Virus record (IMG/VR): IMGVR_UViG_3300029442_000005
Location: 1-61,078 of that record
Length of the DNA: 61,078 nt
Reading direction: 5' to 3' (one strand)
Source of the DNA: a virus
Taxonomy: Duplodnaviria; Caudoviricetes
Below, in pieces: positions 1 through 61,078 of the stretch. The position numbers were made by a program, and so were the translations under genes. The first letter of the stretch is position 1, and the number at the start of each line of letters is the position of its first letter. Below the pieces are notes generated by a model. That model searched no databases and was not told the DNA's origin. It saw nothing but the letters and a program-made list of their open reading frames with translations.

Positions 1-2
1 CC

Positions 3-205
3 AATTGTTCCAGTTAGTCCAGTTGCTCCAGTAGCACCTATATTACCAGTAAGTCCAGTTGCTCCTGATCCAGTAGAACCTATTAGACCAGTAGCACCTA
101 TTAGACCAGTTGCGCCAGTAGAACCAATTGTTCCAGTTAGTCCAGTTGCTCCTGATCCAGTTGCTCCAATTGGTCCTGTTGCTCCTTTTAGTCCAGTTGC
201 CCCAA
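3..205 (-). repeat. Collagen-like coding repeats (GGA GCA ACT type)
   Basis: Repeated tccagttgc/ccagtagc units encoding G-A-T, G-L-T, G-S-T triplets. Confidence 0.9.
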
Positions 206-1244
206 TAATTAATGTAGTCGATACAGTTAAAACCCACTGTGATGAAAATCCATCATAGTAATAAATATAAAGATTTCCATCAAGTGAATTAAACCATAAG
301 TCGCCAATGGTTGGTGATGATGGAGGAGTATCACTTATAATTACTGAAGAACCTCCACCTCCTCCGCCAACTCCCCAATAAACAGAACCATCTCCGTGAG
401 ATGTTAATACTTCTCCAGCTGATCCACCAGTAATAGTAATATGTGATGCATTTCCAAAATTACTTAAATTATTTACAGTTAAATTTTCAACAGTTAAATT
501 ACCTATGTTATTAGATGTACTTGATACTGGTGCGTTATTTAAGAATATAACTTTATTACTAACAGATGATACTCCATTAATAATATTAGCAGTAGGTAGT
601 TGACTTATTAATGTGTTTATGTTTATTTGTTCAATTGAATCAGCTATTCTGATAGCTCGTAAACTCGCCTTATAATATTGACTTAACGAATAACCGTTTT
701 CAGAAACTAAATCATAATCTATTGACTTTTCAGTAAAAAATTTAACAGCAATTTCATATCCAGCTAAATGAGCAACTGACAATAATCCAGCTTGATCTTC
801 TGGAGCTAAATTATACATATCAATTCCAGCAGATAAAAGAATATTAAAATTCATAGCTGCTAGATCAAGAACAGATTTATTTTGTGCAAATTTATTACTT
901 AAAAAATCTTCTTTGTCATAACAACTTAACAATCCTGCCCAGTTAGTTGAATTATCAATAGCTTTTAGATTACAGCCACTAACTTCACCAGTTATATGTA
1001 ATGTTCCTTTCTTTAATAATCCAATTAATTCTAAACTTTTTGCAGTAAACCCATAACGTCCAATATTTCCAAAAGGACTCAAATAATTATAATCATTTCC
1101 TGACAATAGTGCTATTTGGGCAAACATCGCACGGCATTGAATTTTAGATAAGGTTCCTACTGATTCAGTAATCTGAGATTGTAATGCTATTTCAGCTTCT
1201 GTTATTAGTTTTGTTGAGTTAATGTCAGATAAATCATATATCAT
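3..1244 (-). CDS. Virion protein, partial (runs off window start): N-terminal lysozyme-like domain followed by fibre motif and collagen-like G-X-T repeats
   Basis: Absent from ORF track because no stop lies in the window. ATG at 1244 just after the stop of the gp5-like gene. Manual translation [12 protein letters not shown]...[13 protein letters not shown]...[17 protein letters not shown]...[11 protein letters not shown]...[13 protein letters not shown]..., in frame with [10 protein letters not shown] repeats at 3-205. Confidence 0.75.
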
Positions 1245-1247
1245 AAA

Positions 1248-2786
1248 TTAGGTCCTTGAAATTGGCTTCAATGTTGCATTACTTGCTAGTGGGGTTTTTG
1301 CTTTTATTGTTGGAACTTCGTGTTTAGTCCAAGGTTCGTGTGCTGGCGCTTTACTTACTATACTTTTGAAACTCTTTCCAGCCCACCAAGTATTCTTACC
1401 TGCAATCTGAGCAGTATCATCATGTGATGTTTGTGTAATTTCTGGAGGTGCACATACTTGCGGAGCAGGTAACGTATTAATATATACAAGGGATCCTTTT
1501 AGAATTACAAGTCCAGTGCTACCTAAGGTTGATTGTACTGAACTTGACAAATTCAAACTTCCGCCTGCGCCAATTTTTGTGTCTGCTGAAGCATAAATTG
1601 TTGTTGTACTTTGACTTAAACTAGAAAATGTTCCTGCAGTTTCTAATGCTGTGCTTGTTTCACTTCGCATTTGAATTTTACCTTTTGCATGAACATTAAA
1701 ATCTTTTTCTGTATGAAAATTGATATCACCTTTGCTTCTTACACTAAAGTTACCATTGTTAAATATATTTATTGATCCGCTAGGGGTCATCTCAATCCAT
1801 GCAGTACCTCTAGCATTTATAATATAAATTTGCTCATTTGTATCATCAAGCAAAATCATATTACCATGTGCTGTCCTGATTCGTATACCTTGATCTTCAC
1901 CTTCAGTTGTTCCGTCATCTAAGATGATTTGATGTCCACCAACTCTAAATGTATTTTTATAATAAGAAATTAAGTTATCAGGGAGTGTTTCCTGATCTTG
2001 AGATCCTTGAATTTCCGATATAGTTTTTAAACTCTTTTCTTTATCAGCAAAACTCCACAATCTACCAGGAGTTGAAATACCAAAAACTTGACTAGGACTT
2101 TCTCTAATACTACTTGCGCTAGTACTCCCTCTAGTAAAATCAAAACTTAATCCTTGCATGCCAAGTCGCATATTTTGATAAACATGTGGCATCTTTTTCA
2201 TTTTATCAAGTTCTGTTTCATTTTCTAAAGCAGAACGTCTAGTTGGTTCACTAACTGGCAATCTACTAGGTAATTCTCCACTTGCCAATTCTATATAATT
2301 TGATAATCTTTCGTGTGTCTTAAATTGTGTTTTATCCCATATAACATTTTCAAGTTGTGCTGATCCAATACCTGGAGTCATATGACTACTTTTAGAATCG
2401 CCTATGCAAGCAAAATAATATCCTTGACTTGGGTCTCCATTTAAAAATACGCACAATACTTTAGTACCTACATCTGGAGGTGTGAACCACATTCCGTAAC
2501 TTTGATAGCTATTTTCTTCTTCTGCACTTCCATTATATTCGGTTTCTTGAATAACATCGTCTGATCCTGAAGTACTTCCTCTAAATGGTCCTGCATAAGA
2601 AACTGAATACCAATAACTTTCATCATCTTGATCTACTGCTCCACGATCAGGAATATAAACTTGTATCCTACCTGCTCTTGTAACATCATTGATATCTTTT
2701 ACTATGCCAAGCCATGGACCAGGAGAAGCAAATAATCCTTGCTTATCTTGTGATGTATTAGGTGCTGCTTTTGTTCCGTTACCCAT
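1248..2786 (-). CDS. Baseplate hub/puncturing protein, gp5/VgrG-like (OB-fold plus beta-helix)
   Basis: GIVKDINDVTRAGRIQVYIP and GMWFTPPDVGTKVLCVF OB-fold motifs; GHQIILDD and GNMILLDD repeats; beta-helix-like C-terminus. Confidence 0.8.
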   Translation of the reverse strand: MGNGTKAAPNTSQDKQGLFASPGPWLGIVKDINDVTRAGRIQVYIPDRGAVDQDDESYWYSVSYAGPFRGSTSGSDDVIQETEYNGSAEEENSYQSYGMWFTPPDVGTKVLCVFLNGDPSQGYYFACIGDSKSSHMTPGIGSAQLENVIWDKTQFKTHERLSNYIELASGELPSRLPVSEPTRRSALENETELDKMKKMPHVYQNMRLGMQGLSFDFTRGSTSASSIRESPSQVFGISTPGRLWSFADKEKSLKTISEIQGSQDQETLPDNLISYYKNTFRVGGHQIILDDGTTEGEDQGIRIRTAHGNMILLDDTNEQIYIINARGTAWIEMTPSGSINIFNNGNFSVRSKGDINFHTEKDFNVHAKGKIQMRSETSTALETAGTFSSLSQSTTTIYASADTKIGAGGSLNLSSSVQSTLGSTGLVILKGSLVYINTLPAPQVCAPPEITQTSHDDTAQIAGKNTWWAGKSFKSIVSKAPAHEPWTKHEVPTIKAKTPLASNATLKPISRT

Positions 2787-2797
2787 ATATTATTATC

Positions 2798-5203
2798 CTA
2801 TCCATTAAATGGTGTGGTTGGTATTTGTCCTATAGAGCTAGTTAATGTTGATTGTGGAATGCTAGTAATTGGTGGAGGTGTGTCTGGAATTTTACCAATT
2901 TGTGATATACTAGCTGGTACTGCTGGAATTGCACCACTTAAAGTCGGCACTGATTTTTCAGATATTAAATTATTATAAGTTTCTTCCTCTTGCTCTTCAA
3001 TTACTCTAGACAATTCTAAATTTTGAGTAAATTTTCCTTCTTTAAAAATACTTTGAACTATAATAATTCTATACTTACCACTAAACATGCTTGTTTTTTG
3101 ATTATCTTGAAAATCTAAATCTTGTGGTAACATTAAACCAGTATCTAAATTGTAATCTCTGGGAGTTAAAAAGTTTATACTTACATAAGCTTCTTTGTTG
3201 TCAAAAGTAATACTTTGTGTAGGATCATTTGACGGCCCAGTATTTTTATCATATGTGTCATTTCCAATTAACCAAATACCATCTTGTTTAATTATATCAG
3301 GATCACCCAATATATCCAATTTAACATTCATTAAATCTGCTGGATTGTATAATATAGAACTTAAATCTGATGACTTAATTCTGCCAGGTGTTTTGTTACC
3401 CTGACCAGTTGTTTTAATTCTAGATGAATCTGTATAAATTGTGTTCTGCGCTAATTTTATAGGATGAGTTCCGATTGGAACTATTGGTCCCACAGTAACT
3501 TGTTCATTGGTATTTTTAGAATATTCTCCAGTTGCTTGACTAATTTCACTAATATTTTTACCAGCGGTATTTATATATGCTGTATTAAAAGATAAATCTA
3601 AATTTAAGATATCGATATTTTTTCCAGTAAAATAATAATTATATTCTTTAACTATATTAGTAATTGGCTTCTTAGGAACATCTGGTGAGTTACTATTTTC
3701 AATTATGTAAGGTATTACATTATATATAATCTTTTTAACATATCTATTTGTATTGGGATTAAACTTGTTTGTGGGTAAAATTTGCGATTGTACCCTGAAC
3801 CAGTTTAACTGACCAGCCAATGATTTTATAGCACGTAATCTATCTTCAGGATTTGTTAAAGTTGCAGCATTATTATATGCAATTCTAAACTTTTCAATTT
3901 GATCAGTTATATACTTACTACCTGATATAACTGAAGTGATAACATCATGTATATTTTCTCCGCCATTAAGTTGTGATGTACTTTTATCTTTAATTATAAT
4001 AGGCTTCACCGTACTTAACTTTTGAAATTTTACCATGTTTGTTAATGTTTTTGCAGCTAAATGTGATGAATAAGATCCACTATCATTTTTTAATTGTTCA
4101 AACTTTACATCTTTATTTGGATTATCCTTAGGAGCAATAATTATTGACTCTGCTATTTTACTAGGTACTGTATCGGTTTCATCTGTAAATTTAATTACAT
4201 ACTCATCATATGTTGCTGCTTCTGAGTTTCTTTCATTTTTCTTTATTGTTGCTGCCGCATTTTCTGTTAAAATGGTAGCTAAAGAAAAATCACTTTGATA
4301 AAATTCAAATTCATCTAACAATGTTTTTTTGTCTGATGGATTAGCTGATTCAATTTGTCCTTTAGTAATATAAGTATAACCTCGTAACATTTCACCAACA
4401 GTTTTACCAATTAACTTACCTGAAGTTCTTACTCGACCATATATTTCGTTATTGCCTTGATCGTTATATGGTATAGCAGTTACAGTATATATGGCACCTG
4501 CATTTGTAAATTTCAAATCAACATTCACAAATTTGATAGGAATATATTTAACATATTCTTGTAAGTCTATAAATTTTCCATCATCATCAAATCCTTTAAA
4601 TCCAATTTTTAGTAAATATGCAGTTTCTAGATAACTTTCTGATTGGATAACATTACTATTAAATTCCCATAAATCTGATAAAAAACTCATACCATATGGT
4701 TCAGTTATAGTAAATGATACACTGCAATCAGTACTTGATCTAGCTGATGCTGATGTTGCAACTAATGTTTCTATCTCTAGATTATCTATATATAAATCTG
4801 ATTTAAAATATTGACGTTGAACACTATCTCCTTCTGGGTCAAAACGATTTTTAGCACCTGTAACTATTCCACCTGATCGTATTATTGGAATCCAATCAGT
4901 TTTTACATATTTTGATTTATAGTTAGAAGCATTATTCCAATTATTTACTCCAATATTGTCAGTTGCTTCTAGACTTATAGTATAATTGAAACTACTATAT
5001 TGATGTAATGGATTTTTTCTTAAAGTATAATCAATTATAGAATCACTTTTAAGTGAAGTATTACTGAGTGTATCAATATTATTATTTACATAACTTGATG
5101 GTAGATTATTAACTGCATCACTAGTTTCAATAGAAGATGCTAGTTGACTATTCAGTTGTGAATTCAAATTAGTAAAGTTAGGAGATAATGGTAATGTAGC
5201 CAT
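2798..5203 (-). CDS. Putative baseplate hub protein (gp27-like)
   Basis: 801 aa between the gp53-like and gp5-like genes; C-terminal LDILGDP and FSGKYRIIIVQSIFKEGKFTQNLEL motifs typical of hub proteins. Confidence 0.6.
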   Translation of the reverse strand: MATLPLSPNFTNLNSQLNSQLASSIETSDAVNNLPSSYVNNNIDTLSNTSLKSDSIIDYTLRKNPLHQYSSFNYTISLEATDNIGVNNWNNASNYKSKYVKTDWIPIIRSGGIVTGAKNRFDPEGDSVQRQYFKSDLYIDNLEIETLVATSASARSSTDCSVSFTITEPYGMSFLSDLWEFNSNVIQSESYLETAYLLKIGFKGFDDDGKFIDLQEYVKYIPIKFVNVDLKFTNAGAIYTVTAIPYNDQGNNEIYGRVRTSGKLIGKTVGEMLRGYTYITKGQIESANPSDKKTLLDEFEFYQSDFSLATILTENAAATIKKNERNSEAATYDEYVIKFTDETDTVPSKIAESIIIAPKDNPNKDVKFEQLKNDSGSYSSHLAAKTLTNMVKFQKLSTVKPIIIKDKSTSQLNGGENIHDVITSVISGSKYITDQIEKFRIAYNNAATLTNPEDRLRAIKSLAGQLNWFRVQSQILPTNKFNPNTNRYVKKIIYNVIPYIIENSNSPDVPKKPITNIVKEYNYYFTGKNIDILNLDLSFNTAYINTAGKNISEISQATGEYSKNTNEQVTVGPIVPIGTHPIKLAQNTIYTDSSRIKTTGQGNKTPGRIKSSDLSSILYNPADLMNVKLDILGDPDIIKQDGIWLIGNDTYDKNTGPSNDPTQSITFDNKEAYVSINFLTPRDYNLDTGLMLPQDLDFQDNQKTSMFSGKYRIIIVQSIFKEGKFTQNLELSRVIEEQEEETYNNLISEKSVPTLSGAIPAVPASISQIGKIPDTPPPITSIPQSTLTSSIGQIPTTPFNG

Positions 5204-5207
5204 TTGA

Positions 5208-5507
5208 TTAACTCAACGCTTCGTTTAATAAGTTATTTTGAGGCAGATAAATTTGTCTCCCTGATAAAAAATCACCTACTGGATCTTTAAGAGTATTTGG
5301 ATTTCTTTCCGCAAAAACCCACCACAAGCTACTATTCCCATATAAGTCAAATGCTAATCTATCAGGACGTAAATTATATTTTGGTTCAATTTGATATAAT
5401 AGATCATTTGAAGTAGCAGGAACAAATCTTGTTACCATTAAGTCTAAATATTTACCTGAACTATCCAATCCTGTTTTATAATATGGACTTTTAGAATTAT
5501 AATTCAT
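5208..5507 (-). CDS. gp53: Baseplate wedge protein, gp53/LysM-like
   Basis: RPDRLAFDLYGNSSLWWVF motif, 99 aa. Confidence 0.75.
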   Translation of the reverse strand: MNYNSKSPYYKTGLDSSGKYLDLMVTRFVPATSNDLLYQIEPKYNLRPDRLAFDLYGNSSLWWVFAERNPNTLKDPVGDFLSGRQIYLPQNNLLNEALS

Positions 5508-5512
5508 TGTTA

Positions 5513-6787
5513 TTATCCTTGCGCTGATTGATTATCATTACTAGCAATTCCTGCTCCTTTTGGTATTACACCAATTTCCTGTCCTAAATTAGGAGCAGTA
5601 TTATTAAATACAGAGTTATCTGCTTGTTGAATAGGTGGCGTATTAAATGCAGTTGGATTATTTATATTTGCTGTTCCTAAACTATTAAAGTCTGTTCCAC
5701 CAGGTACTTTTTGTGTAAGATCAAGCGGAGCGGGAGCAATGTCTGGTGGTTCTTCATTGATTCCCATCGTAGGTGTAGTATCTGTATTATTTGTACCAGC
5801 TATTTCAGCACTTACCCTAGTAATATTTCCTAATAATCTACATTCAGCATTTGCGTACTTCTTAACTCCAAATAAATTTGAAACAAATGCTCTACTAAAA
5901 ACAGGATTCATTGAAACTACTATAGTAAAGTTAATTGGCATTTTGTATAATTCAACAGATTGACCACCAATTACATCTACTACAGTAATATAATCTACAG
6001 AATCTGGATACTGTACATTTACATCAGTAATTACAACTGGTATATTATCAAATCCAGAAAATCCTAACCCAGTTAATCTGGCTACCATTGGTGGAGCTCC
6101 AGCTAATGTTCCATCTAACCCAGTAAATGACTTTGTTAGACTTCTTAAAAAATGTATTCCAGCCATAACATATCTAGCATCGGTTTGTGTTCTTATTAAA
6201 AATTCGCCTGTTAGTGATATTGGTTTCATTGCACTATTTGTATAACTATAAAAAGTAAAGTTACTATGTACAGGATTCATTGATTGATATTCTGCACCAT
6301 GAGATATAGAAATTTGTGGTTGAATTGGAAAAACAAACCCACTAGTTGCAAAAATTGGAGATAATAACTTATTTGAGGTGTCTTTATATAATATATACGG
6401 GGAATCAATAGGCATACTAATTTTAACTCGCAGATCAGTTGCTACTGTAGGAGATGTTGGTGGAAACGACGTAGTATTTTGAGTTGATTGACTAACATTG
6501 TCAGGAATTATACTATTAGCAGTAACAGAATTAATAGGTTGTGAAATATTAGGAGGTGCTGCCAATGAAGCTATATCTGGCTCTAACTGGGTTTTTCCGT
6601 CTGACGGGTCCGCTGGAATTAACATTTCTGCTGTTTTAATGTTACTTGTATCAAGTGCAGAGTCTTGAAATCCGTATTCATCAGTATTAGCTGGTACTGC
6701 TTCATTACTTGTCAGAGCCAATGGTTCTTGTGTAGTTACAGAAGGTTGATACTCAATTAATGTAGTTGGTGTAGTTGTACTAGCCAT
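5513..6787 (-). CDS. Putative tail tube initiator/baseplate protein (gp48/gp54-like)
   Basis: Core GFVFPIQPQISISHGAEY...HFLRSLTK...GAPPMVARLTGLG...NIPVVITDVNVQYPDSVDY resembles tube-fold proteins. Start moved from 6832 to 6787 (MASTT) because a TAAATA box lies 5 nt upstream. Confidence 0.6.
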   Translation of the reverse strand: MASTTTPTTLIEYQPSVTTQEPLALTSNEAVPANTDEYGFQDSALDTSNIKTAEMLIPADPSDGKTQLEPDIASLAAPPNISQPINSVTANSIIPDNVSQSTQNTTSFPPTSPTVATDLRVKISMPIDSPYILYKDTSNKLLSPIFATSGFVFPIQPQISISHGAEYQSMNPVHSNFTFYSYTNSAMKPISLTGEFLIRTQTDARYVMAGIHFLRSLTKSFTGLDGTLAGAPPMVARLTGLGFSGFDNIPVVITDVNVQYPDSVDYITVVDVIGGQSVELYKMPINFTIVVSMNPVFSRAFVSNLFGVKKYANAECRLLGNITRVSAEIAGTNNTDTTPTMGINEEPPDIAPAPLDLTQKVPGGTDFNSLGTANINNPTAFNTPPIQQADNSVFNNTAPNLGQEIGVIPKGAGIASNDNQSAQG

Positions 6788-6792
6788 ACTAA

Positions 6793-6800
6793 TATTTATC
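6793..6800 (-). promoter_or_regulatory. T4-type late promoter (GATAAATA)
   Basis: TATTTATC on + strand, 5 nt upstream of ATG 6787; gp55 is encoded adjacent. Confidence 0.7.
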
Positions 6801-6831
6801 TTCTTGAAAATCAGGGCTAAATAGTAATTCA

Positions 6832-6860
6832 TTGACAGAGATCTGTAAGTGTGTTATAAT
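6832..6860 (+). promoter_or_regulatory. Consensus sigma70 promoter for gp55
   Basis: TTGACA (6832-6837), 17-nt spacer, TGn-TATAAT (6855-6860); AGGAGA RBS before ATG 6889. Confidence 0.85.
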
Positions 6861-6888
6861 TAAATGATAGTAATTTCTAGGAGATTTA

Positions 6889-7722
6889 ATGGCGAAAAAA
6901 TATTTAAATAATGTAGATATGTTACGCGAAATACATTCAAGTAAAAATTCATACTGTAGTTTTACAAATCCCGACAAAGATAATAAGTATGATATAATTT
7001 TACCAAATATAACTGAAATACAGAACAACATAATAGCAGCACAGATGAATAAAGCTGCTAGATTATCTAGGGATTCTCCAGAAGATATATTACCTGGAGA
7101 AATTCCAGTTACCGATTTAATTTTTAGGGTAACTTCATGGGATCATATTCCATTGGCTCCTCCAAAAAATGTAAAACAAAGTAAGAAATCTAAAGCACTA
7201 AAACTAATTGAAACCATTGATCCAGATATAGAGGAAATTGATCCAGATATTGAAAAAATTCTAATGACACCCCCTGATCCATCACATATTAGATTAAACT
7301 TCCCTCCATTTTTACACTATAGATTAAATAAAGCTAATAAGCCAGTATTAATTGGCAAAAGTCATTGGATTGGGAATTTCAAAACTGGTCATTTTAGTAA
7401 AACACATGGTCAACTAACAGACGAGTTATGTATGATGATGTTAAAATTGTGTGATCGTTATGGATCAAAAGGTAACTGGCGATCTTATACGTATAATGAT
7501 GAAATGCGTGGAACAGCTTTAGTACAAATTATTCAAGTTGGATTACAGTTTGATGAAAGTAAAGGATCCAACCCATTTAGTTATTTTTCACAAATAATTA
7601 CGAATTCATTTTGTCGAGTACTAAATATAGAGAAGAAGAATCAAGATATAAGAGATGATATTCTAGAAGCCAATGGCATGATGCCATCATATACACGACA
7701 AGAATCTTGGCATAAGGACTAA
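6889..7722 (+). CDS. gp55: Late-transcription sigma factor, T4 gp55-like
   Basis: N-terminal YLNNVDML and C-terminal NWRSYTYNDEM...FDESKGSNPFSYFSQIITNSFCRVLNIEKK match gp55 family motifs; long central insertion. Confidence 0.85.
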   Translation: MAKKYLNNVDMLREIHSSKNSYCSFTNPDKDNKYDIILPNITEIQNNIIAAQMNKAARLSRDSPEDILPGEIPVTDLIFRVTSWDHIPLAPPKNVKQSKKSKALKLIETIDPDIEEIDPDIEKILMTPPDPSHIRLNFPPFLHYRLNKANKPVLIGKSHWIGNFKTGHFSKTHGQLTDELCMMMLKLCDRYGSKGNWRSYTYNDEMRGTALVQIIQVGLQFDESKGSNPFSYFSQIITNSFCRVLNIEKKNQDIRDDILEANGMMPSYTRQESWHKD

Positions 7723-7724
7723 TA

Positions 7725-9455
7725 ATGACATTTGATGATCAATGTAAATTACTAAGTGAAAGAGCTCACATAAATATGAGAGATCTAATGAATTGTGAGT
7801 TTTCTAAAGAATTTACATTGATCATCAATGAATTGAAATCTACAAGTGGTCGACAAATACTTTATCATGCTATATTAGGTAATAATAATATACCAAAATG
7901 TATATGTGGCAATAATTTAAATTGGCATCCAGATTTACGTGAATACAGAAAATATTGCTGTAATAAATGTCAAGGGATTGGCACCATAAATCAACGCAAA
8001 GAAATATGTCTTGAAAAATATGGTGTTGAATTTAATAGCCAAAGACCAGAATTTAAAGACCTTATTCATAAAACAAGTCAGAAAAAATGGGGCGTTGATC
8101 ATTATACTCAAACGTCTGAATATAACAAACGAGTTAAACAAACAAGTCTAGAAAAATATGGAACCGAACATTATACCCAAGCACCTGAAGTAATTCAAAG
8201 AAATAAAAATACATGTATGGAAAGATATGGAGTTACTTGTTCTTTACATCACCCGCCAAATGAAAAAATAGTCAGACAAACTATGGTGGAAAAATATGGT
8301 GCTGAATATCCACTTCAATCTTCAGAAATTTTAGAAAAAACAAAACAAACAAACTTAATTAAGTATGGAGTTGAAAATCCAAACCAAAATAAAGAAATTT
8401 TAGTTAAACGTAGTAAGACAAGAAAAGAAAATTATTATTCAGAAGAAACTTTATTAAAACTATCTGACCTAAATTGGCTTAAAACTCAACAAAGTACTCT
8501 TGCTGTCCATGAAATAGCAACTGCTATGGGTGATATTAGTTCGTCTACATTAGGAAAGTATTTTAATAAAATGGATATAGAAGTTAAGTATCATTGGCAT
8601 AGTTCACAAGAACGAAGATTATTATACTACTATACAGCTAGAAATATAAACATCGAAACACGTAATAGAAAAATTATTTATCCTCTTGAATTAGATATAA
8701 TATTTCCTGATCATAAAGTAGCTGTAGAAATAGATGGTGTATATTTTCATTCTGAAGAATTTAAATCAGATAAATTTTTTCATAGAAATAAAACTATTTC
8801 AGTAGAAAAAACTGGTTACAAACTATTACATTTCTGGGACTTAGAAATTAACAATAACTTTAACAAAGTAGTTGATAAGATAAATCATCTACTTGGACTT
8901 AATACTAGAATTTATGCAAGAAAGTTAAAGATTATACAAGTATCTTCTGATCAAAAGAAACGATTTTTTACTGAAAATCATCTACAAAATGATTGTAACA
9001 GTAGTATTAATATAGGACTTGTTAATGAAGATAATGAACTTATGATGTGTGCTAGTTTTGGAAAAAGTCGGTACAATAAAAAATATTCTTATGAACTATT
9101 ACGTTTAGCTAGTAAACTAAATTTTGCTGTAGTTGGCGGAGCAAGCAAGTTACTCAAATATTTCAAAATTAATTATATGAGTAATAATGAAACGTTAATA
9201 AGTTATTGTAATAGACGATGGTCTTCAGGAAATATGTATTCTCTAATTGGTATGAAGTTTGAAAGAATAACAACACCAAATTACGAATATGTACTTGGTG
9301 GAAAACTTATGGGATCGCGCGAAAAATTTCAGAAACACAAATTATCTAAGATATTAAAAATATTTGACCCAACGTTAACAGAATCAGATAATATGAAGAT
9401 TAATGGATATTATCGTCTTTGGGATTGTGGACAACTCGTCTTTACTCTTCGGTAA
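7725..9455 (+). CDS. Putative homing endonuclease (Hef/Vsr-like PD-(D/E)XK) with Cys-rich N-terminus, KYG repeats and C-terminal RxWDCG domain
   Basis: CICG..YCCNKC, repeated EKYG units, ELDIIFPDHKVAVEIDGVYFHS nuclease motif, RLWDCG end. Confidence 0.75.
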   Translation: MTFDDQCKLLSERAHINMRDLMNCEFSKEFTLIINELKSTSGRQILYHAILGNNNIPKCICGNNLNWHPDLREYRKYCCNKCQGIGTINQRKEICLEKYGVEFNSQRPEFKDLIHKTSQKKWGVDHYTQTSEYNKRVKQTSLEKYGTEHYTQAPEVIQRNKNTCMERYGVTCSLHHPPNEKIVRQTMVEKYGAEYPLQSSEILEKTKQTNLIKYGVENPNQNKEILVKRSKTRKENYYSEETLLKLSDLNWLKTQQSTLAVHEIATAMGDISSSTLGKYFNKMDIEVKYHWHSSQERRLLYYYTARNINIETRNRKIIYPLELDIIFPDHKVAVEIDGVYFHSEEFKSDKFFHRNKTISVEKTGYKLLHFWDLEINNNFNKVVDKINHLLGLNTRIYARKLKIIQVSSDQKKRFFTENHLQNDCNSSINIGLVNEDNELMMCASFGKSRYNKKYSYELLRLASKLNFAVVGGASKLLKYFKINYMSNNETLISYCNRRWSSGNMYSLIGMKFERITTPNYEYVLGGKLMGSREKFQKHKLSKILKIFDPTLTESDNMKINGYYRLWDCGQLVFTLR

Positions 9456-9927
9456 TTGATAACACTTTATTTGTAACATCAACTAATAATACTTTGCATG
9501 GAACTTTTAATACTCGAGCAACTGCCTGTCTTGTATTTCCAGCCATTATAAACAATCCATCAGATCCTTTGAGTACGATAGGCATTGGCAATGTAGCGCC
9601 TGATTTCATGCCGTCTACGATTCGTTGTACATCTCTAGGTATGTGATATCCACTTACCATACTTTCTATATCTTCAATACTATTATTTGCTGTTCTATTT
9701 CCAACTCTAGTTAATGAACTATTATCAACAACTTTTGCTGAATCTAGTGCTTGTTTAAAACTGTTTATGTCTTAAAATATAGGAAATCTAAAACCAACTT
9801 GTTGGGCACGTGACTTCCATTTTGATAATTCTTTACCCTTATATTCTTTGAAGTCATCAATCAAACTTTGGTCAGTATATCTTACCCAATTTGGAGTTGA
9901 TTTATTTTCTATTTCGTTTAATCGCAT
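9442..9927 (-). pseudogene. ParB/Srx-like domain protein interrupted by one in-frame TAA (9772-9774)
   Basis: ATG 9927 (MRLNEIENK...) is in frame with the 72-aa ORF 9442-9660 and codon 52 is TAA; MPIVLKGSDGLFIMAGNTR resembles the ParB N-domain motif; TAAATA 5 nt upstream. Confidence 0.65.
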
Positions 9928-9955
9928 ACAATTATTTATCCGATTAAATAAAAAT

Positions 9956-9984
9956 AGGGTAAGTACAAAATTTGTACTTACCCT
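9956..9984 (-). terminator. Intrinsic terminator downstream of the 379-aa structural gene
   Basis: Perfect 13-bp stem AGGGTAAGTACAA/TTGTACTTACCCT followed by ATTTTTATTT on the - strand. Confidence 0.8.
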
Positions 9985-10046
9985 GGAAGGTTTACTACAC
10001 TATGTTTAACTCTTTAAGTATAACAGAAGTTATGATTTATATCAAC

Positions 10047-11186
10047 CTATCCTACAGTATTAACCATAAGACTTTGTTTTAATACTGCACCAGTTACATT
10101 CCATGCAACCTTATCACCTGTTGCAAATTGTGTACCGGTACCACGAGTTACTGTGCAAGTTCTACCACTAATTTTATTAGCATAATATGTTCCACCAATA
10201 CTATCAACTAATGTTAGTCTGCATTCAAGTAAATTAGGAGCAGTAGCTACTAATAAGCACTTACCTGTTCCGTCAGCTGTTGTAATTACAAAAAGAATGT
10301 TACTTTCTTGCTTTACAATATCACCAACTTTAGAACCAACACCTGTAATATTTGCACTAACATTGAATGTTGGAGTAGCATTTACTGTTGGTGTTACTAC
10401 AAAAACTGGATTTGCACCTTGACCAGCTGAACTAGGAGTTAGTGTTGGAGTTGCAGAATATCCAAGACCAGCCCCTGTAACAACAACGCCATTAATTGTG
10501 TATTGAACATTTAATGTTCCACCAGTGCCAGTTGCACTATTTGTGGTTGGTGTATTTGGATTAGCCGGTAGAGCTGAATAAGATCCAGCTGTTCCTAATG
10601 TAACTGCATTAATGCCAAATCCAAAGTTAAATGAAGCGGCTGTACCAGCAACGCTAGTTGTTGATGTAGCAAGTACTGGACCTATTGGGGGAGTTGCATT
10701 CCCCCAAACACCATGAGCAGCTACAGTAAAAGTAGCAACACCATTACCTGCACCTAAAGTGGATACAGTAACAACAGCATTTGATGTCCATCCTGTTCCA
10801 CTGAAAACTAAATTATCACCTGTTTGATAAAGCGACCCTGTTGCACCAAGTGTTGCAGTTCTAACATTAACATTTGATACTGTAAAAGTTCCTGCTGTTC
10901 CTGTTCCACCAGCTAATGTTAAGACATCTCCTGGTGCATAATCTTGAGCTGCTGTTCCTGTACCTGAAGAAATTACTGCGGCTGTTAGACCACCTAATTT
11001 TAAGCTTGCATTTGCATTTACACCACCTGGTAATTGTGGAGCTCCAAATGTTGCTGTTGGCATAGTTACATTGCCAGCATTGCTATAAGTTCCACCAACT
11101 GAAACTGCTACACTTGCTACACCAGTACCACCAATTCCACTAGTATTTCTATTACCAAAATATTTTTTTCCGAGAGGTCTACCCAT
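10047..11186 (-). CDS. Virion structural protein (Gly/Thr/Ala-rich; possible head decoration or fibre)
   Basis: MGRPLGKKYFG start, beta-rich low-complexity body, AAGGAGA RBS, late promoter at 11225-11232 and its own terminator. Confidence 0.6.
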   Translation of the reverse strand: MGRPLGKKYFGNRNTSGIGGTGVASVAVSVGGTYSNAGNVTMPTATFGAPQLPGGVNANASLKLGGLTAAVISSGTGTAAQDYAPGDVLTLAGGTGTAGTFTVSNVNVRTATLGATGSLYQTGDNLVFSGTGWTSNAVVTVSTLGAGNGVATFTVAAHGVWGNATPPIGPVLATSTTSVAGTAASFNFGFGINAVTLGTAGSYSALPANPNTPTTNSATGTGGTLNVQYTINGVVVTGAGLGYSATPTLTPSSAGQGANPVFVVTPTVNATPTFNVSANITGVGSKVGDIVKQESNILFVITTADGTGKCLLVATAPNLLECRLTLVDSIGGTYYANKISGRTCTVTRGTGTQFATGDKVAWNVTGAVLKQSLMVNTVG

Positions 11187-11273
11187 GTTATTAATCTCCT
11201 TATGTTAAACTCATTTAACAATAATATTTATCTAATTCAGATAATTATCAAAGAATATGCTAAATAACAGTAA

Positions 11274-11762
11274 ATGATAAACGAAGTACAAGTATTAGAA
11301 ATATATCATTCTACTGAAACACCAAAACAGTTATCAGTATTGTATAATGTAACCACTAGTTTTATTTTAGGAATTAAGAAGAAGATTTACCATAAGAGTA
11401 TTACAAAAGATCTAAATGTATTACCTGGTGCTCCACTAAGTGGATATGTTGCACTTAATGAAGATATTGTCAAGAAAATTTTTTTAGAAGTAGGAAGTTA
11501 TTCTTATTTTCTTAAAACATATGGTGTATCTTGGAAGCGGGTTAAAAGTATAAAGTCTAAATACACATATAAAAGTATTACAAAAGATTTAGGTGTCGCT
11601 GGATCTGTTAAAAAATATAAATTAACCAATCAAGATACTGTTGATATTTACAATAGTAACTTATCCTTAGATGAACTTTCACTTAGATATAAAATAAATT
11701 CTGAGACTGTACGAAATATTAAAAATGTACACACTAGAAGATTTTTTAAAGATGAGTATTAA
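11274..11762 (+). CDS. Small basic protein with three HTH-like repeats
   Basis: Repeats QLSVLYNVTTSFILGIKKKIYHKSIT / FLKTYGVSWKRVKSIKSKYTYKSIT / ELSLRYKINSETVRNIKN; TAAATA at 11261-11266. Confidence 0.55.
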   Translation: MINEVQVLEIYHSTETPKQLSVLYNVTTSFILGIKKKIYHKSITKDLNVLPGAPLSGYVALNEDIVKKIFLEVGSYSYFLKTYGVSWKRVKSIKSKYTYKSITKDLGVAGSVKKYKLTNQDTVDIYNSNLSLDELSLRYKINSETVRNIKNVHTRRFFKDEY

Positions 11763-12388
11763 CCAATAATACCTAAACACTTATTATAAAGTGCAAGTCT
11801 CTGAGGTAAGGTATTAGTGCTTCCACTTATAGTTTGTGTAATATGACTAATATTACCTGTATCAGCTATATCATTGATTTTATTTTTAAACCAAAACCAA
11901 ACTCCTGCGTAAATAGCACCCGGAATAGTTAACAATTTGTCTGGGTCTAGAAGTAAAGAATCATTATCGTATAAATCTAAACTACATTGATAATAATTTG
12001 CTCTGCCAGTAAGTTGAATAATGCCACGTCCCCTAAACATATAACCTTGACCAGAAGTTTCATCTCCATTTCCTAGTCTATTACCATACACTTTATTAGC
12101 TAATAATTCGGGTTGGTGAGCAAATGGTTCAGCTGATTCAAGAGTTGGAAAATATCTAGGAAATACTTCTACAAGACGTTGTGATGTGTAATTAAGATTT
12201 TCTTCAAGTGATAAAAATTGTCCACTTTCATAAGAACATTGTGAAATAAATGCAGCAATTCTTTGTTCAGTAATTATATTGAAGTCAGGAATTATTTGGT
12301 CCAAATAGAAAAACCATTCTGTACAATTTGCATTACGGGGAAGCATTAGTGCTAAAGTTTCAGCTGTAAAATTACATGTAAAAGGCAT
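11759..12388 (-). CDS. Endolysin, glycoside hydrolase family 19
   Basis: AAFISQCSYESGQF-LEENLNY and GYMFRGRGIIQLTGRANY GH19 motifs; start moved to 12388 (MPFT), just after the upstream stop. Confidence 0.88.
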   Translation of the reverse strand: MPFTCNFTAETLALMLPRNANCTEWFFYLDQIIPDFNIITEQRIAAFISQCSYESGQFLSLEENLNYTSQRLVEVFPRYFPTLESAEPFAHQPELLANKVYGNRLGNGDETSGQGYMFRGRGIIQLTGRANYYQCSLDLYDNDSLLLDPDKLLTIPGAIYAGVWFWFKNKINDIADTGNISHITQTISGSTNTLPQRLALYNKCLGIIG

Positions 12389-12389
12389 A

Positions 12390-12596
12390 TTATTCAGTTT
12401 TTCGGTACTGTCTGGACACATCTGCAAGTCGTTTTTCGTCTTCTAATCTACGTACATCATTCATTATTCGAAGCTTATTAATTTGATCTAACCTTAATCG
12501 TGTTTTTCTAACATCAGATAATTTTGGAATACTATTATCATCTTCTGTACTAGTAAATCCAACTGAAGCTATTTCAAAAATTTCGTTTAGTATCAT
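12390..12596 (-). CDS. Small hypothetical phage protein
   Basis: MILNEIF...RKTRLRLDQINKLRIMNDVR; start 12596 lies 5 nt after TAAATA (12602-12607). Confidence 0.7.
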   Translation of the reverse strand: MILNEIFEIASVGFTSTEDDNSIPKLSDVRKTRLRLDQINKLRIMNDVRRLEDEKRLADVSRQYRKTE

Positions 12597-12600
12597 ATAA

Positions 12601-13119
12601 TTATTTATCAAAATATCTTTGTATTTCTTCTAGTGTAAGTTGTCTGCCTGTAGTTGGTAATAATAGTCCACCGTCAGCCATTGTTCCTACACCTACTAGT
12701 GTATTAACTGATTGTTCCATCATATTTTCAGCTTTATATCCAAATAATAAATTTTTTAATCCTTGTATATTAGACATTTCAAATATACCACCTTCTGAAG
12801 TAGATGTAACTTGACCAGTTATTGGTAATTTAATATTAATAGTACCTTGAGGAATTTCTACATTAAGTACATCACCGACAATTTCAAACTTATTAGCGTC
12901 GCACAATAAACTTTTTGCAAAATTATCTAAAGTAAGTTGTACTTTGATATCTGATATTATTTTAACACAGACATGACTGCTATGATAAAGTAAATCATAT
13001 GGCATATCAATTCCAGCTATAATTCTATCAGCTAATGTAAAATTATATTTACTTCTATGTAGCAAAAAATCAATAGTAATAAAACTTACAAATGTCAGTA
13101 ACACAAATAGCGCAACCAT
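12601..13119 (-). CDS. Membrane-anchored glycine-cleavage-H (GcvH)-like protein
   Basis: N-terminal TM MVALFVLLTFVSFITIDFLL; GIDMPYDLLYHSSHVCVK..VQLTLDNFAKSLL, KLPITGQV and TMADGG resemble GcvH-fold proteins; GTAGGAGA RBS and TATAAATA (13140-13147) support start 13119. Confidence 0.6.
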   Translation of the reverse strand: MVALFVLLTFVSFITIDFLLHRSKYNFTLADRIIAGIDMPYDLLYHSSHVCVKIISDIKVQLTLDNFAKSLLCDANKFEIVGDVLNVEIPQGTINIKLPITGQVTSTSEGGIFEMSNIQGLKNLLFGYKAENMMEQSVNTLVGVGTMADGGLLLPTTGRQLTLEEIQRYFDK

Positions 13120-13182
13120 AAAAATATCTCCTACAGTAGTATTTATAATATTAGTTGAAATTGTCATATTTTTATGCTATCA

Positions 13183-13190
13183 TATAAATA
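13183..13190 (+). promoter_or_regulatory. T4-type late promoter TATAAATA
   Basis: Exact consensus 18 nt upstream of ATG 13209; divergent partner at 13140-13147 on the - strand. Confidence 0.7.
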
Positions 13191-13208
13191 GTAAAGAGAA
13201 TATAGTTT

Positions 13209-15014
13209 ATGACAATACAAGAAGAAATTCAACAAATGATAAATGAGTTAAATCCAAAGAGTTATGTAAGATGGATTCAAAATAGGCCTCATTTAATGAG
13301 TTGGATAACTGAAAAACAAATTGAATTACATACAAATAATATACCAGAAACTTTATTTTGTATTACTAATAACATTATACCTCCTCTGTGTGATTGTGGT
13401 TCTAAAGTATTATTTGCTACTTTTATAAAAGGGTATCGAAAATTTTGTAGTTTTAATTGTCCAATTAAAGGCCAAATACATTCAAAAACTATTAAAAAGA
13501 TGTGGAAAGATAATCCTACCAAACTTAAAGAAATGGTCGAAAAGAAAGAAGCAACCAATTTTTTAAAATATGGTTTTAAAAATGCTATTAATAACAAAGA
13601 TGTGCAAGATAAAGCTCGAAAAACTTGTCAAGAAAAGTATGGTACTGATACTCCTTTTGAAAGTAAAGAAATTCAAGAAAAGATATCAAATACAAATTTA
13701 AAAAAGTATGGGGTTGAAAGACCATTTCAGAATAAAGCTATTTTAGACAAAACAATAGCTACATTCGAAAAGAATCATGGTGAAAAGAATAAAATGCAGT
13801 TAGCTAGATCTGCATGGAAATTACAAAATAGTGGGTTAAATCCTTTCCAAACTCCTGAAGTAAAACAAAAAATTCAAGACTATTGGCAAATAAATTATGG
13901 TGTTAATCATCCAAATCAAGTTCCTCAGATATTAGCAAAATGTTCAGAAACTTTAATGAAAAATTATGGAGTTACAAATCCAGCTCAAATTGGATTGCCT
14001 GTTGAAAGCTTATTAGTATTATCTGATCCAACTTTGTTATCAAAAAAATTAATTACATATGGACTACAAACATTAAGTAAACAACTTAAAGTACGGCCAG
14101 AATTAATAGTTAGTTATCATCACCGTCTTGGATTAACCATATTACCCAAACAAACAAGAAGTTTACTTGAAGATGATGTTTATACGTTTTTATTAACACT
14201 TGGAATAACAGTATTAAGAAATGATCGAAAAATCATTTCTCCATATGAATTAGATTTTGTTTTACCAGAATACAACTTAGCAATAGAATTTAATGGATTA
14301 TATTGGCACAGTGAAAAAGCTGGAATGAAAGATAAAAAATATCATAATATGAAATTTTCAAACTGTGTTGAAAAGAACTTTCAATTGATTACTATTTGGG
14401 AAGATGAATGGATTAATAAAAGTAGTATTATTAAAAATCATATTAGACATTTAGTTCAGAAAACAAATAAAGTAATTGGTGCCAGGCAATTAACAATTAA
14501 AGCCATAAACTTATCTGAAGCTAATATATTTTTAGAAAATACTCATATTCAAGGATCAGTATTAAGTAGTAAAATTACCTTAGGGGCATATTTCAATAAT
14601 GCTTTAATAAGCATACTTACTACGTCTCAAATTGGTACTAATCCGATTGCAATTACACGATGGTCAGTTGATCAACAAGCTAGTTATCCAGGATTATTAA
14701 GCAAATTTATAAGTCATTTATCTCAAAATTATAATATAACTGAGATTGAAACAATTGCTGATCTACGTTGGAGTATCGGAAAAAGTTATATTGCAAGTGG
14801 ATTTGTATTAGATCATGTAATTGAACCTGATTATCAATATACCGATTATGTTACAAGAGATCATAAATTTAATTTAAGAAAAGATAAAATTAAAAAACGA
14901 TATAATGTTGATATTGAAGATAAAACAGAAAAGGAATTGTGTGAATTGCTTGGATTTGATCGTATTTGGGATTGTGGTAAATTAAAATTCAAGTGGTCAC
15001 AAAAAAGCAGTTGA
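13209..15014 (+). CDS. Putative homing endonuclease (Hef/Vsr-like), paralog 2
   Basis: CDCG..FCSFNC, KYG repeats, ELDFVLPEYNLAIEFNGLYWHSE, RIWDCG. Confidence 0.75.
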   Translation: MTIQEEIQQMINELNPKSYVRWIQNRPHLMSWITEKQIELHTNNIPETLFCITNNIIPPLCDCGSKVLFATFIKGYRKFCSFNCPIKGQIHSKTIKKMWKDNPTKLKEMVEKKEATNFLKYGFKNAINNKDVQDKARKTCQEKYGTDTPFESKEIQEKISNTNLKKYGVERPFQNKAILDKTIATFEKNHGEKNKMQLARSAWKLQNSGLNPFQTPEVKQKIQDYWQINYGVNHPNQVPQILAKCSETLMKNYGVTNPAQIGLPVESLLVLSDPTLLSKKLITYGLQTLSKQLKVRPELIVSYHHRLGLTILPKQTRSLLEDDVYTFLLTLGITVLRNDRKIISPYELDFVLPEYNLAIEFNGLYWHSEKAGMKDKKYHNMKFSNCVEKNFQLITIWEDEWINKSSIIKNHIRHLVQKTNKVIGARQLTIKAINLSEANIFLENTHIQGSVLSSKITLGAYFNNALISILTTSQIGTNPIAITRWSVDQQASYPGLLSKFISHLSQNYNITEIETIADLRWSIGKSYIASGFVLDHVIEPDYQYTDYVTRDHKFNLRKDKIKKRYNVDIEDKTEKELCELLGFDRIWDCGKLKFKWSQKSS

Positions 15015-15040
15015 TTTCTCAACTGCTTTAATGTTATAAT
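14949..15040 (+). repeat. 92-bp direct repeat, copy 1 (copy 2 at 16699-16790)
   Basis: 89/92 identical by manual alignment, last 59 nt identical; spans the gene 3' end, a hairpin and a TGnTATAAT box. Confidence 0.95.
15001..15029 (-). terminator. Duplicate of the major-capsid terminator hairpin
   Basis: AAAGCAGTTGA-GAAA-TCAACTGCTTTTTT on the - strand. Confidence 0.7.
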
Positions 15041-15081
15041 TATATTGTAATAACAACTGGTTCAAATGTATAAATAACTAT

Positions 15082-16764
15082 ATGAAGGATAAAATTCTAG
15101 AACTATATAATCAAAATCCTAAACAATGGACTAAGCTAGTAAATAAAGACATTGAACTAATGAATTGGATTAATGAACAAATTGATACTTTTTTTATTGA
15201 TTATGAGTTAAAATTTAAAGTTGCTATTATCTTTCATGGTGATCCCAGGTGTTGTAATGGTAATATCAAAAAATATTATAGTTTTTTAGGTGGATGGAAG
15301 TTTTGTGACAAGTTAGGAAAATGTAAATGTGCATCTGATAATGTATCAAAATTAGTAATACTCAGAAAACAAGAAATATCAAACGAACAACAATTATTAA
15401 TTAACATTAAACGAGCACAAACAAATATTGAAAAATATGGTGTCAGTAATGCAGGACAAACAATAACAGCAAAGCAAAAGCATTTAGACTTTTATGCCAA
15501 TCAAGAAAAATCAAAACAAGCAGTATTAACACAACAAAATACATTAAACGAAAAATATGGCGTAAATAATGCCAGACATATTACTGGAGTAAATGAAAAA
15601 ATAAAAGCAACCCTTATTGAAAAATTTGGATTTGATAATCCAATGAAAAATAAAGAAATTAAAGATCGTAGTGTTTCAACCCGTAAAGAATTATTTGATC
15701 CAATTGAGCTTTATAAAAAAAATTATGTAAAATTTTGTCAAATGGTTAATGATAATTGGGAAGTAAAAGCATTACTTACTGAAAAAGAATATCATGGTGT
15801 AGTTACTTGCCCATTAATGAAATTTGAGTGTATTCATTGTTATTATATATTTGAAAAAAAATTCACATATGCATCTCCACCAATTTGTAAAAACTGTAAT
15901 CCAACAGAATTCAAATATGTTAGTAATGAAGAACAACAAATTTTTGATTATATTAAAACTATATATAACGGACAAATGATCCAAGGCGATAAAAGTATTA
16001 TAAATCCATTTCAGTTAGATATTTACTTACCAGAATTAAAATTAGCTATCGAGTATAACGGTTTATATTGGCACAGTGAATTAAGTAGTGGAAAAAGTTG
16101 GAATTATCATGCTAAGAAATATAAGTTATGCAGAGACAAAAATATCAGACTAATAACTATTTTCAGTGACGAATGGAATTTGAAGAAAGACCAAGTTAAA
16201 CAAACATTGTTAAACATAATCGGAAAAAATACCAAAAAACTTTTTGCTAGAAAATGTGTTATTAAAGAAGTAAGTAAAGTTGAAGCTACTAATTTTCATA
16301 ATAAATATCATCTTCAGGAAAGTCCAAAATTTTTAGGTATAAATATAGGTTTATTTTTTAAAGATAATTTAGTTTCATTAATGAGTTTTAAAAATAAATC
16401 AAATAATGAATACGAACTAATACGTGCAAGTTCTTCTATTAGAGTAGTAGGAGGTGCAAGTAAAATATTTTCATATTTTATATCAAAAATTAATCCTTTA
16501 CATGTTATAAGTTTTGCAGATTTACGTTGGAGCCAAGGAAATGTATATAAACAGTTAGGATTTGATATAGTAAGTAAAGTACCTCCGATGCAAAGCTATG
16601 TTGAAAATTATAATAAACGTTATCATAAATTACAATTTACTAAAAGTAAAATAGTAGAAAGTGGAAGTAACTTAACTGAGTGGCAACGAATGCAGGAACT
16701 TGGATTTGATCGTATATGGGATTGTGGCAAGTTAAAATTCAAGTGGTCACAAAAAAGCAGTTGA
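15082..16764 (+). CDS. Putative homing endonuclease (Hef/Vsr-like), paralog 3
   Basis: KYG repeats, CIHC..CKNC zinc ribbon, QLDIYLPELKLAIEYNGLYWHSE, RIWDCG; TATAAATA at 15069-15076. Confidence 0.75.
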   Translation: MKDKILELYNQNPKQWTKLVNKDIELMNWINEQIDTFFIDYELKFKVAIIFHGDPRCCNGNIKKYYSFLGGWKFCDKLGKCKCASDNVSKLVILRKQEISNEQQLLINIKRAQTNIEKYGVSNAGQTITAKQKHLDFYANQEKSKQAVLTQQNTLNEKYGVNNARHITGVNEKIKATLIEKFGFDNPMKNKEIKDRSVSTRKELFDPIELYKKNYVKFCQMVNDNWEVKALLTEKEYHGVVTCPLMKFECIHCYYIFEKKFTYASPPICKNCNPTEFKYVSNEEQQIFDYIKTIYNGQMIQGDKSIINPFQLDIYLPELKLAIEYNGLYWHSELSSGKSWNYHAKKYKLCRDKNIRLITIFSDEWNLKKDQVKQTLLNIIGKNTKKLFARKCVIKEVSKVEATNFHNKYHLQESPKFLGINIGLFFKDNLVSLMSFKNKSNNEYELIRASSSIRVVGGASKIFSYFISKINPLHVISFADLRWSQGNVYKQLGFDIVSKVPPMQSYVENYNKRYHKLQFTKSKIVESGSNLTEWQRMQELGFDRIWDCGKLKFKWSQKSS

Positions 16765-16790
16765 TTTCTCAACTGCTTTAATGTTATAAT
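16699..16790 (+). repeat. 92-bp direct repeat, copy 2
   Basis: See copy 1; offset 1750 nt. Confidence 0.95.
16751..16779 (-). terminator. Intrinsic terminator of the major capsid gene
   Basis: GCAGTTGA-GAAA-TCAACTGC stem-loop plus T6 on the - strand, about 25 nt after the gp23 stop. Confidence 0.85.
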
Positions 16791-16802
16791 GTAATTATAA
16801 GT

Positions 16803-17987
16803 TTAGATGAACGAAATATGAGACATTGCGATCTCACCTACGTAATCTCCCGCGTTGCCAAGTGAACTGGCAGTGTTGGTTAATTCGACATAACCATATC
16901 TTGTCATGAAAGAAACTACTGGTTCAAAACTAGCAGGATCAAGTACAACACCGCTACTCATTAATGGAATATATGGACAGTAAAAAGCTGCTGCGTCTGA
17001 CTCACTTCCACCCTTGTAACCAACTAATACGCTTGAATCGTCTGATGCATATGTATCAACATAAACTTTCATTGCGCCATTTAATGTACCAACAAACTTT
17101 GTATTTGTTGGAGCTTCAAATGTGCCTTCAGTTGTGCGAGCAAATGCTGAAGTTGTAGCAGATTGGAGAACTGTTAATGCTTGAGGACTTACTACTGCCC
17201 AGTTGCCAGCCCCACGTCTTGTGCGTTGAGCAATCTTGTTAGCAACACGATTGATTAGAACAGCAAGTGCGGCATGTTCATCACCAACGAATGTTGCAGT
17301 ACCGCTAACATTGTTTTGGTTGAATGTTTCTTCTGTTGCAGCTAATGCTCGTAAACTACCTAGAATTTCTTGGTCGATTTCTGTGGTAATTTCTTGAGCT
17401 AAAGCAGCCATAATTTCTGCTTCAACATCAATTCCGTGCATTGCTTGTGAATCTTGAGCAGATTCAAAAGTCCAACGTGCGCTTAGTTTGCGTGTTTTGG
17501 CTTCTACAATCTGTTTCAAAATTTGTACGTTTAATTTACGACCAGCAACACCTTCTTTTACTCCAGTGAAATCTGCTTTACCAGTTGTAAGTGATCCACT
17601 GTATGCTGTTGCAATCTTAAACGGACTTAATGCTTCGTCACCAGCAATTACATCAGTATCAAATGGCGCACCAGCTGTACTGTTTGCAGATTCTGCATAA
17701 CGAACACGTAAAGTATGAATTTGTCCGATAGGACCTGTCATTGGTTGAACACCAACTAATTCATTAGCAATAACGGTAGGCATAACACGTCTAATAACTG
17801 GCAGAATTACTCTGCTAAGTGTAGCAATGTTACCAGCTGATGTAGCACCAGTGGCAGCGTTTTCCATTAATTGCTTTCTTGTATTTTCTAGCATAACACT
17901 CATGTTGTTACGCTTTGATCCCTGTAGACCTTCTAACAGGGCGTCTTTGGCATCATTCCAACGACCTTCTAGTAAAATGGTACTCAT
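16803..17987 (-). CDS. gp23: Major capsid protein, T4 gp23-like
   Basis: LPVIRRVMPTVIANELVGVQPMTGPIGQIHTLRVRY, AKTRKLSARWTFESAQD, AFYCPYIPL, MTRYG motifs. Confidence 0.95.
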   Translation of the reverse strand: MSTILLEGRWNDAKDALLEGLQGSKRNNMSVMLENTRKQLMENAATGATSAGNIATLSRVILPVIRRVMPTVIANELVGVQPMTGPIGQIHTLRVRYAESANSTAGAPFDTDVIAGDEALSPFKIATAYSGSLTTGKADFTGVKEGVAGRKLNVQILKQIVEAKTRKLSARWTFESAQDSQAMHGIDVEAEIMAALAQEITTEIDQEILGSLRALAATEETFNQNNVSGTATFVGDEHAALAVLINRVANKIAQRTRRGAGNWAVVSPQALTVLQSATTSAFARTTEGTFEAPTNTKFVGTLNGAMKVYVDTYASDDSSVLVGYKGGSESDAAAFYCPYIPLMSSGVVLDPASFEPVVSFMTRYGYVELTNTASSLGNAGDYVGEIAMSHISFI

Positions 17988-17999
17988 ATCAATATCTCC

Positions 18000-19082
18000 T
18001 TAATTTGTAAGCCCAGCTAACCGTTTGATATCAATGATATTATCTTCGTTTGTGTTAGCAGTTTTGTTGCCTGTTACTATTTTTTTACTTTCTGTTAAGA
18101 CTGATGCTTTTTGTGTCTGGCGGTTATTTAGTACCGCGGGAAGATACTTATCAAAAGCATTTCGTAAGCTATTTGTTTTAACACTCTCTAAAAGTTCTGA
18201 CATTACAACCCTCTTCTCTTTATTGAGCGTGCCTAGCAATTCATTCATTACGCCTTCGCGTTCTTTATTTTCTTTAAGGCTGCGAATTTGTTTTTCACGA
18301 CTTTCCAGAACAGCTTGCTTTTCATTAACAGCTTTCTGGGCCATAGCTAGTTTTGCGTTTGTTTGTGTTATAATACCTGTTAACTTACGCAATTCAGCAT
18401 TTTCATTTAGTTGGGAAGTACTAAATTCACTAGCGAATGCTTCAAAAATTTTACGTCCGAAACTATTACGTTTCGCTACATCAATATCTTCTCGTAACTG
18501 TGATAGTTCTTTCTTTAGATGTGATGTTACCGCTTCTTTAATTGCTTTTCCACTTCTAGCAACAAAAGATTTCTTTAGATTATTCAACTGCGATTTTGCT
18601 TCAGATACGAGACGAACCTTTGTTTCAACTACTTCTCGTTTATCTGTTGCGAATTCTTTAATTTCTTTAGCTAATTGAGCAAACACAAAATTTTCTAGCT
18701 TATTTTGTGATTCCTTTACTAACTTTTGATCTTTACGGAATTCTAAAATTTCTTCAGCCAATCGCTTTGTCAAAAACTTATCAAAATTTGAGCCTTTTGA
18801 CTTCATTTCAGTCGCAAACTTTATTCTTTGTTCAGTTAATGTTTTCTTATCTTGTTGAAACTCTGTAATCTCTTTTTTGAGTGTTTCAGTTACCATCTTA
18901 TCTAATGCTTTTACCATCACACTTTTATCGTGCTCATAACGATTCGCAAATTCTTCACGAATTTCTACTCTGACTGACTCCCGCGCTTCATTAAGCTGCT
19001 TTTCCCAAGCTTCATTAATAGCGCTCTTGGCGTCCTCAGTTAATACACCGTTATCTAGCATATTTTTAAGTGCGTCATTCAT
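18000..19082 (-). CDS. gp22: Prohead core scaffolding protein, gp22-like
   Basis: Coiled-coil protein between protease and capsid genes; FGRKIFEAF motif; AAGGAG spacing favours start 19082. Confidence 0.8.
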   Translation of the reverse strand: MNDALKNMLDNGVLTEDAKSAINEAWEKQLNEARESVRVEIREEFANRYEHDKSVMVKALDKMVTETLKKEITEFQQDKKTLTEQRIKFATEMKSKGSNFDKFLTKRLAEEILEFRKDQKLVKESQNKLENFVFAQLAKEIKEFATDKREVVETKVRLVSEAKSQLNNLKKSFVARSGKAIKEAVTSHLKKELSQLREDIDVAKRNSFGRKIFEAFASEFSTSQLNENAELRKLTGIITQTNAKLAMAQKAVNEKQAVLESREKQIRSLKENKEREGVMNELLGTLNKEKRVVMSELLESVKTNSLRNAFDKYLPAVLNNRQTQKASVLTESKKIVTGNKTANTNEDNIIDIKRLAGLTN

Positions 19083-19095
19083 TTGGTGCATCTCC

Positions 19096-19734
19096 TTACT
19101 TTAATTTCAGTGACTTAATAAATCCAACTGCTTCATTCGTTAAATATTGTTGGACTCTCTTGTCGTTAGCTGCTTCTTTACTTAAATTAAACAGCTTATA
19201 TCCGCCCTTATAATTCATCAAACTCTCGTAAATTGGTGTTGGATATGCATTTGGAGCAGACGGTTGAGCTACACAATCAATAGTGATTATTTCAAATCCA
19301 CTTACGTTACCGCTACTTTCATTTACTTCTCCGCTCCCTCTACTACTTACACCTAATTTAACACCAGCTTCTAACATTACTTTAATAATATTTCCCATTG
19401 GCGTTGGGATAATCTTTAACTTACCACAACCCTTAGATCCTTCCATCCACATTTCAGTAATCATATGAGTTACTCTATCTAAATTAATATTTAAATCTGT
19501 TGGATGATCAATCTCTCCTAAAATACTAAGGCCGTTTGATAATTGTTCTCGTAAAGCACTTACAGCTACTTCAATTTCACGTTTTGGATAAACTCTTCCA
19601 TTGGCATTTTTAATATCGCCTTCAATGAAAGTACCCTTCATGTATAAGTCTTTTCCGCCATTGGGAGAATCTTCATTTAAAAGCACAATATTAGCTTTAG
19701 AGTGTGTAATATATTCGTTTAATGGAATTCTCAT
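19096..19734 (-). CDS. gp21: Prohead protease, T4 gp21-like
   Basis: KNANGRVYP, LGEIDHP, LGVSSRGSG, DCVAQPSAPNAY motifs. Confidence 0.93.
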   Translation of the reverse strand: MRIPLNEYITHSKANIVLLNEDSPNGGKDLYMKGTFIEGDIKNANGRVYPKREIEVAVSALREQLSNGLSILGEIDHPTDLNINLDRVTHMITEMWMEGSKGCGKLKIIPTPMGNIIKVMLEAGVKLGVSSRGSGEVNESSGNVSGFEIITIDCVAQPSAPNAYPTPIYESLMNYKGGYKLFNLSKEAANDKRVQQYLTNEAVGFIKSLKLK

Positions 19735-19820
19735 TTATTTTCCTTATTCTTCGCTTTAAACTGGGCTCCATATATTTTATTATATAGAGCCCGTAGTAAC
19801 GAAGTCATTGCGGAGAGTTG

Positions 19821-20774
19821 TTACTTCTTTTTCTTACTTGGCTTTACTGCAGGCTTTGTAAGTGGTTTGTTAACTTTTTTTGATTCTAAAACACCTTTCT
19901 TGTTAGTGCCTTCAATTTCTTTATTTACTGCCTTCGGTGCTGGATTCAATTTAGATCCTGCTCCACCTTGTGCATTGCGAATTTTGTCAGTTGTTAAAGG
20001 CTTTGTAGTTGGCGCTGGGCGACCCTTTGCTTCTCCACCTTGTACCAAATTCTTTGCAGTTCCACCCATATCATTTTTCTTAGCAATAATACTCTTGGAA
20101 TTTACGCCTTCTTCTTTAGTTGATGCAATACCTTTACCACTCTTGTAAGGTTCACCAATCTTTTCGGTGTATTCACGGATAAAGCTTTCGTCTAGCTCTT
20201 CGTCGTCTTCATCAGATTCATCAGATTCATCAGATTCTAGTTCATCTTCATCAGATTCTAGTTCATCTTCATCAGATTCTAGTTCATCTTCATCAGATTC
20301 TAGTTCATCTTCATCAGCTTCTAGTTCGCCTTCTTCGCCTTCTTTTTCTGACATAATTTTTTCAAATTGTGCTTTTAAGTCAGCTAATGATATTTCTAGT
20401 TCTTCTGCTGAATCTTCTAGATTAACTACTCGATTTTCAATTGCTTCTTCTTCGCCTTCAACTGCATTGTCTTCTTCGTCTGCAAAATCGTCTGAAGCAA
20501 AATCATCTTCGTCAGAAGCAAATTCGTCTTCGTCATCGCTGACAAATTCGTCGTCAGCTTCTAATCCATCTTCATCGCCCATTTCAGGCTGTGCTTCTAA
20601 CATGTCAGGATTTACTTCTTCGTGTTCTACTTCATCGAGTGTGTTTTCTAAAGTATCAAAAGATTCGTAAATTTTTCTGCTCTTACTAACAACAATTTGA
20701 TGAAAAAGCTTTGCTGCATTCTTTTCATCACTTTCAATAATAAAATTAATTAATCGTTCAAAATTGCGTGACAT
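19821..20774 (-). CDS. Acidic prohead core/internal protein
   Basis: Very acidic centre and basic tail; first gene of the head operon, with TATAAATA (20805-20812) and AAGGAGA RBS. Confidence 0.65.
   Translation of the reverse strand: MSRNFERLINFIIESDEKNAAKLFHQIVVSKSRKIYESFDTLENTLDEVEHEEVNPDMLEAQPEMGDEDGLEADDEFVSDDEDEFASDEDDFASDDFADEEDNAVEGEEEAIENRVVNLEDSAEELEISLADLKAQFEKIMSEKEGEEGELEADEDELESDEDELESDEDELESDEDELESDESDESDEDDEELDESFIREYTEKIGEPYKSGKGIASTKEEGVNSKSIIAKKNDMGGTAKNLVQGGEAKGRPAPTTKPLTTDKIRNAQGGAGSKLNPAPKAVNKEIEGTNKKGVLESKKVNKPLTKPAVKPSKKKK
20209..20327 (-). repeat. Coding tandem repeats: 3x9 nt plus 4x21 nt (SDE / ELESDED)
   Basis: TCATCAGAT x3, then TCTAGTTCATCTTCATCAGAT x4 (last copy has one mismatch). 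Confidence 0.9.
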
Positions 20775-20879
20775 ACATTCTCCTTGTGCAATGATTCGTA
20801 TTAATATTTATAAATGCAACAAAAAATATACCAATTAAGAACACAAATTGGTGTTATTTATAATTATTTACTTATTAAC

Positions 20880-20909
20880 TTGAAGTAATCACCGTGACCA
20901 TGTTATACT
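20880..20909 (+). promoter_or_regulatory. Sigma70-like promoter for gp47/gp46
   Basis: TTGAAG, 18-nt spacer, TGn-TATACT. Confidence 0.55.
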
Positions 20910-20922
20910 ATAAGTATTACTG

Positions 20923-21933
20923 ATGAACTTATTTAAGAAAGCCCTAATTTGCGGTGATGGCCACTTTGGATTGAAGTCTAATAGTGACACCCATAATCAA
21001 GATTGTATCGATTTTATAAAATGGACAATTACAATGGCAAAAGAACAAGGTTGTGAAACTTGTATTTTTCTAGGTGACTATTTTAATAATAGGGCAACTA
21101 TCAATGTTAGAACTATGGACTATGCATTAAATGGTCTGGAACTATTAAGTGGAGCATTCGAAAAAGTTATCATGATACTTGGTAATCATGATATATTTTA
21201 TCGTGAATCACGAAATATTAATAGTGTTGCGTGGGCCCGTAATATTCCAAATATTCACATTATAAATAATATTGAAAATATTGGCAATTGTGTTTTAGTG
21301 CCTTGGTTAGTTGGCGACGAATTTAAACAACTATATAATCAACAAGGAAAGTATATGTTTGGGCACTTAGAATTACCAAACTTCTTAATGAATGCTATGG
21401 TGAGAATGCCAGATGTTGGTGAACTTACTATAGATAATTTCAATAAAGTAGAACAAGTATTTTCTGGCCACTTTCATATGCGACAAAAGCAAGCCAATAT
21501 AAATTATATTGGTAATTGGTTTCCACATAATTATGGCGATGCAGGAGATAACGCCAGAGGTATTACTATACTCGAATGGGGTAAAGAAATAGAGTATTTT
21601 TCGTGGGATAAAGCTCCTAGATATATTGTTCATAATATAAGCGATATTATTGAAGCTCCAGAAAAATATATGTTACCACGAAGTTATGTACGTCTAAAAC
21701 TAGATGTAGATTTATCATATGAAGAAGCTACATTTATTAAAGAAACATTTGTACAGAACTACAATTTGCGAGAAATTAATTTAATACCTATAAAGCAAGA
21801 TCTTCAGACCGATAGCGGAGAAATAGCGATACCTTTTGAAAATATAGATACTATGGTATATAATCAAATTTCAGCTATTAATAATGAATTCTATGACTCA
21901 CAAATTTTAACAAACATTTACTCAAATTTATAA
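20923..21933 (+). CDS. gp47: Recombination endonuclease, gp47 / Mre11-SbcD-like
   Basis: Metallophosphoesterase motifs GDGHFG, LGDYF, GNHD, FGHLE, SGHFH. Confidence 0.93.
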   Translation: MNLFKKALICGDGHFGLKSNSDTHNQDCIDFIKWTITMAKEQGCETCIFLGDYFNNRATINVRTMDYALNGLELLSGAFEKVIMILGNHDIFYRESRNINSVAWARNIPNIHIINNIENIGNCVLVPWLVGDEFKQLYNQQGKYMFGHLELPNFLMNAMVRMPDVGELTIDNFNKVEQVFSGHFHMRQKQANINYIGNWFPHNYGDAGDNARGITILEWGKEIEYFSWDKAPRYIVHNISDIIEAPEKYMLPRSYVRLKLDVDLSYEEATFIKETFVQNYNLREINLIPIKQDLQTDSGEIAIPFENIDTMVYNQISAINNEFYDSQILTNIYSNL

Positions 21934-21936
21934 ACT

Positions 21937-23691
21937 ATGATAAAACTTAACAGCGTTACCATTAAAAACTTTCTTTCTATCGGCAATAATACACAAAGTG
22001 TCCAACTTGATACAGATCAATTAACACTTGTATTAGGTGAAAATATTGATCTAGGAGGTGAAGATTCTGGAAATCGTAATGGCGTCGGTAAGTCTTCTCT
22101 ATTCCAAGCTATTTCTTATGCATTATTTGGACAATCATTATCTGGAATCAAAAAAGATAATCTTATAAACAAAACAAACGCTAAGAATATGTTAGTTACA
22201 TGCGATTTTTCAATTAATGGTAAAAAATATCGTATTGAGCGCGGACGAAAGCCTGGCATTTTAAAATTTTTAATTGATGAAGTTGAACAAGTAACTGTTG
22301 ATCAATCAATGGGCGACAGTGCTGAAACTCAACTTGTTATTAATAAACTTCTTGGTATGACTCATATTATGTTTAAGAATATTGTCTTACTTAATACATA
22401 TACTGAGCCATTTCTGAACATGTCAGTTGGTGATCAACGTATTATTATTGAACAGTTACTTGGGATTACGTTACTAACAGAAAAAGCTGACAAGTTACGT
22501 GAACAGATGAAAACTACTAAGGAACTTATCTGTAAAGAAGACATGAGAATCGTAGCAGTTCAAAATGCAAATAAACGATTGCAGGAACAAATCGATAGTA
22601 CTAAGCGTCGGCAAAAAATGTGGCTTGCAAAACACAAAGAAGATGAAGGCAATTTAACTATTGCAATAAATGAGTTATCAAATATAAACATAACAGAAGA
22701 GATTCAAAATCACAAAAATCAAGCACAATATAATAGCTATCTACAAGAAATTAAAGAGTTAAATAGTAATTTAGATCGAAAAAAGTCTGATTTACAAAAA
22801 GATTTAAAGTCTATTGAAAAACTTAAGAAAGAAATAAGTTCACTCAACGAAAATACGTGTTATGCTTGTGGTCAATCAGTTCATAATCATCAAGATCAAA
22901 TTGTTGATAAAGAACAATCATTAACTTCTGCCCAAACATCACTAACAAGTTTAAAAGCCGACATAGTTACATTTAATATGAAGATATTAAACTTAAAAGT
23001 TATTGAAAAACCTACTGTAACATGGTATGATAATGTCAACGATGCTATTGAACACAAAAGTAACTTAGAAAATTTAAAGCAGCAGTTAATGCTCAAACAG
23101 CAAGAAATTGACCCATATTCAGAACAAATAGAAGATATGAATATTAAAGGTTTAGAAGAGATAAAATTTGATACTATGAATGGATTGAAACGCATTCAAG
23201 ACCACGAAGATTTCTTATTAAAGCTGCTAACAAATAAAGATAGTTTTATCCGTAAACAAATTATTAATCAAAATTTAACATTTTTAAATTCTAGATTGAG
23301 CTACTACTTATATAAGTTAGGATTACCTCACACTGTTGTATTTCAAAATGACTTATCTGTCACTATTACTGAATTTGGCAGAGATCTAGATTGGGGTAAT
23401 CTATCAAGAGGTGAAGCAAGTAGAACTATTTTAAGTTTAAGTTTGAGTTTTAGGGATGTATGGGAAAGCCTATATCAACCAATTAATCTGTTGAGTTTAG
23501 ATGAGATGTTAGATAGTGGAATTGATACTGCTGGCGTTGAAAATGCCATGGGCATCTTAAAGCATATGTCTAGGGATAAAAAGAGAAGTGTTTGGTTAGT
23601 AAGTCATAGAGAAGAATTAGCAAGTAGAGTAAATAGTACTGTTGTAGTTACTAAAGAAAATGGGTTTTCACAATTTCACCAGGATAAATAA
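21937..23691 (+). CDS. gp46: Recombination ATPase, gp46 / Rad50-SbcC-like
   Basis: Walker A NGVGKS, coiled coil with CYAC zinc hook, LSRGE signature, LSLDE Walker B, VSH. Confidence 0.95.
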   Translation: MIKLNSVTIKNFLSIGNNTQSVQLDTDQLTLVLGENIDLGGEDSGNRNGVGKSSLFQAISYALFGQSLSGIKKDNLINKTNAKNMLVTCDFSINGKKYRIERGRKPGILKFLIDEVEQVTVDQSMGDSAETQLVINKLLGMTHIMFKNIVLLNTYTEPFLNMSVGDQRIIIEQLLGITLLTEKADKLREQMKTTKELICKEDMRIVAVQNANKRLQEQIDSTKRRQKMWLAKHKEDEGNLTIAINELSNINITEEIQNHKNQAQYNSYLQEIKELNSNLDRKKSDLQKDLKSIEKLKKEISSLNENTCYACGQSVHNHQDQIVDKEQSLTSAQTSLTSLKADIVTFNMKILNLKVIEKPTVTWYDNVNDAIEHKSNLENLKQQLMLKQQEIDPYSEQIEDMNIKGLEEIKFDTMNGLKRIQDHEDFLLKLLTNKDSFIRKQIINQNLTFLNSRLSYYLYKLGLPHTVVFQNDLSVTITEFGRDLDWGNLSRGEASRTILSLSLSFRDVWESLYQPINLLSLDEMLDSGIDTAGVENAMGILKHMSRDKKRSVWLVSHREELASRVNSTVVVTKENGFSQFHQDK

Positions 23692-23696
23692 TATGT

Positions 23697-24149
23697 ATGA
23701 ACACTGGACACTGGTCTTTCCCACATGACTTTAACCCTGACGAATGGTTTGGCTTTATATATAGAATAATTGAAATAGATACTGGTCGAGAATATATCGG
23801 AAAGAAACAGTTTCATCAACTTCTTAAAAAGAAAGTTAAGAATAGGGTTAACAAGAAACATATCAAGAAAGATTCAGACTGGATGACTTACACTAGCTCG
23901 TCAGAGCATATCAACAATGCAATTAAACTTAAGGGTATGAGTAACTATCAGTTTTTTATTGAATCACTACATAAAACTAGAGCTTCATTATACTATGCTG
24001 AGATAAATGTACAAATTCATGAAGATGTATTGCGTACTAGATTAGCAGATGGAGTTACACCAAAATATTTTAATAGATGTATTAGTTCTAATGTTAAATT
24101 TATTCCACCAATGGAAACTTTAGAAGAATCACAGATGAAAAGTAGTTGA
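23697..24149 (+). CDS. GIY-YIG nuclease (endonuclease II/Seg-like)
   Basis: FGFIYRII...GREYIGKKQF...SDWMTYTSSS; TAAATA at 23685-23690. Confidence 0.8.
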   Translation: MNTGHWSFPHDFNPDEWFGFIYRIIEIDTGREYIGKKQFHQLLKKKVKNRVNKKHIKKDSDWMTYTSSSEHINNAIKLKGMSNYQFFIESLHKTRASLYYAEINVQIHEDVLRTRLADGVTPKYFNRCISSNVKFIPPMETLEESQMKSS

Positions 24150-24175
24150 CACTTGTTACTGTTTCATGTTACTAT
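24146..24175 (+). promoter_or_regulatory. Sigma70-like promoter
   Basis: TTGACA (24146-24151), 18-nt spacer, TGn-TACTAT (24170-24175), 5 nt before ATG 24181. Confidence 0.65.
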
Positions 24176-24180
24176 TGTAT

Positions 24181-24621
24181 ATGAAGGAACGGAGAATACA
24201 GAAAGAAATTAAACAAACTGATTTCTCAAAAGTGCATTTTCTTCTTCCCACAAATAGATATCAAATCTTTCCATCGAATTCACAAAAGGATCAACTTTGT
24301 AAATTATTTGATGATAGCTGGATTGATGAAATTATTTGGCAGAGTTATAATTTACCAGAAAATTCACTTAATAGAATGCCAAAGTATGCAAAGTTAAACA
24401 AAGTATCTACGTATAGAAAAATTATACGTTCCACAAAACAAGTTAAATTTGAAGAAGAATATATACAGATTAAATCAAAAATTGGAAAGATCAAAATTTC
24501 ACTAAAAATTAAAAATTTATCAGAGTTCAACTATGTTGTTATTCATACTGCTAATAATGAGCAATGGTTCATTGATTTTGAAAATATCGCTGAACCAATT
24601 TGGGCAGATGAAAAAATCTAA
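24181..24621 (+). CDS. Hypothetical basic protein
   Basis: ORF track entry 24166-24621; start moved to 24181 because 24166 lies inside the promoter; no motif recognised. Confidence 0.6.
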   Translation: MKERRIQKEIKQTDFSKVHFLLPTNRYQIFPSNSQKDQLCKLFDDSWIDEIIWQSYNLPENSLNRMPKYAKLNKVSTYRKIIRSTKQVKFEEEYIQIKSKIGKIKISLKIKNLSEFNYVVIHTANNEQWFIDFENIAEPIWADEKI

Positions 24622-24649
24622 TGTGAATAATATCATGATAAATAATTTT

Positions 24650-25225
24650 AGGGAGGTAACTTTATAAAATATTAAAATAAACACATTTTTATTGGTTATA
24701 ATCACAATAAAAATGTAGTAACATATTACTTCATCCAGATAGCATTAACAGTGGTTGAATGCAGCTAATCTTAAAGAGGATCGAAAGCGGATGAGAAAGG
24801 GGTTGTTCATCTCGAACAACTGGCCATAGCTCGGGTTATCAAAAAGAGATAAGAACTCGAAGTAGATACGTATTGAACTGAGTGAAAACTTGGAAGAACT
24901 TACGGTTATGGTGTAGTGTGTAAAATGATTATATATAACTTAAAATTTGAATTCTTAATAGCAGGTCTATTAATTTTGGATTGAAGGTAGAATTACACAA
25001 ATAACGATGATGGAAATGAGAGAAAGCAACCATCACTTGACATAAGTTTTTTTGTTAACTAATATCAAGCACCGCTGGGCTAACTTTGTTAGCAAAAATT
25101 AGAATGAGTAGGTACAGGCCAACCGCCTACGATAAAATAGTTCTAAACAAAAATGAATCAAATTTGTTATTAAAAGTTATAACGTCGCTGATTTTTATTT
25201 TTTCTAGAAATAGGAAAAATATGAA
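24650..25225 (+). ncRNA. Candidate large structured non-coding RNA (~570 nt), family unassigned
   Basis: No ORF; GATAAATA at 24637-24644; more than 12 nested helices with + strand G-U pairs and GAAA tetraloops; boundaries approximate. Confidence 0.6.
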
Positions 25226-25266
25226 TTAAATATCATATTAAACAAATAGAAACATAATAAGAAAAG

Positions 25267-25673
25267 AACTTCGAGTGAAACGAAAATGAGTTTAGTACAA
25301 ATGAGTTGAGCGAATGCGAAACGAAGTTGTACTAAACGAAATGTGTTACTGCAAGAACGAAGTGAAGGCAGTAACTAACTGAGTGAGCATTGCGAACGAA
25401 AATAATAACAAATGAAAAACATAATAGAACAAATAAAATTAATGAATATTTCTAAAATAAATTTTGTGTGTACTAAAAAATTTGTGAGTTATATATTCGC
25501 TGCGCTCTGTCGTTGCACTCGCGTTGCTCGTCGCAACGATAATGGAACATCAGATTTTCTTCGCAGTCGTTCGTTACACTCACTCAGCTCTGAAAATCCA
25601 TTTCTTTCACTTCGTTTTTCTTTTCTATTCGCTTCGCTTCTGTAGCTGCATTCGCTGCGCTCATACAGCTACA
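25267..25673. other. Divergent array of G.A-mismatch mini-hairpins around an AT-rich spacer (candidate origin/ssDNA signal)
   Basis: Four GA-NN-loop-NN-GA elements on + (25273-25399) and six on - (25497-25662); several are enclosed by perfect 7-10 bp stems. Confidence 0.55.
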
Positions 25674-25739
25674 AAAGCAAAATGAATCTAAATTTTTGCG
25701 AATTAAAAACAAATTTTTTTATGAAATTGAGTTCCGAAT

Positions 25740-25916
25740 TTAAAAATATGGAAGTTGTGTTTTACTTGTTATTTCGAGATTGCTTTTTACTATATCATTG
25801 AGAATTTCTCTGTCTTTTTCACTTAGCTGATACATTTCAGTCAATGAAATACCGCCACGTAAAAACCAACATAATGTATAAATTTCTTTCTTAATTACTT
25901 TAATGTTGTGCTCCAT
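25740..25916 (-). CDS. Small baseplate/tail assembly protein (gp51-like), probably the -1 frameshift extension of the upstream gene
   Basis: 58-aa ORF below the track cutoff: MEHNIKVIKKEIYTLCWFLRGGISLTEMYQLSEKDREILNDIVKSNLEITSKTQLPYF; frame stays open back to the T8 run at 25972-25979. Confidence 0.7.
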   Translation of the reverse strand: MEHNIKVIKKEIYTLCWFLRGGISLTEMYQLSEKDREILNDIVKSNLEITSKTQLPYF

Positions 25917-25957
25917 ATTATCAAGTAACTTCTGTGTTTCTTCAGAAGTATTCGATG

Positions 25958-26791
25958 CTAGAAGCTTAGAGAAAAAAAACTTGTATACTCTAGACTAAAT
26001 TCTGTTTTAAATTCTTCCCTACAACTTTCACACATAAGTTCTAACTTATTACATTTAGTTGCTTCTTTGAGTTTAGCAGTATGCATTTTGAGTTTATCAC
26101 CAGTTGACTTATCAGCATTAACTACAAACTCATGTATGAAATCTCTTTCAGTTACTAATTGACCCTTAACAGCAATATTATTAATAGTATTGATAATAAA
26201 TAACACTTCTAATTGCTGTAACTCGTTTATAATAGTATTTGTAATATGCTCTTTTTCATCTGGATCTTTAACATCATTTATCTGTTTAGATTGTTTCTGA
26301 TATTGAAATAATTTTAACTGATGATCACATTGTTGTTTAAAAGAGCACGGTTTGAAAGTAAATGATAAATCTCCAATTACAAGTTTCTCATTCCATAAAT
26401 TTGAATTAAATTTTGAAAGATGATCTTTCAAATCTATATCATAATGACTAACTTCTTTACATTTTCTACATGTTGCTTCTATGGACATTTTTTCGCCCAT
26501 ACTTGCAATCCGTATAGCTATAAGTATTGATTCTATATCAATGCTTGGAATACCCCACGCATCATTAATACCTACAATACAATTTTGTACTAAACTAACT
26601 GTAGCTTCTCCACTCATTAATGCTTCAGGAGTCTGTAACAAAATTTCATCAGCAGCCGTCATACTCATTACTGGTAATTCACCAGATATTGGAAGACTAA
26701 GACTTCCATCGGGCCACCATCTACCATTACTTGGTAGTCTTAGATATAATGATGGTTGTCTAAAATATGCTTTAAGTGGATTGTCTGCCAT
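25958..26791 (-). CDS. gp26: Baseplate hub assembly protein, gp26-like
   Basis: NPLKAYFRQP..LPSNG, MTAADEILL, DIESILIAIRIASMGE, two CxxC pairs, ends SFF. Confidence 0.75.
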   Translation of the reverse strand: MADNPLKAYFRQPSLYLRLPSNGRWWPDGSLSLPISGELPVMSMTAADEILLQTPEALMSGEATVSLVQNCIVGINDAWGIPSIDIESILIAIRIASMGEKMSIEATCRKCKEVSHYDIDLKDHLSKFNSNLWNEKLVIGDLSFTFKPCSFKQQCDHQLKLFQYQKQSKQINDVKDPDEKEHITNTIINELQQLEVLFIINTINNIAVKGQLVTERDFIHEFVVNADKSTGDKLKMHTAKLKEATKCNKLELMCESCREEFKTEFSLEYTSFFSLSF

Positions 26792-26794
26792 AGA

Positions 26795-27661
26795 TTACTC
26801 GAAAAAGGTTGATAAGTTAAAGTTGATTGGCACTTCCCAACTCTTAGGAGCTCCAATTAATTCTTGTTCAGGTGTAGCATATACTGTTTGAGTTTTAAAT
26901 GTTAGCTTTTCTTTTTGTGCATCAACGTGAGCTTGAATAGATCTAAAATATTCTAAATCAATCATTGCTATAAATTGCTTGATTTCATTTGAATTTTCTG
27001 TTGTAAATTCATCAGTTGATACTTTTCTAATACTATCACCAATCATATTAACTGATATGTTACCTAAGCTTTTCATTTGAGTATCTAATTCATTTATTTT
27101 TTCGTCGTTAGATGAAGAGCTGGTTGTTATATCAGATGCTAATTGTTGCTGTTTTATAATTTGCTTTGTAGCCAAGAATAGTGTTCGTAAATTGATAGGC
27201 TTAATAAGTAAATGTAATGTATTACCAGACTCGTTAGATATGTTAAGTTCTTCATCCCAAATAGCTTCTGCATTTGGAAAATCTTTAACAAGCTGTTCTA
27301 TACTTAAATTTATATCTTGAAACTTATCTGTACCAGGGATAGAAACATTATACTTAATTTGGTCACCTTGACTTGCACGTCTAATACTCATCATAATGAC
27401 ATCTAAGTCAACAATTGGAATTTGTTCAGGATCTTTTAAAGCAGGTACACAACTCTTAATAAGGTCGTATGTTGCTTGACTACTTAATAATATTTCACTT
27501 GTTTTGAATCTTGTGTCATCAGAAGCCGTCATTGCATATATTTCTACTTCACCATTAGTAGAACTAATTGTATTTTTTGGATACCATTTTCCTCTACTTG
27601 GTAATAATATAGTAAATTTTGGTTTTCTGAAAAATTGTTGTAATGGGTTGGTTTTATTCAT
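26795..27661 (-). CDS. gp26-like paralog lacking CxxC motifs
   Basis: NPLQQFFRKP..LPSRG, MTASDD, DLDVIMMSIRRASQGD align with the downstream gene. Confidence 0.7.
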   Translation of the reverse strand: MNKTNPLQQFFRKPKFTILLPSRGKWYPKNTISSTNGEVEIYAMTASDDTRFKTSEILLSSQATYDLIKSCVPALKDPEQIPIVDLDVIMMSIRRASQGDQIKYNVSIPGTDKFQDINLSIEQLVKDFPNAEAIWDEELNISNESGNTLHLLIKPINLRTLFLATKQIIKQQQLASDITTSSSSNDEKINELDTQMKSLGNISVNMIGDSIRKVSTDEFTTENSNEIKQFIAMIDLEYFRSIQAHVDAQKEKLTFKTQTVYATPEQELIGAPKSWEVPINFNLSTFFE

Positions 27662-27693
27662 GATAAATATATAATGTACTCGTAGTATTTATA
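27662..27693. promoter_or_regulatory. Face-to-face late promoters for divergent genes
   Basis: GATAAATA on + (27662-27669) and TATAAATA on - (27686-27693). Confidence 0.6.
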
Positions 27694-27715
27694 CGGATAA
27701 AAAAGGGCTCAAAAA

Positions 27716-30700
27716 ATGGCAGATGTAAAAATTAGGCTAGAAGGTGATATAATCTCGGGTGCTACATTAACTGTTGAAAATGCAGATCAATTGGCTAAGA
27801 TATTCAGACTTGATCTTCTTGAAGCTGAAATAGATAAAGCTCTAGGTAAATTTAGTAATTCGTTAAATAGATTCAATAAAGCGTGTGATTCTTTGATGGA
27901 AAGTTCTAAGAGATTTTCTACACCTCCTCCAGCTAATAAGCAGGCATCTGCCACTCCAACAACAGGTACTTCTTCTATAAATGCTGCTTCTATTAATGCA
28001 TTACAAGCATCTAATTTAAAATTGGGAAATGTTATATGTTCAGCCTCTGCAACATTACAAACATCAAATTCTGCTTTAATTAGTGCATTACATTCAACTG
28101 CAATAGCAGTTGGAACTAAATCTATGTCTCCAACTAGAACTTCAAGGATGACAAGTAAATCTACTTCTAAGATTCCTACAACTCCAGCATTAAGTACTGC
28201 TGGTATTGGAACAGCAAGTATTGCAAGTGCTAGTATCGGTGCAGCACAAGCAGGATTTTTTAAAAATTTAGTAACTGCTAACACTGCTATGGGAGGTAGT
28301 CTTAGTTGGATATCTAAATTAGAATCAACAGCGTCTGGCTTGATGACATCATTTAAAGTTTTAGGAAAAGGTGCTGTAGCTACTGCAATAATAACTAATT
28401 TAGTTGGGGCAGCATTTAAAGGATTATTAGCAATAATTGGATCAGTAATAACATCAATTGGCGGAATGATTGCTTCTAGCATTAAATTTACAATGCAATT
28501 TTTAGATGGTGAAAATAAACTAAGTGCTTTTATAAATGGATTAGCTGAATTTACTTCAAATATTCCAATTATTGGCGGAGTTTTAGGTGGGTTAATAGGT
28601 ATAGTTGGTTCGGTAGTTAAACATCTAGAAGATTTATCAGATACTCAAGCTAACTTATCATCTAGTGGAGCTTCTTTTAATCAAAATTTGATGTTACTTA
28701 AACAAAGTGCAAATCGAGCTGGAGGCACTTTAGAACAATTTGCAAATGTAGTTAGATCAAATACAGAAAATTTTGCTAATTTTGGTACAGTTACTACTGG
28801 AGCATTAAAATTTGCGGCTGCGAGTAAGATATTACGTGAAGAATTTAGAAATATGGGTTACACCACTGAAGCTTTCAATGATGAATTAGCTTCTGCTATG
28901 GGAATATTAGGTACTGGTGCAGCAGTAAGAGGAGATAGTGATGCTGTAACAGCCAAAGCAGCCAAAGGATTGATGATTGAATTTGATTTAATGGCTAAAC
29001 TTACTGGCAAAAGTAGAAAGAGCCAAGAAGAAATAGCTAAAAGACAATTATTAGATGCTGCGTATCAACGAAAATTAGCAACAATGTCAGCAGAAGAACA
29101 GTCCAGGACAGTTGAAGCTTTGACTAGAACAACTGCTACCTTAGGTGAAGGCGGTGCTGATGTATTTAAAGCTAACTTGTTAGGGATGAGTTCTGCATTA
29201 ACAACTGCTGGTCGTATGTTTACTGTTACTATGCCAGATGCTGCAAGATCTGTTAGTAATTTATCTAAAAATATATATAATGCTAGTGAATCACAAATTG
29301 ATTTTACCAAAAGATTAGATTCACAACAAGCAGATGCTTTAGATAAAGCATTGCGAGCTGGTAATAAATTTGATGCTCAATTAATTGCTGGAGCATTAGG
29401 TATATCGGGTACCGCAGCAGAATTAAATAAAATATTTACTGAAATATACCAAAGTGGCAAAGGATTTTTAAATGCTGATAAAACATTAAATAAAGAAGCA
29501 TTTATGACAGCTATTCAAAAAGCCAGAGATGAACAACACGGCCGAGAGCGAATTGTATCATCACTTAAACGTTTTGAAGAAATGGTTATGAATTTAAGAG
29601 ATAGTGTAATAACTAAAATCTTAGTTCCAATGCTAGAAAAATTTACACCAATGTTAGAAAAGTTTGTTAATTGGATAGCTAGTAATCAAGATTTTCTTAT
29701 TAAAAAAATAACAGAATTTGGTACTTACATTATCAAAGTAGCAAGCGATATTGGAACTGCATTGATGACTATTTCGTCAGATGATATACAAAATAGAATG
29801 ATAGACATGTTAAGTTATGTTGGAGAAGTAGTAGTTTTAAACATAATGAAGATGTTAGGTGTATATTCACAAGATGAATACAATACAAAATTAGAAGCAG
29901 TTAATTTACAAAAGTCATTAAATGATGCAGCTAAAAAATCAGAAATATTACAGATTGATAAAATTAAATCACAACAAGAATTGAATAATTTGTCTAAGCA
30001 GCAACAATATGCTATGTCTGATGGTATTAGATTAGCAAACGAAAAGTTAATAGCTGATAAAGCAGTAATAGATGCTCAAAATAAACTTAGTGAAGCATCA
30101 CCAGAAGATAAAGCAGCAAAGCAAGCTATATTAAGTGCTGCTGAAGCCTCTCAAAAAGCAAGTAATGAAGCATTTGATAAAGTTAAACAATTTGTTACTT
30201 TTGATAAAAATACAAAGACGAATGAAGTAACTGCTAAACTAGATACAAAAGCATTTGAAAAATCAACTGAAGAAACAGGTAAGTTAATTACACACATACA
30301 AGAGCTTAATAATACATTAAAAGAAAAAGGTCCAGTTCAAAAACAGATTGAAAAATATAAATCTCAAAATAGTTGGGCTGAAGAACAACAAAGAAAAATT
30401 AAATTCGCTTCACCAGCCGAATATCAAAATGTAATGAATGAAGTTCGAAAATCTAGTGGATCTAGATATAATGGATTAGGTAATGATGCAGTATCTGTTC
30501 AATTACGTCGTGATGTTGAATATAATCAAAAGAAAATAGAAGACTTACAAAAGAGACAAGGTACCTCAACTGATTCAGAAAAACAAACAGCATTTGAAAA
30601 TGCCCAAGAACAAAAAAATAAAATATCCAGAACAATACGTAGTAAGGATGAAAGTATAAGTCGTGCAGAAAAACAAACTTTATCTGAATGGCGTGTTGCT

Positions 30701-31750
30701 GTTGCTAAACATGCACATGATTCTGCTGAAGATAAGCAAAATATCATAAACAAAGAAAAAGAATCAGTTAAAAAATTACAAGCTGAATTAGTTTTAGTTA
30801 CTAAAACTTTTGAAACATTGAGAAAAGAACTTAATGCTCCATTGGTGCCAGGTGCTACAGAAACTACACCAAGTAAAGCTGCTACTGGAGTTAATACAGG
30901 TAGTAAACGTCAAGATGTAGCTGAAAGATTTAAACAAGTAAATGAATTAGTTGGTCATAATAATTCTATTCGGGGATATCAAGCAGTTGCAGGTGGCACA
31001 ATAGATCAAAACTTAATTAATATAGCTAAACTACTGCCTAAAGGATTGGGCCAATTCTCTGCATTTAATGATGAGTTTCATCAAAGGAAAGGTCATGAAG
31101 GAAGTAAACACAGATTAGGTAAAGCATTTGATTTTGTTGTAAATAAAGATGAAGAATTATCAGAATTTAAAGAATTTAAAAGTATTGACGGTAACGGAAA
31201 TAAAAGTTGGATCGACTTTTTAAAATCTGAACAAGGTGATAAGTGGATCCAACAAAAATTACGTGGTGCGTCCGGAGGTATTCCAGTAAAAATACTCAAC
31301 GAATATGCCCATCCTAGCAAGGGTGAAACTGGAGGGCATATGCATCTAGAGTTAGAAAGAGAAACTGGATCAATTGGAAAAACTAGCAAACTGTTTGAAA
31401 ACTTTGGTGCCGGAACACCTCTAACTGCTCATGGACTTGAAAGTATAGTTACTCCAGATCAAATGAAGTTTTTATTTACAGACGTACAAACTAGAACTGC
31501 AAAAAACTTTACTACTATTTTAACTGATTTATTGAAAACAAAGACAAGTAAGTCTGAAGAATCAGTGCCTAAATCAACAGAAGTCCCAGTAGTTATACCA
31601 CAAAAACCAGTTGAAGATAAATCTTCAATGAAAATTGTTGAAGCATTTAATAATGGAGTTAATGAATTATCAAGTATTTTAGATGAAATTAAAGAAGCAA
31701 TTGAATTGTCAAACAGGAACTTAGGAAAGGTAGTTAAGAATACAGTTTAA
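27716..31750 (+). CDS. Tape-measure-like tail protein with C-terminal peptidase M15-like domain
   Basis: 1344 aa, Ala-rich helical body with a hydrophobic segment; SKHRLGKAFD...GGHMHLE zinc-peptidase motif; divergent from putative chaperone genes. Confidence 0.7.
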   Translation: MADVKIRLEGDIISGATLTVENADQLAKIFRLDLLEAEIDKALGKFSNSLNRFNKACDSLMESSKRFSTPPPANKQASATPTTGTSSINAASINALQASNLKLGNVICSASATLQTSNSALISALHSTAIAVGTKSMSPTRTSRMTSKSTSKIPTTPALSTAGIGTASIASASIGAAQAGFFKNLVTANTAMGGSLSWISKLESTASGLMTSFKVLGKGAVATAIITNLVGAAFKGLLAIIGSVITSIGGMIASSIKFTMQFLDGENKLSAFINGLAEFTSNIPIIGGVLGGLIGIVGSVVKHLEDLSDTQANLSSSGASFNQNLMLLKQSANRAGGTLEQFANVVRSNTENFANFGTVTTGALKFAAASKILREEFRNMGYTTEAFNDELASAMGILGTGAAVRGDSDAVTAKAAKGLMIEFDLMAKLTGKSRKSQEEIAKRQLLDAAYQRKLATMSAEEQSRTVEALTRTTATLGEGGADVFKANLLGMSSALTTAGRMFTVTMPDAARSVSNLSKNIYNASESQIDFTKRLDSQQADALDKALRAGNKFDAQLIAGALGISGTAAELNKIFTEIYQSGKGFLNADKTLNKEAFMTAIQKARDEQHGRERIVSSLKRFEEMVMNLRDSVITKILVPMLEKFTPMLEKFVNWIASNQDFLIKKITEFGTYIIKVASDIGTALMTISSDDIQNRMIDMLSYVGEVVVLNIMKMLGVYSQDEYNTKLEAVNLQKSLNDAAKKSEILQIDKIKSQQELNNLSKQQQYAMSDGIRLANEKLIADKAVIDAQNKLSEASPEDKAAKQAILSAAEASQKASNEAFDKVKQFVTFDKNTKTNEVTAKLDTKAFEKSTEETGKLITHIQELNNTLKEKGPVQKQIEKYKSQNSWAEEQQRKIKFASPAEYQNVMNEVRKSSGSRYNGLGNDAVSVQLRRDVEYNQKKIEDLQKRQGTSTDSEKQTAFENAQEQKNKISRTIRSKDESISRAEKQTLSEWRVAVAKHAHDSAEDKQNIINKEKESVKKLQAELVLVTKTFETLRKELNAPLVPGATETTPSKAATGVNTGSKRQDVAERFKQVNELVGHNNSIRGYQAVAGGTIDQNLINIAKLLPKGLGQFSAFNDEFHQRKGHEGSKHRLGKAFDFVVNKDEELSEFKEFKSIDGNGNKSWIDFLKSEQGDKWIQQKLRGASGGIPVKILNEYAHPSKGETGGHMHLELERETGSIGKTSKLFENFGAGTPLTAHGLESIVTPDQMKFLFTDVQTRTAKNFTTILTDLLKTKTSKSEESVPKSTEVPVVIPQKPVEDKSSMKIVEAFNNGVNELSSILDEIKEAIELSNRNLGKVVKNTV

Positions 31751-31763
31751 GGTAAATAGTTAT

Positions 31764-34700
31764 ATGTCCTGGCACAAATATTTTAAATTAGCGAACTCGG
31801 GTACGATGAGCCCTATTAGTGGTGGTCAAAATAAAGGTTCTGGATCAATGAAATACAACAATTTTTCCAGTATTTTGCCAGAGGTATATTTGGGTCACCC
31901 AAATCGTATTGATCGTTATACCTCATTAAATAATATGGTAACAGATGCAGAAGTAGGTGCAGCTCTAGATATTATAAGTGAATTTTGTACACAAAATAGT
32001 GAACAAAACGATACACCATTTGATATATCTTTTAAAGATAAACCAACAGAAACTGAAATTTCAATAATTAAGAAACAGCTCGATGCTTGGTGCAGTTTAA
32101 ATCAATTTGACAGACGACTTTTCAAAATTTTTAGAAATGTATTAAAATACGGAGATCAAGTTTTCATACGTGACCCAGAAACATTTAAGTTATTTTGGGT
32201 TGATATGATTGATGTTATTAAAATTATTGTTAATGAAAGTGAAGGTAAAGTACCTGAACAGTACATTATTAGAAATATAAATCCTAATTTTGAAAATTTA
32301 TCAGTTAATCAAGTAACAGCAGAAACACTTTATAATTCTACTAATATTGCAGCAGGTGGATCAGTTAAATATTCAACACCAACAGACTCGCATACTGTTA
32401 GTAGATTTTCACATGGTCTTAAAGAAATAGCAATTGAAGCTCAACATATAGTACATTTAAGCTTAACAGAAGGGTTAGATACTTGTTGGCCATTTGGTAC
32501 TAGCATTTTAGAAAATATTTACAAAGTCTTTAAACAAAAAGAACTCATTGAAGATGCAATTATTATTTATAGAATACAAAGGGCACCAGAACGTAGAATT
32601 TTTAAAATAGATGTTGGTGATATGCCAAGTCATTTAGCGATGGCATTCGTTGAACGTATTAAAAATGAAATTCATCAACGCAGAATTCCATCTGCTAGTG
32701 GTGGTGGCTGTTTTGCAATGGATACAAAAATTCCACTATTAGATGGAAGAAAACCTACATTACTAGAATTAAGTAAAGATTTTGAACAAGGAAAAGAAAA
32801 TTGGATTTATTCTTGTAATCCTGTTACAGGTGAAGCTGTTCCTGGAAAAATTACTTGGGCTGGTGTTACTCAACAATCGGCTAAAGTTATAAAAGTTACA
32901 TTAGATAATGGTGAATCAATAATTTGTACACCCGAACATAAATTTCCAATTATTGGAAAAGGTAAAGTAGAAGCTAAAGATATAGAACCATTGGTTGATA
33001 GCTTAATTAGCTTTAATACTAGATTGCATTCTATTAATGAAGAAAAAGAAAATAATTCACATAATCCACAATATCAACAAGTATTTGATCATTCAACTAA
33101 ATCTTGGAAATTTACTCATCGGATAGTAGCTAACTATTTTAAAGAAAGAAGCACTGAACAAAACTTAGTATTTTTACAAAAGTTTGAAAATGAACAGAAG
33201 AGAGTTATACACCATAAAGACTTTAATAAGTATAATAATAGTCCAGATAATTTGGTATTTATGTATGGTGCTGATCATTTTATGCTACATTCAGATAGTA
33301 GCAATTCATTTTGGAAAAACCTTACACCTGAGCAGAAAAATGAAATTGCAGAAAGAAGAAAATTCACAATTTCACAATGGTCAGAAGAGAAGAAAAATGA
33401 AACTGCAACTAAAATAGGTAATGCAAACAAAAATAGATTAAATAAGTTAAAATTCGAAGAACCAGAAAAATATCAGACACTAAAAAATATATGGTTACAA
33501 AATATAAAACTCGAATCTAAAAGTCCTTGGAGGAATCAAAAGTTAGAATGGTCAGATAGTTTATTTGAAATAGTGAAAAATACTGTATTAGAAAATGAAT
33601 CAAATTGGCTCGATACCTGTATATTATTAAGTCAAAATGATGAATTCATGAAAAAGTATGTTGAACTAAACCAACAAAAATCTAAAACAATTTCACATTT
33701 ACAATTAGAAGTATTTTCTTCTGGAACATTAAGAAATCTACTTAAAACCAATGGCTTCTCCACTTGGAGAAAATTCAAAAAGTCATTAAATCAACCTATT
33801 AGAAAGAAAACTTTGTCTCTTAATTGGGATAATGTATTGTTATCAGAAGTTGTAAAAGAAACAAAAAATTGTAATGGAAATAAGAAAAAAATTATTGAAA
33901 AATTAAATTCAAATTTTGTTTTTATGGCTCATTATGCAAAAATTAATGAACATTTGAAATCTGGTTGTCGAGGAAATGTTAATTATTTTGCACCGACAAC
34001 ATTGTTAACTTGTATCAAATCCAATGGATATAAACATTGGACAGACTTTAAACAAAAATTAGATCAATACAATCATAAAGTTCTGTCCATTGAATGGTTA
34101 GACGAACCAATTGAAGTTGGCACAATTACAGTTGATGGACATGAAGAATTACATAATTTTCATACATTTGCAATTGAGCAAGGTATATATACCTTCAACT
34201 CATCATTCGTAGATTCTTCATATCAAACATTAGGCGTAAATGAAGATTATTATTTTCCAATTGGTAGAGACGGCAAAGGTTCAAGTGTTGAAACATTACC
34301 TGGTGGTCAAAATTTAAATGATATTGCTGATTTGAAATTTTTCACTAATAAAATGTTTAGAGGACTAAGAATTCCAAGTAGTTATCTACCTACTACATCT
34401 GAAGATTCAGCAGCAGTTCATTCAGATGGCAAGGTTGGAACAGCATTAATACAAGAGCATAGATTTAATCAATATTGTAAACGTCTTCAATTATTAGTAT
34501 GTAGTTCATTAAATACAGAATTTAAGACTTTCTTAAAATGGCGTGGATTAAATATTGACAGTGGAATGTTTGATATTAAGTTTAACGAGCCACAAAATTT
34601 TGCTAGTTATAGACAAAGTGAACTTGATTCTGCAAAGATTCAGGGATTTACACAACTTGATCAATTCTCTTACTTATCTAAACAGTTTTTACTTGAACGT

Positions 34701-34952
34701 TATCTTGGCTTAACTGAAGACGAAATTCTAAAAAATAGTCAGCTGTGGCGTAATGAAAATCCTAAAAAAGATGAAGACACATACGAATCTGACACTAACT
34801 TACGAAATGTAGGAGTTAGTGCTGGTGGAATTGATACTGATTTAGAAGGATTAGAACCTGAATCAGAGGAAGGCGGAATGGGAGAGGAAGGCGAAATGGG
34901 AGCAACTCCAGGGGCTGAAGAAGCTGCACCTCCGCCCGTAACAGCACCATAG
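31764..34952 (+). CDS. gp20: Portal vertex protein (gp20-like) containing an intein
   Basis: FGTSILENIYKVFKQKELIEDAIIIYRIQRAPERRIFKIDVG, EDYYFP..GSSVETLPGGQNL, GLRIPSSYL. Confidence 0.93.
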   Translation: MSWHKYFKLANSGTMSPISGGQNKGSGSMKYNNFSSILPEVYLGHPNRIDRYTSLNNMVTDAEVGAALDIISEFCTQNSEQNDTPFDISFKDKPTETEISIIKKQLDAWCSLNQFDRRLFKIFRNVLKYGDQVFIRDPETFKLFWVDMIDVIKIIVNESEGKVPEQYIIRNINPNFENLSVNQVTAETLYNSTNIAAGGSVKYSTPTDSHTVSRFSHGLKEIAIEAQHIVHLSLTEGLDTCWPFGTSILENIYKVFKQKELIEDAIIIYRIQRAPERRIFKIDVGDMPSHLAMAFVERIKNEIHQRRIPSASGGGCFAMDTKIPLLDGRKPTLLELSKDFEQGKENWIYSCNPVTGEAVPGKITWAGVTQQSAKVIKVTLDNGESIICTPEHKFPIIGKGKVEAKDIEPLVDSLISFNTRLHSINEEKENNSHNPQYQQVFDHSTKSWKFTHRIVANYFKERSTEQNLVFLQKFENEQKRVIHHKDFNKYNNSPDNLVFMYGADHFMLHSDSSNSFWKNLTPEQKNEIAERRKFTISQWSEEKKNETATKIGNANKNRLNKLKFEEPEKYQTLKNIWLQNIKLESKSPWRNQKLEWSDSLFEIVKNTVLENESNWLDTCILLSQNDEFMKKYVELNQQKSKTISHLQLEVFSSGTLRNLLKTNGFSTWRKFKKSLNQPIRKKTLSLNWDNVLLSEVVKETKNCNGNKKKIIEKLNSNFVFMAHYAKINEHLKSGCRGNVNYFAPTTLLTCIKSNGYKHWTDFKQKLDQYNHKVLSIEWLDEPIEVGTITVDGHEELHNFHTFAIEQGIYTFNSSFVDSSYQTLGVNEDYYFPIGRDGKGSSVETLPGGQNLNDIADLKFFTNKMFRGLRIPSSYLPTTSEDSAAVHSDGKVGTALIQEHRFNQYCKRLQLLVCSSLNTEFKTFLKWRGLNIDSGMFDIKFNEPQNFASYRQSELDSAKIQGFTQLDQFSYLSKQFLLERYLGLTEDEILKNSQLWRNENPKKDEDTYESDTNLRNVGVSAGGIDTDLEGLEPESEEGGMGEEGEMGATPGAEEAAPPPVTAP
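32709..34199 (+). mobile_element. Intein (497 aa) with HNH-type endonuclease
   Basis: GGG|CFAMDTKIPLLDG (block A), ICTPEHKF (block B), VIHHKDFNKYNNSPDNL (HNH), VGTITVDG..HNFHTFAIEQGIYTFN|S (blocks F/G). Confidence 0.92.
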
Positions 34953-34964
34953 GTAAATAATTAC

Positions 34965-35342
34965 ATGACATATACAGGATTTAGTACTGTTAATCAATTC
35001 TCTCAGAAAAGCTTCAAACTAACTGATTATAATTTAATCAAACAAGATCTTCTAAATAGTATTAATACTAGTAGAGGAGAAAGAGTTATGCAGCCATATG
35101 AAGGAACATCAGTTTGGAATGTAATATTTGATCCTTTTACTGATGCATTACAAACAACTTTACAAGATGAATTTAGACGCATAATAAACAATGATCCAAG
35201 AGTAAAATTCGAATCAATGGTAATATCATCTAATAACAATGATGTCTCAATGAACATTGAAATTAGTTATACTGCAACTAATCAAATTGATACCATGGCA
35301 TTAATGTTTAAATCAGGTTCTTCAACTGCTTCATTGATGTAA
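34965..35342 (+). CDS. gp25: Baseplate wedge subunit, gp25-like
   Basis: LIKQDLLNSINTSRGERVMQPYEGT..IFDP..IINNDPRV. Confidence 0.9.
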   Translation: MTYTGFSTVNQFSQKSFKLTDYNLIKQDLLNSINTSRGERVMQPYEGTSVWNVIFDPFTDALQTTLQDEFRRIINNDPRVKFESMVISSNNNDVSMNIEISYTATNQIDTMALMFKSGSSTASLM

Positions 35343-35380
35343 CAAAAACCAGTATTTTCATTGGCATAAATATATATGAT

Positions 35381-38300
35381 ATGAGCCAACAACAACGCAA
35401 ACAAAATCTTTTTGGTATCCAAGACTGGCAAGATATATATCAAAATTTTAGAGATGCTGACTTTAAGAGTTATGATTATGAAACCATACGTAAGAGTATG
35501 ATTGATTATCTACAGTTGTATCACCCTGAAAATTTTAACGACTACATTAATTCAAGTGAATATGTTGCACTCATTGATGTTATTGCTTTTATGGGTCAAT
35601 CATTGAGTTTTCGTATGGATTTAAATGCCAGAGAAAGCTTTATGGAAACAGCTAAACGTCGTGATAACATACTACGATTAGCACGATTAGTAAGTTATGA
35701 AGGCAAAAGAAATTTACCATCAAAAGGATATTTGAAAGTTTTAAGTGTTAGTACTGATGAAGTGGTTAGAGATGTATTAAATAATAACTTATCAAATGCA
35801 GCAATTAAGTGGAGTGATTTAAATAATCCAAATTGGCTAGAACAATGGAACACTGTGCTAAATGCAGTAATTTCAAGTAGTCAAAAAGTTGGTAATCCTG
35901 GAAACAGTGCTATATTAGATGGAATAAAAACTGACGAATATTCCATTGATTTGCCTAGTGGAACTGGTGTACCTTTTGGTTATTCTTCAACTATTCAAAA
36001 TAGAAGTATGAACTTTGAAGCAGTAAATACAACTTCATTGAATCAAAGTTTTCTGTATGAACAAAGTCCAAGTAACAAATCAACATTTAACTTATTGTTT
36101 AGAGAAGATCAACAAGGGTATTCAAGTAACAATACTGGTTATTTCTTATTTTTTAAACAAGGTTCTTTATTATTTGAAAAGTTTTCAGTAACTGAAAGTT
36201 TGCCAAATAGAATTATTAACTTATCATCAGAAGGAATTAATAATGATGATGTTTGGTTTTTTCAAATTAATAGTAATGGTTCATTAACTGAATGGTTAAA
36301 AGTTGATAATGTTGCAGGATCTAATATCAACTATAATTCATTTGCAGCTACACAAAAAAATATATTTTCAGTAACTAGTCAAATTGACGACAAAGCAAGT
36401 ATAATATTTGGAGATGGTGTTTTTAGTAATATTCCTGTAGGTGACTTTATTTGTTATTATCGAGTTAGTAATGGAGTTAATTATAGAATATCTCCTGCTG
36501 AAATGAATAATATTAATATTACTATTCCTTATGTTAGTAAGACAGGTCGTACACAATTATTAACTGTCACTGCTAGTCTAAAGTATACTGTTGCAAATAG
36601 TGCAACTAAAGAAAATTTAGACCAAATTAAATTAAAAGCACCACAAAATTATTACACACAGAATAGAATGGTTAACGGTCAAGACTACAATAGCTTTCCA
36701 TTTTCTAAATATAATAACATCTTAAAAATTAAGAGCGTAAACAGAACTAGTAGTGGTATAAGCAGATATCTAGATGTAATTGATTCAACTGGAAGATATA
36801 GTAATACAAACATAGTAGCCGACGATGGATATATTTTTAAAGATGATACTGTTATTCTTAATAGCTTCAGTTTTACTTCAGGCAACGATATAGTTAACGC
36901 AATAAATAATCAAGTTGTTCCGTCGGTTGCTAGTAATAGTATGTTATCATTCTTTTATGAATACTATAGTCCAGTTATTTTAAACACAAACAGTATTTCA
37001 TGGAAATTGGTATTAGCAGATAGTAATGCAGGAAGTGGTTACTTAAATAATACATCTGGAACAGTTATTAGTACAACAGATTCAAATTTTAATGACTTAT
37101 TTAAGGTTGGAGCTGTAATTGAATTTACTGCACCAACTGGAAAAATATTTGATTACGATAACAAGTTAGTTCCAGCAAGTTCAACTATTTTAATTAATCA
37201 GAAGCAAAATATATTTGCAACTGTTAGAACTATTACTTTTAGTGGCACTGGAAATCAAAGTGGAAATTCTGGTACAAATAATGATGGTACTGGAGCTATA
37301 GTATTAAGTGAAAAAATACCTACTGGAGCTATTTTAACTACAATATTACCAACATTTACATCTGTTATTCCTAGTGATATACAATTTTTATTATTCACTG
37401 CATTATCACAAAAACAAAACATTGGTATTGGATATAAGTCAGGTAGTACACAATCAGATAAGTCAGGGAGTTGGTTTATAATTAATAACCCAACTATTCC
37501 TTCAACCTTCATTGAACCTACTGATACATTAGCTGATAATCAACAAAGTTGGCTAATGGCTTTTATAAATTCTGGAAATACATATACAACGTATCAGAAG
37601 AGTATTAAATACTTTTTTGGTAGTGAAAAGCAAACAAGATTCTTTTTTGATCCAAGAGTAAAGATTTTTGATCCACAAAGTGGAAAACTATTAGTTGATA
37701 GAATTGATGTATTACAGACAAATTCTCAACCAGTGTTAAACACTAACTTTGGTTATAGTAATGATATTACATTGCGTGTTGTAAACACTGTCATTGAAAA
37801 TGATGGATATGTAGACGATACAAAGATACAAGTAAGTTTTTCAGATAAAAATAGCTTAGGTACACCTGATCAACCATATTTTTATATTGATATTGTTGGA
37901 ACAGTAATGTTAGCTGGTGTGAATAATAGTTATGTATTTTTCAAAAACGATCAAGCAAATTCTGGAAGTACATTATTAGTTCAACCAAAAGGAACAGTAA
38001 AATTTGCAGATCATGCTGTTGATATTGACAATGATATATATTCTTACAGTAATAACGATGTAATATTCACATTAGATACTAATGTTTTTTACATTATAAC
38101 AAGAACAGGAGTAGTTGCAAGTAAGAGCGTCACAACAGATTATTCATATAAATTTGGAAGACAGAATATTAAATTCCAATATAGACATAATGCTCCAAGT
38201 GATAGACGAATCGATCCTAGTCCAAGTAATATAATTGATATCTATATATTAGATAAAAACTATGCTGATGATTATGTAAAATGGTTAAAAGATACAAGTG

Positions 38301-38785
38301 GCCAAGTAACACTTCCAATAGAACCAACTACAGAAAGCTTACGCAATGATTTTAGTGATTTAGAAAATTATAAAATGATTAGTGATTTGATGATTTTTAG
38401 TCCTGTTACTTTTAAATCATTGTTTGGTGACAAAGCTGATTCAAATTTACAAGCTAATTTTTTAGTTGTTAAGAATCCAAATATAGTAGTTAGTGATAGT
38501 GAAGTTAAAAGTCAAGTTATTACACAAATTAATAATTACTTTGATGTTAATAATTGGGACTTTGGAGAGACATTTTATTTTAGTGAATTAGCAGCTTACC
38601 TACATTCTGAGTTAAATAACATTATAAGTAGTGTTCACTTAGTACCGTTAAGTACTGATCAAGTATATGGTGATTTACAACAAATTAGATGTTTACCAAG
38701 CGAAATTTTAATAAGTGCTGCAACAGTGTTAAATGTTAGTGTTGTTACAAACTTAACAACAACTCAAATGCGAGTAGGGCATTGA
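35381..38785 (+). CDS. gp6: Baseplate wedge subunit, gp6-like (extended)
   Basis: DFKSYDYETIRKSMIDYL, DLNARESFMETAKRR, IIFGDGVFSNIP, IKLKAPQNYYTQNRMVNGQDY. Confidence 0.85.
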   Translation: MSQQQRKQNLFGIQDWQDIYQNFRDADFKSYDYETIRKSMIDYLQLYHPENFNDYINSSEYVALIDVIAFMGQSLSFRMDLNARESFMETAKRRDNILRLARLVSYEGKRNLPSKGYLKVLSVSTDEVVRDVLNNNLSNAAIKWSDLNNPNWLEQWNTVLNAVISSSQKVGNPGNSAILDGIKTDEYSIDLPSGTGVPFGYSSTIQNRSMNFEAVNTTSLNQSFLYEQSPSNKSTFNLLFREDQQGYSSNNTGYFLFFKQGSLLFEKFSVTESLPNRIINLSSEGINNDDVWFFQINSNGSLTEWLKVDNVAGSNINYNSFAATQKNIFSVTSQIDDKASIIFGDGVFSNIPVGDFICYYRVSNGVNYRISPAEMNNINITIPYVSKTGRTQLLTVTASLKYTVANSATKENLDQIKLKAPQNYYTQNRMVNGQDYNSFPFSKYNNILKIKSVNRTSSGISRYLDVIDSTGRYSNTNIVADDGYIFKDDTVILNSFSFTSGNDIVNAINNQVVPSVASNSMLSFFYEYYSPVILNTNSISWKLVLADSNAGSGYLNNTSGTVISTTDSNFNDLFKVGAVIEFTAPTGKIFDYDNKLVPASSTILINQKQNIFATVRTITFSGTGNQSGNSGTNNDGTGAIVLSEKIPTGAILTTILPTFTSVIPSDIQFLLFTALSQKQNIGIGYKSGSTQSDKSGSWFIINNPTIPSTFIEPTDTLADNQQSWLMAFINSGNTYTTYQKSIKYFFGSEKQTRFFFDPRVKIFDPQSGKLLVDRIDVLQTNSQPVLNTNFGYSNDITLRVVNTVIENDGYVDDTKIQVSFSDKNSLGTPDQPYFYIDIVGTVMLAGVNNSYVFFKNDQANSGSTLLVQPKGTVKFADHAVDIDNDIYSYSNNDVIFTLDTNVFYIITRTGVVASKSVTTDYSYKFGRQNIKFQYRHNAPSDRRIDPSPSNIIDIYILDKNYADDYVKWLKDTSGQVTLPIEPTTESLRNDFSDLENYKMISDLMIFSPVTFKSLFGDKADSNLQANFLVVKNPNIVVSDSEVKSQVITQINNYFDVNNWDFGETFYFSELAAYLHSELNNIISSVHLVPLSTDQVYGDLQQIRCLPSEILISAATVLNVSVVTNLTTTQMRVGH

Positions 38786-38822
38786 AGATTGTGAGTTAGG
38801 TAAATAATAAAGGAAACAGGTA

Positions 38823-39191
38823 ATGATATTTAGTGAATTTCTAGACAACGAATCAACAAAAAGATATTATGAAATAATTGAGAATGCCCGATTATTTCCT
38901 ATTCCTGTAGATACATATACCGAAAAATATCATATAATTCCAAAATCATTTTATAAATCAAAAGATAAATCCGGTTGGTTAGTTGGCACCCCAAATAGCC
39001 CAGATAATTTTGTAATATTAACTGGTCGTGAACATTTTATATGTCACAAGTTATTAACTGAAATGTTACCTGAAGAATCAAAAGCTAAGATGTCAAAAGC
39101 TGCATTAGAAAGAAAACCACATTCTATTGAAACTAAAGCTAAAATGTCAAAAGCTCTAAGTAATCGAATAAAAAGTGAAGAGAGTATTTAA
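38823..39191 (+). CDS. Short or degenerate HNH homing endonuclease with NUMOD3-like repeats
   Basis: TEKYHIIPKS...PDNFVILTGREHFICHKLL followed by two (E)xKAKMSKA units; only 122 aa. Confidence 0.7.
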   Translation: MIFSEFLDNESTKRYYEIIENARLFPIPVDTYTEKYHIIPKSFYKSKDKSGWLVGTPNSPDNFVILTGREHFICHKLLTEMLPEESKAKMSKAALERKPHSIETKAKMSKALSNRIKSEESI

Positions 39192-42100
39192 ATGGCTATT
39201 AATAGAACTATAGATTTTTTACCTGAATATTTTAAATCAATACCAAATCAACGATTTCTGAGTAGCACGTTAGATAGACTCATTAGCGATCCAGTATTAC
39301 GAAGATTTGATGGATATGTTGGTAGAAAATTTTTAGACGGATCTAAATTAGAAGGTAATTACATTTCAGAATTGAATCAATTACGTGCTAATTATCAACT
39401 TGAACCAGCATTTATAAATCGCAACGATCAATCTAATATTACTTCATTGAGCACAAAAACGAATTCAGTTTCTAGTGTAATTAGTTTTATTGATGTATTA
39501 AATAGTGTGGCGAGCAAAGGCGGAAGTATTAATAGTTGGAATAGACTATTAAGTTCTGATTGTTATAACTTCAATGGATTTGTTAACCTTGATAAGTTGA
39601 CTAATTATTATAATTATGTTTGGATTCCAGAACCAAAAACAATAAATAACGAAGTTGTTGATAATAATCCTTGGTTTAGAAATCCTATTGAAATTAGCAA
39701 CACATTCATTTCAGCAGCCGCTGACTATTCGATTCTTCGTAGTAACAACGGACTATCAGTCGTTGGGTCAAATAATCTAACTGGTATTAATCCAGAAATT
39801 ATTTTAGCAAGAGGTGGAAAATATAACTTTAATATTTTACCACAAGAATCTAGACCATCCACAAGATTTCCAAAATTAATTCAACAAGGTAACTTAGATA
39901 GCTTAGTTACTGCATCAGCTGATATTCAATTCTTTCCAAACAATAATACTAGTGGTAAATTCTCAAATGGAAGTTATTTAACTATTCCTAAAAATAGTGA
40001 CTTTAATTTTAAATCAACTGCATTTACTGTTGAATTTTATGTATGGGTTGACGGAACAAATGTTGAAGATAATGTATTAGTTGGACAATGGCAAGGAGAC
40101 GATTTATCCAAGAGTAGTTGGGCAATAGTTAGAACAACAACTGTTATCAATTCAACATTTATTAATACATTTAAATTTGTTTGGATTGATAATGAAACTG
40201 GTCAAAGTAAGAGCATTACATTTGCAGGGAATGTAGTTCCTGGACTTGCAGTTCATCATATTGCTGTTTCTAGATTTGGAAATAGCATTAAATTATATAT
40301 TGATGGAATATTAATTCCTAGTCAACAAATCAATGGTGAAAGTATCATTGGAAATATTGCTAGTTCTATTCTTCCAGTAACTGTTGGTGCTGATGCAATT
40401 GGTAATATGTCATTTGTTGGATATGTTGAAGATCTAAGAATTTCAACTAAGGTTGCAAGATATACTAATGTAAACTTTACTCCTCCAGAAGCTATAACAA
40501 CAGTTGATGAAAATACAGTACTATTGATTAATTTCGATTCTACACCTGGAGATACTAATTTTATTGATAATGTTGCTCCATCAATAAGTAGAATGTGGAT
40601 TCAAACACATGCTGGAATATCTGGAGCATTACCATATGATCCATCACTCCCAACAAGAGACATTTATGGAGTAACAAATAACGGAACATCAACAGGTACT
40701 ATTACATTTTCAGTTCCAACATTATTAGCTGAAAATCAATATAGAGATCTTGGTCGCACTGGTGATGAATATTATGATAATGTTGACTTGGCAACAGATC
40801 TACAATTTGATCAAATTAATTCAACTGTGTATGATACATTTGTTACATCAGCAGCAATAGGCGAAGATACAAATATATCTGGACATCGTGGGGGAATTGA
40901 TGGAATTGCAGATTTAGAAGATAAAACATTGATCTTTGCCAAAGAACAAACCATTGGTTGGAATAACTATATCCCTTATGAAAATGCTGGAAATGAACTA
41001 TATCCTTATGATGAAGAATTTCCTATTCCAGCAAATATGCGCTATGGTATTTGGCGTATAAACATCATTGATGGAGTAATTAAACTTCTATTTATTAAAG
41101 AAATCGCAGGCAACTATAGGGTTTCAATAAAATACGGAAACATTTATAGAAATGCTGATTTTTTCAAAATTACTGATACATCACCATTGCTAAAGATTCC
41201 GCAATTGAGCAGCAACTATGCCACATTATATTTGCAAGATGATCAAAATTCAAGCAATGTTCTTCCACTTGAAATACTATTAACAGATATTCCAACATTG
41301 AATATTGATGAAGAAATTGTTGGAAAACAGCATTTTACCAGTGCAAATGGAATTGAATTAATTAATGGTTTGCGAATACGATTCAACAATTTTGCTATTC
41401 CAGAAAAGTATACTGATACTACAAAGAGTTATATTGTAGAAGGCGTTGGTCAAGCAATTGTATTAGTACCGTATGAAGAATTAACAAAGTCTCAAGATCC
41501 AGACTATATAACTATTAATCGTTCTAGTCTAGATAGAAATGCGTGGTCAAGGACAAACAGATGGTTTAATAAACAAGTTGTTGATAAGTCCATTGAATAT
41601 CTAACTCAGCAAGGTTTCCCTGTTACATATCCTGCTCTACAAAGAGCTGTTAGACCTATAATTGAATTTAAGTCTGGATTAAGATTGTTTAATTATGGTA
41701 TAATTGGACTAGGTCAAGTAAGTATCATTGACAACTATATCAATGATGCTCTTAGTAATATAAATGGCAGATCAATAACTGATGTTAATGCTTTAACATT
41801 TGACAACTATGTTGTACAGGCAGGCGATCTTATAGTCTTTAATAAAGATAGATCAGAAGCAGTCAGAAAAACAATTTATAAAATTAATGTTGTTGACGTT
41901 TCAGACAGTTTAGGTGCTCATTCAAAATCACCAGTTATTGCAGCTTCAATTGGAAACATTGATTTATCTATTCCTCCGCCAGCAACAATAGATGGTATAT
42001 CATTGACTGTTAATGATAGAATATTAGTATGGCAACAAACTAATCCGACTGAAAATGGAATCTATGTTTTTTCATCAAGTTCATTAACAAGATCATTGGA

Positions 42101-45100
42101 TGCAAATGAAGGTGTAATGTTTAATGAAAGCTTTAATGTATTTGTATTGAATGGATCTATTAATGGAAACAGATGGTTTAATTATACTATTACACAACCA
42201 GACAAAACAGTAACACTCAGCATATCACCAATTATCTTTATTCAGACTGAAAATATTGGACCAACAGTTGAATTGGTTCCTTATGAAATCGCTACAGTTA
42301 ACAATTGTATATCAGCTGCTGAAGGTAATAGCAAAGGAACTCATTGGTTTTATAGTGAATTAGATCGCAAATGGATTACAAGTTTGCAAGTAAAAACTCA
42401 AGTAAATCAATCACCATTATTTGATATTTTTGATTATACTGGAGCGAGTTATAGCACTTATTTGGGATCAGATTTTACTGGATCTAAATTATTTGATTAT
42501 GCCAGATCTACTAATGTAGTCAATGATCCAGTGTTGGGATTTGGTGTAGTATACAGAAATATATTTAATTTAGGTGATGTTACTTTCAATAATTATTTTG
42601 AAACAGATACATTTTCTTATTTAAGTGATCCATCATTATCCACACAGACTATTATTAATATTAGCAAAGGAACAGCTAGAAGAGTTGATCCAATTTCTAC
42701 TGTAGAAGATATATATTCTTGTTGGAAACAAATTCAATCTAATTCAGAACTATATCAAAATCTAGAATTAACTGGAGAGAGTATTATTTCTAGTAATTAT
42801 GTATTTGTTGCAACAGCTAAATTCATTGTTAAAAAAACCGATAATGTTTTCAAAACAAAAATTTATGTTGATGGTGCACAAGTAAACAGTAATCTAATTA
42901 TCAATGAACAATTAGGTGATAAAATTAGAATTACAATTGATAATAGTGTAGTTATTAACGCAACTTCAATAGTTCTATTCAAATTACAATTAACAACATT
43001 ACTGAATAATGCTTGGTATGATGTTCCAATGGGTTATGAATTAAATCCATTTAATGTACGACCACAAACATTCACTTTAAGTGACTTAGAACAACATACA
43101 TCTGAAATGATAAGTAATTCAGGTCAGATTGTATCACCTTCAGTTGATGGTCTAGATAATATAGATTATCAGAACAATGTTGGCTTAATACTATTACATG
43201 ATGGATTCAGCTTGTTACCATCGTTATTACTTGCATCCGAACAGTTTGATATTGATGTTGCTATAAAAACAGCAGCTACTGATTATGAAAGTCTAAAATT
43301 ACAATTTATACAAACAGCTGATCAAGTTGAAGCAATTGAAACAATGACTGTAAAAGATGCTGTTGATAAAATCTTTGAAGTATTAGTTAGCAATAAGAAT
43401 AATAATATGCCTTGGTACAATAGCGATATGGTACCAACAGGCGGAATATTACAACAATACGTAATCGACGATTTATTCCAGGTCACATATAAAACTCACA
43501 CACAATATAATCTATCTATTGCTAGTAATAAATCATTGTTAGTTTATCTAAATGATACTCTATTAATTAAAAATGTTGAATATTTTGTAAGTAGTGATTC
43601 ATCAGAAATTACTTTAATTAAACAATTACACTTAGATGACGTATTAGATATATACAGAGTAGATAATACAGATGGTTGCTTTGTTCCCTCTACTCCAGCA
43701 AAATTAGGTTTGGCTCAGAAATTTGTACCACAAATTTATTTAGATGATACATATCAAACTCCAACAACAGTATTACAAGGGCATGATGGTAGTATTACAA
43801 CAGTTTATGGTGATTATAAAGACAAACTATTATTAGAATTTGAAATCAGAATTTATAATAATATTAAAACCAACAATCAACTATGGGCTGATGTAATTAA
43901 TACTAAAGTTACTCCAAGCGGCAAATTTAGAAGTACATTATATTCATCCTCTGAACAATCTAATATTTACAGAAAAGTATTTTATGAATGGGTTGCTGAA
44001 AACAAAGTAAACTTCGGAACTACATTTTTTGATGAAAACAATAGTTTTACTTGGAACTATAGCACAAGTACAGACAAATTAACTAAGACTAATTTAAAGG
44101 GATATTGGAGAGGAATATACAAAGATTTAATTGATACTGACAGACCAAATTTTTCACCGTGGGAGGCACTTGGGATTTCAGAAAAGCCATTATGGTGGGA
44201 TGCTACTTATGGACCAGCCCCATACACTGGTGGAAATTTGGTATTATGGAATGATATCAGAGATGGGATAGTTAGAGATCCAGAAGGAAATTATTTTGGT
44301 TCACTTGGACCACGCGAAAACATCAATTATTCTATTTTAGATTTTATTCCAGTAAGTGAAAATGGTAATTTACTTACACCAACTGATATGAATGTAATGT
44401 ATACATTTGATACACAAAATATTAAAAATATTTTTATATTTGGTGATCATGGTCCAGCAGAAACTGCTTGGCGAAGATCGAGTACTTTTGCATTTTCACA
44501 ATTACGTTCCAAGATTTTACAAAATCCACAGTTTATGCTCGGATCACTCTGGGATCTTGATAATTACAAGCCAGAATTTTATACATCGCCATTGAAATTT
44601 AATACAACTGACATTCCTAATATTACAGATTTGAGACTTAATGGAGATGGAGAAAATAGAGTTCATAGTATTATAAATTATCTAATAGAATCGCTAAAGT
44701 CTCAAGGAAAAACATTACAAGTCATTAAAGATGCAATTACAAATGCTGAAGTTAACTTAACTTATAGTATTGGAGGATTTGTTGACGAAAGTAATATTCA
44801 AGTTTATGCAGAACAAAATAGTCCACAAACACTTGGTAATTCAGTTAAGATTCCAACTGAAAATTATGAATTATTTTTAAGTCAAAATACTTCTGTAGGT
44901 GTTGTTAACTACAGTGGCGTTATAATAAGTAGAACAGTTAATGGTGGTTATAGAGTAAATGGATATGATAAACAGAATCCATTCTTTACAGCATATCCTT
45001 TTGATCCTAGTGGAAAGAAATCTTCATTTACTATTGGAAACAGTACCTTTACAATTTATCGTGATTTTTTCAGTACACCAATATTGATTCCTTACAGTTA

Positions 45101-48100
45101 TGAATTCTCTAATAGAGAGACTGTAGTTAACTTCTTAATTAGTTATGGAGAATATTTAACACAACAAGGATTTATATTTGATACTCAGGTTGAACAAGAT
45201 AGAATTAATTGGGTTGATGCTGCTGTACAATTTGTTAAGTGGAGCTATTATAGATGGAATAATGATAGTACTGGACGTGCATTGAGTTTAGTATTAAATC
45301 CAAGTGCTGGTCAGTTAAAATTAGTTCCTAAGGTAGGCACAGTAAGTAACTTATTATCTAGTACAAATTTACTCTTAGATGAAAATCAAAATCAAATTGA
45401 TATTAAATATGTAGATGTATTTAGAGATCAAAGATTAGCACAAGATACTGTATATATAAATCATCAAAATCCATATGGCATCATTGCTGCAATGCGTGCT
45501 AACTTAATAAATTTCGAACATAGACTTGTTTTAACAAATAAAACTATCTTCAATGATTTAATTTATAGTCCAGAATTAGGTATTAGACAAAATCGTGTTA
45601 GACTTAGTGGATTAAAAACTGGCGACTGGAATGGAACATTAACTAGTGCAGGATTTATGTTACTAAGTAATAAAGTAGACGTATGGCAACCAAATACAGA
45701 CTTTTTACGTGGAAGCGTAATTCGATATAAAAATAAAAATTACGTAGCATTAGAAAATGTAATTGGTGCCGCAGAATTTCAAGAATCTAAATTTAAAACA
45801 ATAACTACTAACTTTAATAACCAAATGATTCCTAATATCGGAACTAAGACATTAGATTTAGATCATGCTTATGACGTAGAATATAGAAATGTAATACAAG
45901 ATATAGTACGTTTACGTTCTTCATCTATTGGATATGTTGAAACTTCTTGGTTATCAAATTTGGGATTAGATTTAGGTAATCAAACTGAATTTTACAGAGG
46001 ATGGATTAAAGAAAAAGGTACATTAAATGCAGTTAATAAATTTACATCTGCTGGCACAAAAGAACTATTAGCTGATTTTGAAATAATTGAAGACTATGCT
46101 ATTAAGTTAGGTGAGTATGGAGCTTCAGGACGAACAGGGTATGTAGATGTATTATTATCATTACCAGAAGCTTCAGATAATCCAGTAGCAGTTAGATTTA
46201 GCAATGATGGTATGGCTAATTCATCTGACATTTTAACTGTTAATGATAAGTCATTATACAAAAAATCAATAAATTGGACAAATAATTTTATTCAAAATGC
46301 AGGTAAATTATTACGTGAAGAAGCAAAATTTATTGATGCTGGTCCGGTACTATTATCAGAAATTGAAACTATTGCAAAGTCGAAGATACAGAATTATAAT
46401 GACAATATTAAGAATGCACTAACATTCCAAGATAAAGCTGATATAGTTTCAACTTCAGATATTGGTAGTTTATTAGTTAATATTACTAGCGGTACTTATA
46501 TGTGGTTTGCAATAGACGATCTATTAACTACTGATAATAAGTATAATGTAATAACTTGGAAAAACAGTTCTGTTAAAATACTTGGAATTAGACAAAATGA
46601 AGCTAACAGTACATTAGAAATTTTACTTAGTGATATAATTTCAGTAAATGTAAATGATATTGTTGCATTAAATCATAATGAACCCGACTTTATTCTACAG
46701 GGTGTTTTCGAAGTTGCTGGTTATTTAGTAAATCCAACAGAGCAATATGTCTCTATTTTAAGTATCTTTATATCAGACTTATCAATTTATCCAGCAGTAG
46801 CAAATTATTCGTTTGAAAGTAACAAAACTAATTTATATACATATACTTCTCTAAGATTTGACACAATTGGATCTGCTAATTTATCTAGTCAGGTTTATAG
46901 AAATGGATTGCCAATAATTAGAAAGTCTTATATTGACACAGATAAAACTGGATTTGCTGTATATGATTTCATTGAACCATATGTTGATCAGACAGCTAAT
47001 ATTCCTTATAACATAGATCAATATAAACAAGATATTACAACGACCGAATTAACTAAATCTTTAAGTCAAGATCCTATAGCAAAGTTACTTTGGGAAGGTA
47101 AGCCGGATGCGTTACCAAATGGACAAGTAGCATTAACAGAATTTAAATCAGCTAAACTTTGGAAAGGTGATGTTTCGGGTCTTAATATTGATATAGCAAC
47201 GTTTTTACCAGCTAGACCAGATACATTATCATTAGGTCTGGATGTTCAATATTTGTCTGGAGAAATGTCAGTAGCAACAGCAACTGATGTAACAAATACT
47301 GGTCAAGTATATATTTTGCAACATTCAACTAAATTAGTAAGTCAAATTTTTTCTGGAAGCACTGCAGGTGCATATTTTGGTAGTGCAGTTAAATGTACAG
47401 CTGATGGTTTATTTATTGCCATTGGTGAAACATTACCTGCTGCTTCTGGTAATGTTTACATATATAAACAGTTTACAGCAAATTCTACAGTAACTGAATA
47501 TGTTGCTACTGGATCTGGTTCATCAACTTATTCATTGGGATTCATACCAGAAAGCTTATACAGTATTAGAGTCATTGTCAATAACAAATTATATATTGCT
47601 GGAGTAGATTATACAGTTTCAGGTGGTTCAATTACATTTATAAATTCAGTAAGTGGATTGTCTATTTCAGTAAAACAGCTTGGTGTCTATTATGCACTAA
47701 TTCAATCAATTGATGATCCAGCAGCTAGTCCAGGAGTTGGATGCAATTTTGGGCAGTTAATTTCATTAAATGCTGATGCGAGTATATTAACAGTTAGTGC
47801 TCCGCTTCGTGGAAATGGACAAATTTATGTATTTAACAGAAGTTTACAAAAATTCTTAATAACTACTCCATCAACAGTATTGACATTAGGTGATTCTGTT
47901 TCAACATTTGGAAAAGTGATAGTTAAGAGAAATGGCATTGTAACTACAAATTATACACCAGTAGCTCCAGGAAATACAACAATTACTTTCCCATCTGGAC
48001 AATTAGTAACAAATACAATTATTGAAGTTGATATGTTAAAATTCTATCTACAACAAACAATTACTGTGGATAATTCAAATATTCAATTTGGCCTATCAAC

Positions 48101-51100
48101 TGATATGATAAACAATTCATTTGTAGTTGGATCACCACTTAATAATATCACTGTTGAAAATGTTATAAAAAATAGTATGGGAATAATTGAATTAATGTTG
48201 CTTGATTCAGATGTTAATCAAACAGTTTCAATTCTAAGAAGTACATTTACTTTATCATCAGCAAAATATTTACGCATTAATAACTGGGTAGTTGCAATGG
48301 ACACAAATATAGATACATTCATTGCTAATATTAACAGCATTAGTAACTTGTCGGGAGTAACTGCAAGTTATACAGCAACAGATCTTATATTTACATTTAA
48401 TCAATCGATGTTTGTTAATGGCGTTAGTGTTATCAATTATGATCCAACTACTTATACTATTAACAGTAAGTTTATTTCTATACAAACTATTCAAAATTCT
48501 AATTTACATAATTCTAATTTTGGAAAAAAAGTTAAGTGGCTAAATTATGATTTGCTAGGTGTCATTGAAGATACAACTGAATATCTAGATGCAGCGACAA
48601 TGATGACAGATATTCAATTTGATAATAATACTACAAATATTTACGATAGTAACATTGTAAATACACAAAGAATAATTTTATTTCAATTACTTAAAACAAC
48701 CAGAACAAATACTTCAATGGATTCTGATATATCACAATTAGTAATTGTAAAATCGATACAGTATTCAACTGAATCAGTTGATTTGTTCTTTGATGGTAAT
48801 TTAGAAAGAATATGGATTGGTAATAAAAATTCAACTGCTGAAAATAACAATGTTATTGTTTATAGTAATACAAAATTAATACATGGTTGGACAATTATTA
48901 GAACTGAAGAAATTAAATTAGAGCCTAGAAGTATTTCTAGAGCATGGATTTATAATTCAAGAACAAAAACTAAGATAGTAGATCTAGATATAGTAGATAT
49001 TGCCAATGGTTTATTGCCAGGTGCTATTGCTCAACATATTGATTACATTAGTGGTGTTGATCCTACATCATATGGAATACAAAATTGGAGAAGCGGAGAA
49101 AATTATCAAATTGGTGATAGAGTATTATATAATGGTATAGTTTATGTTGCAGATGTAGCTTCAAGTGAATTATACTTTGATGTTAATCAATGGTTTGTTA
49201 ACTTAGAGAGTAGTGCAACTAGTAACTCATCAAATAATTCATGGGGAAGTTCACAAGTTGGACAGATTTGGTTTTCAACTGGAAGATTACGAACAACACT
49301 ATATGAACAAGGTACCTTAGAAGATAGACTTAAATACTGGAATAAATGGTTTACTAAGTCAACATTTAGAGTTTATGAATGGTCAGAAAGCAGTGTTCCG
49401 CCTTGGCAGTATACAGGTTCAGGAATAGTATCTCCAACATCTAATTATATATTTGATAGTAATTCAAACAATTATTACTTCTGGATTTTATATAAAACAG
49501 AAGTAGGTCGAAAACATTCAATTAGTTCTGCTGATGTGTCTGTTGGTTTAAGAGATATTCTAAATAGTGGTTTACCAATGATAGTTGGTTCAGAATCCAA
49601 CTCAGTTATATTGTGGAATGTTAAAGAATTGGTTGATAGTTCAGAAAGCGTCTTACATATTGATTATGTATTAACTGAACACAATAATAGATTACTTAGT
49701 GAATTTGCTTTAGTAAGTGAAAATGGAAGTAGATACTGGTTTAATACTCCATTATATGCTAAGTTAGTAGATAGCTTATCTGGTATAGATGATGCAGGAT
49801 TAGCAGTTCCTGATATTAGCTTAAACGAAGAAGACAAATATGGAACACTAAATCAACTTAGACAAGCAATGTTTAGAAATCAGACAACCGCATTAAAAAT
49901 ATATTTTGATAAAATAAACGCCGGCTTATTACTGAAGCCACTTAATAATTTTGCAGCATTAGAGAATTTAAAGTTAAAACAAGAACAACCAGACGTATCT
50001 ACTTATGATTTAACTGTTGAAGATAAAGATACTTTGTTATTACTTACAACAGATGATTATCCAAACGGAACAAAAATCTTAGTTCTAAATGATGTTTCAG
50101 TAACTGATTCGGGTTGGGGATTATATGAGTTAATAAATGGTACATGGGAATTATTAACTAGTCAATTTTACGATCTTAATGTATTTTGGAAATATGTTGA
50201 TTGGTCAGATCAAAATAACACAGGAAAGAAAATAGATTATATATTACCACATATTGGTTATCTACAAAGTATTTCACCAGCAGCTGGTGATATTATGCAA
50301 ATTGATAATGATGGAAATAATCAAATTGTAATATATAAGTTCAATGACGATTTAAGTTATGATCCTATTTTCATTGAAAATGGAACAGTACAATTTTTAC
50401 CAACATTGTATGATTTTACTAGTAGTATGATAGGATTCAATGCAGGAATATTTGGTGGAGAAATTGGATTTGATAACGATCCTGCAACCAGTTTACGATT
50501 AATCATCAAAGCATTAAACGAAGATATATTAATTGACGATCTGTCAATACTTGCAGACAATGCATTTTTTGCAATACTACGTTACATATTACAAGAAAAT
50601 ATAAACATAGATTGGTTATTCAAAACCAGTTTCATTGATGTTAATCATATTGTTAAAGATTTAAATATTAAAAGTAATTATAGAAAAGATGATGAGCAGT
50701 TTGTTATGGATTTCATAAATGAAAATAAACCATATCATACTAGAATTAAAGATTTTAACAGCATTTACACTTTAAGTGATGTTTCAAATATAACAGTTTC
50801 TGATTTTGATTTACCTGCGTTATATGATACAGTATGGTATGCAGCTCAATTTAATCCAACTTATAGATCATTTAAATCTAAGCAGGCAGGTTACTTTAAG
50901 GGTGATATTGCTCTAGTAGAAAAAGACGGATTGTTATATATTGGAACAACCAGTATCGCTTCACATCCAATGGGATTATGGCCAAACACAACAGACACAG
51001 TAGTTCCAGCAAATTGGGTATTTGTTCTTCCTATTAGACCAACACAAGCAGTATCTAACACAAGTGTATTAGTTGATAATGTAATAGGCATAGCAACGAA

Positions 51101-54100
51101 TGGAGTAGCATTTTATAGTGTTGTAGCAAATGAAACAGACACATTAACTTGGAGTCAAGATGACACTGTTTCAGAAACTTATACTGTTAATATTGGTGCA
51201 GCATCAAGCTATGCAGGTCCAGATTTTGGTAATGGATATTTAACAAATAGTGATAATTATGTATATAGAATGGATCCAACATTGTTATATTCAAAAGGTA
51301 ATTTTGATTCGCATAGTCCAATAATTGGGTTTGCATTAGATGGTTATCCAATTTATGGCCCATTTGGCTTTAAGAATTCAAATGGTTCTGGTGGAGTTAT
51401 ACAAAATACAAGTAGTTATGTTATTAAATCAATGAAGAGATTAGTAAGGCATGAACCTATAGTTGGTATGCCAGGTGCTGAATATGGTAAACCAACAGGA
51501 GAGTATATTGAAGACTACGAATATATTCCAAATCAAGGAACATTAGATGAACATAATGGAAGATTTGTTGTTACTCCAGAATTTCCATATGGAATATATG
51601 CTTATTTCGCAACTGTTGATACTGCAACTAAAACAATTCCAGTTTACCCATACTTAGTAGGTCCCACATTCCATGGCATCCCTGGCGATTTAAAAGTTGA
51701 GTATAGAGGAGCATATCAAGTAGAAGTTTATGGCTTAGATAATTATGTACTTCCTAAGAGTGAATTAACTCCTAGTACAAATTGGCCACTTCGTTCTCCA
51801 AATGGAACATTTTATAATGACCAAGCTAGATTTTTAGAAACTCCATATTCACAATGGTATAATAACAGAACATTTACTATTGATACTACTTCATTACGAA
51901 TTGCTGATGTAGGAATGGGATATACGGTTGCTCCTACAGTTATTATTGATGGAGGAAATCAAATTGCAGGAGGCATTCCTGCAAAGGCAACAGCAACAAT
52001 AGATAGCAACACTGGTCAATTATTAAGTGTAGTTGTTACTCAGATTGGAACAGGGTATACATTAGAACCAACAGTAATAGGCGATAATAATATACCTGCT
52101 CCAGTAGTTACGTTAGAAGGTGGACTACCTATTTTAACTTACAGTTCAACAACAACATATGAATTAGCAGATATAGTATTCAATACTCCAACTGGAGAAT
52201 ACTTCCAAGCATTACAAACAGTTCCTGCAGGCATATTATTATCTAATACAGCTTATTGGTATAAACTAAACCCAGACGAAAATGTTATTTCAAGAGCAGC
52301 GATAGTAGTTGCTGATTTCCATAATAGCACAACTAGAAAATTTGACGTAAACTTAAAGTTTGATAGAACTGATTCATCAATTCCATTATATAATAGTTCG
52401 TCTACATATTACACAGATGATATTATTGTATATGGTAATGATTTTTATAAAGCATTATCGTTTATTCCTAATTATGTACTACCAACAAATACAGATTATT
52501 GGATGGTGTTAAATTCAGAAGATAATGTTATTAGTAGATTAGATAACTTCTATACTCCAGCTGTTAATATGATTTCAAATGATGTTAATAGATTAATGGT
52601 AGGATCAGAAAGTGCCGCGGTACAAGTAATCGGTGGTACATTTGCTGAAATATATACTATACCAACTGGTAATTTATATGACCAAGAAGATGACAACATT
52701 GGCGATGTTAAGTTACATATGTCTTTTGATAAATCTAGATATACGCTGAATGTATTTTCTACAAAGCAAAAAATATTTGGTTCACAATCAGCTAATTTTA
52801 ACGATTGTTATATTCAAATTGATACAAATACTGTAGAAACTTTGCCAGATTTAGCAACTAGAGATTTTACTATTGAATTTTTTGTTAGACTTAAGACTAT
52901 TAACATTGCACAAACACTTGTAGATCTTAGGCAAACAGTTTCAGACATTACTGGATTAATTATTTCGGTACTTCCTAATAATACTATCAGAGTTAGTGAT
53001 AACAATGGTGTTAGCTTCGATGGCGGTGCAATGTCTAATAATGTGTGGCAACATGTAGTACTTGAACGAAAAGTAAATAAGTTATCATTATATGTTGATG
53101 GATTGTTAGTAAATAGTTATCAATCTAATGCATATTTAACTCATTCATTTGTTAATAATTCATTAACTTTTGGAGCAAGTGTTGATGGAAGTAATCAAGC
53201 ATCAGCATTTATGGATGAATTTAGAATTTCTGTAGATTTACTAAGATATGACACTTCTACTTTTAGTGTACCATCAGGTGGATTTGGTAGAAATATTTTA
53301 GAAGATCCATATTTTGCTCATGTAATTGTATTATACGGATTTGAAGGATTTAAAAATGAAGTTACTAATATTTCATTTGTTGCAATCAATGCTGTTAATA
53401 TATTTGAAGAATTGAGTACAGAAAATAATATTATTAAAGTTGAAACACTATTACCATTGGATCTACCATATACTTTAACTAATATTGGTGATCCACTTGT
53501 TGGAATAACAACAGAAGGTTTATATGAAGTTCCTTCAATCACTCTAACAGACAAACTAATTATTAATGCTCAAAGTAATACAGCATTTAATGTTGGAACT
53601 GGTGATTTTGCTATCGAATGTTGGATAAATTCAAGTAGTACAAAGAGCACCCAACGTATTTTTACACTTGGTAAAGTCTTAGACTCTTCATTAAATGATA
53701 GTTTAGATTTAAATATTAGTAAAAATGCTTTGGTTTGTTACTTAACTTATAATGGACATTACAGCATATCACTACAACAACATACAGAAGTAGGAGATAT
53801 TACTATCGCTTCAACTCCTAGTATCACTAGTGGTCCAATACCATTAGTTGATGTTTCGTTAATGTTCTTAAGTATTGAACGAAAAGATAATTTCATATAT
53901 GTTTATGTAGATGGAACTTTAATGAATAGAGTTAAATCTTTAGATTCATATGGTGAACCTGGAATGAGTGTTCCGCTGTACTTCTCTAGCTATTCAACTG
54001 ATTCATTCTTAGGACAATTAGCTGATATCAGATTCACTGTAGGAAGTGCAAGACATGCTGCTCAATTAAATATTGACACAGAAATTTCAAGTAGCTTTGA

Positions 54101-55400
54101 AGATATTTCATTAGGTACTGGTGCTGCTGACATTATTGTTAATGGTTCTAATTTTGTTGATAGTGTTATGTGTCCTAGTACAGAAGAACATATATCAGGA
54201 AGAATTTATGATACTTTAGATATTTCAGTATATTCACAATATACAGGTGGTACAGAATGGTTATCATTTAGAATATTTAAAGATATGAATGAAAATGTAA
54301 GTTACTACGCTATTCCAGCAGCTGAAACTACACAGTTATCAAAAGACTTAATTTTAGGCGAAAATATTATATATTTAATTGACGTATCGGGTTTCATTGA
54401 TGCTGATCCAGAAAATAACATACTTGGTGCAATTTTTGTTAATGGTGAAAGAATAACATATTTAACTGTTGATAGAATTAATAATACACTTAGTAATATT
54501 ACTAGAGGTACTCTTGGTACATATACTCCTGATATTCATGCAATTACCTCAAGAGTTGAATCAATGCATGAATCGTTATTATTACCTGGAATAAAAGGAA
54601 CATTATTACCAAAGACTGATGCAGTAAGTGGTAATATTGAAAATAGTAATGTTTTTGTTACAACAAACTATAGTATGACAACAGCTAAATTGTTGTTCAA
54701 TTATATATTACAGGCTGATGTTATTGCTAATAATACTATAATTTTAGATTCAGTAAAAGGTTTGCAATATGATTATACAGTTACTGGTACTGGCATAGTA
54801 GGATTGGTTAAAATAATTAGTATTAATGAATTGACGAACACTGTAGTATTAGATTCAAATCAAACTATATACAAATCTACAGTTATAACTATTAAAGCAT
54901 TAGATGCAAGAGTAAGAATTGAAGACTATAATATCGATTTTTCAGTAGCAGAAGATATTATAAATCAAAATACTGCTACTTTATTAAAGAATACAGACGA
55001 TTTACGGTTAGTAGTTGGTATGACCGTAGTTGGACTAGGAGTTGCTACAAATACAACAGTTGTTGGACATAGCACTGGACAAGTTACTTTTAATAAAATT
55101 CAAACATTACCAGTTAACACAGTTCTTACATTTACTTTACCAGCAGTTGATGACACAATAATAGCAATCAATGATTATAATTTCTTAACATCAGAAAATC
55201 ATAGTGTTATTGATGGATCTAAAATAACTTACGGAGAAGTTATTTCAACTGGTATATTACCTAATACTAGTATCAAAATTGATACAATTGAAGCACATTA
55301 TGAATTTTGGTATGACGCTATGGGAAGTAACGATACATTGATATTGAGTTCAACCCCTGTTGCTTTGTTCTTAAAAGCACATATGGGACTAGCAATTTAA
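39192..55400 (+). CDS. Giant baseplate wedge/structural protein (5402 aa) with LamG-like and YHYH-like domains
   Basis: Uninterrupted 16.2-kb ORF after gp6; FTVEFYV/FTIEFFV/FAIECWI LamG-like blocks; HSPIIGFALDGYPIYGP and LDEHNGR; C-terminal GAIFVNGERITY..RGTLGT. Confidence 0.8.
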   Translation: MAINRTIDFLPEYFKSIPNQRFLSSTLDRLISDPVLRRFDGYVGRKFLDGSKLEGNYISELNQLRANYQLEPAFINRNDQSNITSLSTKTNSVSSVISFIDVLNSVASKGGSINSWNRLLSSDCYNFNGFVNLDKLTNYYNYVWIPEPKTINNEVVDNNPWFRNPIEISNTFISAAADYSILRSNNGLSVVGSNNLTGINPEIILARGGKYNFNILPQESRPSTRFPKLIQQGNLDSLVTASADIQFFPNNNTSGKFSNGSYLTIPKNSDFNFKSTAFTVEFYVWVDGTNVEDNVLVGQWQGDDLSKSSWAIVRTTTVINSTFINTFKFVWIDNETGQSKSITFAGNVVPGLAVHHIAVSRFGNSIKLYIDGILIPSQQINGESIIGNIASSILPVTVGADAIGNMSFVGYVEDLRISTKVARYTNVNFTPPEAITTVDENTVLLINFDSTPGDTNFIDNVAPSISRMWIQTHAGISGALPYDPSLPTRDIYGVTNNGTSTGTITFSVPTLLAENQYRDLGRTGDEYYDNVDLATDLQFDQINSTVYDTFVTSAAIGEDTNISGHRGGIDGIADLEDKTLIFAKEQTIGWNNYIPYENAGNELYPYDEEFPIPANMRYGIWRINIIDGVIKLLFIKEIAGNYRVSIKYGNIYRNADFFKITDTSPLLKIPQLSSNYATLYLQDDQNSSNVLPLEILLTDIPTLNIDEEIVGKQHFTSANGIELINGLRIRFNNFAIPEKYTDTTKSYIVEGVGQAIVLVPYEELTKSQDPDYITINRSSLDRNAWSRTNRWFNKQVVDKSIEYLTQQGFPVTYPALQRAVRPIIEFKSGLRLFNYGIIGLGQVSIIDNYINDALSNINGRSITDVNALTFDNYVVQAGDLIVFNKDRSEAVRKTIYKINVVDVSDSLGAHSKSPVIAASIGNIDLSIPPPATIDGISLTVNDRILVWQQTNPTENGIYVFSSSSLTRSLDANEGVMFNESFNVFVLNGSINGNRWFNYTITQPDKTVTLSISPIIFIQTENIGPTVELVPYEIATVNNCISAAEGNSKGTHWFYSELDRKWITSLQVKTQVNQSPLFDIFDYTGASYSTYLGSDFTGSKLFDYARSTNVVNDPVLGFGVVYRNIFNLGDVTFNNYFETDTFSYLSDPSLSTQTIINISKGTARRVDPISTVEDIYSCWKQIQSNSELYQNLELTGESIISSNYVFVATAKFIVKKTDNVFKTKIYVDGAQVNSNLIINEQLGDKIRITIDNSVVINATSIVLFKLQLTTLLNNAWYDVPMGYELNPFNVRPQTFTLSDLEQHTSEMISNSGQIVSPSVDGLDNIDYQNNVGLILLHDGFSLLPSLLLASEQFDIDVAIKTAATDYESLKLQFIQTADQVEAIETMTVKDAVDKIFEVLVSNKNNNMPWYNSDMVPTGGILQQYVIDDLFQVTYKTHTQYNLSIASNKSLLVYLNDTLLIKNVEYFVSSDSSEITLIKQLHLDDVLDIYRVDNTDGCFVPSTPAKLGLAQKFVPQIYLDDTYQTPTTVLQGHDGSITTVYGDYKDKLLLEFEIRIYNNIKTNNQLWADVINTKVTPSGKFRSTLYSSSEQSNIYRKVFYEWVAENKVNFGTTFFDENNSFTWNYSTSTDKLTKTNLKGYWRGIYKDLIDTDRPNFSPWEALGISEKPLWWDATYGPAPYTGGNLVLWNDIRDGIVRDPEGNYFGSLGPRENINYSILDFIPVSENGNLLTPTDMNVMYTFDTQNIKNIFIFGDHGPAETAWRRSSTFAFSQLRSKILQNPQFMLGSLWDLDNYKPEFYTSPLKFNTTDIPNITDLRLNGDGENRVHSIINYLIESLKSQGKTLQVIKDAITNAEVNLTYSIGGFVDESNIQVYAEQNSPQTLGNSVKIPTENYELFLSQNTSVGVVNYSGVIISRTVNGGYRVNGYDKQNPFFTAYPFDPSGKKSSFTIGNSTFTIYRDFFSTPILIPYSYEFSNRETVVNFLISYGEYLTQQGFIFDTQVEQDRINWVDAAVQFVKWSYYRWNNDSTGRALSLVLNPSAGQLKLVPKVGTVSNLLSSTNLLLDENQNQIDIKYVDVFRDQRLAQDTVYINHQNPYGIIAAMRANLINFEHRLVLTNKTIFNDLIYSPELGIRQNRVRLSGLKTGDWNGTLTSAGFMLLSNKVDVWQPNTDFLRGSVIRYKNKNYVALENVIGAAEFQESKFKTITTNFNNQMIPNIGTKTLDLDHAYDVEYRNVIQDIVRLRSSSIGYVETSWLSNLGLDLGNQTEFYRGWIKEKGTLNAVNKFTSAGTKELLADFEIIEDYAIKLGEYGASGRTGYVDVLLSLPEASDNPVAVRFSNDGMANSSDILTVNDKSLYKKSINWTNNFIQNAGKLLREEAKFIDAGPVLLSEIETIAKSKIQNYNDNIKNALTFQDKADIVSTSDIGSLLVNITSGTYMWFAIDDLLTTDNKYNVITWKNSSVKILGIRQNEANSTLEILLSDIISVNVNDIVALNHNEPDFILQGVFEVAGYLVNPTEQYVSILSIFISDLSIYPAVANYSFESNKTNLYTYTSLRFDTIGSANLSSQVYRNGLPIIRKSYIDTDKTGFAVYDFIEPYVDQTANIPYNIDQYKQDITTTELTKSLSQDPIAKLLWEGKPDALPNGQVALTEFKSAKLWKGDVSGLNIDIATFLPARPDTLSLGLDVQYLSGEMSVATATDVTNTGQVYILQHSTKLVSQIFSGSTAGAYFGSAVKCTADGLFIAIGETLPAASGNVYIYKQFTANSTVTEYVATGSGSSTYSLGFIPESLYSIRVIVNNKLYIAGVDYTVSGGSITFINSVSGLSISVKQLGVYYALIQSIDDPAASPGVGCNFGQLISLNADASILTVSAPLRGNGQIYVFNRSLQKFLITTPSTVLTLGDSVSTFGKVIVKRNGIVTTNYTPVAPGNTTITFPSGQLVTNTIIEVDMLKFYLQQTITVDNSNIQFGLSTDMINNSFVVGSPLNNITVENVIKNSMGIIELMLLDSDVNQTVSILRSTFTLSSAKYLRINNWVVAMDTNIDTFIANINSISNLSGVTASYTATDLIFTFNQSMFVNGVSVINYDPTTYTINSKFISIQTIQNSNLHNSNFGKKVKWLNYDLLGVIEDTTEYLDAATMMTDIQFDNNTTNIYDSNIVNTQRIILFQLLKTTRTNTSMDSDISQLVIVKSIQYSTESVDLFFDGNLERIWIGNKNSTAENNNVIVYSNTKLIHGWTIIRTEEIKLEPRSISRAWIYNSRTKTKIVDLDIVDIANGLLPGAIAQHIDYISGVDPTSYGIQNWRSGENYQIGDRVLYNGIVYVADVASSELYFDVNQWFVNLESSATSNSSNNSWGSSQVGQIWFSTGRLRTTLYEQGTLEDRLKYWNKWFTKSTFRVYEWSESSVPPWQYTGSGIVSPTSNYIFDSNSNNYYFWILYKTEVGRKHSISSADVSVGLRDILNSGLPMIVGSESNSVILWNVKELVDSSESVLHIDYVLTEHNNRLLSEFALVSENGSRYWFNTPLYAKLVDSLSGIDDAGLAVPDISLNEEDKYGTLNQLRQAMFRNQTTALKIYFDKINAGLLLKPLNNFAALENLKLKQEQPDVSTYDLTVEDKDTLLLLTTDDYPNGTKILVLNDVSVTDSGWGLYELINGTWELLTSQFYDLNVFWKYVDWSDQNNTGKKIDYILPHIGYLQSISPAAGDIMQIDNDGNNQIVIYKFNDDLSYDPIFIENGTVQFLPTLYDFTSSMIGFNAGIFGGEIGFDNDPATSLRLIIKALNEDILIDDLSILADNAFFAILRYILQENINIDWLFKTSFIDVNHIVKDLNIKSNYRKDDEQFVMDFINENKPYHTRIKDFNSIYTLSDVSNITVSDFDLPALYDTVWYAAQFNPTYRSFKSKQAGYFKGDIALVEKDGLLYIGTTSIASHPMGLWPNTTDTVVPANWVFVLPIRPTQAVSNTSVLVDNVIGIATNGVAFYSVVANETDTLTWSQDDTVSETYTVNIGAASSYAGPDFGNGYLTNSDNYVYRMDPTLLYSKGNFDSHSPIIGFALDGYPIYGPFGFKNSNGSGGVIQNTSSYVIKSMKRLVRHEPIVGMPGAEYGKPTGEYIEDYEYIPNQGTLDEHNGRFVVTPEFPYGIYAYFATVDTATKTIPVYPYLVGPTFHGIPGDLKVEYRGAYQVEVYGLDNYVLPKSELTPSTNWPLRSPNGTFYNDQARFLETPYSQWYNNRTFTIDTTSLRIADVGMGYTVAPTVIIDGGNQIAGGIPAKATATIDSNTGQLLSVVVTQIGTGYTLEPTVIGDNNIPAPVVTLEGGLPILTYSSTTTYELADIVFNTPTGEYFQALQTVPAGILLSNTAYWYKLNPDENVISRAAIVVADFHNSTTRKFDVNLKFDRTDSSIPLYNSSSTYYTDDIIVYGNDFYKALSFIPNYVLPTNTDYWMVLNSEDNVISRLDNFYTPAVNMISNDVNRLMVGSESAAVQVIGGTFAEIYTIPTGNLYDQEDDNIGDVKLHMSFDKSRYTLNVFSTKQKIFGSQSANFNDCYIQIDTNTVETLPDLATRDFTIEFFVRLKTINIAQTLVDLRQTVSDITGLIISVLPNNTIRVSDNNGVSFDGGAMSNNVWQHVVLERKVNKLSLYVDGLLVNSYQSNAYLTHSFVNNSLTFGASVDGSNQASAFMDEFRISVDLLRYDTSTFSVPSGGFGRNILEDPYFAHVIVLYGFEGFKNEVTNISFVAINAVNIFEELSTENNIIKVETLLPLDLPYTLTNIGDPLVGITTEGLYEVPSITLTDKLIINAQSNTAFNVGTGDFAIECWINSSSTKSTQRIFTLGKVLDSSLNDSLDLNISKNALVCYLTYNGHYSISLQQHTEVGDITIASTPSITSGPIPLVDVSLMFLSIERKDNFIYVYVDGTLMNRVKSLDSYGEPGMSVPLYFSSYSTDSFLGQLADIRFTVGSARHAAQLNIDTEISSSFEDISLGTGAADIIVNGSNFVDSVMCPSTEEHISGRIYDTLDISVYSQYTGGTEWLSFRIFKDMNENVSYYAIPAAETTQLSKDLILGENIIYLIDVSGFIDADPENNILGAIFVNGERITYLTVDRINNTLSNITRGTLGTYTPDIHAITSRVESMHESLLLPGIKGTLLPKTDAVSGNIENSNVFVTTNYSMTTAKLLFNYILQADVIANNTIILDSVKGLQYDYTVTGTGIVGLVKIISINELTNTVVLDSNQTIYKSTVITIKALDARVRIEDYNIDFSVAEDIINQNTATLLKNTDDLRLVVGMTVVGLGVATNTTVVGHSTGQVTFNKIQTLPVNTVLTFTLPAVDDTIIAINDYNFLTSENHSVIDGSKITYGEVISTGILPNTSIKIDTIEAHYEFWYDAMGSNDTLILSSTPVALFLKAHMGLAI

Positions 55401-55420
55401 TGGATGTATAAATACATAGT

Positions 55421-55558
55421 ATGATTACTAATGAAAATGTAGGTGTTGAAAAAATTGAAGATTCGCCATTATTTGAAAATGGCGAATTACTTATAGAAGC
55501 TCATCTAAAAATTATAGATGTAGACACAAACGAAGAAATTATAAATATGAGGGGTTAA
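55421..55558 (+). CDS. Small 45-aa protein below the track cutoff
   Basis: MITNENVGVEKIEDSPLFENGELLIEAHLKIIDVDTNEEIINMRG; TATAAATA at 55407-55414; fills the gap between flanking genes. Confidence 0.7.
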   Translation: MITNENVGVEKIEDSPLFENGELLIEAHLKIIDVDTNEEIINMRG

Positions 55559-55559
55559 G

Positions 55560-56144
55560 ATGAAAATTACTGGACATGTAAATATAATCGACGGGATAAC
55601 AAATGAAGTTTTAGTAGATAAAGACAACGCTATACATTACGAAAATTTCTCTGAAGCGTTAGCAAAAAGTATTAGTTCAGGACCTCTAAATGCCAGTGAT
55701 AGTTCGAGTGCAAGTGGATTTATTAAAACAATAGCATTAGGAAATGGTGGAACAGATGTTAGTCCGGCTGGAATTATTACATATAAGTCACCAAATTATA
55801 CCGGAACTAGTAGCACTTTATATAATCAAACATATTTTAAAATTATCAATCAGCAATTTAGCAATAATTTAGATCCAACTAGTAATAACTTAACTATTTC
55901 ACATATTACCGGGAAAGCATATTCAGATATTTTAATTCAATGTACACTAAATTATACTGAACCAGCTGGACAGTATGCATTTGATAATTCTGTAGATTCT
56001 AACGGAGTGTATGTTTTTGATGAATTAGGTTTACAATCAACAGGTGGAAAGTTGTTAACACATGTAATTTTTCACCCGGTTCAAAAAAGTACAAATAGAT
56101 TTATAAAGATCTCGTATACTATAAGAATTCAGACATTGAGTTAG
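55560..56144 (+). CDS. Virion structural protein (baseplate/fibre attachment)
   Basis: IALGNGGT, YVFDELGL, LLTHVIFHPVQKSTNR motifs; position between wedge and fibre genes. Confidence 0.6.
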   Translation: MKITGHVNIIDGITNEVLVDKDNAIHYENFSEALAKSISSGPLNASDSSSASGFIKTIALGNGGTDVSPAGIITYKSPNYTGTSSTLYNQTYFKIINQQFSNNLDPTSNNLTISHITGKAYSDILIQCTLNYTEPAGQYAFDNSVDSNGVYVFDELGLQSTGGKLLTHVIFHPVQKSTNRFIKISYTIRIQTLS

Positions 56145-56156
56145 GATAAAGTTAAA

Positions 56157-57125
56157 ATGAGTCAAACAATACAAAAATCAGATGGTAGCTTAATAACAAT
56201 TAATGATAATGCAATAGATACGACATATAGCATTCAATTAATTGGTAAAAATAGACCTAATTATGGAGCAGCAATTAATCAAAATTCTTTTAGATTAATG
56301 GAAAATTTTGCTAATATTACATCTCCTTTAAATCCTCAAAATGGTCAACTGTGGTGGGATGATGCTGGATCCTTACATATTTACGATAGTACTAGATGGA
56401 AATATATTGGCAGTACTACTCCTTCGTCCGACGAACCTGTTAACCCAGTTACTGGAGACCAATGGTTTGATTTAATCAATGATCAATTGAAAGTTTTTAA
56501 TGGTACAGATTGGATTTTAGTTGGACCAAGCGATTCATCGTTTGTAACATTAAACGGATTCGTAACAGAAAAATTTACAGTTAGCAGTACTGATTATTAT
56601 GTTGCTAGTATGTATGCAAATGGAACTAGACTTGCTATTTTAAGTAAGGATACTTTTAATGCAAATATTTCCAATTTTGGAAATGTTTTAATAACACCTG
56701 GAATTAACTACAATACAACAATTACAGGTGTTGCAACTAACAACGGAAATATTGTTTCTTCAAAAATAACAAATAGTGGAAATCTCACATCAGGTGATAC
56801 AAGTATCACAGGAAATTTACAGGTAACCGGAAATGTAGTTATTAATAATATAACCGCAAATTCTTGTATTTTTTCTAACGTAGCTGTTACTTCAAATATT
56901 ACAGCTAACATTGTATCTGCTACAAGCATAATTGGTAATATTACAACCGTAGCTCAACCTCACATTACTTCAGTGGGCACATTAACTTCACTTACTGTTA
57001 CAGGAAATGTAACCGCAGGAAATGTAGGAACTACCACAATGTCAATAGGTGGATTGCAAGTTACCTTAGGAGCGAATGATTCAGCTGGTGTTGGATTTAG
57101 ATTGTTGCGCGTTATAAATGCATAG
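56157..57125 (+). CDS. Short tail fibre/baseplate-associated protein
   Basis: LIGKNRPNYG..NQNSFRLMENFA..PLNPQNGQLWWD, GDQWFD, AQPHITSVGTLTSLTV. Confidence 0.7.
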   Translation: MSQTIQKSDGSLITINDNAIDTTYSIQLIGKNRPNYGAAINQNSFRLMENFANITSPLNPQNGQLWWDDAGSLHIYDSTRWKYIGSTTPSSDEPVNPVTGDQWFDLINDQLKVFNGTDWILVGPSDSSFVTLNGFVTEKFTVSSTDYYVASMYANGTRLAILSKDTFNANISNFGNVLITPGINYNTTITGVATNNGNIVSSKITNSGNLTSGDTSITGNLQVTGNVVINNITANSCIFSNVAVTSNITANIVSATSIIGNITTVAQPHITSVGTLTSLTVTGNVTAGNVGTTTMSIGGLQVTLGANDSAGVGFRLLRVINA

Positions 57126-57240
57126 TTTCGATATTCTAATATATTACTAGCAATTTTCTTCGTCATAGGTATTAATTTGTATGTCCTGCATGATTATCTT
57201 TTGGCTCGAAGATAAATATAAGTGAACCGGAGAATATTTA

Positions 57241-60200
57241 ATGTCATATATAATTACACGAAGCAATGGAACAACTTTTGAAATATTAGATAACGAAGTA
57301 GTTACTACTCGTGGTGATTTACAATTAGTAGGTAGAAACAGAGCTAACTATGGATTAAGTATTAATCAAAACTTCTACAGATTATTAGAAAATTTCGCTA
57401 GCCAAACTGAACCACCATATCCTCAAATTGGTCAATTATGGTTCAATACAGATACACATATTTTAAGTGTTCGCTTAGGTGATTCTTGGAAACCAATTAA
57501 TAGAAACATTTATATTGAACGTCCTGTTAGTCCAGAATTGGGTGATTTTTATTTTAACGTCACTACTAATCAATTAGAAATTGCTATTGGCTCAGGTTTA
57601 GCTGCTGGTTGGAATATTATTGGTCCTGTGGGAACGACAGCATCAGGAGTTATGGGTTTCGTTGCTGAAACTGTCATAACAAATACTGGAACAAATTATG
57701 TAGCCAGCATATATGTGTCTGGTAGCCGTTTTGCAATTTATAGTAAGGAAGATATAACTGGAATATTAACTATAAATGGAGTGAATATTGCTACAGCTGG
57801 TTTTCCAAGTCACACGTTAAAAACAGGGCTCAATTTTGTTGAAAATTCATTATATTTTCCTAATACTGGAATTTATAATAGTAATATTACTGGTACATTT
57901 TGTTCAATGACAGGAAACATTACTGGTGGAAATATTATTGCAAATTCTAAAGTACTTGTTGGAAATATTTCACTTCGAAATGATACAATAGCTAGTAGCT
58001 ATGGAACATTAACTATAGATCCTGGTGCTGACGGAGCTAGCGGCAATGCAATAGTTGCAGGAAATCTACAGGTTACTGGTTCGATAACAAGTATTAATAG
58101 TACAACTGTAGAAATAACAGGACTTAATTTAAAATTAGCAAAAGATGCAGGTAATGCAACAGCAGCCAATGGAGCAGGTATTACAGTAGCTGGAGCAAAT
58201 GCACAGATATTTTATAATAGCACAAGAAATGATTGGAATCTAAATAAATCAGCTAATATTACTGGAAATGCTGCAATAAGCGGAACAATCACTAGCACAA
58301 ATATTAATTCTACAGTATTAACATCATCACAGCCAAATATTACTTCACTTGGAACATTATCAGCATTAACAGTAAATGGTCTTACAAGTTTAGGACCAAT
58401 TGGAAATATATCAATTATAGGTGGCGTTAGTGGATATGTACTTAGTACAAACGGATCTGGTGTATTAAGTTGGATAGTACCAAATTCAGGAGCAACTGGA
58501 CCAAAAGGTGCGACTGGATTTACTGGATCAACTGGCGCAACTGGACCAATAGGACCAAATGGGGCAACTGGTGTTGGTTCGACTGGTGTTGCTGGTGTAA
58601 ATGGAGCAACTGGTTTAACTGGAGCAACTGGACTAATTGGTCCTGGTGGTGCTGGATCAATTGGAGCAACCGGGTTATCAGGGGCAACTGGACTAATTGG
58701 TCCTGGTGGTGCTGGATCAATTGGAGCAACCGGGTTATCAGGGGCAACTGGTACTGGAACAATTGGATCAACTGGAGCAACTGGAGTTGTTGGTCTAACT
58801 GGAGCAACTGGCGCCGGAACAATTGGATCTACTGGAGCAACTGGCGCCGGAACAATTGGTTCTACTGGTGCCACCGGCTTAACTGGTACAATTGGTTCTA
58901 CTGGCGCAACTGGTTTAACTGGCGCAACTGGCGCAACTGGCGCAACTGGTTTAACTGGTACAATTGGATCTACTGGTACAATTGGATCTACTGGTGCAAC
59001 TGGAGTTGCTGGATCCAATGGAGCAAACGGAGCAACCGGATTAACAGGTTCAGCTGGTTTATCGGGCGCAACTGGCCCATCAACAGCTATTAACGCGACT
59101 AATGATACATCTACAACCGCATTATATCCTGTGATGGTAGCTTCAGCTGGATCTAATCAAACACCTAAAGTCAATACAACATCACCATTTGTATATAATG
59201 CTAGTACCGGAAGTGTTGGTATTGGTACTACAACTCCGGTAGCACAACTTACTGTATCTGGACTTGGACAAGCCGGTGGTTATTCATATAATACTGCCGG
59301 AGCATTAGGTGGAACATTATTACTAACTGATACTGGTACAAGTAGTTACAGTGGTGGAGCTGTAGTTTTTAGTTTTGTTGGAACTACTAGCTTTGCTGCT
59401 ATTAAAGGATTTGTAACCAATGGATCAAATAATAGTATTGGTGATTTAGGAATAATGGTTAGAAATCGAACAACAGATGGTACATTATTTCCAGCAATGC
59501 TAATTAAAAATAATGGATATATTGGACTTGGAAATTATACAACTCCAAGTACTTGGTTGTCAATTGTTGCTCCAGCTGGTGTTGGTGGAACACTATTAAG
59601 TCTTGGAGCTGATAGCGCAGACAATATTTTACAATTAGGATATGACTTAGGAGGACATGCTTACTTACGTGGACCAACATTTGTACCTTTAGAAATTCAA
59701 ACACAAACAAATCAAAATATAGCATTACTACCAAATGGAACTGGAAAAGTTGGTATTGGAACTACAGCGCCATCTAGTCCACTTCAAGTAACGGCTGCCA
59801 TTGATGCTGTTCCGTTTATTACAATTGGTCATGCAAATTGGCCAACAACAGCTTATTGTGGTATAGGTGGTTGGGTTACAGATGGTAACAACAATACACG
59901 AGGTAGATTAATATTCTTTACTCGTAGGGCAGCAACAGATGCATCCATGACCCAACAGATGACTATAGACGACGCTGGATATGTTGGTATTGGTACTTTA
60001 AGTCCATCATATAAATTACATGTAACTGGTGATGTATACAATGCAGGTTTTAAATATTTAACTAATAGACTTGGTGCTAGTGCATGGAATAGTAATGGAA
60101 TACAATTTGGAATTGATGGTATATATTATGGATCAATTGGTATACAAAATGATTTGTCAATACGAACAAATACTACATTAATAGTTGATGGTAATGTTGG

Positions 60201-61078
60201 TATTGGGACTGCTAGTCCAGAATCCCCACTTACTGTAATTGGAGGTATCCATTCTAATTATTTTAGTGGTAATAGTGAAATAGCAATGAGACGTGCCAAT
60301 GGTTCAGCTGGTGCACCACTAGCAGTTACAAATGGAAATGTCTTAGGAGAACTAACTGCTTATGGATATGACGGATCAGCATATCAAGCTGTTACTGACA
60401 TAAGACCAGTAGTTTCTGGTTCTGTATCAGCTGGAAATGTTCCAACATCACTTTACTTTTTGACATCCAATACTAATTCAGCTGGATTAACATTAAGAAT
60501 GATAATTGATAATATTGGAAATATTGGTATTGGAACTTCTTCACCTAGTGCAAAATTACATTTATCAAGTTCTACTGTTGGATTAAAATTAATCATTGGT
60601 GGATATTCTCAGAATACAATGTTATTTTCAAATACTGCTAATAGTACTATCAATGGATATTTATTAGGTAGAAGTTTATATCAAAATGATTTAAATGATT
60701 TCTTCATTTTTGATCTTACTAGTAATGTAGTAAGATTTGCTATAACACCAGCAGGTAATACATATGTTATAAATGGCAATTTTGGAATTGAAACGTCTAC
60801 TCCTGCTAATAAAATTGATATAGCTGGATCATCAGCAACTCCTTCATTGAGATTCTCTGCAATTAATAATGCAGCATTTTATTGGGACATAGGTAGAGAA
60901 GGGGTATCAACTGGAGATTTTATTTTTAACAATGCCAGTGGAGCAGGATCTTCTGAACGAGTAAGAATTACAGCTTCTGGAAATGTTGGCATTGGAGCAC
61001 CAAATCCACTAGCTAAGTTAGATGTAAACGGTGTTATTGGATATACTGGAAGTTCAAATTATCGATTGGTATTACCAG
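57241..61078 (+). CDS. Long tail fibre protein, partial (runs off window end)
   Basis: Absent from ORF track (no stop). [10 protein letters not shown]...[20 protein letters not shown] is paralogous to the 56157 gene; collagen block; several G(N/S/K/Y)VGIGT repeats; GATAAATA at 57211-57218 and GGAGA RBS. Confidence 0.85.
58489..59078 (+). repeat. Collagen-like G-X-T coding repeats including an exact 60-nt tandem duplication (58624-58751)
   Basis: GGA GCA ACT GGA-type repeats; the 60-nt lines starting 58621 and 58681 differ at one base. Confidence 0.92.

Follow-up and report, generated by a model that had tools for sequence, protein, structure and literature searches.

What purpose could be served by a cluster of G.A-mismatch hairpins that occupies one strand to the left of an AT-rich stretch and the opposite strand to its right? 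The cluster lies in 61,078 nt of viral DNA (hereafter the window), which represents about 17% of the genome of a T4-like jumbo phage. A sequence-only reading of this DNA had taken the hairpins for single-stranded DNA structures that fold on one strand per side when the AT-rich core melts, as a bidirectional origin, a primase/helicase loading site or a packaging signal would require. The structural half of this inference stands, since the unit folds as proposed in 23 relatives, but the functional half was not supported by our analysis. Instead, the hairpins look like tail modules of a previously undescribed conserved structured RNA, multiplied here on both strands, an interpretation drawn from comparative sequence data. 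Inspection of the sequence recovered all ten elements listed by the sequence-only reading, each at the position given there; with their surrounding stems, they are arranged as follows.

25273-25283, + strand: h1, GAGTGAAACGA (GA-GT-GAA-AC-GA), located where the 3′ hairpin (M8) of the RNA family described below lies
25290-25337, + strand: h2, an 11-bp outer stem (25290-25300 / 25327-25337) around a GAGTTGAGCGAATGCGAAACGA core
25303-25324, + strand: core of h2, GA-GTT-GA-GC-GAAT-GC-GA-AAC-GA
25345-25375, + strand: h3, GTTACTGC (25345-25352) and GCAGTAAC (25368-25375) around GA-AC-GAA-GT-GA
25355-25365, + strand: core of h3, GAACGAAGTGA
25381-25399, + strand: h4, GAGTGAGCATTGCGAACGA (GA-GT-GA-GC-ATT-GC-GA-AC-GA), with two G.A steps
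25400-25495, no strand: AT-rich spacer between the arms
25497-25507, − strand: h10′, GA-GC-GCA-GC-GA
25510-25539, − strand: h9′, GTTGC / GCAAC around AC-GA-GC-AAC-GC-GA-GT (25517-25531)
25567-25585, − strand: h8′, GA-GT-GA-GT-GTA-AC-GA-AC-GA, counterpart of h4
25607-25615, − strand: h7′, AC-GAA-GT-GA, counterpart of h3 with a degenerate 5′ G.A step (AA)
25622-25692, − strand: long hairpin of about 20 bp including four G.U pairs, capped by h5′
25629-25637, − strand: GC-GAA-GC-GA, on the 3′ side of the long hairpin
25652-25662, − strand: h5′, GA-GC-GCA-GC-GA

The spacer is as AT-rich as had been claimed, with 15% G+C over its 96 nt compared to 40% and 47% in the two arms. Several counts indicate that the cluster is exceptional within the window. 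The word CGAA occurs eight times on the + strand in 25281-25397 (0.27 expected per 140 nt) and TTCG seven times in 25496-25651, while the next-best CGAA cluster elsewhere in the window contains three. A loose grammar of the unit gave 14 matches in 407 nt versus 1.7 ± 1.4, with a maximum of 10, in 500 dinucleotide shuffles. Because coding repeats, such as those at 20219-20657, dominated the cluster scan carried out with this loose grammar, we tightened it to GA(GC/AC/GT)N3-4(GC/GT/AC)GA. The strict grammar matches nine times in 25273-25662 and six times in the other 60.7 kb of the window, over a background of 0.16 per kb in 1.03 Mb (window and relatives); the corresponding Poisson probability of approximately 5e-17 is too optimistic because this grammar was written after the data had been seen. 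Strand specificity, also claimed previously, is complete: all four strict matches on the left are on the + strand and all five on the right are on the − strand. The window's two best matches to the hairpin model of the family (R1) both fall inside the array, one per strand, with h3 ranking first of 27 (25348-25372, 16.3 bits, E 0.26) and the h5′ region second (25646-25668, 15.7 bits), and the R1 search revealed no unit above noise elsewhere in the window. The loops ATT, GAAT and AAC of the window deviate from GNA and GNRA.

The array is not an assembly artefact because two contigs span the whole stretch. It is identical, with zero differences, in contigs from three studies, some of whose runs are possibly the source of this DNA. 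The stretch was found in 10 contig sets from four freshwater studies, and the four that we compared exhibit no variants, joints or ends; all 10 are DNA contigs, and no RNA sequencing run was among the runs matched. Searching viral contigs with the pattern ATGAGNNNAGCGAATGC returned at least 117 single matches, the richest clusters of which were coding repeats or unrelated DNA.

The mirror arrangement perceived by the sequence-only reading corresponds to a diverged inverted repeat centred on 25483-25486. Three repeat pairs between the arms (I4, I17 and I24) are 81-93% complementary; I4 pairs h4 with 25567-25587 on the h8′ side (81%), and I24 pairs h3 with h7′ (93% over 14 nt). Global alignment of the two arms was uninformative. 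Counterpart units have kept their G.A cores, while their outer stems are unrelated yet locally paired, as exemplified by TTTAGTACAA/TTGTACTAAA in h2 and GTAGCTG/CAGCTAC in h5′. Folded as RNA, the right arm reaches −64.8 kcal/mol on the − strand (z −5.4) and −44.5 kcal/mol on the + strand (z −1.8), a difference of about 20 kcal/mol, and the left arm is better on the + strand (−33.1) than on the − strand (−26.4). DNA folding parameters, which contain no sheared G.A terms, yielded only a small strand asymmetry (−18.8 versus −16.3 and −27.9 versus −24.3).

Symmetry of this kind would also be expected if the two arms constituted one large imperfect inverted repeat, whose read-through RNA forms a duplex acting as a bidirectional terminator or an RNase III site. 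The complementarity of the arms about 25483-25486 is compatible with such a duplex, as are the location at a convergent junction and the perfect palindromic hairpin that closes the related element of other phages next to the converging gene. We nevertheless consider it improbable, given that the complementarity is limited to the G.A cores, that each arm has outer stems of its own, which form local pairs instead, and that the right arm, folded as + strand RNA, does no better than shuffles. This explanation also accounts neither for the retention of G.A steps over Watson-Crick pairs nor for the within-unit covariation found in single-armed relatives.

The array is located in a 1.1-kb non-coding gap between gp47/gp46/segE on the + strand and a late baseplate-hub operon on the − strand, and gene orientation bears out the converging transcription previously noticed at this site.

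20923-24621, + strand: converging genes coding for a gp47-like nuclease, a gp46-like SMC ATPase, a SegE-like GIY-YIG endonuclease and a 151-aa ORF
25740-25916, − strand: o58, a conserved 58-aa gene, the last of the late operon
25958-27661, − strand: two baseplate-hub genes (T4_baseplate, phrog_150)

The hub operon is closely preceded, near 27686, by a T4-type late promoter motif, TATAAATA. Among 80 loci of relatives, tblastn detected o58 in 47, in every case on the other strand from gp46; it belongs to no Pfam or PHROGs family. The long hairpin at 25622-25692 begins about 50 nt past the o58 stop codon, and a transcript of the o58 operon would continue into the right arm. We counted the position of both arms downstream of the genes converging on them, together with the presence of TATAAATA before the minus-strand operon, in favour of an RNA function. 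Against such a function, a search of 24400-26100 for intrinsic terminators, in which a T run follows a G+C-rich stem, gave 0 sites. The 1.1-kb gap produced a single, chance match of 52 nt against GenBank phages, and the hub protein, used to look for close relatives of this phage, had no matches in viral or metagenome contigs.

More distant relatives revealed a conserved non-coding element of about 340 nt on the gp46 strand. Iterated nhmmer searches identified it in 54 of 80 syntenic loci, and it is present in 114 of the 119 loci retrieved with a 16-base core pattern; overall, 168 of 200 sources contain it, and it occupies a fixed place in at least 167 contigs of uncultured freshwater jumbo phages. 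The copy in the window is organised as follows.

24940-25400 (boundaries approximate, extent putative), + strand: the element, comprising core, middle hairpin, A-rich linker and four G.A hairpins
25003-25131, + strand: core, with a hairpin (GATGATGG...CCATCA), a variable hairpin, CCGCTGG, and GGTACAGGCCAACCGCCTAC with a pseudoknot
25198-25219, + strand: middle hairpin, TTTTTTCTA-GAAA-TAGGAAAAA, with a GNRA loop and one U.G pair, equivalent to the family's middle hairpin

The core alone matches the family profile (nhmmer, profile positions 63-182, E 4.8e-11), which has no match to the 3′ half of the window's copy even with filters off; for its middle and 3′ parts we relied on a weak pairwise match to one relative, L183 (25164-25286, E 4.3e-4), and on inspection by eye. 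The family's middle domain contains two GGATGA boxes. Across 58 distinct sequences, pairing reaches 99.0% in the pseudoknot helix, one pair of which varies among AU (24), UA (20), GC (12) and CG (2). Hairpin H4, which likewise covaries, keeps a U.G pair in 58 of 58 sequences and has a G.U at another pair in 30 of 58, on the gp46 strand. The whole structure is 91.8% paired compared to 76.9% in shuffles, none of 500 of which reaches that value, and to 34-55% in slid controls. The element thus displays the generic hallmarks of structured RNA, namely compensatory helices with a pseudoknot and, in H4, G.U pairs that fit one strand only. It reads as a transcribed structured RNA because of the covarying pseudoknot and the U.G pairs kept in all 58 sequences. 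RNAalifold and an automatic helix scan of the whole-element MAFFT alignment, which is poor across subclades, recovered four short helices only. Rfam 15 yielded no gathering-score match in the window and chance-level matches only (E up to 10) in relatives L001, L122 and L169. The element has no counterpart among the 50,697 GenBank phage records searched, where a family member was also unmatched, and no description of it was found in the literature searched. TAGGCA words precede the element in relatives, but neither in the window nor in G001, a complete 338-kb relative, is TAGGCA a promoter word of general use.

The link between this element and the array is its 3′ hairpin, which in the family has the same composition as the array unit: an outer stem, GA, 2 bp, a loop, 2 bp and GA. 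Compensating variation of the stems, which the sequence-only reading had noted within the window, extends to 23 distinct relatives, in which 98.9% of the cells are paired versus 70.7% in shuffles (0/500), with a covariation score of 0.742 compared to 0.187 in shuffles and at most 0.15 in slid controls. The inner pair (positions 3 and 9) is G-C in 15 of these relatives and A-U in eight, with no mismatch. A strict unit is present on the RNA strand in 118 of 139 distinct complete tails. Its inner 2-bp stems are GC/GC in 83 cases, AC/GT in 28 and GT/AC in 7, and its loops all end in A and are mostly GNRA or GNA; 67 of 76 four-base loops conform to G..A, with GATA, GCAA, GTAA, GACA and GAAA being common. 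Three relatives (L190, L193 and L196) have Watson-Crick pairs instead of the G.A steps, and two (L122 and L168) have an extended inner stem. Other GNRA hairpins occur in the element, which in relatives is closed by a plain or perfect palindromic hairpin beside the converging gene. In 17 of 46 loci the element ends at most 24 nt from the stop codon of the next gene, and in relatives no AT-rich core follows it.

These observations leave little room for the idea that the repeated GAGCGAAGCGA and GAACGAAGTGA words are iterons, that is, double-stranded binding sites of a phage protein in inverted orientation. Similar words of 11-12 nt are indeed inverted around an AT-rich core. However, a fixed duplex site would tolerate neither the covariation of positions 3 and 9 as a base pair (GC 15, AU 8, no mismatch), nor the insertion of whole stems in L122 and L168, nor the replacement of G.A steps by Watson-Crick pairs, nor the irregular spacing of the units. 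Loop length also varies between 3 and 4. We regard this explanation as barely credible.

The opposite strand also carries a unit in 23 of the 139 tails, 20-60 nt upstream of the RNA's own unit and varying independently of it. If the units act in RNA, the converging transcript must then extend across some 80-100 nt that belong to the other gene. The minus-strand unit lies to the left of the plus-strand unit in 24 distinct relatives' sequences, an order that is reversed in the window. Where inserted genes separate o58 from the element, no unit follows o58, which assigns the unit to the junction rather than to o58. The unit is confined to this locus: in five records of relatives, 289-374 kb long, hairpin matches at E <= 0.1 number 0-1 per record. 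A search of related phages for the pattern, a check suggested together with the origin proposal, showed the unit as one copy or one per strand; no comparable array was seen in 114 further loci, which have at most three strict matches near the element, some of them unrelated.

The restriction of the array to one phage could mean that function resides in the + strand tail alone, and that the array on the − strand is an inverted duplication that decays without a function of its own. Such a view gains from the absence of a comparable array in any other family member examined (at most three strict matches near the element in those 114 loci), from the missing 5′ GA of h7′ and from the departure of the loops ATT, GAAT and AAC from GNA/GNRA. 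We assign it a low probability, for five strict minus-strand units survive amid flanks that have diverged beyond recognition, and the new outer stems pair well, including the stem of about 20 bp whose four G.U pairs are workable on the − strand only. Moreover, relatives carry a minus-strand unit independently.

How, then, does the original proposal of single-stranded DNA hairpins fare? It holds that the units are hyperstable mini-hairpins, exposed on one strand per side after melting of the AT core, that mark a bidirectional origin or load a primase or helicase; its models are G4 oric, RSF1010 ssiA/ssiB and the N4 hairpin promoters. PMC13037366 reports the mini-hairpin motif from ssiA, the early promoters of N4 and the priming site of G4, and describes it as far more stable as DNA than as RNA, with a Tm of 76.5 °C for d(GCGAAAGC) and 39 °C for r(GCGAAAGC). 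The cores GCGAAGC, GCGCAGC, GCGAAAGC, GCGCAAGC and others conform to this motif (GCGNAGC/GCGNNAGC). GC/GC inner stems characterise 83 of 118 family units and five of nine strict units in the window, although two of the window's GC/GC loops (ATT and AAC) deviate from GNA, one of them ending in T. The likeness to the signals described in PMC13037366 extends to two G-C pairs closing a GNA/GNNA loop with a sheared G.A pair and to strand specificity, RSF1010 having two signals on opposite strands. The 15% G+C spacer between the arms also agrees with it, as does the occurrence of units on either strand, which the window shares with 23 of the 139 tails of relatives. So does the complete lack of G.U pairs in the stems of the 3′ hairpin (0 of 183 cells), which is unusual for an RNA helix and expected of a DNA hairpin or of folding on both strands.

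Other observations are difficult to reconcile with an origin or a loading site. On the + strand, the units continue directly from a pseudoknotted element whose U.G pairs are kept on that very strand. No AT-rich core exists in relatives, 17 of 46 elements end within 24 nt of the next stop codon, and the opposite order of plus- and minus-strand units in relatives is a misfit with a fixed priming geometry. Unlike mini-hairpin DNA, the phage core has an additional tandem G.A step and an outer stem around it, and 35 of 118 family units (28 + 7) carry A-U or G-U/A-C-type inner stems rather than the G-C pairs of the motif. DNA folding showed little strand asymmetry, with parameters that contain no sheared G.A terms. 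The cumulative GC skew, proposed as a check, has no V shape and tracks gene strand in both the window and G001, a weak test in T4-like phages; in G001, the element is at 153 kb, and the local skew minimum closest to it coincides with a strand switch about 7 kb distant. A primase, Rep or virion RNA-polymerase context was not found in the window, which covers 17% of the genome: with Pfam, no RNA-polymerase domain was detected in a 5402-aa ORF, which has lectin, YHYH and CBM domains, or in two other large ORFs. Taken together, we judge an origin or loading function of DNA hairpins unlikely.

The R-loops of T4 oriF and oriG and ColE1 RNA II provide examples of transcript-primed origins, and T4 oriF adjoins baseplate genes 25/26. 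The phage locus resembles these in that an RNA would end at an AT-rich stretch in a T4-like phage, but relatives have no AT-rich stretch after the RNA and there is no sequence relation. A combined scheme can be conceived, in which a structured RNA ending in the AT core primes a bidirectional origin of a T4-like jumbo phage, by analogy with ColE1 RNA II or the T4 oriF R-loop, and mini-hairpins on the displaced strands exclude SSB and load primase/helicase. We find this scheme highly improbable.

Known RNAs and repeats provide further comparisons. GNRA-capped helices with tandem sheared G.A pairs are found in rRNA, group I/II introns and RNase P; the phage element shares with these large RNAs C-G-closed GNRA loops, tandem 5′-GA/3′-AG steps, and a pseudoknot and other GNRA hairpins within the same RNA, but has no sequence or Rfam relation to them. 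Enterobacterial REP/BIME elements are short imperfect palindromes in alternating orientation, located in the 3′ gaps of converging genes and thought to protect mRNA 3′ ends. Palindromes in alternating orientation at a convergent 3′ gap are also what we observe, except that REPs are dispersed in hundreds of copies whereas the phage unit is found at one locus. CsrB and RsmZ, which are multi-hairpin decoy or sponge RNAs, consist, like the predicted non-coding RNA of this phage, of repeated hairpins whose loop is conserved; in contrast, the phage units have no GGA motif and most family members have a single unit. Lineage-specific expansion of repeat number recalls that of phage pseudo-ToxI (PMC3475682), from whose regular tandem repeats our irregularly spaced hairpins differ.

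The interpretation that we favour, and to which we give somewhat better than even chances on the basis of sequence comparison, is that the hairpins are RNA modules at the ends of two convergent transcripts. Each module would be a short helix with one or two tandem G.A/A.G steps and a GNRA or GNA cap. In the family, an RNA encoded downstream of gp46 at the convergent junction of uncultured freshwater T4-like jumbo phages would end in one G.A hairpin followed by a plain palindromic hairpin. In the present phage the module would have multiplied, four copies forming the tail of the + strand RNA, while a diverged inverted copy of this tail, with five to six units, would constitute the 3′ untranslated end of the hub/o58 transcript on the − strand. 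Both converging transcripts would thus end in similar G.A hairpins flanking an AT-rich gap. Comparative analysis establishes how the unit folds, that this fold is conserved, on which strand the upstream RNA lies and that the unit is limited to a single locus; transcription of both strands through the arms is presumed by this scenario. The modules could then serve one RNA-binding factor as a repeated handle, or form a barrier by which both 3′ ends are defined and protected, or do both.

As a structural motif, the unit itself, a GNRA/GNA hairpin with tandem G.A pairs, is already known. One and the same short sequence is hyperstable in DNA and constitutes a standard motif in RNA, and the present data are compatible with either form; its position at the end of a long pseudoknotted element that has U.G pairs distinguishes the phage unit from mini-hairpin DNA. 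Three aspects are new: a conserved pseudoknotted element of about 340 nt that has neither an Rfam family nor a counterpart among the 50,697 GenBank phage records searched, the capacity of its terminal hairpin to occur on both DNA strands of the same junction, and the expansion of this hairpin into two mirrored arrays in one lineage. Should the DNA interpretation be true, the locus would represent the first hairpin-marked origin in a T4-like phage. If the modules are instead handles for an RNA-binding factor, these phages would offer a natural copy-number series (1, 1+1, 4+5) for finding that factor.

The window is a 61-kb fragment from an uncultured virus record, estimated to be 17% complete and T4-like in gene content. 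Its nearest cultured counterparts are RaK2- and PA5oct-type phages, with hub protein identity of just 28–29%. The hairpin arrays lie in a 1.1-kb stretch devoid of credible ORFs (24622–25740). Transcription converges on this site, as the sequence-only reading had proposed, because it is flanked by plus-strand genes and by minus-strand o58 (25740–25916), a 58-aa gene that ends the baseplate-hub operon.

Genes of the window
20923–21933, plus strand, gp47-like phosphoesterase
21937–23691, plus strand, gp46-like SMC ATPase
23697–24149, plus strand, SegE-type GIY-YIG endonuclease
25958–27661, minus strand, two baseplate-hub genes
31764–34952, plus strand, gp20-type portal gene (1062 aa)

There are 13 copies of the T4 late-promoter word TATAAATA in the window versus ~1.9 expected, both strands together (e.g. 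13183, 15069 and 55540 on the plus strand; 20805, 20855 and 27686 on the minus strand). Given this excess and the frequent position of the word just 5′ of ORF starts, the phage probably uses T4-type late transcription. The portal gene (31764–34952, plus) appears to be interrupted by an intein, since mid-gene it carries an intein splicing domain and a weak HNH match. A giant fibre or adhesin is the probable product of a 5402-aa ORF (39192–55400, plus) with Laminin_G_3/concanavalin-like domains, a YHYH domain and a weak CBM5/12 match, in which no polymerase domain was found.

All hairpin units noted from the sequence between 25273 and 25662 were found where they had been placed. The left arm has 8 CGAA within 117 nt and the right arm 7 copies of its complement, for ~0.25 expected per 140 nt. 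A loose version of the unit grammar gave 14 matches in 407 nt versus 1.7 ± 1.4 in dinucleotide shuffles. A strict version (GA, 2-nt stem, 3–4-nt loop, 2-nt stem, GA) gave 9 matches in 390 nt versus 6 in the other 60.7 kb of the window, the background across 1.03 Mb being 0.16 matches per kb; this grammar was devised after inspection of the data, so its P value is too flattering. Strict matches are strand-specific, with 4 of 4 on the plus strand on the left and 5 of 5 on the minus strand on the right. The proposed mirror arrangement also holds: the halves are a diverged inverted repeat in which three pairs of counterpart segments share a centre at ~25484, and the AT-rich spacer between the arms measures 96 nt (15% G+C). 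It is improbable that left and right arm function as a single large inverted repeat in transcripts that read through, and we give little credence to the right arm being a decaying duplicate. The stretch recurs with zero differences in contigs from three studies, some of which may be the window's own source. Elsewhere, ~21-nt tandem repeats (GAATCTGATGAACTAGA...) in a 317-aa ORF of no family (19821–20774, minus), especially at 20219–20309, imitate the loose grammar and make the second TTCG cluster of the window.

A search with the gp46-like protein yielded 80 relative loci (45–57% identity) with conserved gene order: gp47 and gp46 come first, a variable insert follows, and o58 and the hub genes converge from the far side. 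Comparison of their non-coding part revealed a common core, and three rounds of nhmmer then defined an element of ~340 nt, which 54 of these 80 loci have on the strand of gp46. At least 119 further viral contigs contain a 16-base pattern taken from the stretch of highest conservation; among the matches listed, 114 of 119 contain the element. In all, it is present in 168 of the 200 sources examined, window counted. Of the 46 loci having both the element and o58, 30 have at most 143 nt between the end of the element and the stop codon of o58, and 17 at most 24 nt. No match to the element exists in Rfam 15, and none was found in the 50,697 GenBank phage records that were searched.

Directly 5′ of the element there is often a gene for a SegE-like GIY-YIG homing endonuclease, ~35–40 nt away in four loci, and this enzyme may have the highly conserved core as its target for homing.

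SegE-like genes upstream of the element
L178 (relative's locus), 5154–5594
L186, 5618–6058
L166, 9806–10231
L172, 3968–4393
Window, 23697–24149

Two to four TAGGCA(C/A) repeats occur 20–120 nt 5′ of the element in relatives (e.g. L263, with ~22-nt spacing, L212 and L207); the word shows no genome-wide enrichment. The two closest relatives by gp46-like protein have a RusA-like Holliday-junction resolvase gene (L122, 4807–5337, plus) as the variable insert that separates gp46 from the element.

Alignment of 58 distinct cores revealed a five-pair long-range helix between CCGTTGN and the loop of hairpin GGGGTACCGGNCAACCGCCTCC, with 99.0% of cells paired and a variable pair seen in every Watson-Crick form (AU 24, UA 20, GC 12, CG 2). 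None of 500 shuffles reached the observed pairing or covariation, and pairing was 34–55% when partners were slid by 1–3 columns. Hairpin GGGGTACCGGNCAACCGCCTCC has a U.G pair in 58/58 cores and a G.U at another position in 30; the invariant U.G would be A.C, a mismatch, if the other strand were the one to fold. As judged from this alignment, the pseudoknot and the strand-specific wobble pairs have the look of a transcribed RNA gene, not of an origin. The window copy matches the core at 25003–25131 (E 4.8e-11), with one pseudoknot mismatch. Where the family has its variable hairpin, this core contains an almost perfect sigma-70 promoter word (TTGACA, 17 nt, TAATAT; 25037–25065, plus), which could be fortuitous or mark an internal start. 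In the middle domain (columns ~375–450 of the family alignment), near-identical boxes ACTCGGATGATGC and ATCTGGATGATAC, reminiscent of C/D-box or kink-turn words, flank a covarying hairpin followed by GTATGAC.

The search in related phages found the unit as a 3′ hairpin of this element, which ends, past an A-rich linker, in two hairpins. The first comprises an outer stem of 5–7 pairs, U, GA, 2 pairs, a 3–4-nt loop, 2 pairs, GA, (A) and the outer stem. Among 23 distinct model-fitted sequences, 98.9% of cells are paired versus 70.7% in shuffles (0/500); such an alignment is biased towards its model, and the slid controls are the fairer comparison, with covariation of 0.742 versus at most 0.15. 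The inner pair is G-C in 15 and A-U in 8, with no other form. A strict unit is found in 118 of 139 distinct complete tails, with inner stems GC/GC (83), AC/GT (28) or GT/AC (7), loops ending in A in 118/118, and four-base loops that are mostly GNRA. Watson-Crick pairs replace both G.A steps in L190, L193 and L196, and the inner stem is longer in L122 and L168. Pairing, covariation, replacement and lengthening together indicate that fixed GA/GA steps with compensating 2–3-bp stems, as first described from the window, are a real, selected fold. Covariation and the variable loop and stem lengths contradict duplex iterons, a very improbable reading of the units. Complete or near-complete relatives (289–374 kb) have 0 or 1 hairpin-model match each, at the element, so the unit is not a repeat dispersed over the genome, nor does it serve as a promoter or terminator in general. 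The G.A hairpin module may also occur outside this family: a double-step hairpin CTGAGTGAGC-GTA-GCGAACGA, as in the window, followed by a GTTGC-TGTAA-GCAAC hairpin, lies in non-coding DNA between two minus-strand genes in an unrelated contig type with no protein in common with the window (L003, 1038–1058; L004, 9910–9930; plus).

The family's middle and 3′ parts can be placed in the window through a pairwise match to L183 (E 4.3e-4).

Parts of the element placed by the L183 match
25198–25219, plus strand, middle hairpin with GAAA loop
Between middle hairpin and first unit, plus strand, A-rich linker
25273, plus strand, first unit, at the family-hairpin position

Three further plus-strand units follow, two with strong new outer stems, and then five to six on the minus strand. 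The best two hairpin-model matches in the window, both strands searched, are 25348–25372 (plus, E 0.26) and 25646–25668 (minus, E 0.39), the model being too short for significance. No comparable array was found among the other family members examined.

The proposal that the arrays are an origin folding around a melting AT core is not borne out: relatives have no AT-rich core, the plus/minus unit order is reversed between window and relatives, and GC skew, a weak test in T4-like phages, just mirrors gene orientation in the window, as it does in a complete 338-kb relative with the element at 153 kb. A single-stranded DNA signal of some kind is rather doubtful. In its favour, the cores of GC/GC units coincide exactly with "mini-hairpin DNA" words; PMC13037366 reports that d(GCGAAAGC) melts at 76.5 °C versus 39 °C for RNA, and that such words are present in RSF1010 ssiA, N4 promoters and the priming site of G4. 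G.U is also absent from unit stems (183 cells), and in 23 of the 139 tails from relatives the opposite strand bears a second unit, 20–60 nt upstream, which stays at the junction even when other genes separate o58 from it; the two vary independently and so are not paired together. Against this, DNA folding parameters, which lack sheared G.A terms, give little strand asymmetry.

On balance, we lean towards reading the units as RNA modules in which two converging transcripts end. The plus-strand units are continuous with the RNA-like element, unit loops are GNRA, and both arms lie 3′ of genes running into them, the minus-strand operon being preceded by a T4-type late promoter word. With RNA parameters either arm folds better on its own G.A strand, the right arm by 20 kcal/mol on the minus strand, partly through a ~20-bp stem with four G.U pairs. 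Such modules might serve one factor as a repeated handle, form a barrier at the 3′ ends, or both.
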